From: Dipteris shenzhenensis
Taxonomy: Eukaryota
Reading direction: 5' to 3' (one strand)
Assembly: GCA_047967505.1 (NCBI GenBank)
Contig: CM106538.1
Length of the DNA stretch: 64,000 bases
The translations under genes and the position numbers were made by a program. The notes under the pieces are model-generated. The model searched no databases. It was not told where the DNA came from and saw nothing but the letters and a program-made list of their open reading frames with translations. This document shows positions 1 to 64,000 of the stretch, piece after piece. The stretch's first letter is position 1; each line of letters opens with the position of its first letter.

Positions 1-9
1 ACAAAAACT

Positions 10-480
10 ATGTGGTCCTGCAAGCGTGTAGATGAAAATGCTCTTGAAGATTTACTTGGGATGAATTGGGGAACCAGGTCAGGTGACCAAAAGGGTGATG
101 TGTTTCAATGTCACGCATGTAAAGACAATGTGGTTATTAGATACCATTTGTCACGCCAAATGTTGTATTTAGCTTTTCAGTACAGGCGCTGGAAGAAAAC
201 AAATGGCCGGTGGCTTCCCCTAGACTCTAATGATGAAGACAATACGGGGGTAAGTTTGTCTATTGATGTTGAAGAGGGAGATGTCAAGAATGTGAATGTC
301 ACATCGCAATGGACTCTAAGGGATGTGCGAGAACACCTATTGGTCATGGAGGATGGCATGTCAGAGTCCTACTTTACCTTAAATGGTGGTAAGATCAGCC
401 ACAGTGTGGAGAAGTGCATGCATAGTGCCAATTTCATTCCTCCTGCAACTTTGAAGATTGCTAACAATGTGTTTGACTAG
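10..480 (+). CDS. Unknown ORF, frame open from the window edge; C-terminal ~75 aa weakly ubiquitin-like
   Basis: 156-aa ORF followed by AT-rich sequence. No TE motif recognised. The ubiquitin-like resemblance is only an impression from the hydrophobic pattern. Confidence 0.3.
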   Translation: MWSCKRVDENALEDLLGMNWGTRSGDQKGDVFQCHACKDNVVIRYHLSRQMLYLAFQYRRWKKTNGRWLPLDSNDEDNTGVSLSIDVEEGDVKNVNVTSQWTLRDVREHLLVMEDGMSESYFTLNGGKISHSVEKCMHSANFIPPATLKIANNVFD

Positions 481-736
481 TGCAGCATTATATTTTTTGT
501 CTGTCAAATCCTAGTTATTGCTTCAAAAGATGATGGACAATTAAATTAAAATGTTATTTCTTTTAATGTTTTCTCCTTTCAGTTCATGGTGGTAAATGTT
601 TTTCAAAAATTTTGGGGATTTTATGATTGATTTTTAGGGTTTTGATATATATTAAGGGGTAAGAGCCCTTTTTACATCACATTCTCACTTTCACATTTAG
701 AGAACCATAGAAACTCCCATCCTCAAAAGTTACTCC

Positions 737-2353
737 TTGCATCAATTGCTATTTGCCATGGATTCAGCTAGAACTGTGTTCCATGACTTCATCTCACGAA
801 CTGCATTTGCAGATCGTGAGGAAGAACTATTTTTAGTGTTTGATAGGACTTTAGATGTCCTAGGCACATATATGCGATCATATATATGCGAGCCAAGGAT
901 GACTTTTCAGCTCTCATCCTTTACATACAAGATAATTTCTCAAATTTTGCCTATACACTTGACCACACTTCAAAGAGATGGGTTCCCATAGATTACATAA
1001 AGTATCTGTTCGTAAAAGAACCCAAGTTTGTAAAGTGCTTGGCCCACTTTTGTGACAACCTTACAGATGAAGGGTTTAGGATAGTCGAAGTTCAAGACAT
1101 CCTAAATGCAGGGATCACAGGAAAATACAGGCACCAAATTCCTTTCATGGGAGATGACATTCATCTTCCTTCTCCAAGAAGGAAATTTAGAGGAAGAAGC
1201 CTCATTGTCTAGCACCCCCTCTATTAGAACTGCTGATCTGGTCGTCCCTAGACTAGACTCGGACATCTACATGGAAGAGAGTCTTGACAATCCAATAGAG
1301 GAGATGGAAGTAGCTCAAGCATTGAGCCTACTTCAAGAGCCCCCAGTAGAGCAAGAATCTGCATTGAAGACCGTTGACCCAGACTCAGAATTATGGTCTT
1401 TGTCCCCCCTCATCATCGATGGAGAAGAGTAGGCATTCCTCCATGACATAGAGATTCTTTTTGGACTATGAGAGGATGAGGCACTTGGAGTCCTATCGGG
1501 GTTCGATGTTGACACGTGTCAAAGATCCCGGGGTTTTAGGTACTGAATACTAGACAATGGAAGACTTTCTCTTGCCGACGCTGGTTTCAATGAGGGATGC
1601 AAACATGTCCATATACTATGCACAACCCTCTCCAGGAGAAAGCGTCCACCTCCCAAATGGAACATCACACAGCACCTGGTTCCATCAACATTGCAAATGA
1701 GGTGACGGCTCCGACTAGGTGCTCACCAGGATGGCTCTAATGAGGAAAAAACTACTCTTGCCCCCTCCTCTGCTTTTGAAAAGGATTCCACCCAGGGTGA
1801 CCCTGAAGTGCCCCTGATCCCACATGTGAACAATCCAGTGTCGGGACTGGCACCCTTGCCCTTCTACAAGGAGACCTATCCTAACCCAGTCTTAGAAAAG
1901 CAATGCATAAAAGATACACAGAGCTCGGTACAATATTGCCAAGAGATGTTCGAGCATCGACTAAAGGCTAGTAGAGGGTCAGACACTATTCATCCAACCC
2001 ACCTGATGGGCCACCAAGGGGAAAAATTGCTCAAGCTATTGGAGAGGGTGGAGGAAGAGGAGCACCTCAGCTTTGAGCACTCAAAAGCTCCAAATCTGAT
2101 GCAGAAGATGTTCCAAGAAGACCTAGTGTTGCATAACCTCCAAGAGGAAGGAGGCTTGTGCGGCTTCAAGGACATGTTGTCCATGGGGGAAGAAGCTTCA
2201 CCAGAGTCCTGCGACATAATGCCGGGTTGGGCTGCCTTCCTATTAGAGGTGAAAATGCCGATCGCTTCCCTGCTAAGAGTAAATCCTATCCTATGGCGCG
2301 AACTATCCAATTGGATGAACAGACAGTTCTTACCGCCAACCCCTGCCAACTAA
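737..2353 (+). pseudogene. Fragmented ORFs upstream of a Gypsy protease, probably a decayed gag/5' ORF region
   Basis: Frameshifted ORFs (737-991, 886-1212, 1106-1432, 1808-2353) lie directly 5' of the protease motif on the same strand. No diagnostic motif. Confidence 0.35.
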
Positions 2354-4699
2354 CCAATCAATGCTAGAAAAGGGTGGAACCTACCTAAGTTCCCATCAAC
2401 AAGCTAGGCCACTACTTCGAGGGTGATGACATGAATGCCTCTATCCCCATAGTCTATCAAAACCAGAAGGTTGAAGCCATCCTGGATGGGGGAGCAGGAG
2501 TGAGTGTCTACACCAAGGAATGTTGGGTGAAATGGGGAAAACCTACACTCGAATAGACCCATCTAGTAGTAAAGTTAGCTGATGGGGGAACTGCCGAACC
2601 CTTAGGAGTGCTGACTGGCATAAACATTAAGGTATTTGGACTCACATACCTCATCAGGTTTGTGGTCATGGACTTCACTTGACATCTAGGATATCAAGCT
2701 ATCCTAGGCAGGCCCTTCTTGTGAACGTCCGGCAGACTCATGCATGACTCATGCATGACTAGCATAATGATAACATCTACTTGCGGCACGAGGAAACCAT
2801 GAGAGTGGACCTGCACACCTACAAGGCCCACCCATTGTCAGGACACCTCTTTGCTGTAGAATTCGACACCACCACCCGAACCACCTCCGTAAAGCTATTC
2901 CAACCATGTGACAAGGAAAAGGATGAGAAGGAGTCTAACGACTTCTGGTATGCACCTCTCCTCAAGCCAGAATTCTCATAGAACTAGATGCACATATTAG
3001 CCAATATAGATTTCCTAGAAAGAGTAGGGTTTTAGATCACCACTCTAGAGCTCGAGGGTTTGACCCCGATGGTCCCCCTAAGAATGTTTAACATGCTCAA
3101 ACCCCGAAAGGTAAGCAAAGGAATCGTGAGGGTAAAATCAAATCTGCAAAGGCTGTCTTACATAGGTGCCACAACTGCTCACCACGAGTTCTCCTCCAAT
3201 TTGTAAAACAGGGCAAGTAGGGTAACCACCACCATCGGCTCTATAAGCACAATAAAAGAGCCCCCTTTTAGGTCCCAAATCCCCTATATCCAAAGGCAAG
3301 GCTAAGGCCAAAAGGACCACTGCTCTGGCAGAGATAGAGGAAGGAAGTGAAGATAAAGAGGACCTATAGCAGGTACCAACCCCCACTACAAGGCATGCAT
3401 GATTCAGGATCGTAACGTCTTATACCAATAGGCCAAAAGGTCTCAGGAGGATGGTTGTTCTCAAAGGTATGACAGGCCACCCCGGTCAAGGAGGGAAGCC
3501 TAGCCCCAAAAGGGCAGGACCCCTAACCCGTATTCGTCACCGATGAACTCACCCCCAATGAGGGGAATGCCTTAATAGCTCTCCTATGGGAGTACAAGGA
3601 CTACATGGCTTGGAAGTACATTGGCATGAAAGCGGTGCCTACCGTAGTAGTGCAACACACAATCCCCATGCTAGATGATGCCAGGCTAGTACGACAACAC
3701 CCCTACCCAATGAATCCTAAATACGCACTCATAGTGAGGGAAGAAATCCAGAGACTCATAGATACAAGATTCATCTATGAGATTGAGCATATGGACTGGG
3801 TATCACCCATCGTGATAGTCCTAAAGAAAAATGCAAGAATTAGGGTATGTGTGGATTTGAAAAAGGTTAATGCTGCCATGAGGTGACCACTACCCCTTTC
3901 CATTCACGGAACATGTTCTAGAAAGGGTAACCCTCGCGAAAAGGAAGCATATAGGTTCCTAGAAAAATTTTAATGGTACAATGAAGTGTTGATTGCCCCA
4001 CAAGATCAACATAAGATTGCCTTTGCAACAACAACCAAATGGGGTGTATATGCAGCCAGGGTGATGATATTTGGATTAACCAATGCCCTTGCTACCTTCC
4101 AACGAATGATGATCATGGTATTCGAAGAGTATCTAAGAGACTTTGTGGAAGTATTCTTAGATGAAATCTGTGTGAACTCGAAGTGGGATGACCACCTGAA
4201 GTACCTTAGGCTCATCCTTGAAAAATGGTGCTTGTACTGCATATCCCTTAATCCTCTTAAGTGCCAATTCTGATTCAAACATGGTATCATCCTTGGCCAC
4301 ATAGTGTCCCAAAATGGAATCTCTACGGACCATAATAAAATCAAACTCATCTTGGAGTTACCGTCCCCCACCAATGCCAAGGGAGTCCAACATTTACTGG
4401 CCACACGGGCAATTATAGGAGATTCATCTTGTTCTACGCGAACATAGCCCACCCATTATAGAAACTGCTAGTATCCTTTGAGTGTGGACCAAGGAATGCC
4501 AAACATCTTTTGAAACCCTCAAACAAGCTCTTGCCACCCCACCAGTGTTGAGGTCACCCGACTGGAATTTAATATTCCATGTCCATATTGATGCCTCTAA
4601 CTTTGCCATCGAATGTGTGTTGGCCCAACCCGAGGAGCATAATTTAGATTACCCAGTATACTTTGCAAGCCGCCAACTAAATGAGGCCGAGGTTAACTA

Positions 4700-5052
4700 T
4701 GTAGAGGAGTGTGGGGTAGAAGAGATGCATCATGGCACAAAGAATGAGAGCACAAGTGAGGCAAAATCCATGTATTAGAATGAAGGAATGACCTCCATTT
4801 TCTAGAAAGAGAGGATGGTGTAGACACCTCCCCTAAATCAGTGGCAATCAGCCCCTATATCAGTGGGACTAGCCTAAATCAAAGTAACCTCCCATGTGGG
4901 GGCCTTTGGCTTACATCATCACTTAGATCACACACTAGACACATCATAGCACTAGATGTGCCTCTACAACACACACACACACACACACATGTGACTCCCC
5001 TAGATGCACACATGCATCATAGATCAAGCCCTTGACCATAGTTATCCCAACA
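4700..5052 (-). repeat. 3' LTR of gag-only element #1
   Basis: Direct repeat of 7820-8172; contains a short (CA)n tract. Confidence 0.95.
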
Positions 5053-5330
5053 TAACCCCCCTCAAGGGTTTGCCTCTTGCAATGTCAAGGATACATCTAG
5101 ACTCATAGTTTTTCATGCCATCTCATGGTGGTCAAGGATTTTGCAAAGGTTCCCAAGGGTCAAGGTTTACAAAAAATGGGATTAACCAAACACATATCAC
5201 ATGGCCTACATCATATGGTGACCAGATGTGATTTACAAAAGACATGACATTCTTTTTGGAGTACTACTCTAGGAAAAGAACTTCAAAATTTGACCAAGTG
5301 ATGATAAACAAAAATTAAAAGACAAGTTCC

Positions 5331-6201
5331 TCAGAAGGCAAAGTCCTTGTCTTCTACCACAAAGTTGGATGCTTCTTTTGCTGATGGAGTTCTCTCTTCA
5401 ACCAGATTTGTCATAGTCCTCTTTTTCTCATTGCAAAACTTTTCAGAGTGATTATTCTTGCCATAGTATGAGCCCTTGGGGTTGATTCTATAACAATCCT
5501 TCTCAAGGTGATTGTTCTTCCCACAGTGTTTACAAGCCTTGTACTTGCTCTTTGAAAACTTCATTGCTGCAAGTGCCTCTGTATGCATTTTGCCCATTCT
5601 TGAAGTGTTCTTTTTTTCCTCTTCTTGTAAGGCACTAATGATGCCTTCTAATGAGGGTTGAGGAAGAATTTTCGAAGTAGTAACCACATTGTCAAAATCC
5701 TGAGGCATGCTCTTTAAAAGCATTGCCATAGCATCATCCTCAATGATAGGGGAATTAATTGAAGCTAGTTGTGTCATAATACTTCTCATAGTGTTGATAT
5801 GGGTAGCAACATTATCTCCCTCCATTTTAAGTTCAAAGAACTTAATTTTCAGATTTAATTTGGAAGTATGAGTGCTAGCACCAAACAATATGTCTAACTT
5901 GTGCCATGCTTCAAAAGGGGATTCTAAATCTAAAATGTGGTGTACATAGTCATCACCCAAACCTAATGCAATGATGGCATAGGCTTTATCAATTCTCTTT
6001 GCATCTACAGGTGTAGAAGGAGAGTCAAGAGTCTATGACTTTTCCTTTACCTTTTGTTATAGTTGATTCACCTTCCTAAGAGGTTTGAGTTCCTTCCTTG
6101 ACTAAGTCCCATAGATTTTCCTTCATAAGCACAAACTTTATCTTCATCTGCCAAGTATGGAATCCTTGGCCATTGAACTTGTCAATTTTATAAGTAGCCA
6201 T
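5331..6201 (-). pseudogene. gag: Copia-type gag with two zinc knuckles (second degenerate); stops/frameshift in the 5' part
   Basis: MATYKIDKFNGQGFHTWQMK... start at 6201; ORF 5331-5960 contains CKHCGKNNHLEKDC and SYYGKNNHSEKFC. Confidence 0.85.
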
Positions 6202-7039
6202 GAGAGGGTCTTACCTTTGTCAGGCAGTGTCTACTCTCTTACAAAATGACTAATTTTCTAGAACAAAGAAATCTCCCTCACCATACAAATGTGGATTTCT
6301 AGAGAAAAATTCAAAGAATCCTAATTGTTTAGCATATTCATACCATGTTGGATTCTCCCAAAGTTTCTTGGTGGCTACGGTCTTCTTCACTTTGAATTTT
6401 GTCCTTCTTGTAGTCTTCTTCAAGTGATTGGCATTAGAAGAACCTTCAGAGCTTGGCATTTTGACAAAAGATCAGTCCCAACTGAATTTCAAATGCATTC
6501 TCTGATCTGACTTTGACATTACTTCAATCCTCAAGCATCACTCTAGCATTTACTCTAGCATCAAATGTCCAAAACTATAAAAAATGCATTGCTAGACTAG
6601 CTCAACTTGGAGGACACAATTCACACAACTAAAGAAGAGTTTGAGAGGGCTTTCTATGTAAAACTAAAGCTTGAATAGCCAAGTAAGTTCAGCATAGAGC
6701 ATTGTTGAAATAGTGCGCCTTTTTGTCTGGGAGAGTTGCGCCTTTGTTGACTGTCTTTTCTCTAATTTTCTCTAATTTCTCCTTGCTCTAGCAAGCATTG
6801 GCCCCTTCAAAACTCATCAGCAGTAGGCTCTAGGCATGGACCAACTTGTGCTAGGAGGGCTCAAGCAATGGGTGAGCAGAAGAGTAGAATTATGCATTTT
6901 TTCATCTCATCTTGCTTGAATCAGTGTGGGTGGAATACACCATATCTAGGGAAATGCTCTTAGCCAAAGGAGTGCCCCATAGTGTAGAAAATCCAGCTAG
7001 AAGGGCTTGGCAAATTCTGAGAAGGAAGGAGAAAGAAAG

Positions 7040-7670
7040 TGTAAGAAAATAGTACGCAGTGGAAGATAACAACAAAACGCAAGTACACGATGGAAAGCTG
7101 GAGAGAATACAAAAAATTCTGATATACCAAACTGCTGATACAACTGATGGTTGGCTGTCCACCCGTGCGCTCTACAGACAGAGCTTCGATGGTGATCTAG
7201 ACAGATGCTGGACGGAGGACTATGAGCGTGAAGAACTGGTGATCTGATGATAGGGGGTGGCCACTTATATAGTGTAAGTGGTTGACGGTCGGCCCTGTAA
7301 TAGGCAGTCGGCCTAATAGACAGTCGGCCTGGAAGACCACCGACCCTTCAGAAAACATGCCGTCGGGCAGATGAAGGATCGCGCATAGGTCATACCGTCG
7401 GGCCTGGGGCTACCGGCAGCCCCCGGACCCTGCCGCTGGGGGCTTTGCCCCCAGACCCCCACCGGGGGCCTGCGCCCCCCGGACCCCCTGCTATCGGGGG
7501 GGCTATCGCCCCCCCGAACCCCCCCTTTGTGCAGACGGGTATCTACTCTTGGCTCCTAAGCCGTCTCATAACCATCTGGTCTACTCTAAGACCCCTTCCA
7601 GTGTCTAAACTGGGGATCCCTCCCAATATCTGATACCCATCATGGCTTCTCCTCATATGGGGGCCTTACA
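7040..7670 (-). repeat. Solo-LTR-like segment of another family inside the leader of element #1
   Basis: Ends are TGTAAG...CTTACA inverted termini, with a TATA-like CTATATAAG on the minus strand near 7265 and a GC-rich hairpin array at 7400-7530. No TSD found. Confidence 0.5.
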
Positions 7671-7819
7671 ACATTGGGTACACAGAATATTGGTGGGTTA
7701 CATGAGAGGTGGACATTTGAGCTAACTCTAACAGAAAGCTCAAAAAGAGGTGTTGGAGAAGATGATGAGGTGGCACTACCAAAATGAGTTCTACAAAGCC
7801 TACCAGCTCTGATACCAAA

Positions 7820-8172
7820 TGTAAAGGAGTGTGGGGTAGAAGAGATGCATCATGGCACAAGGAGTGAGAGCACAAGTGAGGAAAAATCCATGTATTAGAA
7901 TGAAGGAATGACCTCCATTTTATAAAAAGAGAGGATGGCGTAGGCACCTCCCCTAAATCAGTGGCAATCAACCCCTATATTAGTGAGACTAGCCTAAATC
8001 AAAGGAACCTCCCATGTGGGGGCCTTTGGCTTACATCATCACTTAGGTCACACACTAGACACATCATAGCACTAGATGTGCCTCTACAACACACACACAC
8101 ACACACACATGTGACTCCCCTAGATGCACACATGCACCATAGAGCAAGCCCTTGACCATAGTTATCCCAACA
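7820..8172 (-). repeat. 5' LTR of gag-only element #1
   Basis: Direct repeat of 4700-5052, adjacent to PBS TGGTATCAGAGC (minus strand). Confidence 0.95.
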
Positions 8173-8867
8173 AACTACACTACCACCGAGAGGGAAGGTC
8201 TCACCATGGTCTATGCAATCAAGAAGTTCAGGCACTACTCGTAGGTTCGACTCTGCCTTGTCATCCTGGTCCATGAGTGTCTAAGATTTGCTTGTGGCGA
8301 GGTCATCTTTTAGCTTCATAAGAGCTAGCTTGAGCTCATCAGCTTTGGCTCAGTAGTCTTTGGCTCTTTGTATTGCGGCATGGCCTGTGGCTTGGGCTGT
8401 AGCCATTATCGTTTGGTTGTCATGCGCAGAGAGCTGGGCCTGGATGAGACTAGATGAGAGTTGTGAGGCTTGTTCCTGCCTCCTCTATAAAATTGTGTGG
8501 GCGACCTGTGGGAGCTGTGCCATGGCTTCAAAGAGGTTTAGTTCCATCAACGTGATAACTATTTGGCCATCATGTGGCTATAGCCACCCGATGCACTATA
8601 TTGGGGCATGTTGTAAAGAATAAGGGAGAGAGATAGGAGACTCAAGTTCAGCTTTCTTCACAACACACAAAAGAGAGAGGACACAAGGTTGGAGGGTGAA
8701 GCCTTTCTTCACTTTTTGCACACAACAACAATACAATAGAAGAGGGAAATACCCTATATGTCAAAACCTAGAATACGTGGTTCATATGTGAACCCAAACC
8801 AAAAACATACATGGTAGTCTAACTACACCACGAGTACAACTAACATAAGCAGTGACATAAATGATAG

Positions 8868-11800
8868 TCATCCAGGAGATATATCGGGGGTAGAGCTTGA
8901 TATCTCAACACTCCCCCTCAAGCTCAAATCCATCTCACGTACACCAAGCAAGCTCCTAAATCTGCGAAGCTTCTCGGTACCCAATGCCTTCGTGAAAATA
9001 TCAGCCACCTGCTCCTCAGTGCTGACATAGATAAGATCAATCTCACCAGCTAGAACTTTCTCTCTCACAAAGTGATAATGCACCTCAATGTGCTTCGTTC
9101 TAGCATGATAAACTGGGTTATTAGCAAGCATGATGCTGCTAATGTTGTCATAATGAATGACAACTGCTGCATGAATTGACTGTCCCATATCTGCAAGTAG
9201 CTTCCGTAACCAAGCTACCTCACATGCAGCCATTGCTGCACCCCTGTACTCAGCCTCTGTGCTCGACAAGGCAACTGTTGGCTGCTTCTTGCTGCTCCAA
9301 CTGATGGCACCACTCCCAAGGGAAAACATAAAACCACTAGTAGATCTCCTGTCTGAGACACTACCAGCCCAATCAGCATCTGTGTATCCATGTACCTGTA
9401 ATGCACACCCAGCTTCATAAAACAGTCCATAATGCAATGTGGACTTCACATACCGCAGTATGTGCCTAGCCGCATCCAAATGTGGCTTCCTCGGTGTCTG
9501 CATAAACTGACTCACCAGCCCCACAGCATAGCTCAAATCTGGTCTGGTTATAGTCATGTAAATCAAGCTACCTACTATGCGCCTGTACATAGTAATATCT
9601 TCAAGAAGCTCACCTGTCTCTGCATTGAGCTTCACATTCTGCTCCAATGGAACAGAGATAGGCTTACAGCCTGTCATCCCATATTTGGACAGCATGTCCA
9701 AACCGTATTGCCTTTGCAACAGCCATATCCCACTCGGGGATCTAATAACCTCAATGCCCAAGAAGTAACGCAGCTCTCCCAAATCCTTCATCTCAAATTT
9801 CTGCTTCAATAGCAGCTTCACTTCATTAATGTCTGCATCACTATCACCTGTAATAATCAAGTCATCAACATAGATGACTATAAGCACAATCCCTCTGTTT
9901 GTCCTTTTCACATAAAGTGAAAAATCTGAATTGGAAATCTGAAATCCAATAGTGACAAGATATTGCCCTATCTTGTCTGACCATGCCCTCGGCGCCTGTT
10001 TTAAGCCATACAAGGCTTTGCGCAACCTGCATACAAAATCGGGGTGTGAATTATCCTCATAACCTTCTGGCTGCATCATATAAACCTCTTCCTGCAAATC
10101 ACCATGCAAGAAGGCATTTTTCACATCCATCTGATGCAAAGACCATCCCTTTGCAGCAGCCATAGCAATTACTGCTCTCACGGTTGCCATCCTTGCAACT
10201 GGGCTGAAAGTTTCCTCATAGTCAATTCCATATGTCTGCGCAAAACCTTTGGCAACCAATCTTGCCTTGTACCTGCTAACAGACCCATCAGCATTGTGCT
10301 TTACTTTGTAAACCCACTTGCAGCCAATAGCCTTCTTATCATGAGGCAAAGGCATCAAATCCCAAGTGTGGTTTGCATCCAAGGCAGCCATCTCTTCATC
10401 TATAGCTGCTTCCCAATTTTTATGCCCTGCTGCATCCTCAAAACATGTGGGCTCTGGCTCCTCTAGAACCTTGACCATATAAGCATAGTGATGTGTTGTA
10501 TACCCATCATATCTCAGCCTGTCAACTGGATACTTAATACGAGTGGACCTCCGTACAACTGGATCAGTTGCAGGAGTCTTTAAATCATGCCTGCTTTTCC
10601 TTGCACCAGGTGTAACAACAGAAGGAATTCCAAGTTCCTCATCAAGGCTCATTTCAGAGCCACTTGACTCTCCATCAACATGAGAGCTACCAGCAGACAC
10701 ATCAAACACTGGAGCATGGTCCACTTTTTCTTTTCCCTTATGTGATACCTGCACAACACTATCAGGACTGCCATGTGACGATTCACTAGATCTCAATCTC
10801 CCTGTCCATGCATTAGATCCACTAGTAGAGGACTCTCTGGGTCCACTCAAGGCTTGAGATTGCTGCTCTGCATTTATTGTAGCATTCCCATTTCCTGCAT
10901 CTGCATCTCCTACCATAACAGTTGGTGCATACCAGCTGCTCATTTCATCAAAAACAACATCTGTACTCACTTGCATTTTGCGGGTGGAAGGGTTATAACA
11001 GCGATACCCTTTCTGGTGCTGAGCATATCCAATAAAGATGCATTTTTCTGCCTTTGGATCCAGCTTTGTTCTCTTCTCATCAGGAACATGAACATAAGCT
11101 ATGCAACCAAATACCTTCAAGTGAGAAATATCTGGTTTTTGGCTTGTATACATTTCTTCAGGCGTCATGCCATGGACAGCTGCAGTGGGGTTTCTGTTCA
11201 TAATATAAACAGCAGTTGCTACTGCTTCAGCCCAAAAATAATCAGGCATGTTTTTCTCATTTAGGATCGCCCGTCCTACTTCTGCAATATGCCTGTTCTT
11301 CCTTTCTGCAACCCCATTCTGCTGAGGGGTAGACCTGCATGAGTACTTCCTTTGAATTCCCTGTTCTTTCAGATATTCACAAAATTCTTCTGAAAAGTAC
11401 TCTCCCCCTCCATCAGATCTTAGCACTTTAATATGCACACCTTTCTCTTTTTCAACCATGGCCTTAAAAGCCTTGAAATGGCTGAACACTTCACTTTTGT
11501 GCTTCATAAAATAAATCCACACCTTCCTAGTGTAGTCATCAATAAACGTCACATAATAATGGCATCCACCAATAGAAGCAGTTTTGGTTGTCCAAACATC
11601 TGAATGGATCACTTCCAAAGGTCTTCTGCTTACCTTAGCATTTTTGGGAAATGCATGTCTGGCCTGCTTACCCATTTGGCATGCTTCACATACCTTTTGC
11701 ATTCCCTCAACTCTGAATTTAGGCAAACCTACAACAATGTTTTTTGTTTGCATAGATTTCAGCCTTTGTATATTCACGTGCCCAATGCGCTTGTGCCATA

Positions 11801-12272
11801 TCTCAATATCTGCAATGACACCTCTCCCATGCGCAAACATAGCAGCTTTCACCTCAGGCATATCAACATCCAAGGTGAACATTCTGCCATTTTTGTTGCC
11901 TTTCGCAACCAAGCGGCACTTATTTTTCAAGTCCTCAACAAAGCATCCATCAGGATTAAATCTAACCTGCAGACCTTGCTCAACCATCTGGCCAACTGAA
12001 ACCAGGTTCTTAGTGATTTTTGGAACATGAAGTACATCTGCCAAGTACTTCGTTTTGCCATCCTGCATAGCCAATGGCACTTTACCAACCTGCGTAATTG
12101 GGTGCGCAGTATCATCACCTGTTTCAACATAACCTGGCTTATCCAAATTTCTAACATCATGAAACCACTCACCATGACTGGTCATGTGGTTAGAGGCACC
12201 TGAATCAACATACCAAACATCATTGCAAGCTGCAGCATCTCCTGACATGGAGTTAACCATATGCTGCATCAC
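8868..12272 (-). CDS. pol: Intact Copia pol ORF (protease, integrase, RT, RNase H), reading through the PPT into the 3' LTR
   Basis: WYVDSGASNHM, WHKRIGH..CEAC, HSDVW / RSDGGGEY / GVAERKNR, YVDDL and GYTDADWAG motifs in a 1134-aa ORF. Confidence 0.95.
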   Translation of the reverse strand: MMQHMVNSMSGDAAACNDVWYVDSGASNHMTSHGEWFHDVRNLDKPGYVETGDDTAHPITQVGKVPLAMQDGKTKYLADVLHVPKITKNLVSVGQMVEQGLQVRFNPDGCFVEDLKNKCRLVAKGNKNGRMFTLDVDMPEVKAAMFAHGRGVIADIEIWHKRIGHVNIQRLKSMQTKNIVVGLPKFRVEGMQKVCEACQMGKQARHAFPKNAKVSRRPLEVIHSDVWTTKTASIGGCHYYVTFIDDYTRKVWIYFMKHKSEVFSHFKAFKAMVEKEKGVHIKVLRSDGGGEYFSEEFCEYLKEQGIQRKYSCRSTPQQNGVAERKNRHIAEVGRAILNEKNMPDYFWAEAVATAVYIMNRNPTAAVHGMTPEEMYTSQKPDISHLKVFGCIAYVHVPDEKRTKLDPKAEKCIFIGYAQHQKGYRCYNPSTRKMQVSTDVVFDEMSSWYAPTVMVGDADAGNGNATINAEQQSQALSGPRESSTSGSNAWTGRLRSSESSHGSPDSVVQVSHKGKEKVDHAPVFDVSAGSSHVDGESSGSEMSLDEELGIPSVVTPGARKSRHDLKTPATDPVVRRSTRIKYPVDRLRYDGYTTHHYAYMVKVLEEPEPTCFEDAAGHKNWEAAIDEEMAALDANHTWDLMPLPHDKKAIGCKWVYKVKHNADGSVSRYKARLVAKGFAQTYGIDYEETFSPVARMATVRAVIAMAAAKGWSLHQMDVKNAFLHGDLQEEVYMMQPEGYEDNSHPDFVCRLRKALYGLKQAPRAWSDKIGQYLVTIGFQISNSDFSLYVKRTNRGIVLIVIYVDDLIITGDSDADINEVKLLLKQKFEMKDLGELRYFLGIEVIRSPSGIWLLQRQYGLDMLSKYGMTGCKPISVPLEQNVKLNAETGELLEDITMYRRIVGSLIYMTITRPDLSYAVGLVSQFMQTPRKPHLDAARHILRYVKSTLHYGLFYEAGCALQVHGYTDADWAGSVSDRRSTSGFMFSLGSGAISWSSKKQPTVALSSTEAEYRGAAMAACEVAWLRKLLADMGQSIHAAVVIHYDNISSIMLANNPVYHARTKHIEVHYHFVREKVLAGEIDLIYVSTEEQVADIFTKALGTEKLRRFRSLLGVREMDLSLRGSVEISSSTPDISPG

Positions 12273-13222
12273 AAAAAGGTGCTCATTTCTGTCGTCACCA
12301 TGCCCACTTGATGATGCATAGTTGCTTTGCTACAACTTCCCACTTTTGATGTCATTCTGCTTTTTATAGCATGTATTCTCCTTGTGTCCAGGCTTTCCAC
12401 AATAATAGCATTCTGTGCTGCTATTTACTTGCTGGTTCCTTTGCCATGAACCACGGCCTCTTTGGCTCCCCCTGCCTCTAGAACTACCACGTCCTCCTCC
12501 ATAGGACTGGTTTTCCTGTTGTTGCTGTTGGTTCTGATTTCCTGCACGGCTACCAAAACGGCCTCTTCCTCTACCCCTGCCTCTACCTGTATTCGAGTAG
12601 AAAGTAGTCTCTTGAGAAGTTGAGGTGGCTGAACCACCATTCCTTTGCTCTTCACTCAGCAAGAGAGCAATAAGTTCCTGAAAATCAGGAATGTTTCACG
12701 GACTCCAATGGATGTCCGAAACTGTGCATAATCTTTCCCAAGACCATTCAAGGTCACAAACACTAAGTCCTCATCATCAACAGGCGCTCCAATGGAGGCA
12801 AGAGAATCTGCAAGGCCTTTCACCTTCAAGGAATACTCATTTATATTCAGATTTTTCCTTTGCACATTGTGCAACTCTTGCTTTAGCTGCATCTTTCGTG
12901 CTTTGGTATTTGTGCTATACAGCTTCACCAATGTATCCCATGCCTCCTTAGGCGTCTCTACATCCTGTATATGCACAATCATAGAATCTGAAATGCTAAC
13001 AGACAGCCAATACAAGCATTTTCTGGCTTTTTCATGCCATTCTTTAAAGGCCTTCAATTCAGCAGGAGTGGGAGCAGTACCCAAAACTGGTTCTGCAGTT
13101 TCACCACTGATGTAATCCCAAACTCCCTTTCCCATAAGGAAGTTTGTCATCCTGAACTTCCATGCTTGGAAGTTGTTCTTGTCAAGCTTCTCACTGACAA
13201 TGGTAGACAGATTCTCAGACAT
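12273..13222 (-). pseudogene. gag: gag of Copia A with one frameshift (~12690) and one nonsense codon (12330-12332)
   Basis: EKLDKNNFQAWKFRM start, RG-rich stretch, CYYCGKPGHKENTC knuckle, split over ORFs 12656-13249 and 12330-12662. Confidence 0.9.
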
Positions 13223-16200
13223 TTTACAAATCACGAATTGCAACAGCAACCTGTAAACACAGCAAATGCCTCACAAGGGCAAATAGCAAAACTTCTGCAA
13301 AAAGCCTCACAGGGGCAGATCTGCAACACTGACGAAAGTGGTATTTCACCACACAGTCACTTCCTGGTGACGATTTTGCATCAACAAGCAATAGGCATGA
13401 ATCTGCAACTCCCAATATCTCTGCACACAGGCATACGATGCAATTCCTGTGGCACTTTTCCACGACTAGCCGCGCAGTGGTCGCACAGTGAAAAAGAGGG
13501 CCTTTTTCCGAGTGCCTGCGAAGAACTTGCACCTTCAAAACGGGCCCCGAAACGGCCTCAAATCAAAAAAATAAAGTCACCGCGAAGGGCCTCTCAATTT
13601 GAAACAGTGCACTCCTGCACTTCTGGCTGTGCTACCTGCAGAGATTTGCTCCCAAACTCGAAATAGGAAAGCAACACTGGGCCTCTTACCAGGACACCAC
13701 AAACTTGGCTTGCTTTCTTGAGCTCCTTACCACGAACAAGGCTCTGATACCATGTAAAGAATAAGGGAGAGAGATAGGAGACTCAAGTTCAGCTTTCTTC
13801 ACAACACACAAAAGAGAGAGGACACAAGGTTGGAGGGTGAAGCCTTTCTTCACTTTTTGCACACAACAACAATACAATAGAAGAGGGAAATACCCTATAT
13901 GTCAAAACCTAGAATACGTGGTTCATATGTGAACCCAAACCAAAAACATACGTGGTAGTCTAACTACACCATGAGTACAACTAACATAGGCGGTGACATA
14001 AATGATAGTCATCCAGGAGATATATCGGGGGTAGAGCTTGATATCTCAACACATGTTGCAACATTTTAAGGCCTCTTCTAGGCCTACCCATGGAGCCAAA
14101 GAGATGCCGATGGTGGTGAAGGATGTGGTCTCTTGAGGGGTTGTGGAGACTAGGACATAGGGCCCAACGGGGTAGTCAACGTAACTTTGGCTCCTAGATG
14201 GATGCCAATGTCGACTGTTTCATTGCCTCGGAGGTCTTTGATGAGAATGGGCTCCTCCTGAACCTGTTTTCCCTTGCCTTGAGGATCCGCGCGATGGAGG
14301 TGCAGTTGTTGGTGCTTGAATTCGTGCAATTGGCAGTCTTCATATTGTTTGAGCAGCTGACTTGTGTCCGGTTGCACATGAACTATTGTAGTGATACTGG
14401 GCATTATCCTTGCTCTCTTGGGCTTTACCTTTATTTCTTCTGGCTCAGTTTGTACTGGCCTGGTGGCAGATTTCTTTGCTAGTCAAAAGCCGAATGGTAG
14501 ATGTCTTTAAGTAGTAGAGGACTGGCATGTATAGCATGGGATTACCGATTACGTCCCTGTGGGTGCCAAGGTCGTCTCTCATTTGGTTGCAAAAGTAGTC
14601 AGCCCAGTTGGTCTCCTAGATCTCCACCATGCGCAGTAGGATATTTGGCACGATGGACTGATGATGGTCTGTGTGCTTGACTTGTGTGAGCCGTTGCAAA
14701 GCTCTTGCTGGTCACTCCATCTCAGGCTTGTGGATGTTTGTGAACTGGAGGCGGCCCTTGCTCTTGTGGCAGTCATAGTGACAAACCGTTTTGAGGGCAT
14801 CAAGCTTTTTCTTTTTGGAGTACTTTTTGTCAACCACCGGCAAGTTGAAGGCTACCCGTACCACATCTTGATTGATTTGGTAGTGGTGGGGATTGCCTGC
14901 TGCATCTCGCAGGATGCCAACATTGGTGTTGTTTTTGTACGCCTTGAGGAATTCTACCAGTAGCTTCATGTCTAGGTAGCATGGGAGACACTCTGCTCAA
15001 GCCTGCAAATCTGAGTGCCTCCTCTAATGGTGGGTCTTGTAATGCTACGTATGTTGCTGCTGTATGGTAGTGGAGGGTGTAATCGTGGCCCTCGTATGCG
15101 AAGTGCAAGTATAACGCAAGTGTCGAATTCTTGGAGCCATGCTTCTCCAGGTGGTGAGTGTGCTTGGGAGCACAGGAGCTTGTACTCGCCTGCTAATGGC
15201 GCCAGGGTGTGCTTTCTTGATCTTGAGGGAGGCATGCTTGCTACGGGCATACCTTCTTGAGTGGCATGTCTCTTCTTCTCCTTGCAAGTCTTCCAAGGGG
15301 ATCTTAGAAGGCATGCAGATCGTGGCAGAAGGAGTGCTTTGGGAGTCCGAGGGACTAGTGGCTTCGGGGATAGGGTGAGGGTGGAGTCCCAAGTCTGATT
15401 CAAACTCGAAGAACTCGTGTTCAATATCCATCAAAAAGAGGTATGGCAGTTGAGGGAGTCAGTGGATGAAGAAGACTGGGGGGACATACACAAGCTATTC
15501 AATTGGTAGTGGAAGAGTGCAAGAAATTGTTAGAATTATGGGAAAATTTTGCAAGAGTTTGTGGGCAAATGCTATGGCGATGACCCAATCGGATAAGCCT
15601 ATTTGTATAGATTTCCCATCCCCTCGATCAGTAGGATATGGGTATGGCGACGGTCGGTGGGGTAAATAGATAGTGGTGGTCGGTGTAGTTAAACCGATAT
15701 GGTGATGGGTGGCGGGATGTGGCCAAGACCATGACCAATGTGGTACAAGATGGCGATGAGTGGTGGGATCTGGGATGGCAATGGTCAGCAGTGTCCTTCC
15801 TTAGCATCGACCGGTGGAATACTTATTGGGGGATGATTGGTAGGATGTTGGGATGCAACGGTTGACGGGATACCTCTACGGCAACGACCGGCATGATTTG
15901 TCGATGGTGATGGCAATGGTGATGGTTTGCGAGATGTTGGGATCGAGACGGTCAGTAGGATAACTCTATAGTGACGATCGGTGGGATATTGACTATGTAA
16001 AAGAGTAAAAGAAGGAGAGAGGGGTGTGGGGGGGCAAAAGAGTGAGTGAGTAGAGTGCACTTGTGTGGTGCGGACGTGATTGTGAGGTCAGCGTGCAAGA
16101 TGAAGAACAAATGCAAAAATGAATCCTAATCACCTAGTGTTGACCTCGTGTGAGTGTGGAGTGTTCGGCATGGACTAGTGGGCTGTGGGTGTGTTAGGTG

Positions 16201-19200
16201 AGATGCCTACCGTACTGACTCACCTAGACCTGGACTCGATGATTATGGTGAATGCAGATGCCGTATTGCAGCATAGCGTGTAAGGAGCCATGTATAGTAA
16301 GTGTCCATCTTGTTTTTGGCCTTGGACTCTAGCCGTACATTTGCACTGGACTTTGTTGTTGCGGCATGGTCTGTCTTCTTGGGAGACGCGAGTTTTCATG
16401 AGTTCGCTTGCCGACCCTTGCTTTTATGAGTAGGATGGTACCATCGGAGGGGGTACGTTCACCATTACTTTTGAGTGTTCATCCCCAGAGGAAGGTTCTT
16501 GTGTAACTCTTCATGGGAGAGGGGTCGGTTCTTGTGGGGTTCCTTGGCTGTTTGTGGTGATACTTGTGTTGAGTCTGACCATCTGTGGTACTAGTGTGTA
16601 CTTGATACCTTGGGGCTAGCCTACTTCGTTTGGTTCATCTCAGGGCAGGTTCTTGTGGTGCTATATCTTCGGGAGACATAAGTTCTTGTGGTGCTACCTT
16701 CGACACCTTTAGGGTTTGCACCATCGACTTCAAGACCCAAGTGACCTTCTTGCCTTGGCCGCTTAAGTGGTTGGTGTTGACCGAGCTATTGGAGGGGTGT
16801 GGCAGTGGATGAGGTGGGGGCGCGGGCTAGCAATATGGCTTTCTTCTTGTAATAGATGGTTTTGAAAGAGGCTTCCTTAGGATGACCGAAGTGTTTGTTG
16901 CTACTTTAATGTACTTTGGGAGTCGGGTCCACTGATCGAAGTGATGTTAGGCACAGAGGATAGCATCTTGTACTTGCAGCTCACGGATTTTTTGGGTTGA
17001 GGATGATGCCATAGATTGAGTGGGCAATGACACCGGTTTACCACTATGGCTAGCTTTCTTCCCCTTTCAAGCTAGGACTTTTGGTGGGGTGTTGGTGGGG
17101 ACTGGGGCTTCCACTCTGTCCTTCTGTGTAGCTTCACTATTGTGTATCGGCGGCGAGGGCAAAACTGAAGAATTCGGGCTTGGTCCACACAACAGAACTA
17201 CTGCCATTTAGCCACCATGGGTGAGTGAAGCAGTCCGAGCGCACTAGTCGATTTAACAATTTACGACGTAGCACTAGGTTCATCCTAGTAGAATCTATTC
17301 TTTGGTTGCTTCTGTGAGGAGAACATAAAATTGTATATCCATTGCTTGGTGAACAACCGTTAGGCTTAAACTCACAAAACCCAAATTTTGTAGAAGTTGG
17401 CCATTTTTAGCTCTTATTGAAGCGACGGTAAGGGTTAGGGGTACCCATAGCTTTTCCCATACCTCTCAGGAGAGGAAGTTGTGGCTTGCTCCTAGATCCA
17501 TGAGTGCTTTGATGCACATGCATGGGACCTGCAGTTGAACAAGCAACTTGGATGGCTCTACTGTTAGCTCATCTATATTAGTTGCATCTGTTTAATCGTT
17601 GCCTTAAGCAATGTCATTTGCCTACACTATCGGAGCTTAGCATTACGAATTTTGGCTTCCTCGATGGCCTGGCATTTCATCCTGGCATCCTTGGCCTTGA
17701 GTTCTTTTTCTCTATGCACGGCTTGATGGGTGGAAAGAGTGGGTGGTCCGTAGTATCTTTTTAATTTGCTCCCGTTAAGGTAGCCATCCATTTCTATCCC
17801 ATGAAGGGTGGTTATTCGACATGACCTTTGGGGAGTGATCTCAACTATGCGATAAGGACCCATACCTCGATACTGAAGCTTAGGTTTAGTATTATGAACA
17901 CTGTATAGGAGTGCCAAATCTCCTTCTGCCAGGTCCTTGTTCTTGAGGTTGTGGTCGAACCACTTTTTACATCGGGCCTTTTCTACTCGGAGAGTAGGCT
18001 ACACGCAATCTTCTCTCTTCTAACTTCTCGAGGTCGACTAGCCGTTCTACTAGCACATTTTCTGTGAGTCTTTCCTCAATGGCAAGATGGAGGCTAGGCA
18101 CTACATACTCCATTGGCATTATTGCCTCCACCTCGAAGGCTAATTTGGAGGGGGTACAATGTGTGGCCACTTTGTAGGAGGTCCTATAGACCCATAACGT
18201 TGCTATGAGCTTATGCTCCCAGTCGATACAATTGGCTTCTACCATACATGTGATGATATTACATCACGTTTTGTTGGAGCTGTTGACCAAGACATTTGCC
18301 CTAGGGTAGTATGGCATTGACGTCCTATGTATGATCATAAAATCACTAGTCAGGATTGCTATCAAGAAGTGAGTTCCTCGGTCATTGGCTACCTCCAATA
18401 GACATCCGAACCACGTAATGACTTGTTCATTTATAAGAATTCGGTGGTGGATCTCGCATTAGCCTTCACCATGGCTCTTCCTCTTGCCCACTTGGTAAAG
18501 TAATCGGTGGCAAGGATCATGTATCTAACCCCGGTCCCCTTAGCTGTTGGGGTAAAGGCCAATGGCCTAGTATATACCCCTTTGTACCATACATACATAA
18601 TAAGAGCTTACCTTGACCTGGGTGAGTTAGCACCCACAATTTTTCGTATACTCCTTTTCTTTGTTGCTCTCCAATAAGACTTCCTGATTGCTTACAATTG
18701 ATGCATTTTGAGCCTTTGTTTAGCTAAGAAAGTGAGCATAATTTTTCTGAAGTTGTCATGTATCCCAGGAAGGGATTATTTTTTGTGAGTGCAATACTCT
18801 TCCCATTAAGGGAATTTTTGGGACAACAATTTTCAGAATTGTTGGGCTATTTCATTGGAGTTTATGCCTCAAATGCTTTAGGAAAAGTTGGTGATTGGCA
18901 GTTTGCAGTTTTGTGACAGCTAGAAAAAGTGAGCAGGTAGCTATTTTCAGAAGTAAATATTAGAGAATCCATGAGGAATTGTCTTCAGAGTTGAACTAAG
19001 AAGTTTTAGTTTTTCTGGACAATCTACAATCTTGTTTTTGAAAGCATTTCAATTCGAGATTTAGAGAAAAAGTTATGAGGCCCGGTATGCCCATGATTTA
19101 CAGTTTTGACAGCGGCTAGAAAAAGTGAGCAGGGGGCTGCATTCAGCAGTGAATATCAAAAAATCCATAATGAATTTGGACTTGTACTAAACTAGAAGTT

Positions 19201-19615
19201 TGTAGATCTATTGGTTTTCTACAACTTTGGTGCTTACAACAAAGGAAGCCGAGTTAAATTGGGAAGATATTGACAGTTCAAAAGAGGCCAAAACTGTTGC
19301 TGACTATTATTACAGTAGTAAAAGTTTGCAGGTGGTGGTTTCCAATAGTAGATATAAGGAGGTCTGTAAGGATTTTGGACTTGCTATTAACTGAGAAGTT
19401 GTAGAGTTTGCTACATTTCTTCTGTTTACACTTTTTGCATCGGAGCTACCGGTGCAAAAGCTATTGGCTAGTTTTGGGATGCCCTACGGTCACTTACAGT
19501 AGAACATGTATTTGTGACAGTGACAGTGTGGCTGTTGTCATTGCAGTTGATATTTTTTGGGCTTAAGTTTGGTACATTGGTGCAGTGTATCCTGGTTGTT
19601 TTGTCATCCATTGTG

Positions 19616-21343
19616 ATGGCTTCAGCATCAAAGAATGCATTGTTTAACATTGAGAAGTTGGATGGCACAAACTTCTCCTATTGGAAGGAGCAAATCTACA
19701 ATGTTCTGGTGCAGAAGAAGCAAGTAAAGCCTATAAAACGCAAAGGAATAAAGCCAGAGGATTGGGAAGATGATGAAGAGTGGAAAGAATTGGATGAGCT
19801 TGCATGCTCCACGATCATGCTCACACTTTCAAAATCGGTGTATTTCAATGTGAAAGATACTGCAGGTGGTGCCTATGGTGTGTGGTAGTTCCATGATCTT
19901 TATGAGAAGTAGAGTGCCGCTTGTCAAGTGTATTAGCTGAAGAAACTCATAGATCTTTGCATGGAAGAAGGGACTTCGATGTCTGGCCATTTAAATGAGT
20001 TTAACACAATTTTTAGTCAACTTTTAGCTTTGCCTTTGATGACTCAGTTAAGGCAAGATTCTTATTGGTCACCCTTCCTGAAAGTTGGGACACTTTTAGG
20101 ACTGCTATAAGCAATTCAGCTCATGCAAGAGGCCTGACAAGCAGTAATGTTGAGAGTAGCCTTCTCACTGAGGACGTAAATAGAAAGAACAATGCTAGAA
20201 CTAAAAGTTCAAGTGCCCTCAATGTGAGAGGGTGGTCATATTCCAGGGGGTTATACCACGACAGAAATACAAGCAAGTCTAGAAGCAAATCTAGAGGAAA
20301 ATCCCATGCCAAAAAGGATTTGGAGTGCTTCTATTATGGGAAGAAAGACCATTTCAAAAAGGATTGCTACAAATGGAAGAATGATAAAGGCAAGGGCAAA
20401 GCTAATGTGCAGCCCAAGAAGGAAGAGAAATCCATGGTCAATATAGAGGAAGTGAATGCCATAAGTAACAATAGTGATGAGGGTGACATTCTTTATGCCT
20501 CTATGTTTAAGCATGCTTTTCTTGTGACTAGTGATGATGCATTGTCACAGAATTGGATACTGGACTCAGGAGCATCTTTCCATGTCACTCCACATAGGGA
20601 GTGGTTTACCATTTATGATGCAAGAAGGAAAGGAACCATGAGACTTGGAAATGATTATCCATCTGACATTGTTGGAGTGGGAGATATCTACTTGTCTCTT
20701 CCTAATGGCTCTACATCTGTAGTCAAGAATGTTAGGCATGTTCCAAATCTGAAAAAGAGCTTGATAAGTACGAGACAGCTTGATGATAATGGCTATCATG
20801 TGTTTTTTGGCAACACTACATGGAAAATTAGCAAAGGGTCACTTGTGATTGCTAGAGGTTCCAAGCATGGAACATTGTACTCAATGCATGTGTCAGGAAT
20901 AAGAGATAATGTAATCAATGTGACCAAGCAGCCATCCATCTCTTTGTGGCATCATCGGTTGGGACACATGAGCATGTCAATAATGAAGATACTTTCTGGT
21001 TTGCAGTATGTTCTCGTGTTTAATTTTTCATATTTTAGCATGTGTGAGCATTGCATGTATGGGAAGCAAACACAGTTTTCACATAAAAAATCTTTGGGCA
21101 AGAAGAGGCTTGAACCATTGGGGTTGGTTCACAGTGATGTGTATGGACCTATGCCTACTGTCTCATTGGGTGGTGCTTCTTACTTTGCTACTTTCATTGA
21201 TGATGCTACATAGAAAGTGTGGGTCTATCCTCTTCAGAAGAAGAGTGATGTCTTTGATGCATTTCAAAAGTTCTTAGCATTTGTTGAAAATCAGTCGGGC
21301 AAGAAGCTCAAATGCTTGCGCACTGATAATGGAGGAGAGTATA
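19616..21343 (+). pseudogene. Truncated Copia gag-protease-integrase N-terminus (same lineage as Copia D and E)
   Basis: IEKLDGTNFSYWKEQI, WILDSGASFHV, LWHHRLGHMS..CEHC, LVHSDVYGP, LRTDNGGEY, then abrupt truncation. No LTR identified. Confidence 0.9.
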
Positions 21344-21344
21344 T

Positions 21345-21910
21345 AGTGAAAATGGTTCCAATAACCAGCGCAGTGCTTTAGTACTATGATAACTCCAATA
21401 ACCAGCGTGGTGGTTGCAAGGAAAATATACTAAATTGTAAATGCTACATTTTCCTTAGCTTGGAACTAAAATAGCTCCAAGAACATGTGCGGTGGTTGAG
21501 AAATTGTTGCACAAGAAGTACTATGACTAAAATATCTCTAAAATAACACTATTCTCCTTGGTTTAGAACTAAAATAGTTTTGACATCCAACCCAATGGTT
21601 GCGGATATGGACCTTGAGGGGTCCCGTTAGAGATTGACATGCCAAAGTGGTTTTCATGTCAACATGGGTCTCTCCATGCCAACATCATTGCTTGAACCGG
21701 CATGGTGGTTAGCATAGCAAAAGATTATGTTGCGCAGCGATAGATGGCAAAGCTGCGTAATGACAGGTGGCAAGGCAAAAGTTTTGTGTTGTTTTCAAGC
21801 CAACGTGGTTGTGCTCGAACTAGCACGGTGGTCAACACAACAAAAGATTGTGTTGCACAGTGATAGATGGTGAAGCTACACAAGCAAACATGGCAAGGCA
21901 AAGGCTGTGT
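21345..21910. repeat. Degenerate short and ~120-bp direct repeats
   Basis: Recurrent AACC(A/G)GCGTGGTGGTT-like motif, and CAAAAGATT..GTTGC.CAG.GATAGATGG at ~21718 and ~21841. Confidence 0.55.
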
Positions 21911-22174
21911 GATGCAGTCTCTGTGCTCATAAGTATATGCATATACTGCCATGTGTTAAGCTTTGCACTATTGACCATGATAAGATTGCATCTCATAATT
22001 ACGCCAGTGCACGTTCATGACGTCAGGAAAATTTTCGATGAGAGTGTGGGTCCATGCAAAATTTAAATATTCACCCAGAAGCACATCATGTCGTGGCCCC
22101 AAAATGGCCCCAAAAATAGTTTTGCGATTGGCTACACCCAAGCAAATGTTGACCCTTTGGTCTTCATTGTTGTT

Positions 22175-22520
22175 TGCACAAGTTTGACTATAAGCTCCTC
22201 TTCTCTTCCAAGAGAGTGTTTTGGGTGTTTCCTTGTTTCCATTGTAGTGCCTTTGTGTCTGCCACTCCATCCCCCTTTGCTCTCCTCTTCCCTTCTTCTT
22301 CCTCTTCTCTACTCCCTCTCCTTCCCTTCCTCCCTCTCCTCTCCCCTCTTCCCCTTCCCTCTTTCTCATGTGGAGACATTGCAACAATCTGAAGGCCGTT
22401 CGAGTGACACTTGCGGATGACTCGTGCAATGCATTGCTCCCACAAGGAGTATCTCGGAGTGGAGGCTCTATCAGCATATCTTCAACATCCCCATAACACA
22501 TGAGTCATTGTCGAGACCCA
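22175..22520 (+). repeat. Partial LTR of the Athila-like family also seen at 44416-45117
   Basis: Aligns by eye with ~44796-45110, including the CT-rich tract and GAGTGACACTTGCG. Confidence 0.8.
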
Positions 22521-23829
22521 CAATAGCATGCAACCTAGTAGCTAAGTAGGGACTAACTATATGTTTTTTTGTTGTTGCTGGGATTTCATAGGGCCAGCTA
22601 GGACTCAGGCATCACTTCTGAGCCCTAGGTTGAAATCACTTGATGCTACCTATATGTACAAAGATGTACATATTCAACATAGTGCTCGTGGTACAATCTA
22701 AATAAGGAAGACTTGGGTTTCCCAAATCTTCATTTTTGTCGGGGATGGCTTGTGTGCTCAAGCAGTAGCGCTTTAGTTGGCTCCCATTTATGGTTTTGAT
22801 GAATTGGACTCCATCCAATGTTTCTAGTAGCACAACTCCAATGGGATTCATCTTTTTGACTTGGTAGGTGCCAAAATTTCTTAACACTATACACCATTGC
22901 TTGGGCTTCTCTTTCGGTGGTGGTATAGTTGATCTCCACATCATTGACTTGTCAACTGGCAAAGTAGAATGGATAGTCTTTTTTATGTTCACTAGGTTGA
23001 CAAAGCACACTCCTAATTGCATACTTGGATACATTAGTATGAACATGAAAATTAATATCCCAATTGGGAGATATAAGGATGGGTGTTGTGGTTAGGTGCC
23101 ACTTTAAAAGCTCAAAGGCTTGGTCGCACTCTTCTGTCCATAAGAATTCCACTAATAATTTGTAAAGTGGTCTGGCTATCATGGCATACCGCAAGATAAA
23201 TCTTCGATAATAGCTGGCATGTCCCATAAAGACTTGTGCACATTTCAAATTTGTAGGAGGAGGCAATTCCATGATAATTTTGATTTTGTCCATGTCGGTT
23301 GCAATCCCATGTTGAGAAACAATGTGTCCCAAAACAAGTCCATGGTGACCATGAACTGGCATTTTGTTGGATTTAGGAAGATGCCATACTCCCTACATTT
23401 GATAGTACTACTTCAAGACATTTGAAGTGGCCTTTTTTGTTCGAGTGGATGCACAAATCATCCAAGAATACCTGTGAAAACTTATTCAAAAATGATTTGA
23501 AAGCTGTGAACATGACTTGCTAGAATGTGGTCAGGGCATTACAAAGGCCAAATGGCATGACTCTATAGGCAAAAATACCCCATTCTATAGCAAATGTTGT
23601 TTTTAATTGGTCTTTAGGAGCAATTTGCATTGGGTTATAGCCACTGAAGCCATCCAAGGAGCTATATATCTCGAAACCTAGTAGTATTTACATTCTTTGA
23701 GTTTACGCATATTCTGATCAGTGTGTTCTATCTCATAGATGAATTGGGCATCTGAGAGTTTTTCTAGCTCATCATAAACCATGGTACTATACTTTGGATT
23801 TGTTCGATAAGGTCCACATACCTTAGGTT

Positions 23830-26489
23830 TGTTGGAACACTGAAAAAAGAGAGTAGAGTTGACACAAAATCAGAATACTTGCATTACTTGGTTGTAGAAT
23901 GAAGAAGAGTGAGGTCCTTAAGTAGGCACCTCATACATGCTCACTGACATCACTGATGACTTCAGAGCTCCACAATCATCTCCTCAATCTGCTCCTAGAT
24001 TCACTCAATCATCCTATGTGGCTTTTCCACCACCTAACTGTGCTTGTGGGCACCTAACTGTGCCTCTAGCACTCACACATAGAAACATAAGGTGTGCCTG
24101 AGGCATACACCTTGAGATATCCCAACAAACCCCCCCTCAAGGGAATGCCTCAAGCTATGTCAAGGATACATCTAGTCTCATAGTTTCTCATGCCATCTCA
24201 TGGTGGTCAAGGATAAATCTATGGCTAGGTTCTCATGCTAGCAAGGGTTTCCTTGGGTGTAAGGTAAACAGAAAGGGATACAAACAGACCTTCCAATGGT
24301 TATCTCCCCTACATGTACATGCACACAATGTCTGTAGGAGGTACCATGGAACAAACATACACATGGCCTACATCATAAGGTGACCAGAGGTGTTTACAAA
24401 ACACACAACACACAATAATTTATTTTCATTCATTTTGGAGGACTATCCAGGCTGAGTACCTTGACATAAAAAGAGAGATCTGGAGCATACATAGAGATGA
24501 TTTAAAATGCATAATCTTCATGGGATGCCTCATCTTGTGGAGGCAAATTCATTGTAAGTAGATTTGCATTTTCTGTCTTTGCTTTGTCTCTGCAGAACTT
24601 CTCACTATGGTTGGTTTTGCCACAGTGCTTACATGGATTAACTTTGAAGCAGTCCTTTGAAAGGTGATTTGTCTTTCCACAGTGATTGCAAGGAGAATAC
24701 TTGCCCTTCTGGAATTTCATAACATAAGCAGTGTCATTGCCTTTCCTTAACTCCATATGTCTTTCTTCTTCTTGGAGAGCTGAGATAATGCCTTCAAGGT
24801 TTGGATTGGGAAGATTCTTCAAAGTGCTTACAATGTGATCAAAGCTTTCAGGCATACTCTTAAGTAGTACTGCCATAGCATCATCAGGGGTGATAGGAGA
24901 GTTGATAGAAGCTAACTGAGTCATAAGACTCCGCATATAGTTGACATGGGCATCTAAAGTAGTATCACTTGCCATCTTTAATTCAAAGAAAGAGATTTTA
25001 AGTGATAGTTTAGAAATATGAGAGCTTGCACCAAAAATCAAATCTAGCTTCTGCCATGCTTCCGCCGATGGAGACTCCAAGTCAGATATATGATGTATGT
25101 AATCATCTCCCAAAGCTAAAGCAATTATACCATATGCTTTTTCTTCTCTTGCTGGATCCCTTGCCGGTCATGTCGGAGCTGAAGATTCTCCAACATTTGA
25201 GGCCATAGAAGAAGCGGTAGGAGTAGGTTTGACAAGTCCCCATAAGTTCTCCCGCATTAATGCAAATTTTACCTTCATTTGCCATGTATGGAACCCCTTT
25301 CCATTGAACTTCTCAAGATTATATAAAGTAGCCATGAGAGGGTCTAACCCAGATATTGGGCAGTGTCTCTCTCTCTTACAAGGCAAAAAAGAACTGAAAT
25401 ACTTCCAAAGTATAGCCACTTGATGTAGCAAATAGTAGTGACTAGTTTTCAAACAATGATGCTACTTTTGCATGCTTCATAGGAGTGAATGAAATAAACA
25501 CTTTCCAATCACAACCAAGTCTAGCAAGTCAAAACAAAACTGAAGCAACACTTGTAGTGAAGTTATTAAAAACTTTAAAAGACCAGAAATGCTAGAGTAG
25601 CATTTTATGTAGCATCATTTTCAAAAGTATGTCAAAACTGTCAAAACTAGAGAGCTGAACTTGGAGGGCTCATATCACACTCTTCAAAGCAAAAGAAAGA
25701 GGGCTTTCTGAGGAAAAAGAAAGCTGGTATACCACAGTAGATCCTCTGGGAAGAAGAGGCGAAAATATGTGTCAGGTCGCCTTCACCTTCTTGAACAAAG
25801 TCGACTGGTTTTTCTCTGTTTTCTCCTTCAATATGCAGCCATTACTGCTCAGATTTCAGCACAAGGTAGCTCTAGGTATGGAGAAGCTTGCCCTAGAAGG
25901 AATTAGGGAAAGACAGAGCAGGCGCAGAGAACTTGCAGTAGAGAATTTCGACGATGTTTCTGCAATGGCGACGAGCAGTGCACGTATTTCGTCAATTCCT
26001 TCCAGCCCGAAGTTCGCCCAATCAAGAGGGATCTCCAGCAGAAAGGGCATGGGAAATGGTTGAGGATTCAAGGAGAACAAGCTCAAGCAAATTTTTGGGA
26101 GAAGAGGGAGAGATGGTGAAGAAGAAGAAGAAGAAGAAGATGATGATGTGGCAGAAATGGGCTCAAGGGGGATCAAATGGCTCTGATACCATGTTGGAAC
26201 ACTGAAAGGAGAGAGTAGAGTTGACACAAAATCAGAATACTTGCATTACTTGGTTGTAGAATGAAGAAGAGTGAGGTCCTTAAGTAGGCACCTCATACAT
26301 GCTCACTGACATCACTGATGACTTCAGAGCTCCACAATCATCTCCTCAATCTGCTCCTAGATTCACTCAATCATCCTATGTGGCTTTTCCACCACCTAAC
26401 TGTGCTTGTGGGCACCTAACTGTGCCTCTAGCACTCACACATAGAAACATAAGGTGTGCCTGAGGCATACACCTTGAGATATCCCAACA
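23830..26489 (-). mobile_element. Gag-only non-autonomous LTR retrotransposon (TR-GAG-like) #2
   Basis: 298-bp LTRs at 23830-24127 and 26192-26489 (2 mismatches seen), TSD AGGTT at 23825-23829/26490-26494, PBS at 26180-26191, PPT after 24127, no pol. Confidence 0.95.
24502..25335 (-). pseudogene. gag: gag (277 codons) with two CCHC knuckles and one in-frame TGA at 25168-25170
   Basis: ORFs 25168-25452 and 24502-25113 share a frame; contains CNHCGKTNHLSKDC and CKHCGKTNHSEKFC. Confidence 0.9.
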
Positions 26490-29400
26490 AGGTTGGGCAC
26501 CTTCCCTTATAGGTATCGTGTGTACTACCACATCTGGTGAAATTCCTTTCATCTCTTTGTTATGACCATGCCAGGCAGTCATAGTATTCCATTAGGAGTG
26601 CTTTGATCTCGGTTTCATCTTCTTGTCGAAGCTGTTTCCCAATGAAAACCAATTTTTCTTCCTCCCCTTCAAGGGCGAGGTTCATAGGACAACTTAGGAT
26701 GCTAGAGAGTGCAGCTCCTTCAAGTTGGCATTGTGAAGAGAGTGGGAGAGAAGGAAGGAATCTCACTTGCAGCTTTCTCACATACACAATGGGGGAATAT
26801 GCACAAAGGTGGAGGCTAAAAACAGTTTTCCTCTTCTTAGTTGTGAAAGCTAAAAGAACTCTAAGTACAAAAGAATAGGTGAACCCTATATGTGGGTCTC
26901 AAACCAAACTCAGAACTAAGGTGGCATACTTACTGAGCCACTAACTAGAGTATATAAAGATAGCTGTCATCTAGCTATTATTCATGGGCGTTGTACCAAC
27001 CGCATCATCTGCACCTAACAAGTCGGTGACATAAATGCACAATGGTCACCCTGGCATACCACGGGTGGAGCTCGATATCTCCACTCCCCCTTGAGCTCAA
27101 TCCCAATTCCTACACACCAAGAAGGTCTCTAAACTTGAGTAGCTTCTCTGCACCCAATGCCTTCGTGAATATGTCAGCTACTTGATCCTCTATGCTGACA
27201 TAAACTAGATCAATAAAACCTACTAGAACCTTCTCTTGCACATAGTGATAACGCACCTCAATGTGCTTTGTTCTAGCATGATAGACTAGGTTATTTGCCA
27301 AGTGTATACTACTCATGTTGTCACAATAAATGACAACTGGCCCACCTGTAGACTGATACATATCATAAAGTAGCTTATGCAACCAAGCTACCTCACATGC
27401 AGCCATTGCTACACCCCTGTACTCAGCCTCTGTGCTCGACAAGGCAACTGTAGGTTGTTTCTTGCTACTCCAAGTGATTGTAGCACTCCCAAAAGAGAAC
27501 ATATATCCACTTGTAGATCGTCTATCAGAATTACTACTAGCCCAATCAGCATCAGTGTATCCATGCAACTGTATTTGAACCCCAGTCTCATAAAATAGTC
27601 CATACTACAATGTGGACTTCACATACCTCAGTATGCGTCTAGCCGCATCCAAATGCAGTTTCCTTGGAGCCTGCATAACTGACTTGCCAACACAACAGCA
27701 TAGCTCAAATCTAGCCTAGTAATAGTCATGTAAATCAAACTTCCTACTATGCATCTATACATAGTAGGGTCTTCCAGAATCTATAATGCATCTGCACTCA
27801 ACTTCACATTCTACTCCAAAGGAACTAAAATAGGCTTATAGATTCTCATCCCATATTTGGACACAATGTCCAATCCATACTACCTCTGCAAGAGCCATAT
27901 CCCACTTGTGGATCTAATCACCTCAATGCCCAAGAAGTAACGCAACTCTCCCAAATCCTTCATCTCAAACTTCTGCTTCAATAGCATTTTCACATGAAGG
28001 ATATCTTCATCACTATCACCTGTGATGATCAGATCGTCAACATAAATGACAAGCAACATAATGCCTTTCTCTGTGTTTCTCACATAAAGTGAGAAATCTG
28101 CCTTGGAAATCTGAAAGCCAATAGTGACAAGATACTGTGTTATCTTGTCAGACCATGCTCTGGGTGCTTGCTTCAAGCCATGCAAGGCTTTCTTCAACCT
28201 GCAAACAAACTCAGGATGAACAGCATGAACATAACCTAGTGGCTGCTCCATATAGACCTCTTCTTGGAAATCACCATGCAAGAAAGAATTCTTTACATCC
28301 ATCTGATGTAAAGACCATCCCTTTGATGCAGCCATAGCAATGATTGCTCTTACGGTTGCTATCCTTGTAGCCAGATTGAATGTTTCTTCATAATCAATGC
28401 CATATGTATGTGCATACCCCTTGACAACTAATCTTGCCTTGTATCTGTTCACAGAATCATCTGCATTGTGCTTCACCTTATAAACCCACTTGCAACCAAT
28501 TGCATTCTTGTATTTAGGCAAAGGCACCAATTCCCATGTAGCATTTGCTTCCAAGGCATCCATTTCTTTATCCATGGCTTTCTCCCATTTTTCTTTTCCC
28601 ATGGCTTGCTCAAAAGAAGTGGGTTCTGGTTCATGTATCACTTTGACCATATAGGCATAGTGAATGGCTATAAATCCATCATATTTTAGCCTATCCATAG
28701 GATACCTAGCTCTGGTAGACTTGTGCAAAATAGGCTCACTACCAAGTGCTCTCAAAACATCCCTTGTCTTCCTTGCTCTAGGTGTAATAACAGAAGGAAT
28801 ACCCAACTCATCATCAAGGCTCTGTTCTGAGCCATTGGATTCACCATCCACATAAGAGTGACCTGCATTCACATCAACCATGGGCTGATCTACTTTCTCT
28901 TTTTCTTTTCGTGATACTTGCATACCACTATCTGCATTGCTTTGAGGAGATCCTCTTGATCTCAATCTACCTGTCCATGGTGAAGTATGTGAACCACTGC
29001 TAGAGGACACTACAAGTCCACTAATATTTTGTGATTATTGCTATGAATTCTGTGCAGCATTACCATTTTGTGTATCTACATCATCAATCACATTTATTGG
29101 TTTATACTAGCTACTTATATCATCAAAAATAGCAACTCTTCTCACTATTAACTTACGAGTAGAAGGGTTATAGTATCTATACCCTTTCTGCTGCAGAGAA
29201 TAACCAATAAAGATGCACTTCTCAGCTTTTGGATCCAACTTGGATCTCAACTCATCTGTCTCATGAACATAGGCAATGCAACCCAAAACTTTCAAATGAG
29301 AAATATCTAGTTTCCTACCAGTATACCTCTCCTCGGGCGTCATGCCATGTATTGTTGTAGTGGAAGCCTGCTCATTGTGTAGACTGCTGTGGCAACTGCT

Positions 29401-30866
29401 TCAGCCGAATAATAATTTGGCAGGTCTTTTTTGTTGAGCATGGTACAAGATACCTCTCTAATATGCCTGTTTTTCCTTTCTACAAGTCCATTTTGCTGTG
29501 GAGTATGACTGCATGAATAATGCTACTTTATGCCATGCTCCTGCAAGAAACTTACAAACTCATTTGAGAGGTACTCTCCCCCTCCATCTGACCTTAGGCA
29601 TTTTATTTGTAGGCCTATTTCTTTTTTAACCATAGCTTTAAAAGCTTTGAAATGCCCAAACACTTCACTTTTCTTTTTCATAAAATATACCCAAACTTTT
29701 TTGCTGTAGTCATTAATAAAAGTGACAAAATAATGACAGCCTCCAATAGATGCAGCTTTAGTAGTCCACACATCAGAGTGGATTAATTCCAATGGCCTCT
29801 TTTTTTCTTGAACATGTCTAGGAAATGGTTTCCTTGCCTGTTTTCCAAATTGATAGGCTTCACATACCTTATGCATTTGTGCCAGATATCAATATCTGCA
29901 ACTACACCTGTCCCATGTGCAAACATTGCTGCACTCAATTCAAGCATGTCCGCATCCAACATAAACATCCTACCCTTCTTCTTCCCTTTTGCTATCAAGC
30001 GACCTTTATTTTTCATATCCTCAACAAAGCATCCATGAGGATTAAATCTGACCTGCAAGTCTTGCTCAACCATTTGACCAATAGAAACTAGGTTCTTGGT
30101 GATATTCAAAACATGAAATACATCAGACAGGTATTTCTTTTTTCCATCCTACATAGACATAAGAATTTTACCAATCTGCACAATAGGATGTGCAGTTTCA
30201 TCACCAGCCTCCACAAATCTTGGTCCTGCATTTATTTTGCATGACCTGTCATGTGGTTTGACGCACCTGAGTCAACATACCACACATCATTGCTTTCTTT
30301 TGCACTTTTTACAGAATTGGTCATGTGCTGCACCATAAACATATGCTCATTTCTGTCATCACCCTGTCTACTAGAGGGTGCATAATTGCTTTGCTGCAAT
30401 TTTCTAGTCATGATGTCATTCTGCTTTTTATAGCAATCTTTAACCATATGACGCATTTTACCATAGTAGCAGCATTCAACATTGCTGTTTGCATTTTGGC
30501 CTCTCTGCCATCCACCATGACCTCTTTGGGGACCCCTGCCTCTAAAGTTACCACGTCCTCCTCCATAGGACTGGTTTTCTTGAATTTCCTACATATTTTG
30601 ATTTCTACCTGTTGAGAGTTCACGCTCAACATCATGTGATCATGTGTGCATAGCACCATCACGTGATCATATGTGCATAGCACTAACCTTATAGAGTGCT
30701 ATAAAGGAAAGGGTTAGCTCCCCTAACCCTAACCCTAAAAGGGTTTGTATATATTCTATTTTTTCAACTAATTCTAGTGTACAGTTAGTCATTTGTGGTG
30801 TGCTCTCTAGCTGTGCCCTCTCTCCTCATCTCCACTCTTCTCCTCTCCCCTCTTCATATTTTGTCA

Positions 30867-30878
30867 TGGTATCAGAGC
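30867..30878 (+). promoter_or_regulatory. Primer-binding site (tRNA-iMet)
   Basis: TGGTATCAGAGC immediately after the LTR CA end. Confidence 0.95.
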
Positions 30879-31621
30879 CTCCCTTGTCTTCCGTTGAGAC
30901 ATTGAGTTTCTTGAGAGTGTGAGAGAGATTGTGAGATTGAGAGTTCTCTTGAGTGATTGTGAGATCCTTCCCTTCACTTCCGTTGAGAGAAAATTCCGTC
31001 CATTAACTTTCTTGAGAGTTCTTTGTGAGATTGAGTTTTCTTTTCCATGAGAGAAAATTTCCGTTCAATTTCGTTCATTGAAAGTTCTTTCTTCCTTGAG
31101 AGACAAGAGAGGTGTAAAGAGAGGTGTTCATTCCCGAGTCGAGCTTTGGAGCTATGGGTCTCTACATGTAGTCTTCTCTCTCTCACTCAACGAGAATGGA
31201 ATGAACACGGTTTCCGAGAGCTCCCTAGCCTCCAGCATAGCTCCAAGCATTTGCTGGCTACTCCAGCACAGTCGCGACTCACCTCTAGTCTGAGGTCTCC
31301 AACATCTACGAGATTCACGACAATCAACGGACCTTGCAATCAAACAACAGCAAATCAGCTCATGGGCTCCTAGTAGCGCGCACAGTCGGCAGCAACACTG
31401 TCTTGCTTCAACGACCTCTAAGGCTTCGACAGCCACCACAGTTCAAGGCCTTAAGGTCTCAACGCTTATTGACGGACCAGCGCCTAGCACCTTCTCCATC
31501 TCCAATGACCGACGGCCTCTCGCGGACGATAGGCAGGCTCTTGAAAGCTCCTTCGCATCTTCAACGGCCCTTGGCTGCAAGCGACGATAGGTGAGGCGCT
31601 GCACCATGGCAGCGCAAGCAG

Positions 31622-32059
31622 TGGCGAAGGATACACGGTAAAGCCCAGCTTCGACTTCTTGCCATAGTCCACGGAGAGCCACTCCAGAAGAAGACTGGCA
31701 AGGCTGGAGCCAGTGCCGCCTCCGACCGCTAGCTTCCTAATGCGGTCAAGGCAGAGATCCACAATCTCCTTTCCAATGGTATAGTGGCCTCGGGCGAAGT
31801 CGTTTGCAGCATCCTCCTTGCCGCTGATGAGCTGCTCAGGATGGAAGCGCTGCCTGTACGTGCCAGTGCGAACCTCGTCGATCACAATGGTCTCAAGATC
31901 TAGGAAAATAGCTCGTGGGACATGCTTGCCAGCTCCGGTCTCGCTGAAGAAGGTGTTGAACGTGTCGTCGCCACCGCCCACAGTCTTATCGCTTGGCATC
32001 TGGCCATCGGGCTGGATGCCATGCTAGAGGCAGTACAGTTCCCAGCAGGCGTTGCCCAC
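31622..32059 (-). pseudogene. TUA: Intronless alpha-tubulin fragment (codons ~16-175) with a nonsense codon and a 14-codon deletion
   Basis: Translates [102 protein letters not shown], matching the highly conserved alpha-tubulin sequence. Confidence 0.97.
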
Positions 32060-32174
32060 GGGTGCTCAACAACAACTCGACCAAGCACACAGGCTTTCCA
32101 ACAGACTTCCAACAGACGCTGCGACGGAATCGGCATCTTTGACAGAATCTCTGAAAGATTTCGGCGGCCCACGA

Positions 32175-32330
32175 GGCGACACGTGGCATCCCACACTCAA
32201 CCCAACCTTATCCTCAGGGTCACCACTCACCCTAGAAGTGGTCTGCAGGTTGACACGTGGCAGACCTTATCTGCCACGTCACCATCGGAGCCACGTCATC
32301 AGTGCCATGTAAGCAGTCCACGTACAGTGA
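32175..32330. promoter_or_regulatory. Cluster of G-box/ABRE-like ACGT motifs with a 10-bp hairpin
   Basis: GACACGTGGC twice, GCCACGTCA twice, CCACGTA; stem ACGTGGCAGA/TCTGCCACGT at 32255-32279. Confidence 0.5.
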
Positions 32331-33122
32331 CACATCATCATTGAGCACCATTTGCACTCCTTTTGCCCCTCCACCTAGATCAAGTCATATCTCTTGATCC
32401 AGGAAGAATTTGAGGGTGCTCCAAAAAGGAAAGTCGCTCGATTTTTCGTGCTCTACGCGCTCGTTACATCACATGCACATTTCAGTGCAAGTTACACTCA
32501 CATTTGAGCCTCGTCGACAAAACCACTTCCTTCACGCACATTTGCCTCTACATCGACGCATCTGACCCAGCACTTAAAAAGAACAAAGGAAAAGGAATTA
32601 TTTGCTGCTCTTTCATCGATCGATGGTTGGTTTAGATCTAGATCAGAGCAGACTAGATCGCCATAGAGGGGACGCTTTGAATTCCCCAAGTTGCCAATCT
32701 AAGCCATGCCCGAAATTCCCGACTAGTACCTACTCGGAGTCAGTCCATACGCTCACATCTGATTTCACATCATTGCATTACCTGAAACCTTACGTTCATC
32801 AGTTCAGTGAGCAGACTTCAGAGTTCAGAGGCATTGCAGATTGATTCAGTGGGCAGATAGCACTTGATTTCACACACACATGCCACCATTGTAAAGCCTA
32901 TTTGGCTATCTCACGGCATCGTGCACATCATTTTTCAGCCTTGTAAAGCCTCTTGGCTATTCCCGGCATCATTGCCACAAGCCTTGTAACACAGATCAGA
33001 TTTTGTATACTTCAGTTCTATCTTCACCGACGGTACAGAGATTTCACTTGGCATCTTCAGTGTCTTTGCAGTTGATTCATACAGAGTTTTCCAGGACACT
33101 TTTTGAGTACATTGCTTGCACC

Positions 33123-36100
33123 ATGTCGACTAGCAACCTCAATCTGGAGGCATCTGCTAAGTTAGACAACTCCAATTATGGTACATGGAAATACTGAATG
33201 GAGACCATTCTTGTGCTTCAGGACAAATGGGAGTATGTCGATGGATCCATACCTAGACCATTGGCCGATCCAGCCACCAGTAGCTCTACTCCATCTGTTG
33301 TCACAACACCAGCAACGGGATCTACATCGGGATCTACATCTACACAAACAGTTTTCGCATCAGTAGCAGATCCTGCCATTGCCCGAGCTCAATCAGAATG
33401 GGATAAGAAAGACAAGTATGCCTATCACCTGATCAAGCAGAATGTGCAAGATGTCATGCTAGGACAGCTCAACACAGTCAAGACATCAAAAGAAGCATGG
33501 GATATGTTCGCAGCTCTCTACGAGTCCAAGAACACATCCAGGATTCTCACCTTGAGAAACCAGATCAACCAGAGTTTCTGCAATAGCAATGAAACCGGTC
33601 ATGCTTATGTACTCCGCATCAAAGACTACAACAATCAACTTGCAGCAGCAGGAGAGACTATGAATCCCGCAGAAATGGTTCAAGTAATCCTGAATGGACT
33701 AGGAGAAGGATATGAGAATCTAGTCCAGAGTATTGCCATCCAACGGCAAATTCCAACACTGGAAGAACTTCAGTCAGTTCTACTTGGTGAAGAACTCAGG
33801 ACTCAAGCCATTCAAGCATGTAAAGTAATGATCAGGCATTCACCGCTTCAGACAGAAGCAGAGGCAAAGGCAGAAACAGAGGTAGATCATATCAGAAAAG
33901 TGGTCATCATCATTAACAAAATCAAAGTCAGAATCAGCATCAGCATCAGCAGCATCCTCAGCAACATCAAAATCAGCAAGGAGGAAATCATTCCAACCGA
34001 GGAAGATTCCAAGGACGAGGGAATGCATCCACCAATGTGTCAAACATTCAATGCAACTATTGTCACAAGTTTGGACACTATGAAAGAGATTGCCACAAGA
34101 AGCAGTATGACCAAGGCGGTCAATCTAGCAGTAATCGAGGGAATTCCGGAGGAAGAGGAAATCATCGTGGTGGACATTCTAGTCACAGTCATTTTGCAAA
34201 TGAACATGGAAATATGTTTCTTGCAAGTGAGGAATTGCGTCAGACTGATACAATGCACCTAGACACTGATTTCAATCCCAAAGAAGATTTCAGTTATCAA
34301 GTCGACCAAGTGGAACAGGATCCTTGGTACATCGACAGCGGTGCATCATCTCATATGACAAATCATTAGGAATGGTTCACAGAAATGAAGCCATTAGAAG
34401 GTCAAAAGAATGTCATCTATACCGCAGACAATACACCGAATCCGGTTCAAGGGACAGGTGTTATCCCTATGAACAATTTCACTGGTACAAAAGGATTAGT
34501 CAAAGATGTGCTCTATGTTCCGAAGCTCAGCAAGAACCTTTTGTCAGTAGGTCAAATGACGGAACACAACTACAAAGTCATCTTCGACGGTGATGAATGC
34601 ACTATCAGAGACAAATCCAAAAGAGGTCAGCTAGTAGCAAAAGGTGTCAAGGAAGGACGCTTGTACAGGATGCTAGCTACAGTACCAGATAAGCATGCCA
34701 TGTCAGCTCAAATGCAACAGATGCCACTATCTGCAAAATGGCACAAGAGATATGGTCATGTCAACTTCAAGTACTTGTTAGATCTAAGGAATCAAAATAT
34801 GGCAATTGGGATTCCGAAGCTACAGTTTCTTGGAAAGGTTTGTGAAGCATGCTGCTTCGGCAAACAAAAGCGAACCAACTTTGTCAGAAGTACCTCTCGT
34901 GCATGAGGTATTCTTGATTTAATTCATACAGATGTATGGGGTTATGCCCAGACCCGCAGCATCAATGGTTCACTTTATTACTTGACCTTCATCGACGACT
35001 ACAGTAGATATTGTTGGGTCTACTTTCTGAAAGAGAAATCTGAAGTTTTTTTCAAAGCCATGGTAGAAAACCAAACAGGCAGAAAGATCAAGGTCATGAG
35101 ATCAGACAGAGGAGGTGAATACATGTCTTTAGCCTTCATGAACTTTTGCAAAACTCACGGCATTCGAAGACAATTCACATGTGCAGATACTCCTCAGCAA
35201 AATGCAATAGCTGAAAGGAAGAATGGGACTTTAGTAGACAGTGCTAGAGCAATGCTTAGTGAAAAGCATCTTCCGAATCAGTATTGGGCAGAAGCAATAG
35301 CTACAGCTAACTACTTGCTTAATCGGCTTCCTACCGAACCGATACAAGGAATGACTCCTTATGAAGCATTCACTGGACACAAGCCACGCATTGGGCATCT
35401 CCGCATATTTGGTTGCATAGCATATGCCCACATACATGATGATCATCGCAGGAAATTGGATGCGAAGTCATGCAAATGCATCATGGTTGGCTAGAGTGAA
35501 GAAAGTAAAGCATACAAATTGTATGATCCCATCAACCGCAAAGTCATTATCTCCAGAGATGTAATCTTCGATGAGGAATCAGAATGGAAAACCTCACCTA
35601 CACAGGAGATAGAAGCATCGACTTCACAGTCATCTACAGAACAGGTTGATGAAGAAGAGCAAGAATTGCCAGCAACACCCCAATCAGCGTCACAGCAGCT
35701 CAGACGGTCTACTAGGGAAAGCAGACCACCAGCCAGATTGACATATGCTCAGAAAGGCAAAGCACTTCAGGTGGAAACCACCAACTATGCTCTTATGACT
35801 ACCATCATGGCTACAGAAGAGCCAGTGTACTTCGAAGACGCAGTAGACAAGCCAGAATGGCAAACTGCCATGAATGAAGAAATGGATGCTTTGTATAAAA
35901 ATAACACTTGGGAATTATGCGACCTTCCACCAGGAAAGAAGGCCATAGCCAACAAATGGGTATACAAAGTGAAGTACAATCCAGATGGCAGTATTCAGAG
36001 ATACAAAGCCAGATTAGTTGCAAAAGGATTTGCACAACAATATGGCCAAGATTATGATGAGACTTATGCTCCAGTAGCAAAGATGGATTCCATACTGTTC

Positions 36101-37369
36101 TTGATATCACTAGCGACACTCAGTAAATGGAATGTGTATCAGCTCGATGTCAAGAATGCATTTCTCAATGGTTATCTAGACGAGGAAGTCTACATGCAAC
36201 AACCAGCCGGTTATGTTGAACCAGGACAGGAGAACAAGGTTTGCCATCTCAAGAAAAGTCTCTATGGCTTAAAGCAAGCACCCAGAAGTTGGTACAGCAG
36301 AATTGACACATATTTTGCTGATCTAGGATACATGAAGTCCAATGCAGATCATACTCTCTACTACAAAGTTCAAGGGGAAGATATTACTATTGCACTTTTG
36401 TACGTAGATGATCTGATTGTGATAGGAAGCAAGGATAGCTTCATCAAAAAGCTAAAACAAGACTTATCTGCAGAGTTCGACATGAAAGATCTTGGACTTA
36501 TGCACTATTGTCTTGGAATTGAGTTCTGGAGAGATTCAGATAGCACATTCATGAGTCAGCTCAAGTATGTTGACAGTCTCCTGAAGAAGTTTCATATGGC
36601 AGATTGCAAGATTGCAGCCACTCCCATGGAACAGAGTTTGAAACTTACTAAAGATTCAGAAAAGCCTACAGTCAATGACAGATACTACAGGCAACTCATT
36701 GGATCTCTTATATATCTGACAATCACACGGCCAGATATTTGTTATGCAGTAAGCTCACTAGCACAGTTTATGGCAAATCCAAAATAGTCTCACTGGAATG
36801 CAGCCAAAAGAGTCTTGAGATACATCAGAGGTACAAGACAATTTGGGATAGAATACAGAGGAAGTCATCCACGGTTGCATGGATACTGTGACAGTGACTA
36901 TGCCGGAGATCATGAGACCAGGAGATCGACACAGGGATATGCATTTTTCCTTGGTCAAGGTGCTATATCATGGTTGTCAAACAAACAGCCAACTGTTTCT
37001 CTGTCTTCGACTGAAGCAGAATATAGAGCACTCACTACAGGTGCATGTGAGGCTATATGGCTCAGAAGACTATTGTCAAAAACAGATTACTTTGATGAGT
37101 CAAAGCCAACAACAATATACTGTGATAATCAATCGGCTCAAGCATTGGCCAAAAATCTAGTATATCACTCCAGAACAAAGCACATTGATGTCAGAGAGCA
37201 CTTCATCAGAGAAAGAGTGTTACTTGGTGACATCACACTGCAGCATTGTGATAGCAAAGAAAATGTTGCAGACATCTTTACCAAACCACTCGGTAAAGAG
37301 CTATTCGAGAAACACCGACTAGCTCTTGGTTTGATGCAGAGGAAGGACATTCCCATTAAAGGGGTGTGA
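33123..37369 (+). pseudogene. Copia C gag-pol with multiple nonsense codons and a frameshift
   Basis: CNYCHKFGHYERDC, WYIDSGASSHM, RSDRGGEY, YVDDL, GYCDSDYAG. Stops at 33195, 34367, 34904, 35492, 36785; frameshift ~33820. Confidence 0.95.
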
Positions 37370-38763
37370 TGGAATGTAATGCTCAGTCCTTCTTCGATTC
37401 CCCAGAATCATCATCTTGAGGGAAGGCCTACTTCATGATGTTGATCTTGAGGGAAGGTGTTGAGAGTTCACGCTCAACATCATGTGATCATGTGTGCATA
37501 GCACCATCACGTGATCATATGTGCATAGCACTAACCTTATAGAGTGCTATAAAGGAAAGGGTTAGCTCCCCTAACCCTAACCCTAAAAGGGTTTGTATAT
37601 ATTCTATTTTTTCAACTAATTCTAGTGTACAGTTAGTCATTTGTGGTGTGCTCTCTAGCTGTGCCCTCTCTCCCCATCTCCACTCTTCTCCTCTCCCCTC
37701 TTCATATTTTGTCACTACCACGGTCTCCAAATCGGCTTGCTCTACCTCTGCCTCTACCTCTTCCAGCATTTGAGTAGAAGACTGCTTCTTTTGAAGTTCC
37801 TCCTAAAGAAGATGCACCACCATTTCTCTGCTCTTTAGAAATTAGAAGAGCAATCAACTCCTCAAAATCAATAAAGATCTCATGGACTGCAATGGATGTC
37901 TAGAATTATGCATAATCCTTTCCTAGACCATTCAAGGTTACAGAAACTAAATCATCATCTTCCACTGGTGACCCAATAGAAGCAAGTGCATCTGCAATCT
38001 TCTTCACCTTCATGTGGTAGTCATTGATGCTCATATTTTCTCTCCACATTATGTAACTCCTCCTGCTTGAGCTGTATTTTCCTGGCTTGCATATTTGTGC
38101 TATATATTTTTGTCAAAGTATCCCACATGTCCTTCGGCGTGCTTGCATCCTGAATATGCATAATCATAGAATCTTAAATACTGATAGACAGCTAGTACAT
38201 AACTTTTTTGGCTCTCTCATGCCAGCCTTTAAATGCCTGCAACTCCTTTTGATTAAGAACATTAGGAATAACTGGTTCTTGTTTAGCTCCAGGAATGAAC
38301 TCCCAATAGCCTTTTTCCTTAAGGAAATTCATCATTCTAAACTTCCATGCTTGGAAGTTGTTCTTGTCAAGCTTTTCAGTGGCAATTTGTGAAAGAGCAT
38401 CAAACGCCATTACAGAACACTGCAAAATATTCTGTCACTGTAAAAAAACACAACTTCTGCCTCACAAGGTCAAATCTGCAAAACTGATGAGAGTGGTATT
38501 TGACCACACAGTCACTTCCTAGTGATGATTATGCATCAATAAGCAATAAGAATGATTCTATCACTCCCAATATCTCTGCGCATAGGCATATGATGTGATT
38601 TCTATGATAACTTTTCATCGACCTACAGAACAGTTGTCGCACAGCAAAAACAAGGCACTTTCTTGAGTGCCTATGAAAAACTTCCACCACCAAAACGGGC
38701 CCTGAAATGGCCTCGAATCAAAAAAATAATAGGCTTGGGAGCTGATGTGGATGAACTTGGCTT

Positions 38764-40907
38764 TGTTGGAATACTGAAAAGAAAGAGTAGAGTGGACACA
38801 AACTCAGAATACTTGCTTATAGAATGAAGAAGAAAGAGGTCCTTAAGTAGGCACCTCATACAAGGTCACTGACATCACTGATGACCTCAAAGCTCCTCAA
38901 TCATCTCCTCAATCTGCTCCTAGATTCACTCAATCATCCTATGTGGCTTTTCCACCACCTAACTGTGCTTGTGGGCACCTAACTGTGCCTCTAGCACTCA
39001 CACATAGAAACATAAGGTGTGCCTGAGGCATACACCTTGAGATATCCCAACAAACCCCCCCTCAAGGAGATGCCTCAGGCTATGTCAAGGATACATCTAG
39101 TCTCATAGTTTCTCATGCCATCTCATGGTGGTCAAGGATAAATCTATGGCTAGGTTCTCATGCTAGCAAGGGTTCCCTTGGGTGTAAGGTAAACAGAAAG
39201 GGATACAAACAGACCTTCCAATGGTTATCTCTCCTACATGTACATGCACACAATGTCTGTAGGAGGTACCATGGAACAAACCATACACATGGCCTACATC
39301 ATAAGGTGACCAGAGGTGTTTACAAAACACACAACACACAATAGTTTATTTTCATTCATTTTGGAGGACTATCCAGGCTGAGTACCTTGACATAAAAAGA
39401 GTGATCTGGAGCATACATAGAGATGAGTTTAAAATGCATAATCTTCATGGGATGCCTCATCTTGTGGAGGCAAAATATCCATGTCAAGGCAAGGTCTTAC
39501 CACATGGGCAGTGTCTAGTGCCTTATAAGATGGTACTATGATAGAACAAGTGGATCTGAAAGTCATATCCTTCATGAGAACAATTATCTTGTCATCTCCA
39601 TAGTTGTGTAGAGAAGCATATCTTAGGTGTCTGACCTTCATCTTTTTCTTGTACTTGGAGTCAAATAAAAATGCCATGAGAGTGTAGATCTCTGTATTTG
39701 CTTCCTTTTTGGCAACCATTGTTTTGGCAATCTTCAATAAGGAAGTCAGGTTGGCATTTTCATCCTTTGTAGCATAACAAGACATTGCTTTATGTTTTGG
39801 CTTTTCACATATTTGGCATAAGCAAGCCATGAGAGGCTCTAACCCAAGTATTGGGTAGTGTCTTCTCTCTTACAAGGCAAAAAGAACTGAAATACTTCCA
39901 AAGTATAGCCACTTGTTGTAGCAAATAGTAGTGACTAGTTTTCAAACAATGATGCTTCTTCTTACATGCTTCATAGAAGTGGATGAAATAAACATTTTCC
40001 AATCAAAACCAGGTCTAGCAAGTCAAAACAAAACTGAATCCACACTTGTACTGAAGTTATTGAAAGCTTCAAAAAACCAGAAATGCTAGAGTAGCATTTT
40101 ATGTAGCATCATCTTCAAAAACTTGTCCAAAACTGTCAAAACTGAAAAGCTGAACTTGGAGGGCTTGTAGCTCACTCTTCAAAGCAAGGAAAAGAGGGCT
40201 TTCTGAAGCAAAAGAAAGCTCATATACCAGAGAAGGTCCAGCATAGAGGTTGGACGAAATGGTGCGCACTTTTGCCCGGGAGAGTTGCTACAGGCTGAAA
40301 CTGAGTTTTGACGATTTCTCCCTTGTTACTGAACCAAATGACTTGAAAAATGGCTCAAAATCTTCGTCTTGAGGTCGCCCATCTACTCCTAAGAGGGCTC
40401 AGGCAATGGCGGAGTATGCAGGGAGTATTGAGCAACAGAAGAAATTCGCTGTTTGGAGAATGGCAGCCACCACAGACGTTTTTTCTTCAATTGCTTGCAG
40501 GTGGAAGTTCGCCCATACTAGAGGAGTTTCCAGCTCAGAGGGTTTGGGCAATGGCTGTTTGTAGATGGAGAACCAAGCTCTCAAAGATTTTGGAAAGAAA
40601 GAGGAAAATGGAGAAGAAGAAGATGAAGAAGAAGATGATGATGTGGCAGAAATAGGCTCAAGGGGGATCAAAGGGCTCTGATACCATGTTGGAATACTGA
40701 AAAGAAAGAGTAGAGTGGACACAAACTCAGAATACTTGCTTATAGAATGAAGAAGAAAGAGGTCCTTAAGTAGGCACCTCATACAAGGTCACTGACATCA
40801 CTGATGACCTCAAAGCTCCTCAATCATCTCCTCAATCTGCTCCTAGATTCACTCAATCATCCTATGTGGCTTTTCCACCACCTAACTGTGCTTGTGGGCA
40901 CCTAACT
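38764..40907 (-). mobile_element. Gag-only family member #3 with replaced gag core and truncated 5' LTR
   Basis: LTRs at 38764-39052 and 40687-40907 (truncated), same family as #2; PBS at 40675-40686; GGCTT at 38759-38763 and 40908-40912. Confidence 0.9.
39429..39830 (-). CDS. Chimeric 133-aa ORF: gag start and gag C-terminal tail around a different zinc-knuckle-bearing core
   Basis: Same ATG context and LPPQDEASHEDYAF* ending as the gag of element #2; the middle is unrelated and begins CQICEKPKHKAMSC. Confidence 0.6.
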   Translation of the reverse strand: MACLCQICEKPKHKAMSCYATKDENANLTSLLKIAKTMVAKKEANTEIYTLMAFLFDSKYKKKMKVRHLRYASLHNYGDDKIIVLMKDMTFRSTCSIIVPSYKALDTAHVVRPCLDMDILPPQDEASHEDYAF

Positions 40908-40912
40908 GGCTT

Positions 40913-41500
40913 CTCATTGCTTGGTGGAGGTAGAGGCAGGACTTGTGTAATTGCAGGACTTGTGTCCGAACGGGAACATGATTGGGGGACTTGTGTCCGA
41001 ACGGGAGTAGGATGCAGCCTCAAAGATAGGGGCACTTATGCAAGTGTTGGTTGCCTGTACACTTGCATGGGTGCTGGTTGGTATTGTTGAGGTCAAGGTG
41101 GGTTGTTGTGCATGTTGAAGATGCAACTATTTTCATCATGGCCACCACTGACTACACAAATATGACACCACAACTTTGGCAGTGGATTTGCTTGTGCAAT
41201 GATTCTGACTCTTAGGACTGGGCATTCATTTGCTATATGATTGCCTATGCAATGTGGCCACCATACATTTTCTGATCGTGGATAAGTCTGAGGTGGTGGT
41301 GGCTGAGACATGTGAAGCTTTTGTTCCATGGCCTGCATCATTTCTTCTTTTAGCTTCATGGTCATGGCCTCTAGGCGATCTTCATTTCACGTTTCAGCAA
41401 TGGACTTGGATTTTCCCTTTTTAGAGCATTTATCTTGTGCACTGGATCTTCCATCATCACTACTGGTGTTAGAATCGGTCATTCCATCTTCAATGTCAAT
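40913..41500 (-). pseudogene. Probable Gypsy gag remnant, host of element #3
   Basis: Cys/His knuckle-like WCHICVVSGGHDENSC and a Pro-rich tail that reads on across the TSD into 38730-38763 (..PPSNEKPSSSTSAPKPI). Confidence 0.55.
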
Positions 41501-41770
41501 GACTGTTCCATGAGTAGCACTGAAAGTTTTGTAACTGCTAATCTTTTTCATGTCTCTGTAGATTTTCTTAGTCTTGCAATGAACCAGGCCGTGAGGTCTA
41601 GAATGGCATGTAAAAAGGAGCATCATTGGCATCAATTAAAAAGAAGGAGAAAGGAAGACCGTCTACGATTTATAAATAAATAAATAATATAAGAAAGATA
41701 ATGTGGATTAAGAAATTTCTTGATTGCAAGGGATTGGGGGGCCTTTTCTTAAATATATGTATAAGACTTT

Positions 41771-41993
<223 letters not shown>

Positions 41994-43959
41994 CTCTGAT
42001 CTACCATCCATTGTTTTCATACCCCTCAATATATCCATCTCTCCTCAAATTGAATCCAAGCTCCCTTGATTGCCTTCCAATGGTTCTAATCCATGGATTT
42101 GTAATGATTCTACATAGATGGACCTTACAATTTTGCACCACTCAAATCTTCTCGAATGTGCAGTGTCAAAATATCTTGCCTAAACTCTATTTGAATTGTT
42201 ACATCATCATTATTTTTGGAACCCAAGGTAAGCTTGGTAGCTCCAACACATTTTACAATCACTACAGTGTTTGGCTCTAACAAATTTGTCATAGTGGAAA
42301 TAATTTTAACAAGCTCATCATGCTCTTCCTCAAAAACATTCTCTTCCTCAACACCCATGTCCAAATTAGCTATCCCACAACTATGTGCTTTGGGAAATAC
42401 CATTATTCGAGCTCATATTGAAAGACAACACAAGTTCATGAGGATTGAAGCTATGGTGAGATTCAAGACCCAATCAAAAAAATATTAAAACAAAAAATGA
42501 AAGCTGGATTTTTGTGCCTATTTTATGACCGCAATGTGTTAGCATATAAATTGAAACAATCTATGTGCCAAATATAATATATTGTTATGTGATGAGCATG
42601 GGCTTGTCCATACCCTTTGATTGTATGTGGCACTACACATAGTTGAAGGGACAATATTAAATTTGTAGGAATTCGTATAATAGGTGACTATCGTTTAAAT
42701 TTTCTCCCAAACAAGGAGTCTCCAGATGGATTAAATCATGAAAATATTACAAAGGAAAACTAGGCAATTCTAGGCTGAGAACAATCATGCAAACAAGAGG
42801 CCAATCTACTTGCCCATGAAGAAACCATCTGTTCTCTACTGCAAAACTTATCTAGCCCACAAGATGGCCAACTTGTAGATTAGCCCAAAGATTACCCCCA
42901 GGGACAAACCTTGCCACAAGATTACACGATGGCTAAGTAGTGACTAGTTGTGAAGCAAGAGAAGAGTAGTAGAGAAATCCCCTTTGCCATGGGAAACCTT
43001 CGTAAGTATTTACAAAGTTGATGCAAATTGAGGGAAGGCAAGAGAGCTCTTCAACCCCATTCAACTATGTGCAGTGCTACACATAGTTGTGGAACCTTAT
43101 GTAAAGGTTTAAATCCAACGTTAATTAACCTTGTGAAGGAGGGTTAGCTAGAGCCTTCATGCCCTTTGATCAAGACAAGCTTACAAATGGAAGCAATAGA
43201 GGGAAGATAATTTCCATAACAATAGAGGTGCAAAGTTATGGCCCATGCTCTTCATAGAAGATGAGATGAGCTTCTCATGAGAACATGAGCTTGGAAGGAG
43301 AGGCTTTGGCACATTGTAATGGCCAAGCTAGCCAAACATAGCATGGCAACCATGATGAGGTTCAAAGAGAGTCCCTTGTTTTTTAGATACTCTTGTTAGG
43401 CCAACTACTCACAAATTTGTATAGATTCGAGTGCCCCTGCACTCTCTTCAACTCTGTACACACAGTTTAAGATGGCATTATTGTAGATTGTGCTTGAATC
43501 GACCTCTCCCTCAGGAGATGCTTGCCCTAATGTACACATAAGAAAGCCTTATTTCATCAAGTATGTCTCTAATATAGACATAAGAAAGCCTCAGGTATTC
43601 ATGTAATACTAACATCTATTTAGAAGCACAGTGCACCCATAAGCTCACTTAAATCAATTTTGAGAAATCTATCAATGCTATCCATTTGACAAACATATGT
43701 AGTATTGGAGCTAAAGTTGATCTATATTTTGCAATAGATTAAATGAAGTTGAACCAATCTTTTAGTCAAATAGAGGCAAGGCCTTAAGAAAGGTGGAGTG
43801 GCTTTTTTTGTGTGTTGAAAGATGTGGTTGAAGGAGAGTAGTGTTAAAGAAGATATGGTTGAAGGTGAGGAATGGAACCATGCAATATTTTCAAGTTGGT
43901 GGCCCTCCTCTTTGTAGAGGTCAGGATGCCAATTGCATCCTTGTTAAGAGGGAGTCCTA

Positions 43960-44415
43960 CCCTCAGGTGAGACCTCTCAAACTAGATGAATGGGCAACTC
44001 CTATCCCAAGGTCCTACCAACCACTAAGATGACCAACCCCATAGGAGGAGATCCAAAACCTACCCAAGGTCCCCATCAATAAGTTAGGCAAAGGTAATGA
44101 TATTAATGTAGCTACTACTACCATAGCATACTAGAACCAAAAGGTTGATGCCATCCTAGATGTGGGAGTGGTTGTGAGTGTCTGCACCAAGGAATTTTGG
44201 GAGAGGTAGGGAAAACCTTCTCTCAAGCAAACCCATCTGATAGTAGTAAAGCTAGCTGATGTTGAAACAGTTGAACGCCTAGGAATTCTCACAAGTATTA
44301 ATGTCAAAGTATTTGTCTTCACATACCCCATTCAATTTGTGACCATGTACTTCACCCAATAGCTCAGATTTGAAGCCATCCTAGACAGGCCCTTCCTATG
44401 AATGTCTGGACTCAT
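43960..44415 (+). pseudogene. Gypsy protease remnant of the same family as 2300-2740
   Basis: NQKVDAILDVGVVVSV...VVKLAD...AILDRPF; related sequence resumes near 56715 (similar to 3060-3300). Confidence 0.8.
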
Positions 44416-45117
44416 TGTTAAAAGAAACAACCATGGAGCATGGCAACACATCTGGCCCTATGGGTTTGACGCACAAATGGCTCAACATCAATCTAGCCCT
44501 ATGGGGTTTGAGCCACAAATGGCTCAACATCGATCTAGTCCTATGGGTTTTGAGTTGCAAATGGCTTAGGACAGAGGTAGGCACCGGGATCATCCAAATT
44601 AGCAAGGATAACACAAGAACCATTTGAATCCTGTCTATGGATAACACAAGAGCCATTTGAAGATAAGAGGAGGTTGAGAGAATGCCTTGGCGCCAAATGG
44701 GCCCAAGTGGTTGTAACAAAAGAGAGATCAAGAGAGAGTGGTATAAGGAAAAGGGTTCACCCTACCTTCAAAATGTGATATGTATAAAAGGCCAATGCAC
44801 AAGTTTGGAATACAAGCTCCCTCTTCTCTTGCAAGAGTGTCTTTGGGTGTTCTTTTATTTCCCTTGTAGTGCCTTTGTGTTTGCCACTCCATCTCCCTTT
44901 ACACTCCTCTTCTCATCCCCTTCTCCCTCTCTTCTCCCCTCTCCCCTTCCCCTCTTTCTCTCATGGAAACACATTGCAACAATCCGGGAGCTTCTCGAGT
45001 GACACTTGCGATGGCTTGCACTTTGCATTGCTCTCACAAGGAGTATCTTGGAGTGGAGGCTACATCGGCATTCCTTCAAGATCCCCATGACACGTGAGTC
45101 AGCATAGAGACTACACA
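44416..45117 (+). repeat. Athila-like 5' LTR with ~42-bp internal tandem repeats
   Basis: Starts TGTTAA, ends ACACA, followed by a PBS-like sequence. Its start recurs at 56514 after a purine tract and its 3' half recurs at 22175-22520. Confidence 0.7.
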
Positions 45118-45121
45118 TCTT

Positions 45122-45139
45122 TGGCATTGTTTCCAGGGA
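45122..45139 (+). promoter_or_regulatory. Degenerate tRNA-Asp-type PBS
   Basis: TGGCATTGTTTCCAGGGA versus the Athila-type TGGCGCCGTTGCCGGGGA; 5 differences, 4 of them transitions. Confidence 0.55.
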
Positions 45140-46169
45140 GTTCAAGATATGCTTTTGGATTGCACTTGCTTTCGCTTGTCATTTACCCATTTCTCATTGT
45201 TTCAAGCTTAACTTGGAGCTTTGTTAGTGGAGTTGTAGAAGAGGAAAGAGTGAGGAAGTGTGAGTTGTGACAGAAAAAGAAAAGTGTCGTTTTCTTGTTG
45301 GAAGCTAGTTTGGATCATGTGAAGCTTGTTTTTTATGTTTTTTTAGTGTTTTGAACTAATAGGAAGATAGTTTAGAGGATTGTTAAGGTGTGTGTGATAG
45401 CGAACTCCAACAAAAACACCCAAAAGTGATGCTTTGAGTGAATTTTGAAGTTGGTTTGGAAGGAGAAACTATCACCTTTTGCAAAAAATCCCTTTTGTCA
45501 TTCAAATGTTGTTCTTTTTTGTTGTTTTTTGCATTAGGTAGGTAGATTAGCTAGTTTGGCATCCCCCCATCACAAAAAAACTCAAACAAAAACTCTAAAA
45601 TTTTCAAGAATCATCAAAAACCAGTCAATGACACTGTGCATTCCTATCCCCATGAGTCGTCACCTTAGCCCCTATTCCCACGGGTTGTTGCCTTAGCTCT
45701 ATCCCTAGGGTCAAAGATGAGTTGACCCATCGCCTTAGGCTTAACCCCAAGATTTGACAACTATCTACCAACTAACCCACCACCTTATTTAATACATGTC
45801 AGAATCTCCTATCCTGCTGGCCTCTGATAGGCATTGACCCATGGCCTTGAGCCTATGCCCACAACTCGTCGGCTTACTGTGTCAACCCTACAATGAAACT
45901 GTTACCATTCTAGCATCCCATCGACCATCACCTTAAGTCCATTCCCATGACCCGTTGACTTACGGCCAACCATGCAGCCATCATCATACTCACATCCTGT
46001 CGACTTGATCACTGCCCATTGCTTTAGCACTAACCCTACGACTGCTGGCATACCATCCTCACCCCTAGCCCACCAACACATGTCAACAATCTATCCCTAC
46101 ACCCATCGCCATACTTCTATCCCTCCACTGATCGCTATAAGTCTATTCATATGCCCATCTCGCCTTACT

Positions 46170-48600
46170 ACTAACCCTACAATCATGGGGATAGCTCTAT
46201 GGGGACAGACCCACTGTCAAAAATACAAAATTAAATTCGAGACAAAGTGTACCTCCGTGGAGATCTTATACATGAACTTGAGGTCTGAAAGCATTATGTC
46301 CAAGGAAGTTGAGCCTGAGGACAGTGTTTCGAAGTACACTCAGCCCACTTTTTGCCCTAGTTTGGGATCTCGACTACAATTGGGAGCTCCATTCCTAGCC
46401 CTCACTTAGTGTTAAGGGCCTCAACATGAGGACCGCTCTAGCTCCGATGAGACGGAGAGCTTGAATGAGAAAATGAAAGACCCCACGGGCCCGAGGGCTT
46501 CTGAAGCCCCCTACTCTTGCCTAGTTCTACCTCATTCTCATGCTCCTTCCATAGCCTCTAGATTAAGAGGGACGATATATGTTTGCATGACTTGGCCAAG
46601 CAGATTCAGTAGATATTGAGAACCCTTTTCCCAGTATGTTCGCAAAAAGAGGAGGCCGACAACAACTAGCCCCTAAGCCATAGGTAGGGATCGAGGCCAC
46701 TTTTGTGGACTCAAGACCCATAGTCTTCATTAGGGCACCCTGACTCTGAGAGCATGGAGGACGAGGACCCATGGATGAGGGACTTTGCAAGGCAAAAACC
46801 TGGTCAAGAAAATGTACAAGACTTCCAAGGGGGAAACTCTTATGAACTTCTGATGTTTCAGGTGCATTGGCTGACTACATGGTCCCGTAAGCCCCACCTT
46901 ATAGATCGATGCAAGGAACATCCATGCAAATGCCTAATGACCCACTTCCTTTAGAAAACCGTACATCCATGTAGATGTATGGGCGAGCAAGCTTCACAAC
47001 CCCAACCTCGGTACCAACAACCCAATGGATCCCGCCACTAGGACCAACTTGAGGCTGTCTCTATGATCCATTAGGCCCATAATATTTCCACCTCCAGCAG
47101 CTTTCCAAATGGTGATATCGGATTGAGGCGATGTGCATTCTGGTGAACAAACTAAGAATGGGGTCTGACCCAGCCTCGACCACACCTATATTTCTAGCAG
47201 GGATCACCAATCCCTCTAAGAGTCCACCCATAAATTGGCACCAGTGCTCCAGAGGTTGCTGACCAAAGTCAAACAACATAGACCGCCACCAATCAATCAT
47301 GCCAAACATCCTTGCAAGGTTGGTAACACCACAAGTCATCAACTGAGCTGACTACATTTGCACGTAGATGAGCAAACACCTCAAGATGCATGGTGAGGTC
47401 TTGGGCAATCCAATGTTGTATATGCTCGTGCTCTACCACGTGCTAAGGCAACATCCACCTATTGGCTATGGGCTGGTCGACAAAGAAGCCACACGACCCA
47501 TTCTAGCTAGAGAAGAGGAGATAGTGGCTGACCCCAAATGAATAAGAATAGATCCAAGCCCCACCCCCTCCAGCTGCCCCACTCACCAAACCCTTGACAG
47601 CCAACTACATGCACAATACAAAGACCACCAGATGCGGGAATCCCTACGAAGGCAGCACCATCTCAAGCACTCCTCTTTGCACTCTAAGGGCAAGGCTGCT
47701 AGCTAGGTCCCCATCGATGTTGAAGACTTCCCTGGGGATGATACTGTAAGGATTGGCCTCCACCTGGAGCTCAAGGCACTCCAGCCACCCCCTCTGCTAC
47801 CCAAGTCATGGCCACAACTTTTGTCCAACCCTAGGAGACCGCCTCCTTCATCACCAAATCTTCTTCATCCCCATGGGTTGGGGTGATAGAAGCCCTATAA
47901 CTTTACAGTGCACTACAATACCAGACATTGAGCGGCTACAACACCATGTCAGTAGAGTAGCTCTAACAAGCTGATCATATGGAGCTTCAATTGTTGGATA
48001 CAATGGCCTAGCTCCTGCAGGTAGCATGAACCATGTTGCAGAGGAGTCAATAGCATGCCTCCCAATAACTATCCTTCTCTCTCCTACAAGCACAACTTAG
48101 CGCACGCAATAGCGACACTCTTATGGTTGCCACATAAGCCACCAAGAAAAATGCTATCATGATAGAGTAGAGGAATATCGGGCCAAGGCTGAAGCGTTGG
48201 AAGTTTCCCTCACCAAACTCAAGGATGAGCTTTATCCAGTGAATCCCTGAAGCAATACCCTCATGGACCAGTTGGATAAGGTAGAATCTATCCTTTGTGC
48301 CACGGAAGAATGAAGGGTGCACACCGAGGAACAAAATGCTAGGCTCAGGGAGGGTTCCGATAGATAGATCCAAACCCTCTAGGATCTCCTAGCATAGGAG
48401 CATGCCCTTACAGTCAAGATGCAAGCAGAGAATGAAAGCCTACGCACCTTTGGTCGTCTAAAGGAATCGCCATTGGAAGACAGAGAGCAGCAAGAGTTCT
48501 CACTGTATCGAGAGGTCTCCCCACAACTCGCCACTTACACTCTCTCCCCACGCACCATCCCTCAAACACTCCAAATGCACTTCAATGCACTCCTTGCATA
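46170..48600 (+). pseudogene. Decayed accessory ORF region of an Athila/Tat-like element
   Basis: KGKAAS*VPIDVEDFPGDDTVRIGLHLELK (~47690) matches KGKQVQEEPILIKDLRGNETVDIGIHLGAK (14150-14404, minus strand); upstream CCATCGCCATAC-type repeats are also shared. Confidence 0.6.
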
Positions 48601-49007
48601 GAATCTTCTCTTCCACATAGATCTCACTGCCCCTCTTCTACCCAACACACTCTAGACCATCCCCCATTGCCATCCCGACCATTGTCACCCTGTCCTTGCC
48701 ATGTCTTATTTCTCCCTTGACCTTCAGCTCGTTAATCTCTCACTCCTCCATCCTTTCGATCTTCAAACCCTCATTGCCCACCCCATCCTGCTAAACTTCT
48801 AGGCGTGGTGCCGAGTAATCACGGAGTCCACAAATTATCCATAAGATGATGAAGTGATGCAACTAGCTAAGCCTGACAAACTTAGCCCATGGGTTTGCAC
48901 TCCCGACAACCTCCAAGCTGACATAAATTGGATGTAAACGTATGGCTAGGCCTCCACCATCCCAATGCAAGGACACCTAGCTGCTCCATAGCCTACCATC
49001 CCCTCAG

Positions 49008-49640
49008 AATCATCATTTATTATAATCGGATGCTACAAGCTCTCTAGGACTCCCTCGAGTCCCTAGTCAACAATTTTGAAACAATTCATGTAGCCTACCC
49101 TGTCATCGAGGAGGAAGGGCAAGAAGCCATAGCCATCATCAACTCTATGGCCCCCCCCCCAGATTGAAATTTCGTAGCCACCCTCTACAAATCCTGTACA
49201 CAATCCACCAATCCCGTCCCACCCCTTCTCCCTTGCAAAACCTCCCAGAATATTGCTATAATGCCTCCAACATTAGTTCAACATAGCACGGGGCCTCCCA
49301 ATCCATTTCCTCCAATGGGAATCATCATTTTGTATACTCAGGTGCTACAAGCTCTCCAGGACTCCCTCGAGTCCTTGAGCAGCAATTTTGAAACAATTCA
49401 TGTAGCCTACCCCGAAGATGTTTTCGACGAGGAAGGGCAAGAAGCCATAGCCATCATCAACTCTATTGCTGCCCCTAGCCAAATTTCCACAACCACTCCC
49501 TACAAATCCCGCCCAACCCCCCCTACAACTCACCAATCCTGTCCCACCCCCTCTCCCCTACACAAACCTCTCGAAATACTCCTCTAATGCCTCCAACACT
49601 AGCTTTGCATAGCACGGTACTTCCCAATCCATTTCCTCTT
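49008..49640 (+). repeat. Imperfect tandem duplication, ~310-320-bp unit
   Basis: AATCATCATTT...GCTACAAGCTCTC.AGGACTCCCTCGAGTCC starts at ~49008 and ~49320. Confidence 0.85.
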
Positions 49641-50184
49641 ATGCTCCTATCAACCTTCTAGATGAGGTGCTCAACATGCTCCTCAAGTTGGTACTTTTTT
49701 GTACACACTCCCATCGATCCATCGCCCACAGGGACTGCTGAGGAGGAACCTATGCCAAATGGCACTTGTGATGTCCCTCCAACACTCCCTCATCCCTGCC
49801 TAAAGATATCTAATGGCGGCCCCATCTGTAGTCCTTACAAGACTTACCTGACAGCGCCCTCGTGCATCACTAGAAGGCTCAACTCAAAGGCTCTTGCCTC
49901 CATCTCTACAAAAGAAAGGAAGTTCGCCCCCTCACTCAGTTCGTTACCCAATCCTTCAATGATTGGTGGTGAACCCATTCAAATTGTGCACACAGGATGG
50001 TTACCACTTAGCCCTCGACATGCCTGTTCCCCTAACCAACTCGGACACTAGCCTTCAACCCCATTGGAGCATCCCCTTTTTGAAGGAGAAATTTTGGTGC
50101 TACTATCGTAGTGCACACCTCAGGCGGTGGATTCATACCCTCTACATGACCATGGAAAGACAATGGACATGGGCCCACTTCCGA

Positions 50185-53100
50185 TGAGAGTGCTCTCAAC
50201 GAAAGCGGAACGGAAGAGGGAGAGAGAGAAATAGAGAGCCACACAAGTTTTTGGTGGCTGCAGAACACCCTAATCTTCTTTTTCATTCATTTCTATATGT
50301 GTTTGAGTATTGCACATAATCGGGGTAAAGGCACAGTGACCTTTAACCCCCACAACCTCCCACTTAAAGGACAATGTGCCTTTAAGGGAGAACAACCAAT
50401 GAGCATACTATCCAATGCCCATCAATACATGACAATACTCAAACCGTTGACTAGGTAGACTCTTCATCAGAATATTTGCAGGGTTATCATCTATATGAAC
50501 CTTGACAAGCTCTATGCGCTTGTCCTCAAGTACCTCCCTGATGAAATGATACCTGACCTCAATGTGTTTGGTCTTTGCATGAAAGACCGGATTCCGTGCT
50601 ACTAGCTGAATAGCACTCATGGAATCACTATGCAATGTCGGTACACTTGTATGAATCCCCGAATCTCCCACTAGTCGATCAAGCCATATAACCTCCTTGC
50701 AACCCTCTATGGCTGCAACATACTCAGCCTTTGTGGTAGACAAAGCAATGCACTTCTGTGCGTGAGACATTCATGACACTGCACTACCTGCAAAGGTGAA
50801 CACATAACCAGAAGTGGATCTCTTGCATATTCTGAATCTGTCTACCCAAGTACATGCATGTCTCCTCTACCAAAGTAGATACACATATCCTTGGTACCCT
50901 TCATGTACCTCATGATGCACTTAACTGCCTCCCAATGCCTCTTTCCTGGATTAGCCATATACCGGCTAACAATTCCCACTGCAAATGCAATGTCTGGTCT
51001 AGTACCTATTATAGCATACATAAGACTCCCAACTGCTGATGCATAAGGAACCTTGGCCATCATGGCCCTCTCCTCATCTGATTTGGGACTATCTATATGA
51101 CTCAATTTCACATATGGTGGCAATGGAGTACTCACTGCCTTCCCCCCCTCCATACTGAAACACTGCAATACTTTTGTAACATACTCCTTCTGTGAAAGCC
51201 AAAGGAGTTTCCTACTCTGATCATGCATGATGCGCATACCAAGAATATGACTTGCAAGTCCCAAATCCTTCATATCAAAGGCCTCATGCAACTTGGCCTT
51301 TAATGCATCTAGCTCATAAGTATTCTTGCTAGCCAATAGCATATCATCCACATATAGTGCCAGGAGAATCAAGCTATTATCCTTAGCCCTTTTAGTGTAG
51401 AGGCAGTGATCAATTTCACTCCTTCTAAAACCCTGGGACTGAATGAAAGAATCAAACTTCTAATACCATTCTCTAGGCACTTGCTTAAAACCATAGAGAC
51501 TCTTCTTTAGCTTGCAAACTAAATGCTCTTTGCCATTTTCTTCAAAGCCTTCCGGTTGCACCATGTAAATTTCCTCATACAGATCCCCATGCAAAATAAG
51601 CTCCATATCCACTGCTGCCACTAGTCCAAGCATGCATCTAAGTGTGGTCATCTTCACAATCAGAGAGAATATCTCATCAAAGTCCACACCCTTATCTTGC
51701 TTGAACCATTTAGTGACCAAACGGTGGGCCTTGTACCTAGGCACATCATCACCTATGACCTTCATTTTGTAAACCCATTTACATGGCAATGCTTTCTTTC
51801 CATGAGGAAACTCCCTGGCAAAGGAACCAAGTCCCAAGTCTTATTCTTCATAAGTGAACTCATCTTTGATTGCATAGCATACTCCCACTTGTGTTGATCC
51901 TCCCACATCATAGCCTCTCTGTAGCAAGAAGGCTCCCCACAGTCAGTAAGCATCACATAGTCACCTATCAAGTGGTCTAGACACTCTAGATCTTCTCAAG
52001 GGCATTTCAGCTTGCTGTCCCACCTACATATCAGCCACATTTGTCTCATCATTTCCACTAATAGATGATCCATCATCTACCCTTGATTGTATACCTGTGG
52101 AAGTACTTGGTGGTACCATTTCTTGCACATTTGGTACATGGACAACTTGCTATCTATCAACATATGCAGGTGGATTCACATCCTGGAAAGTGATTCTCCT
52201 CATTTTCACATCCCTCATGCGTGCCTTATGCATCTTCTTCTCATTGAAGGCTACATCATGGTTGTGTATAATCTTCTTTACTTCTGGATCCCAGAGACGA
52301 TAACCCATCTCTCCACTTTCACCATAACCCAGAAAGATGCATTTCCTAGACTTAGGATCTAGCTTCTTTCGAAGCTCTTTTGGCACATGTGCATATGCCT
52401 CACACCCAAATATACGCAAATGAGAGTAAGAGGGCTTCTTGCCACTCCATGCCTCTTCAGGAATACCACCATCCAAACTCTTACTAGGTGATCTATTGAT
52501 CACATGCACTGTAGTCTTCAGTGCCTCATCTTTTCTACTACTGGATTTTGCTTTGGAGGACGAGGGGATGTGAGCTCCCTCTTAATCCCACCTGTATCAT
52601 AGAAATGCTGAAAGTCATGAGAGAGATACTCTCCACCATTGTTAGTTTGTAGGCATTTAAGCGTTCTACCTGACTGATTCTCAACAAGGCTAGCCATTTC
52701 TGAAATACCTGGAACACATCACTCTTCTGAGCTATAGCATAAGCCCCCACTTTCCTAGTTGCATCACAATGAATGTCACATAGTATTCAGCCCCGCCTAA
52801 TGACCGTGTAGGCATGGGACCACATACGTCTGAATGCACCAAATCAAGCTTTTCAAACTCTTTCTTTCCCCTTCTTTTATGGGCAGATTTAGTCTGCTTC
52901 CCATAGAGACAGTGCATATGAAATTCAAAATCAAAGAAACTCAAATGCGGTACATAACCCAAACGGCATAAGAGTTTCATCCCATTTTGGCTCATATGGC
53001 CCAACCGGCAATGCTATAAAGAAGTGCTTGGCTGCTCAGTTATTACAACAACATGATCAAACACCCTAATACATGCAAGGGATACAAAGTCCCACACTTG

Positions 53101-56005
53101 GCACCCCTGGCCAAAAGCATAGAACCCTTTTGAATTTTCCAACTCCCAGAACCAAAGATGGTCTGAAAACCAGCATCATCTAGCTGACTCATTGAAATGA
53201 GACTCTTGATGAGCTTAGGCACATGTCTCACATTTTTCAAAATAAATGCAGACCCATTTGCAAAAGAAAACTTTATGTCACCTACTCCCACTATGTCACA
53301 TGCATAGTCATTTCCAAGATGCACACAACCTATCTTTCCAGTGTCATAAGTGGAGAACCATTCCCTATGGGGAGTAACATGGAATGAAGCACCAGAATCC
53401 AAAATCCAATCTTGGGAATATGTAGCATCTGAATGGTAAGGAACTCTGTAGATTAACTAGACATGAAGAGAATGTCATTGTCACTATCATGTGTGACTGC
53501 ATTGATCTCCTCGATCTTCACTTTTCCTTTGTCCTCCCAAGGACTCTCTTCCTTTTGATTTGCACCCTAATTTGCATTCTTTTTCTTATGTTTTTGCACT
53601 CTTTTAAGCTTGTAGCAATCCTTTTTCATGTGGCCTTTCTTGCCACAATAGTGACACTCAATGTTCCATGCCCTGGACTTGCTATGGGACTTCCCTCTTT
53701 CTTGAAACTTCCCCCTGGGCCCCTTTGCACATTTAAGGTTGCATCCTGCTTGTTGCCTTCCATTAACTTTTGTCTAATCTCCTCAGCCAACAAGCTACCA
53801 ACTACATCATCAAAGTTCAATACTCCACCAGGTGCAGAGTTATTGATAGCAGTACGGAAAGTATCCCATGAGGATGGTAATGAGCATAAGAGAAATATTG
53901 CCCTCATTTTTGCATCGAAATTCAGATTTTGAGCTTGAAGCTGACTGAAAATGATATTAAATTCATTCAAGTGCAAAGCTATGGATACTCCCTCCTTCAT
54001 GTGTAGCTCAAACAATCTCTTCATGAGATAGACTTTGTTTGAGGCAGTCTCTTTCTCATATGAGGCACACAGCTTTTTCCATAAAGCTTCCATAGTCTTT
54101 TCAATAACTACTGTGAAATAAACTATCTCCCCAAGATGAAGTCTAATGGTAGACTTTGCCAATGCATCCAAATCATTCCATTCATCTGTGGACATAGCTG
54201 CAGCTTAGCTATAATCCCTTGCAAGGGATTTATCTGCTTCTTTTGAAGAAGCACATCCTTTATCTGTTCTTTCCACAAAGAAAAGTTTGTCCCATCAAAC
54301 TTTTTAATGCTGAAAAACCCTTGTTTAGACATGGAAGAGAATGCCATGATGCAAGAAAAATCCCAAATGCTAGTGCCTGCAAGAGACAATCACACCAAAT
54401 ACCAGGTGCACCCAAATGTGTATGCCACAATAGAGTGAAATATCACCAAAACTCAAAGCTCAAAGCATCAAAAAGATACAGCTGACTCATGTGCATGTAC
54501 TATGCATCCATATTAGCAAATCTGGCCCAAAAGAAAATGCCAACTGCAATGGCAATCCAAAATGCCAATAAGGGCCAAATTTCTCAAGCATAAACACCGT
54601 CCATGGGCATATGCATCAATAATATCTCATCCAAGAGAGCATAACACTATCACTTCATCACTTGCAATGTGTCAAATGGCTATCCCTCAGCATAAAATAG
54701 CATCCATGTGCAAAGCATCCATAAAAAATAGCATCCCACAAGACAATCTGGGCCTATCAACGCATCCAATAAGGATCACAATGCATCCAAATGGCTTATA
54801 AATCATCCACTGCAACCCAATGCACACCACAAATGAGTGCACATGGATCAAACTACAACCAAAGTGATCTGCATAAGGTATGCTCAAGAAATCATGGTCC
54901 CATAGCAATGACCGCTACTGAAAATAGGACCTTATGCTCAAGAAATCATGGTCCCATAGCAATGACCGCTACTAAAAATAGAACCTGAGATGCCTCAAAA
55001 CATGGGCACCATTGCATAATCGGACTCAGCAAGACAATCTACAAATATCTCTCTTCTACTGGAACTCCAAAATCCCAACCGATGAGTGAGAAATGGGAGT
55101 CAACACTTATCCACTGCCATGTGGCATAAATCTAAGGTTTCAAAACCTTAGAATGAAAAATGCATAATAGAGGGACGAAATCAAATACACAAAGATCTTT
55201 AACTCTGAAAATACTCCACCGAATCGTGCAAGAACTGATAGGTAGGGGTTTCTAGGCATCTAAAATGCAATGGGACATGCAGTTTTAGAAACCGTGGTCC
55301 CAATCACTGGGTTCAACACACATACTGAAAAAAGTTTTTGGAAACTGAACTATTTGTAAACTCCACCAAAGTGCGAATGATGAGCAACATAGAAGTTTTA
55401 GGACCTCTTGAGTCCACCGAAATTGACAGATCTGCAAATGGTTGCTCCAAACTTGAGTTCCAACACCCAGGCAGAAAAACGTTGAAACTGACATAGTGAG
55501 TCAGAAATCCAACGAAATGATCCCAAATTCAAGAATGAAGGTGTTTCCAAACTCCTTCAAAAGTGAAATGGACACCAAAAGCAGGCAATGGTTGCCTCTA
55601 CAAGTCAATACAGAGTCTCTGTCATCGAACAGAATAGGGAAAAGCTTTAAAAAATGACTTTTTCTTTGAAAACACTTAACAATCTCTTAAAACCACTTCG
55701 CAAAACCAAAGTGACTTTTCCAAAGGTTCCTTTAAGGTCTTTGTGCACTCAGATGCAAGTAAAATCACCCACAAAGCTTCCCACAGAGCTATCGAGCTTC
55801 AAGGCATTCACGTACACTCAGTTAGATCACCCAGGCTCTGATACTAGTTGAGAGTGCTCTCAACAGAAGCAGAACGGAAGAGGGAGAGAGAGAAATAGAG
55901 AGCTACACAAGTTTTTGGTGGGTGCAAAACACCCTAATCTTCTTTTTCATTCATTTATATATGTGTTTTAGTATTGTATGTAATTAGGGTAAAGGAACCC
56001 CCACA
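50185..56005 (-). mobile_element. Full-length but decayed Ty1/Copia D with short LTRs
   Basis: LTRs at 50185-50354 and 55849-56005, TSD TCCGA at 50180-50184/56006-56010, PBS at 55835-55846 (1 mismatch), PPT after 50354; gag-pol fragments 50408-54347 (DSGASFHV, HSDVCGP, YVDDML). Confidence 0.95.
54879..54986. repeat. 54-bp tandem repeat x2 in the Copia D leader
   Basis: TATGCTCAAGAAATCATGGTCCCATAGCAATGACCGCTACT... at 54879 and 54933. Confidence 0.95.
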
Positions 56006-56513
56006 TCCGAGAGCTCCAAAAAAAGGATCCAAATATTATTTACAACTTCCCAAAGTACAATTTTCCCAAGAAAATGACTCAGGAGGGATTTTGCTTCTAT
56101 CTCCAACCATCTATCTCCAGCCATTCAACAAAACCTACGGCTCTGATCTAGAACCTGCAGTTGTTGTAGCGGTGCACTTAAACTGCCTACTACTCTGTGA
56201 TCTCTCTGCACATAGTCGGCCCATTGACGATAAGCTCCATAATCTCAACAACCAGATTGTATTCAACCCCGAAATTGGCCCCTCTCAGCTCCATGACCTC
56301 TACCTCTACCTTTGAGTCTACAACCTCCATGGCCATCACATTCGCACTTTGAGGAATGCATGCCACCCACTTCTGGACATTCCACTCTTATTTCATGTGG
56401 ATCACCCCCCACCAATTGGACCACTATGTAGTCCTCCATATATTCCTCTCTAGCCACCACCTACTCTAGTGTGGCTGATACTAGGACAACTCAGCAATAG
56501 CAGGAAAAGGGCA

Positions 56514-56635
56514 TGTTAATAGCCACAACCATGGAGCATCGTGACGGATCTGTCCCTATGGGTTTTGAGCCACAAATGACTAAACATCAATCGGGTCCTA
56601 TGGGGTTTGAGCCACAAATGGCTCAACATCGATGC
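56514..56635 (+). repeat. Truncated 3' LTR of the Athila-like element
   Basis: Preceded by AGGAAAAGGG; similar to 44416-44540. Confidence 0.7.
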
Positions 56636-56677
56636 ACGTTTTAGAAAAATTTGAGATCCCAAAAAGAGTCGACTTCT

Positions 56678-57108
56678 AAATAACAACCCTTGAGCATGAA
56701 GAGTTGTGACTACGATGGTGCCCCTCAAAAAGTTTACCATGCTCAAACCCCATGAGGTGAGCAGAGGGGCAGTAAGGGTCAAATCAAACCTCCATTGGCT
56801 AACATATGTGGGTGCCACTACTGCTCACACCATGAGTTCTCCTCCAATTGGGGATCTCAGTGAGTAAAGTTACCTCTCCACCAGTCAGCTCCAAATAACA
56901 ACCCTTGAGCATGAAGAGTTGACTACGATGGTGCCCCTCAAAATGTTTACCATGCTCAAACCCCATGAGGTGAGCAGAGGGGTAGTAAGGGTCAAATCAG
57001 ACCTCCATTGGCTAACATATGTGGGTGCCACTACTGCTCACACCATGAGTTCTCCTCTAATTGGGGATTTCAGTGAGTAAAGTTACCTCTCCACCAGCAG
57101 TCAGCTCC
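56678..57108 (+). repeat. Near-identical 215-bp tandem duplication in a Gypsy remnant
   Basis: AAATAACAACCCTTGAGCATGAAGAG at 56678 and 56893. Confidence 0.95.
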
Positions 57109-57593
57109 ATGAGTGCCATGCAAGAGCCCCCCTCTATTGTAATGGTCACCTCCCCATCTATAAGCCCCCATATGAGGAGAACATGGGGGAGGTAGACCTA
57201 GGGATGTATAGACTACCACATGGGTAGAGAATGGGGGTGCCACATGGGCAGCACATGAGCGGTCATGTGGATAGCACAAGAGTCCTTGTGCATGAGGCAT
57301 GAAGCCCTGGATCTGCTGGACCTAGCAAGACAGAACTATAGAGCAGGCCTACGGCCTACAATTGAGCCCTATGAAAGGCACGATGACATCATCACAGTGG
57401 TACAGAGCTGTATGGCATTGGAGAAGGGGTTGGCAAAGGCACAACATAGTGGGGGTTACCAGCAGTAGTCTGGTAGGCCACTAGTAGGGGTGGTTCTAGC
57501 TAGCCTACCATGCCTAGAAAATGGCAGGGTAGAAGGGGGCTAGACCCTACATATATAGAAGGGGAGCAACCCTTGAAGTGAGGGGCAAATAGT

Positions 57594-59178
57594 TGTGTGG
57601 GCCAGGGGCCCTGGTTATGAGAGCCCTTAAAGGGTGGCTTTGTAGTAGCCTAGTTGGCCTGATTGACTTGGCCAGATTGAGGCTGCTGGAAGTTTTTTCA
57701 AGCAGGACCTGGGCCTATAAAAGAGGGCCACTCAGTCCTCATTTCACATCACTTGGAGCAGCCCTCAACTAGCACATATAGGAGCAGAAGAACAACCTCC
57801 TTGGGCTCACATTCAAGAGGTGAAGGTGACCCAAAACAAGTTGCAAACTAAGCTAGAGGTGCTGCCCACCTAGGCTAGCTTCCAGAAAGCAAGGTGGAAG
57901 GGATCTTGACAGAGAGTCTACATATGCTCGAGGTGGAGCATGCAGGCTTAGAGATCTAGAAGTGCTTGACATCTAGTAGGAGAACCTTTTGGTATTGTAT
58001 CACATCCTACATTGTGGACGGATGGAAATATAAAGAGTTGCTTCTTTATTTGTTTCTGAGCATTGTCTATTTACTGGCTTGCATATCTATGCACATTAAG
58101 TTAAAAATTCTATGATTCCACACCCCACACGCACACTGTGTGAGCTCTTGGGCATTACTATCAGTCTTTCGCTATGCGTACCCTCTGTTGGGTCATTTCT
58201 AACATGGTATCAGAGCCCAAGTAGGAGGCTCACAGGTGTGGGAGCCTGAAGACATGGACCTTGCTGAAGGACAACCCTAATTCAAAAGCTCTTGGGAATA
58301 TACTTCCACCATGACTAGAGGATTATGCCCTTGAGAGAAGGAGGGTGATTCAGGTTCAGTCAGGTGCGTTCAGAGTTCTGGTCTACCGAAATTTGAGTTT
58401 GGTTAACTTTGCTATGTGGTATAACACCAGAGATGTCGACCTCCGCTACAGCCTCTTCAGCCCCTGCTCTCCCTTCCTCCTCCCCCAGTTGCCTCTCATT
58501 CACTATCCCTATCTTTGGAGAGTCTAGGAAACTAGACGAGTCCAACTACCCAATCTAGAAAGTGAAGATCCGGAGTCATTTAGTGGCTCGAAAGCTATGT
58601 AAACTGACAATAGGAGTGGAGGCAAATCAGAGGACATGGTGGTAGGCAAGGGAACATACTCATGGCAATTGTCACAGAGAGGAGCTTGAAGCTTGGGAAG
58701 ATAGAGATGCCCATGCCCTGACATTAATCATTGGGACTACGGCAAACTATGTGCTTCCACATATCTAGATGGCCAAGAAGTCAGTAGAGGCATGGGTCAC
58801 TTTGAAGGATCTATACGAGACAGACAACATCTCTAGGGCCAAAAGCCCTAAATGTGTGGGCCAAGGGCTCTGGTTATGAGAACCCTTGAAGGGCGGTTTT
58901 GTAGCAGCCTGGTCAGCCTGATTGGGTCAACCAAATTGAGGTTGCTAGTCGGTTTTTCCAAGTAGGCCTTGGGCCTATAAAACAGGGTTATTCAATCCTC
59001 ATTTCACATCACTTGGAGCAGCCCTCAACCAGCAGATAGGAGCAGCAAAAGGACCTACCTTGGGCCTACATTCAAGAGATGAATGTGACCTAGAACAAAA
59101 GCTGTAGACTAAGCTAGAGGTGCTGCCCATCTAGGTTGGCTTTTGGATAGCAAGGTGGAAGGGATCTAGACAGAGAGT
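57594..59178 (+). mobile_element. LTR (57594-58204) + PBS (58205-58216) + short internal region + truncated diverged second LTR (58853-59178)
   Basis: TGTGTGGG...TCTAACA followed by TGGTATCAGAGC; the second copy aligns over ~325 bp. Confidence 0.75.
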
Positions 59179-59681
59179 GTAGTTCCAAGCCATGCAGCCC
59201 TTGTAATCTTAAAGGAGGGGAATTAAAGCATGCTCCTTGTTGAGGGTGAGGTCATCTACTATGTATACTGGTTGTGGTGGGTTCGCCACTTCCAGCGTCA
59301 AGTTTAGTTCCTTAACCTTAGCTTGGCTATTGCATCCTTGGAAGCACCCTTCTTCTTGGGTTCTATTGGCATGTTGGTATAAGATCTTATGATCCTCGAT
59401 TGTGTAGGCCTTGTGATGGGAAGGTACCTATGGATGTAGGTCCTCTTTTTCTTCATCCTCCTCATCCACTCCCCTTTGGGTGGTTTCCCCCTTGGCTCCA
59501 GTGGCAGCCTTCGGGCTTTGGAACTTGGGAGCTTTGGACCTGAGGGTGTTAGAAATGGCCCAACAGAGGGTATGCACAGTAGAAGACTAATAGTAATGCC
59601 TAGGAGCTCACATAGTGTTCGTGTGGGGTGTGGAATCATATACTTCTTAACTCAATGTGCATAAATGTGCAAGCCAATAAT

Positions 59682-62600
59682 TGTTGGGGTAAAGGGCAGT
59701 GTGCCCACCCACTTGTACAGTGCCCATGTATACTCATATATATAAGATAGAGGAATAAGCTGGAGTAGCTTTTGCTCCACCACATTTTGGTGTCTCCTTA
59801 CCCCTTTGTGTGTGCTCTCCTCTCCCACAACTGGTATCAGAGCCCATGGCGTTACGAGGAGCTCAGTGAGAGGAGAATGGGCACTGCTTCGAGAGATCTA
59901 CCAGGAGCTTTGGAGAGCTTGATTCTCTCATTCACGAAGAGATTTTGGGTAGACATCATCCAAATCTGTTTGCTCTACAATGCAGCTGCAAGAATCACTT
60001 TGGGTTATCTTCCAGCGCTCCAATGCTCTAGCAACCTAGCGTTGGAAGGAGACCGCTGTCCGTTGGTCTTGACGTTGTCTCATGGGAGCCTATCGTTGGC
60101 TGTTGATGCATCCTTTGCAGCAAGTGGCTGGCCGTTGTGCTTGTTGGAGGCGTTGGTTATCATGGGCAGCTAGTAGATAGGCGTCAAGAGCAATTGTTGC
60201 TGCTATTCTGTGAGCCAGGAGTCGGTTGGTGAGCAACTTCTTTGGCGTAGGAGACCGTGAAGGAGCACTGGAGAGCTGCATATGCAACTTGTGGTGGAGT
60301 TCGCACAGTCCTCTGATTGCGATTCCGTCGATGCCAGGCTTCCTAAAAATTTGCAATTGTGCTACCTATAACCTCACATCGAGGTTTCCTCCCTGTAGAT
60401 TTGGGTCTTATTTTGGCGCCATAGCCATTCTTGGCACTTGCAGAAGTACGCCTTGTAGACATTGTGTGGGATATGTGCTTGTGCACTATGCAGCTTCTTT
60501 TGGTTGCAGTTGAGCTTTGTTAGCTCGCATTTTCCCATGCATTTGGGTCCTTGTATGGACATACTCTGGCGCATCTTAGTCCTTGTGAACATTCCGTTAC
60601 AATTAGTCAGTGGGTTACATATCTTTTTTTGCAGATACATCACTTTGGTAGTGGCAGTGACACATGCTTTGACAGTGGTACATGCCTGGTTGAGATGCAT
60701 TGACAGTTTGTTAGATGCATGGTTATTTGCCTATGTTGGATACATACGGTGGTACGGTGATGTATAGAGATCCTGTCAAATGAGCATTGTTTGGAGCTGT
60801 TTTCAAAGCTGATTTGATACCGTATTCGGGGCTGATTTTATGGCATTGTGTTTGCCATTGGTCAGGACATTACAATTGCTGCTGTTGCTGTTTTTATGAC
60901 AAAACAGTCATTTTCAAGACTGAATATCTCTTTTCTGGTGCGGAATTGCACTTTGTGCCGAACTGGAAAGTTGTAGTTCACAGAAAATACTACAACTTTT
61001 CTTTTGAAAGCAAGTTGATCCGGTATAAGCTACAGGAGTTACAGCCTCTGCAAGACCACAAAAAGTTGCAGTCTACTGTCTATCTGTGACCAATGTGCAG
61101 GAAGTTGTTTTTCAGGTGAGAATATCTGAGAATCCGCAAGGATTTTGCTCTTGAGGTCAACTGACAAGCTGTAGATCTTTCTACCAGCTACAACTTTGCT
61201 GTTTACAGCTTTGGCATCCGGTCTTTCAGTGAAAAGATATCGCTGTTCAAAGACAGGGACAGCGTGTTATTTTGCCCAAAGTGGCTGTGAGGTATTGTTG
61301 TAGGAATTTCTCTTGCACAACAGTGAATTGGGAACTCACAGTAAATTACAGAAAGTGATTGGAATCTCACTTCAGTCCAAGGGCATTATTGGCATTTTGG
61401 TAAGTCACTTTGGCACATTTGGCAAGTGGTAAATGCTTGATTTTGTTGCCAAACAATTGCGCGCTTGAGGTGATGCATTGGTGATGCAGTAAATGCCATT
61501 TCGATGCATTATGGATTTGCATTGGTGGATGCTGCACTGATGTTTATGGATAGTTGAGCTGGGCTCCTATTGCCATTGGTTGAGCAGGCATTGCTCATTT
61601 GGTTCAGTGCATTTCTTACTTGGATTGCTAGGCATTGGTAGGTTACTGGGCTGCATATATTCTTGTTTATTCCTCTTTATGGCTGAGTGCTTTTGAGCAT
61701 TGGATCAGCCAGTTTATTTGGAGACCTGATTGGTCTGGACAACACTATATTTTTGGTCATTTGGGTTGCCTATTGCACTATACTGCTCTTTGGTTGTGAC
61801 CTATTGTGCCACAGATATGGCATCTACAGCTGGTAGTGTCCTCTTTGATATTGAGAGGTTGGATGGATCAAACTTTCAGTATTGGAAAGAGCAGATTTAT
61901 GATGTGTTAGTGCAGAAGAGGCAACATAAGCCCATTCAATGCAAAGGTGTCAAGCCTAATAGCATCAAACAAAGTGATTGGGATGACATGGATGAGCAAG
62001 CATGCTCTATCATTCAGTCATCACTCTCGAAGTCAGTCTACTTGCAGGTACAGGATGGTGTACAGGGTGTAGATTACCATGCATATGAGTTTTATACTCA
62101 TATATGCCGGATGTATGACCATGATAGTGTTATGTTACAGCATGATGGGCTGAAATGTACTGATGGGCTGAATTACAGCCTTGATATGCACTCCAAAGGT
62201 CGAAACAGGTCATGTTCAAGGGGGAATTCCAAGAGCAAGTCTAGCTCTCGGACTTGTGTTAGATGTTTCTATTGTGGAAAGTATGGCCACATGAAAAAGT
62301 ATTGCTGGAAATGGCTGAGAAAATACAAGAAGAAGAGCAAGGTTAAGAATGACAGGAAGAAGGAGAAGAAGCATGTTGAGCTTCAAGGCGTGGATGCCAG
62401 GGTTTCCACTGACAGTAGCAGTGATGAAGGCATTCTTTTATCTATGTCTGACACCTCCTTTTTGGCCACTGATGTACCCATTCTCGGTGATTGGATATTA
62501 GATCCATGTGCTTCATGTCATATGACCCCTCATAGGTCATGGTTCAGTGCATATCAGGAATGCATTGTGGAGAGTAGTTTGATGGGCATTGATCATTCTA

Positions 62601-64000
62601 TGGATGTCTATGGTTATGGGGATATCCACCTTGTTATGCCTAGTGGCTCTATTCTTGTTCTACAGAGGGTTAGACATATACCAGGACTTGCTACAAGCAA
62701 GATCAGTACTGGACAGTTGGTTGAGGCAGGTTATCATGTCTCTTTGGATGATCGTGCATGGAAGATTGCTAGAGGCAATCTGGTTATGGCTAGGGAATCA
62801 CGGGTTGGATTCTCTGATGCATTGCATGTATCAGGTGTCCAGGATAAGATGCTTATGATTAGTAAGCAGCCATTAGCTAGTTTATGGTATGCCAGACTTG
62901 GACATATGTCTACTGCAGGTATGGAAGCCCTTATAACATTGAGATACATTCCTGTTATGGATGTCTCTCAAATTTTATGTCATGATTGTAATGATGGTCA
63001 ACAGTCAGGATCCTCCTTTGTGAGGAACACAGTCAGTGAGAGGTATCTTGAGCCATTGCAGTTGGTTCATAGTGCAGTTTGTGGGCCTATGCGTACCGTT
63101 TCACTGGGTGGCGCCTCTTACTTTGTGACATTTATTGATGCTGCTACAAAGTACATATGGGTATATCCGATTCGGCAGAAGCATGATGTATATGATACAT
63201 TTCAGCGCTTCTTGGGTAATGCTAAAAATCAGTCAGGAAAGAAGCTATTGAGCTTGATGACTGATGGTGATGCAGAGTTTACCTCTCCTAGATTTCAGCA
63301 TCTATGTGATACACTTGGTATCAGGAGGGTGTTGACCACTCCTCATCTTTCTGCTCACGATGCCTTGGCAGAAGGCATAAATCGGATTCTATTGGATAGG
63401 ATTGGTAGCTTGCTACGGTATGCAAGTCTTACCGAATGCTATTGGGCTGAGGCATGTAAGATAGCTGCATACTTGCTTAACAGGTCACCCAGGAGATCTC
63501 TGAATGGTAGAGTGCCATTTGACTTCTTGACAGGCAGGGCACCATGTTATGAGCATTTACGTGTGTTTGGCTACGAGGCTTATGCTCATGGTTCCCGATC
63601 GAGGAGGTGTATCTTCCTTGGATATAGTGAGTCCAGTGAGGACTACAGGTTATGGGATTCTTCAACTAGAGAGTTGATACGGAGCCATAATGTCTATTTC
63701 AGAGAGGATGCTATGTTTAGACAGCCCAGGACTGTGGATAGCAGGAGAGTGGTGTTCCAGGAGGGTGTAAGTGCACTGATATCTCCGAATTCTTTGCAGA
63801 GGCAGCCCATATCCCTTGAAGTGGGAGGTTTTTCCCACAGTGAGCAGGTTATAAAGTTGGGACAACAATGATTACTTCCTGATTTTGGTCAGAGACAATC
63901 AGATGTCTCAAGTATTCCACAGGTTTATACTCCTATGGAGATTGTTGATGCATCTTCTATGGAAAGTTACAATTTGCTCCTAGGATGCGGAGTGCCTCTT
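59682..64000 (+). mobile_element. Copia E, 5' part, running off the window
   Basis: ~148-bp LTR TGTTGGGG..CCCACA (59682-59829), PBS at 59832-59843, ~2-kb leader, then a gag-PR-INT ORF. Confidence 0.85.
61817..63871 (+). CDS. Uninterrupted gag-protease-integrase ORF with altered catalytic motifs
   Basis: IERLDGSNFQYWKEQI, CFYCGKYGHMKKYC, WILDPCASCHM, LWYARLGHMS..CHDC, LVHSAVCGP, MTDGDAEF; terminates before RT. Confidence 0.85.
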   Translation: MASTAGSVLFDIERLDGSNFQYWKEQIYDVLVQKRQHKPIQCKGVKPNSIKQSDWDDMDEQACSIIQSSLSKSVYLQVQDGVQGVDYHAYEFYTHICRMYDHDSVMLQHDGLKCTDGLNYSLDMHSKGRNRSCSRGNSKSKSSSRTCVRCFYCGKYGHMKKYCWKWLRKYKKKSKVKNDRKKEKKHVELQGVDARVSTDSSSDEGILLSMSDTSFLATDVPILGDWILDPCASCHMTPHRSWFSAYQECIVESSLMGIDHSMDVYGYGDIHLVMPSGSILVLQRVRHIPGLATSKISTGQLVEAGYHVSLDDRAWKIARGNLVMARESRVGFSDALHVSGVQDKMLMISKQPLASLWYARLGHMSTAGMEALITLRYIPVMDVSQILCHDCNDGQQSGSSFVRNTVSERYLEPLQLVHSAVCGPMRTVSLGGASYFVTFIDAATKYIWVYPIRQKHDVYDTFQRFLGNAKNQSGKKLLSLMTDGDAEFTSPRFQHLCDTLGIRRVLTTPHLSAHDALAEGINRILLDRIGSLLRYASLTECYWAEACKIAAYLLNRSPRRSLNGRVPFDFLTGRAPCYEHLRVFGYEAYAHGSRSRRCIFLGYSESSEDYRLWDSSTRELIRSHNVYFREDAMFRQPRTVDSRRVVFQEGVSALISPNSLQRQPISLEVGGFSHSEQVIKLGQQ

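What the first reader, a model, noticed from the sequence alone, without database searches (positions are those of the whole stretch)
31622..32059. Spliced alpha-tubulin fragment captured antisense in the 5' leader of a very young Copia
Seen: 438 bp encoding alpha-tubulin codons ~16-175 lies between the PBS (30867) and gag ATG (33123) of Copia C, opposite to the element's transcription, with no intron and GC-rich codons unlike the element. Known: angiosperm TUA genes have introns within this span (near codon 31 or 38 and at codon 110). Inference: it derives from mRNA/cDNA, since splicing of the element's own transcript could not remove antisense introns. Any full-length element RNA would carry antisense tubulin sequence able to form dsRNA/siRNA against an essential host gene family, or to shelter the element from silencing.
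Basis: partly seen in the sequence, partly recalled or inferred. Interest (0 to 1): 0.85.

Follow-up and report, generated by a model that had tools for sequence, protein, structure and literature searches.

The report
Decayed tubulin fragment inside Copia retrotransposon
A plant jumping gene of the Copia type carries, backwards in its untranslated front part, a broken intron-free piece of the host's alpha-tubulin gene; such captured gene pieces are a known and fairly common by-product of retrotransposon life, and nothing here shows that this one does anything.

Summary
Window 31622-32059 (minus strand) encodes alpha-tubulin residues 16-175 (Pfam Tubulin E 7.5e-29; solved alpha-tubulins E 5e-83). 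It lies antisense in the 2,256-bp leader of a structurally complete Ty1/copia element at 30610-37714. That element has LTRs identical at 256 of 257 bases, a CTACC target duplication, a PBS and a PPT.

- The piece is decayed. It has a TAG at codon 27, a 14-codon deletion (127-140) and 8 private replacements at invariant positions.
- It sits in a roughly 1.2-kb block (31150-32350) that is richer in GC and CpG than the element, next to a dense cluster of ACGT-core motifs.
- The element itself is coding-defective, with five premature stops and one frameshift.

The piece has no intron, poly(A), TIR or flanking duplication. It is a captured host gene fragment, probably cDNA-derived and probably acquired before this copy was made.

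"Spliced" is unproven. The host is known only as a streptophyte, and its tubulin genes could not be reached. No sister copies, RNA or small-RNA data were available.

Antisense exon fragments in Copia-lineage elements, and the siRNA cross-talk and shelter idea, are already in print for maize (bioRxiv 10.1101/777037). This is a new member of a known kind, of low to moderate interest.

The parts
30605..30609 (.). Target-site duplication CTACC (left)
   Evidence: Read directly. The same 5 bases follow the 3' LTR at 37715-37719.
30610..30866 (+). 5' LTR (257 bp, TG...CA). It holds a by-eye TATA-like TATAAAGG at 30700-30707 and a (CCCTAA)3 run at 30721-30738.
   Evidence: the repeat finder D11. blastn gives 99.6% over 257. 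TRF found the CCCTAA run. The TATA is read by eye only.
30867..30878 (+). Primer-binding site TGGTATCAGAGC directly after the 5' LTR
   Evidence: Sequence read. Its complementarity to the 3' end of plant initiator tRNA-Met is recalled, not tested here.
30867..33122 (+). Leader between the PBS and the gag ATG (2,256 bp)
   Evidence: It has no copy elsewhere in the window. CpG o/e is 0.60-0.80, against 0.37 for the element's internal region.
31150..32350 (.). Compositionally foreign block with approximate limits. GC is 0.51-0.59, against 0.38-0.47 in 150-base windows outside it (30400-31224 and 32350-33999).
   Evidence: composition_profile. CpG o/e is 0.80, 0.75 and 0.73 for its three parts. 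No Pfam family reached its cutoff in the 10 ORFs scanned in and around the block; the best was DUF4390, E 0.22.
31622..32059 (-). Alpha-tubulin fragment, residues 16-126 and 141-175. It has TAG at codon 27 (32024-32026) and a 42-bp deletion junction at 31727|31726.
32178..32296 (.). Cluster of six ACGTGKC (G-box/ABRE-like) sites abutting the codon-16 end of the fragment
   Evidence: 6 of the window's 10 matches lie here. Shuffles give 3.5 +/- 1.8 per window, and 0 of 100 shuffles reach 10. The motif consensus is recalled. Function was not tested.
33123..37369 (+). gag-PR-INT-RT-RH coding region, defective. Premature in-frame stops are at 33195 (TGA), 34367 (TAG), 34904 (TGA), 35492 (TAG) and 36785 (TAG). 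A frameshift lies between about 33900 and 34000.
   Evidence: the ORF listing. Codon contexts. Pfam finds Retrotran_gag_2, Pol_BBD, gag_pre-integrs, rve, SH3_retrovirus and RVT_2, in Copia order.
37449..37457 (+). Polypurine tract GAGGGAAGG
   Evidence: Read, directly before the 3' LTR.
37458..37714 (+). 3' LTR
37715..37719 (.). Target-site duplication CTACC (right)

Best explanation
What it is. It is a passenger: a decayed, intron-free piece of a host alpha-tubulin coding sequence. An ancestor of this Ty1/copia element acquired it, and it now sits antisense in the leader, inside a roughly 1.2-kb patch of foreign, gene-like (GC- and CpG-richer) DNA.

How it got there (inferred). A genomic or extrachromosomal copy of the element took up a patchwork of host sequences in its leader by an orientation-blind event. 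This could have been break repair with filler synthesis, or a reverse-transcriptase template switch during plus-strand synthesis. A spliced tubulin cDNA or mRNA, or an existing processed pseudogene, served as one template. The altered element had lost or later lost its own coding capacity. It was then copied by the proteins of autonomous relatives. One such copy landed recently inside an older Copia and made the CTACC duplication.

What it does (inferred). Most likely nothing. If the 5' LTR promoter fires, the full-length RNA necessarily contains 438 nt of antisense tubulin sequence, so siRNA cross-talk with tubulin genes is possible. It is not shown.

Shown: identity, orientation, position, decay, lack of introns, poly(A) and TIRs, foreign composition, defective ORFs, near-identical LTRs and the nested insertion.

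Inferred: cDNA origin, capture before this insertion, trans-mobilisation and lack of function.
For: Identity and place.

Decay of the fragment:
- Eight replacements occur at columns where 11-13 of 13 comparator alpha-tubulin fragments are unanimous. There is also a TAG at codon 27 and a 14-codon deletion.
- The 13 comparators were picked by hand from the 120 hits listed. They comprise 6 named plant entries and 7 unnamed ones.
- The decay means there is no protein-level constraint.

Timing:
- About 2.4% change at constrained sites compares with 1 difference in 257 between the LTRs. A conditional binomial gives P about 0.003 that both share the same age. An earlier figure used an overcount of 11 changes and should be ignored.
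- The element's own ORF independently shows five premature stops and a frameshift. This fits a lineage that was defective long before this insertion.

Foreign origin of a block wider than the tubulin piece:
- GC is 0.51-0.59.
- CpG o/e is 0.73-0.80, against 0.37 for the internal region, 0.19 for the LTR and 0.30 for the window.
- GC3 is 0.69, against 0.37-0.46 for the element's ORFs.

Other capture routes: there is no poly(A), TSD or TIR at the fragment ends.

Real transposition event: the flanks 27075-30605 and 37880-38617 are collinear with another Copia at 8902-13462. The repeat spacing jumps from about 18,064-18,175 to about 25,155-25,185, which is close to the element length plus the TSD.

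Precedent:
- LTR elements with gene fragments are common in maize (20 in 22 Mb; PMC2773423 passages).
- 3% of maize Sirevirus (Copia-lineage) elements carry exon fragments with no orientation bias (bioRxiv 10.1101/777037 passages).
- Bs1 and the rice and sorghum surveys are further cases (review PMC13317346 passages).
Against: - No sister copy could be examined, so 'acquired by an ancestor and propagated' rests on a molecular-clock argument. That argument fails if the two LTRs were homogenised by gene conversion, which is reported as frequent in large plant genomes (PMC5751070 and PMC7251063, search listing and abstracts only).
- The parent tubulin gene is unknown, so the absence of introns may simply reflect an intron-poor parent. 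Class I flowering-plant TUA genes have 'one to three' introns, and the host may not be a flowering plant.
- The canonical template-switch model gives sense-oriented copies that replace internal element sequence (PMC5131818 passages). Neither holds here, so the capture mechanism is conjecture.
- Lack of function is assumed from decay. An RNA-level role would not be revealed by protein-level decay.
- The flanking parts of the GC-rich block have no recognisable origin.
Confidence: 0.72

Rival explanations
1. One-off insertion after integration. The element is in fact old (about 2-3% decayed). Its LTRs were later made alike by intra-element gene conversion. The tubulin-containing patch was pasted into this single genomic copy during repair of a DNA break and never transposed.
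For: - The decay of the tubulin piece (about 2.4%) is of the same order as that implied by five stops and one frameshift in 4.2 kb of ORF. Both could have decayed together in place.
- No sister copy carrying the fragment was found anywhere I could look.
- LTR gene conversion is documented (PMC5751070 and PMC7251063, listing and abstracts).
Against: - At about 2.4% per lineage the two 257-bp LTRs would be expected to differ at about a dozen sites, and only one is seen. Conversion would have had to cover essentially the whole LTR recently.
- The 'not found' results are uninformative, because none of the collections searched holds this host's genome.
Confidence: 0.2
2. The antisense tubulin segment is a selected feature. 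Element transcripts pair with tubulin mRNA or feed siRNA production against an essential gene family. Alternatively, the host cannot afford to target this sequence, which shelters the element from silencing.
For: - By anatomy, the segment lies downstream of the 5' LTR and PBS and upstream of gag, so any full-length RNA carries it antisense.
- The element inserted recently by the LTR measure.
- The concept has support in maize, where 24-nt cross-talk siRNAs correlate with CHH methylation of captured regions of donor genes. The authors also note that antisense captures might trigger RNAi more readily (bioRxiv 10.1101/777037 passages).
Against: - There are no expression, small-RNA or methylation data for this locus.
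- The fragment is drifting, with 8 replacements, a stop and a deletion. This erodes the perfect 21-24-nt matches needed for cross-talk.
- There is no sense copy within the element to form an internal hairpin. The best inverted repeat touching the fragment is 21 nt at 71%.
- Half of Sirevirus captures are antisense by chance alone.
Confidence: 0.06
3. Capture of genomic DNA, not cDNA. The parent tubulin gene of this host simply has no intron between codons 16 and 175, so the intron-free state says nothing about an RNA intermediate.
For: - The host is not a demonstrated flowering plant.
- Class I flowering-plant TUA genes have only 'one to three' of the introns at 31/32, 109/110 and 233/234.
- The adjacent ACGT-motif cluster looks like promoter DNA rather than transcribed sequence. 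That would favour DNA-level patchwork.
Against: - In flowering plants both TUA classes usually have an intron at 109/110 and another at 31/32 or 38 (PMC11841252 passage). Two independent intron losses, or a lineage without them, would be needed.
- The fragment is internal to the coding sequence and has abrupt junctions.
Confidence: 0.2

Closest known systems
Exon fragments captured by maize Sirevirus (Ty1/copia-lineage) LTR retrotransposons, and the 'epigenetic conflict' model (Muyle et al., bioRxiv 10.1101/777037; passages read)
   Same: - The element superfamily is the same.
- Partial exon sequence sits inside an otherwise recognisable element bounded by TSDs.
- Captured pieces lie in either orientation, with no bias.
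- The same proposed consequence applies: siRNA cross-talk with the donor gene and possible benefit to the TE.
   Different: - The host here is an unidentified streptophyte, not maize.
- The piece comes from the 5' third of the coding sequence (residues 16-175) and includes no gene end. In maize, 64% of Sirevirus captures are 3' exons.
- The donor here is an essential cytoskeletal gene family.
- No siRNA, methylation or expression data exist here.
Bs1 of maize (Jin & Bennetzen 1994; Elrouby & Bureau 2001, 2010; seen only as described in review PMC13317346, and PMC5131818)
   Same: An LTR retrotransposon that carries pieces of host genes and behaves as a non-autonomous element.
   Different: - Bs1 holds pieces of three genes that form a transcribed and translated chimeric ORF.
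- Here there is one recognisable piece. It is antisense, in the leader, interrupted by a stop and a deletion, and the element still has a full (though broken) gag-pol.
- That the Bs1 pieces are sense and intron-free is recalled, not read.
LTR-mediated retrocopies formed by microsimilarity-dependent template switching (Tan et al. 2016, PMC5131818; passages read)
   Same: A partial copy of a cellular mRNA lies between the LTRs of an LTR element, and such chimeras can undergo further rounds of retroposition.
   Different: - In that model the retrocopy replaces part of the element's ORFs and is transcribed in sense from the LTR.
- Here nothing of gag-pol is replaced and the piece is antisense.
- Microsimilarity at the junctions cannot be assessed without the parent gene and an empty element.
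LINE-mediated processed pseudogenes
   Same: An intron-free, decayed copy of a host coding sequence.
   Different: The piece has no poly(A) tail and no flanking duplication. It lacks the 3' end of the mRNA, being internal (codons 16-175).
Pack-MULE, Helitron and CACTA gene-fragment carriers
   Same: A TE carrying a host gene fragment, often next to other unrelated fragments.
   Different: - No terminal inverted repeats or TSD surround the block.
- The carrier is an LTR retrotransposon.
- Those elements typically copy genomic DNA with its introns (recalled).

Membership tests
Ty1/copia LTR retrotransposon | Two direct LTRs ending TG...CA, flanked by a 5-bp target-site duplication | tested here: met
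   The LTRs are 30610-30866 and 37458-37714, identical at 256 of 257 bases. They start TGTTG and end GTCA. CTACC lies on both sides.
Ty1/copia LTR retrotransposon | PBS next to the 5' LTR and a polypurine tract next to the 3' LTR | tested here: met
   TGGTATCAGAGC is at 30867 and GAGGGAAGG at 37449-37457. The match of the PBS to tRNA-iMet is recalled.
Ty1/copia LTR retrotransposon | Domain order gag - protease - integrase - reverse transcriptase - RNase H (integrase before RT) | tested here: met
   Retrotran_gag_2 lies in 33198-34259. Pol_BBD and gag_pre-integrs lie in 34370-34903. rve and SH3_retrovirus lie in 34907-35491. RVT_2 lies in 35495-36784. RNase H was not detected by Pfam in 36788-37366.
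Autonomous (coding-competent) element | Uninterrupted gag-pol reading frame | tested here: not met
   There are five premature in-frame stops and one frameshift.
TE-captured host gene fragment in an LTR retrotransposon (Bs1-like, Sirevirus captures) | Significant homology to a host gene unrelated to transposition, located between the LTRs | tested here: met
TE-captured host gene fragment in an LTR retrotransposon (Bs1-like, Sirevirus captures) | Fragment shared by several element copies at different loci (that is, it transposes with the element) | not testable with these tools
   - No genome is held.
- The window holds no sister copy.
- The protein, metagenome and exact-sequence look-ups found none.
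RNA-derived (retro)copy | Parent gene has introns inside the copied span that are absent from the copy | tested here: inconclusive
   The copy is intron-free. Flowering-plant TUA genes have introns at 31/32 or 38 and at 109/110. The host and its TUA genes are unknown.
LTR-mediated retrocopy by minus-strand template switching (Tan et al. 2016) | Retrocopy in the same orientation as the element, replacing part of its internal sequence, with microsimilarity at the junctions | tested here: not met
   The piece is antisense and gag-pol is complete in extent. Microsimilarity is not testable.
LINE-mediated processed pseudogene | 3' end of the mRNA with a poly(A) tail and flanking target-site duplication | tested here: not met
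   The fragment ends at codon 175. No A or T run and no direct repeat lies at the ends.
Pack-MULE or other TIR-element carrier | Terminal inverted repeats and a TSD around the captured block | tested here: not met
   The longest inverted repeats in the leader are 21 nt at 71% and 17 nt at 82%, and neither bounds the block.
Functional alpha-tubulin gene | Full-length open reading frame (about 450 aa) with an intact GGGTGSG motif | tested here: not met
   Only 146 codons are present. There is a TAG at codon 27 and residues 127-140 are deleted. The motif reads GGGTGSS.

The most novel reading that the evidence does not exclude
A still-mobile, non-autonomous Copia subfamily keeps an antisense alpha-tubulin segment in its leader as a 'hostage' or decoy. 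Silencing the element through small RNAs would collaterally hit an essential gene family, so the host moderates silencing and the defective element keeps spreading. The adjacent cluster of ACGT-core (ABA- or light-type) motifs would make its antisense-tubulin RNA stress-inducible.
Probability: 0.05. Interest if true: 0.65.

Novelty: new member of a known kind. Interest (0 to 1): 0.24.

Why it matters
This is one more documented case of an LTR retrotransposon carrying a piece of a host gene, here from an essential cytoskeletal gene and in a plant lineage whose Copia elements are poorly represented in databases. It is useful for annotation, because the 179-codon open frame would be miscalled as a tubulin-like gene. 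It is also a possible test case for the published 'epigenetic conflict' idea. An essential, highly expressed donor gene is exactly where a cost of cross-silencing should be visible, if the host's genome, small-RNA and methylation data are examined. On present evidence it changes no general understanding.

Tried and rejected
Searches that gave nothing useful:
- Own genome: none is held.
- Sequencing runs: no RNA holder is listed.
- Protein search with the 179-aa chimeric frame, near lengths: 6,173 hits. The 120 listed are ordinary tubulin fragments, and none is a sister of the chimera.
- Protein search of longer proteins: the list is dominated by multi-copy tubulin fusion models and gives no lead to the host lineage.
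- Protein search with the RT region: best identities are 40-55%.
- ESM Atlas: says only 'Streptophyta'.
- Metagenome scans with gag (12 pattern matches, none confirmed) and with a 23-base junction pattern (0 matches).
- Exact look-up of two element ORFs: neither is in the collection.
- Rfam at gathering threshold: 0 matches in the window.
- Pfam on 10 ORFs in and around the GC-rich block: nothing above threshold.
- Earlier findings of the scan: nothing relevant.

Papers:
- PMC3726574 holds none of the terms intron, orientation or antisense.
- PMC160511 (Bs1, 1994) is not held.
- A search for tubulin gene structure in mosses and ferns gave nothing usable.
- Supplements were not opened. Table S7 of PMC2773423 and Figure S11 of the maize preprint may hold orientation and intron details.

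Readings rejected:
- A LINE-type processed pseudogene, because there is no poly(A) or TSD and the piece is internal.
- A Pack-MULE or Helitron carrier, because there are no TIRs.
- The 42-bp deletion as a spliced mini-intron. It has no GT/AG at any register allowed by the GCG(G) microhomology, and 42 bp is shorter than plant introns (by eye and recalled).

Weak lead, not pursued: the deletion ends at codon 140/141 and the fragment ends at codon 175/176. These are close to intron positions reported for one poplar gene (140) and for class II genes (176/177). The boundary is uncertain by a few bases and the host genes are unknown.

Full report
**1. The observation**

The reverse complement of window 31622-32059 reads, in one frame, [31 protein letters not shown]...[12 protein letters not shown].
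- Pfam assigns it to the Tubulin/FtsZ GTPase domain (PF00091, E 7.5e-29, 101.8 bits against a cutoff of 33).
- A phmmer search of all solved structures returns 170 distinct sequences at E<=0.001. The 60 listed are alpha-tubulin chains with a top E of 5.2e-83, and the query aligns end to end with residues 16-175.
Residues 127-140 are missing (42 bp, junction at 31727|31726), and codon 27 is TAG (32024-32026).
- The 438 bp therefore hold 146 codons, not 160.
- There is no intron-sized interruption.
- GC3 is 0.69, against 0.37-0.46 for the element's own reading frames.

**2. The carrier**

A 257-bp direct repeat (30610-30866 and 37458-37714) differs at one base. It begins TG and ends CA, and CTACC flanks it on both sides.
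- TGGTATCAGAGC follows the 5' LTR and GAGGGAAGG precedes the 3' LTR.
- On the plus strand lie gag, the Pol beta-barrel and pre-integrase domains, integrase, the SH3-like domain and RVT_2, in that order. This is the Ty1/copia order.
- The gag ATG is at 33123, so the leader is 2,256 bp and the tubulin piece lies in it, antisense.
- The element sits inside an older, oppositely oriented Copia. The flanks 27075-30605 and 37880-38617 are collinear with another Copia at 8902-13462. The repeat spacing jumps by about 7.1 kb across the insertion.
- Of the 28 open frames of 150 aa or more in the window, I scanned 20 with Pfam. Twelve are retrotransposon proteins and none is an ordinary host gene.

**3. 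The copy is structurally young-looking but broken**

The reading frame has premature in-frame stops at 33195 (TGA), 34367 (TAG), 34904 (TGA), 35492 (TAG) and 36785 (TAG). It also has a frameshift in gag near 33900-34000.

The tubulin piece is decayed too. I aligned it with 13 alpha-tubulin fragments, hand-picked from the 120 listed (6 named plant entries and 7 unnamed). The piece has eight residues that none of them has, at columns where 11-13 of 13 agree: A48T, P72T, T73I, L86R, N102D, G148S, G150A and R156W. It also has the stop and the deletion.

That is about 2.4% change at sites that are otherwise frozen, against one difference in 257 between the LTRs. If both had started to diverge at the same moment, a split at least this uneven has P of about 0.003. 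The figure printed used an overcount of 11 changes and should be ignored.

Two readings fit:
- The lineage was already defective and already carried the tubulin piece when this copy was made by the proteins of other elements. I favour this reading.
- The copy is old and its LTRs were made alike by gene conversion, which is reported to be frequent in large plant genomes (PMC5751070 and PMC7251063, listing and abstracts only).

Only sister copies can decide, and none could be reached:
- No genome is held.
- There is no copy in the window.
- There is no chimeric relative among the predicted proteins.
- Two metagenome scans found nothing.
- The exact ORFs are not on record.

**4. The foreign patch is larger than the tubulin piece**

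GC rises to 0.51-0.59 between about 31150 and 32350, against 0.38-0.47 in the 150-base windows outside that span (30400-31224 and 32350-33999).

CpG observed/expected values:

| Region | CpG o/e |
|---|---|
| Left flank of the block | 0.80 |
| Tubulin piece | 0.75 |
| Right flank of the block | 0.73 |
| Rest of the leader | 0.60-0.67 |
| Element's coding region | 0.37 |
| LTR | 0.19 |
| Whole window | 0.30 |

The flanks have no recognisable coding homology. In 10 ORFs the best Pfam hit was E 0.22.

Directly beside the codon-16 end lies a striking cluster. Six of the window's ten ACGTGKC sites fall in 32178-32296, where shuffles give 3.5 +/- 1.8 for the whole 64 kb and 0 of 100 shuffles reach ten. 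This looks like promoter-type DNA (G-box/ABRE-like; motif recalled). I could not find its origin.

No poly(A), target duplication or terminal inverted repeat bounds the fragment or the block. That excludes a LINE-type processed pseudogene and a TIR-transposon carrier.

**5. Is it 'spliced'?**

Class I TUA genes carry one to three introns at 31/32, 109/110 and 233/234. Class II genes carry four, at 38, 109, 176/177 and 346 (PMC11841252, passage read). If the parent were such a gene, two introns have been removed. Because the piece is antisense, the element's own transcript could not have been the spliced molecule, and that logic is sound.

But the host is unknown:
- The element's RT region is only 40-55% identical to the 120 best proteins in a collection of 5.8 billion. 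Pine, Ginkgo and many angiosperms are all at the same distance.
- The Atlas says only 'Streptophyta'.
- The fragment reads FLDLE, as the seven unnamed comparators do, where the six named angiosperm comparators read FVDLE. It reads KTV, as five of the six angiosperm entries do, where the maize entry and the seven unnamed ones read KTI.

The host may therefore not be a flowering plant, and I found nothing in print on tubulin gene structure outside seed plants. I rate cDNA origin at about two in three.

One curiosity remains. The internal deletion ends at codon 140/141 and the fragment ends at 175/176. These are close to an intron reported in one poplar gene (140) and to the class II intron (176/177). 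With the boundary uncertain by a few bases, this is only a lead.

**6. How it most likely came about and what it does**

The standard model for LTR-mediated retrocopies is a template switch from element RNA to a co-packaged mRNA during minus-strand synthesis. It yields sense-oriented pieces that replace internal element sequence (PMC5131818, passages). Here the piece is antisense and gag-pol is complete in extent.

An orientation-blind route therefore fits better. It could be patchwork filler synthesis at a break in a DNA copy of the element, or a switch onto an mRNA during plus-strand synthesis. This is inference. It agrees with the mosaic, gene-like flanks and with the finding that captures in maize Sirevirus elements show no orientation bias (bioRxiv 10.1101/777037, passages).

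As for function, the anatomy guarantees that any full-length element RNA carries 438 nt of antisense tubulin. Nothing here shows transcription, small RNAs or an effect on tubulin genes. The piece is drifting, and no sense partner exists inside the element. I take it for a passenger.

**7. Comparison with what is known**

Gene fragments inside LTR retrotransposons are long known and common:
- Bs1 of maize, and hundreds to more than a thousand cases in rice and sorghum (review PMC13317346, passages).
- 20 LTR elements with gene fragments in 22 Mb of maize. The explicit suggestion that such fragments could feed siRNA pools regulating their source genes was already made in 2009 (PMC2773423, passages).
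- 204 maize Sirevirus elements (3%) with exon fragments, in both orientations. These were analysed under a model in which cross-talk siRNAs create a conflict that may also shelter the TE.

What is particular here is the donor (alpha-tubulin), the place (leader, with gag-pol retained), the neighbouring ACGT-motif cluster and the poorly sampled host lineage.

**8. Verdict**

This is a new member of a known kind, with interest 0.24. The boldest reading still open is a 'hostage' sequence that protects a spreading non-autonomous subfamily. I put it at about 5%, and it would be worth about 0.65 if true.

Noticed in passing
window 32178-32296: There is a dense cluster of six ACGTGKC (G-box/ABRE-like) sites within 120 bp, inside the Copia leader and next to the tubulin fragment. 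That is 6 of the 10 sites in the whole 64-kb window, and 0 of 100 shuffles reach 10. It could be a captured promoter piece or an internal stress-responsive enhancer. Origin and function are unknown.
   Followed up: partly
window 30721-30738 and 37569-37586: Both LTRs hold three tandem CCCTAA units followed by A, which is telomere-repeat-like (TRF; sequence).
   Followed up: no
window 8612-14052 (minus strand): A second Copia element has 99%-identical terminal repeats (8612-8911 and 13753-14052; the tool reports only 300 nt). It has an uninterrupted 1,153-aa pol frame (8868-12329) and a separate gag frame (12656-13270). It appears to be a far better preserved copy than the tubulin-bearing one, and it is the relative (71-83%) of the older element that the latter interrupted.
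   Followed up: partly
window 41716-42035: There is a long array of an 8-bp unit, about 40 copies at 99% regularity in its core (repeat finder D1).
   Followed up: no
whole window: The window is a nest of Copia elements. Of the 28 frames of 150 aa or more, 20 were scanned; 12 are Copia gag or pol pieces and none is a host gene. CpG observed/expected for the window is 0.30, which suggests heavy long-term methylation. Rfam finds no RNA family.
   Followed up: partly
window 35495-36784: The element's RT region has no relative above 55% identity among the 120 best hits in the 5.8-billion-protein collection, and gymnosperm and angiosperm hits are equally distant. The Copia lineage or the host clade is therefore poorly sampled.
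   Followed up: partly
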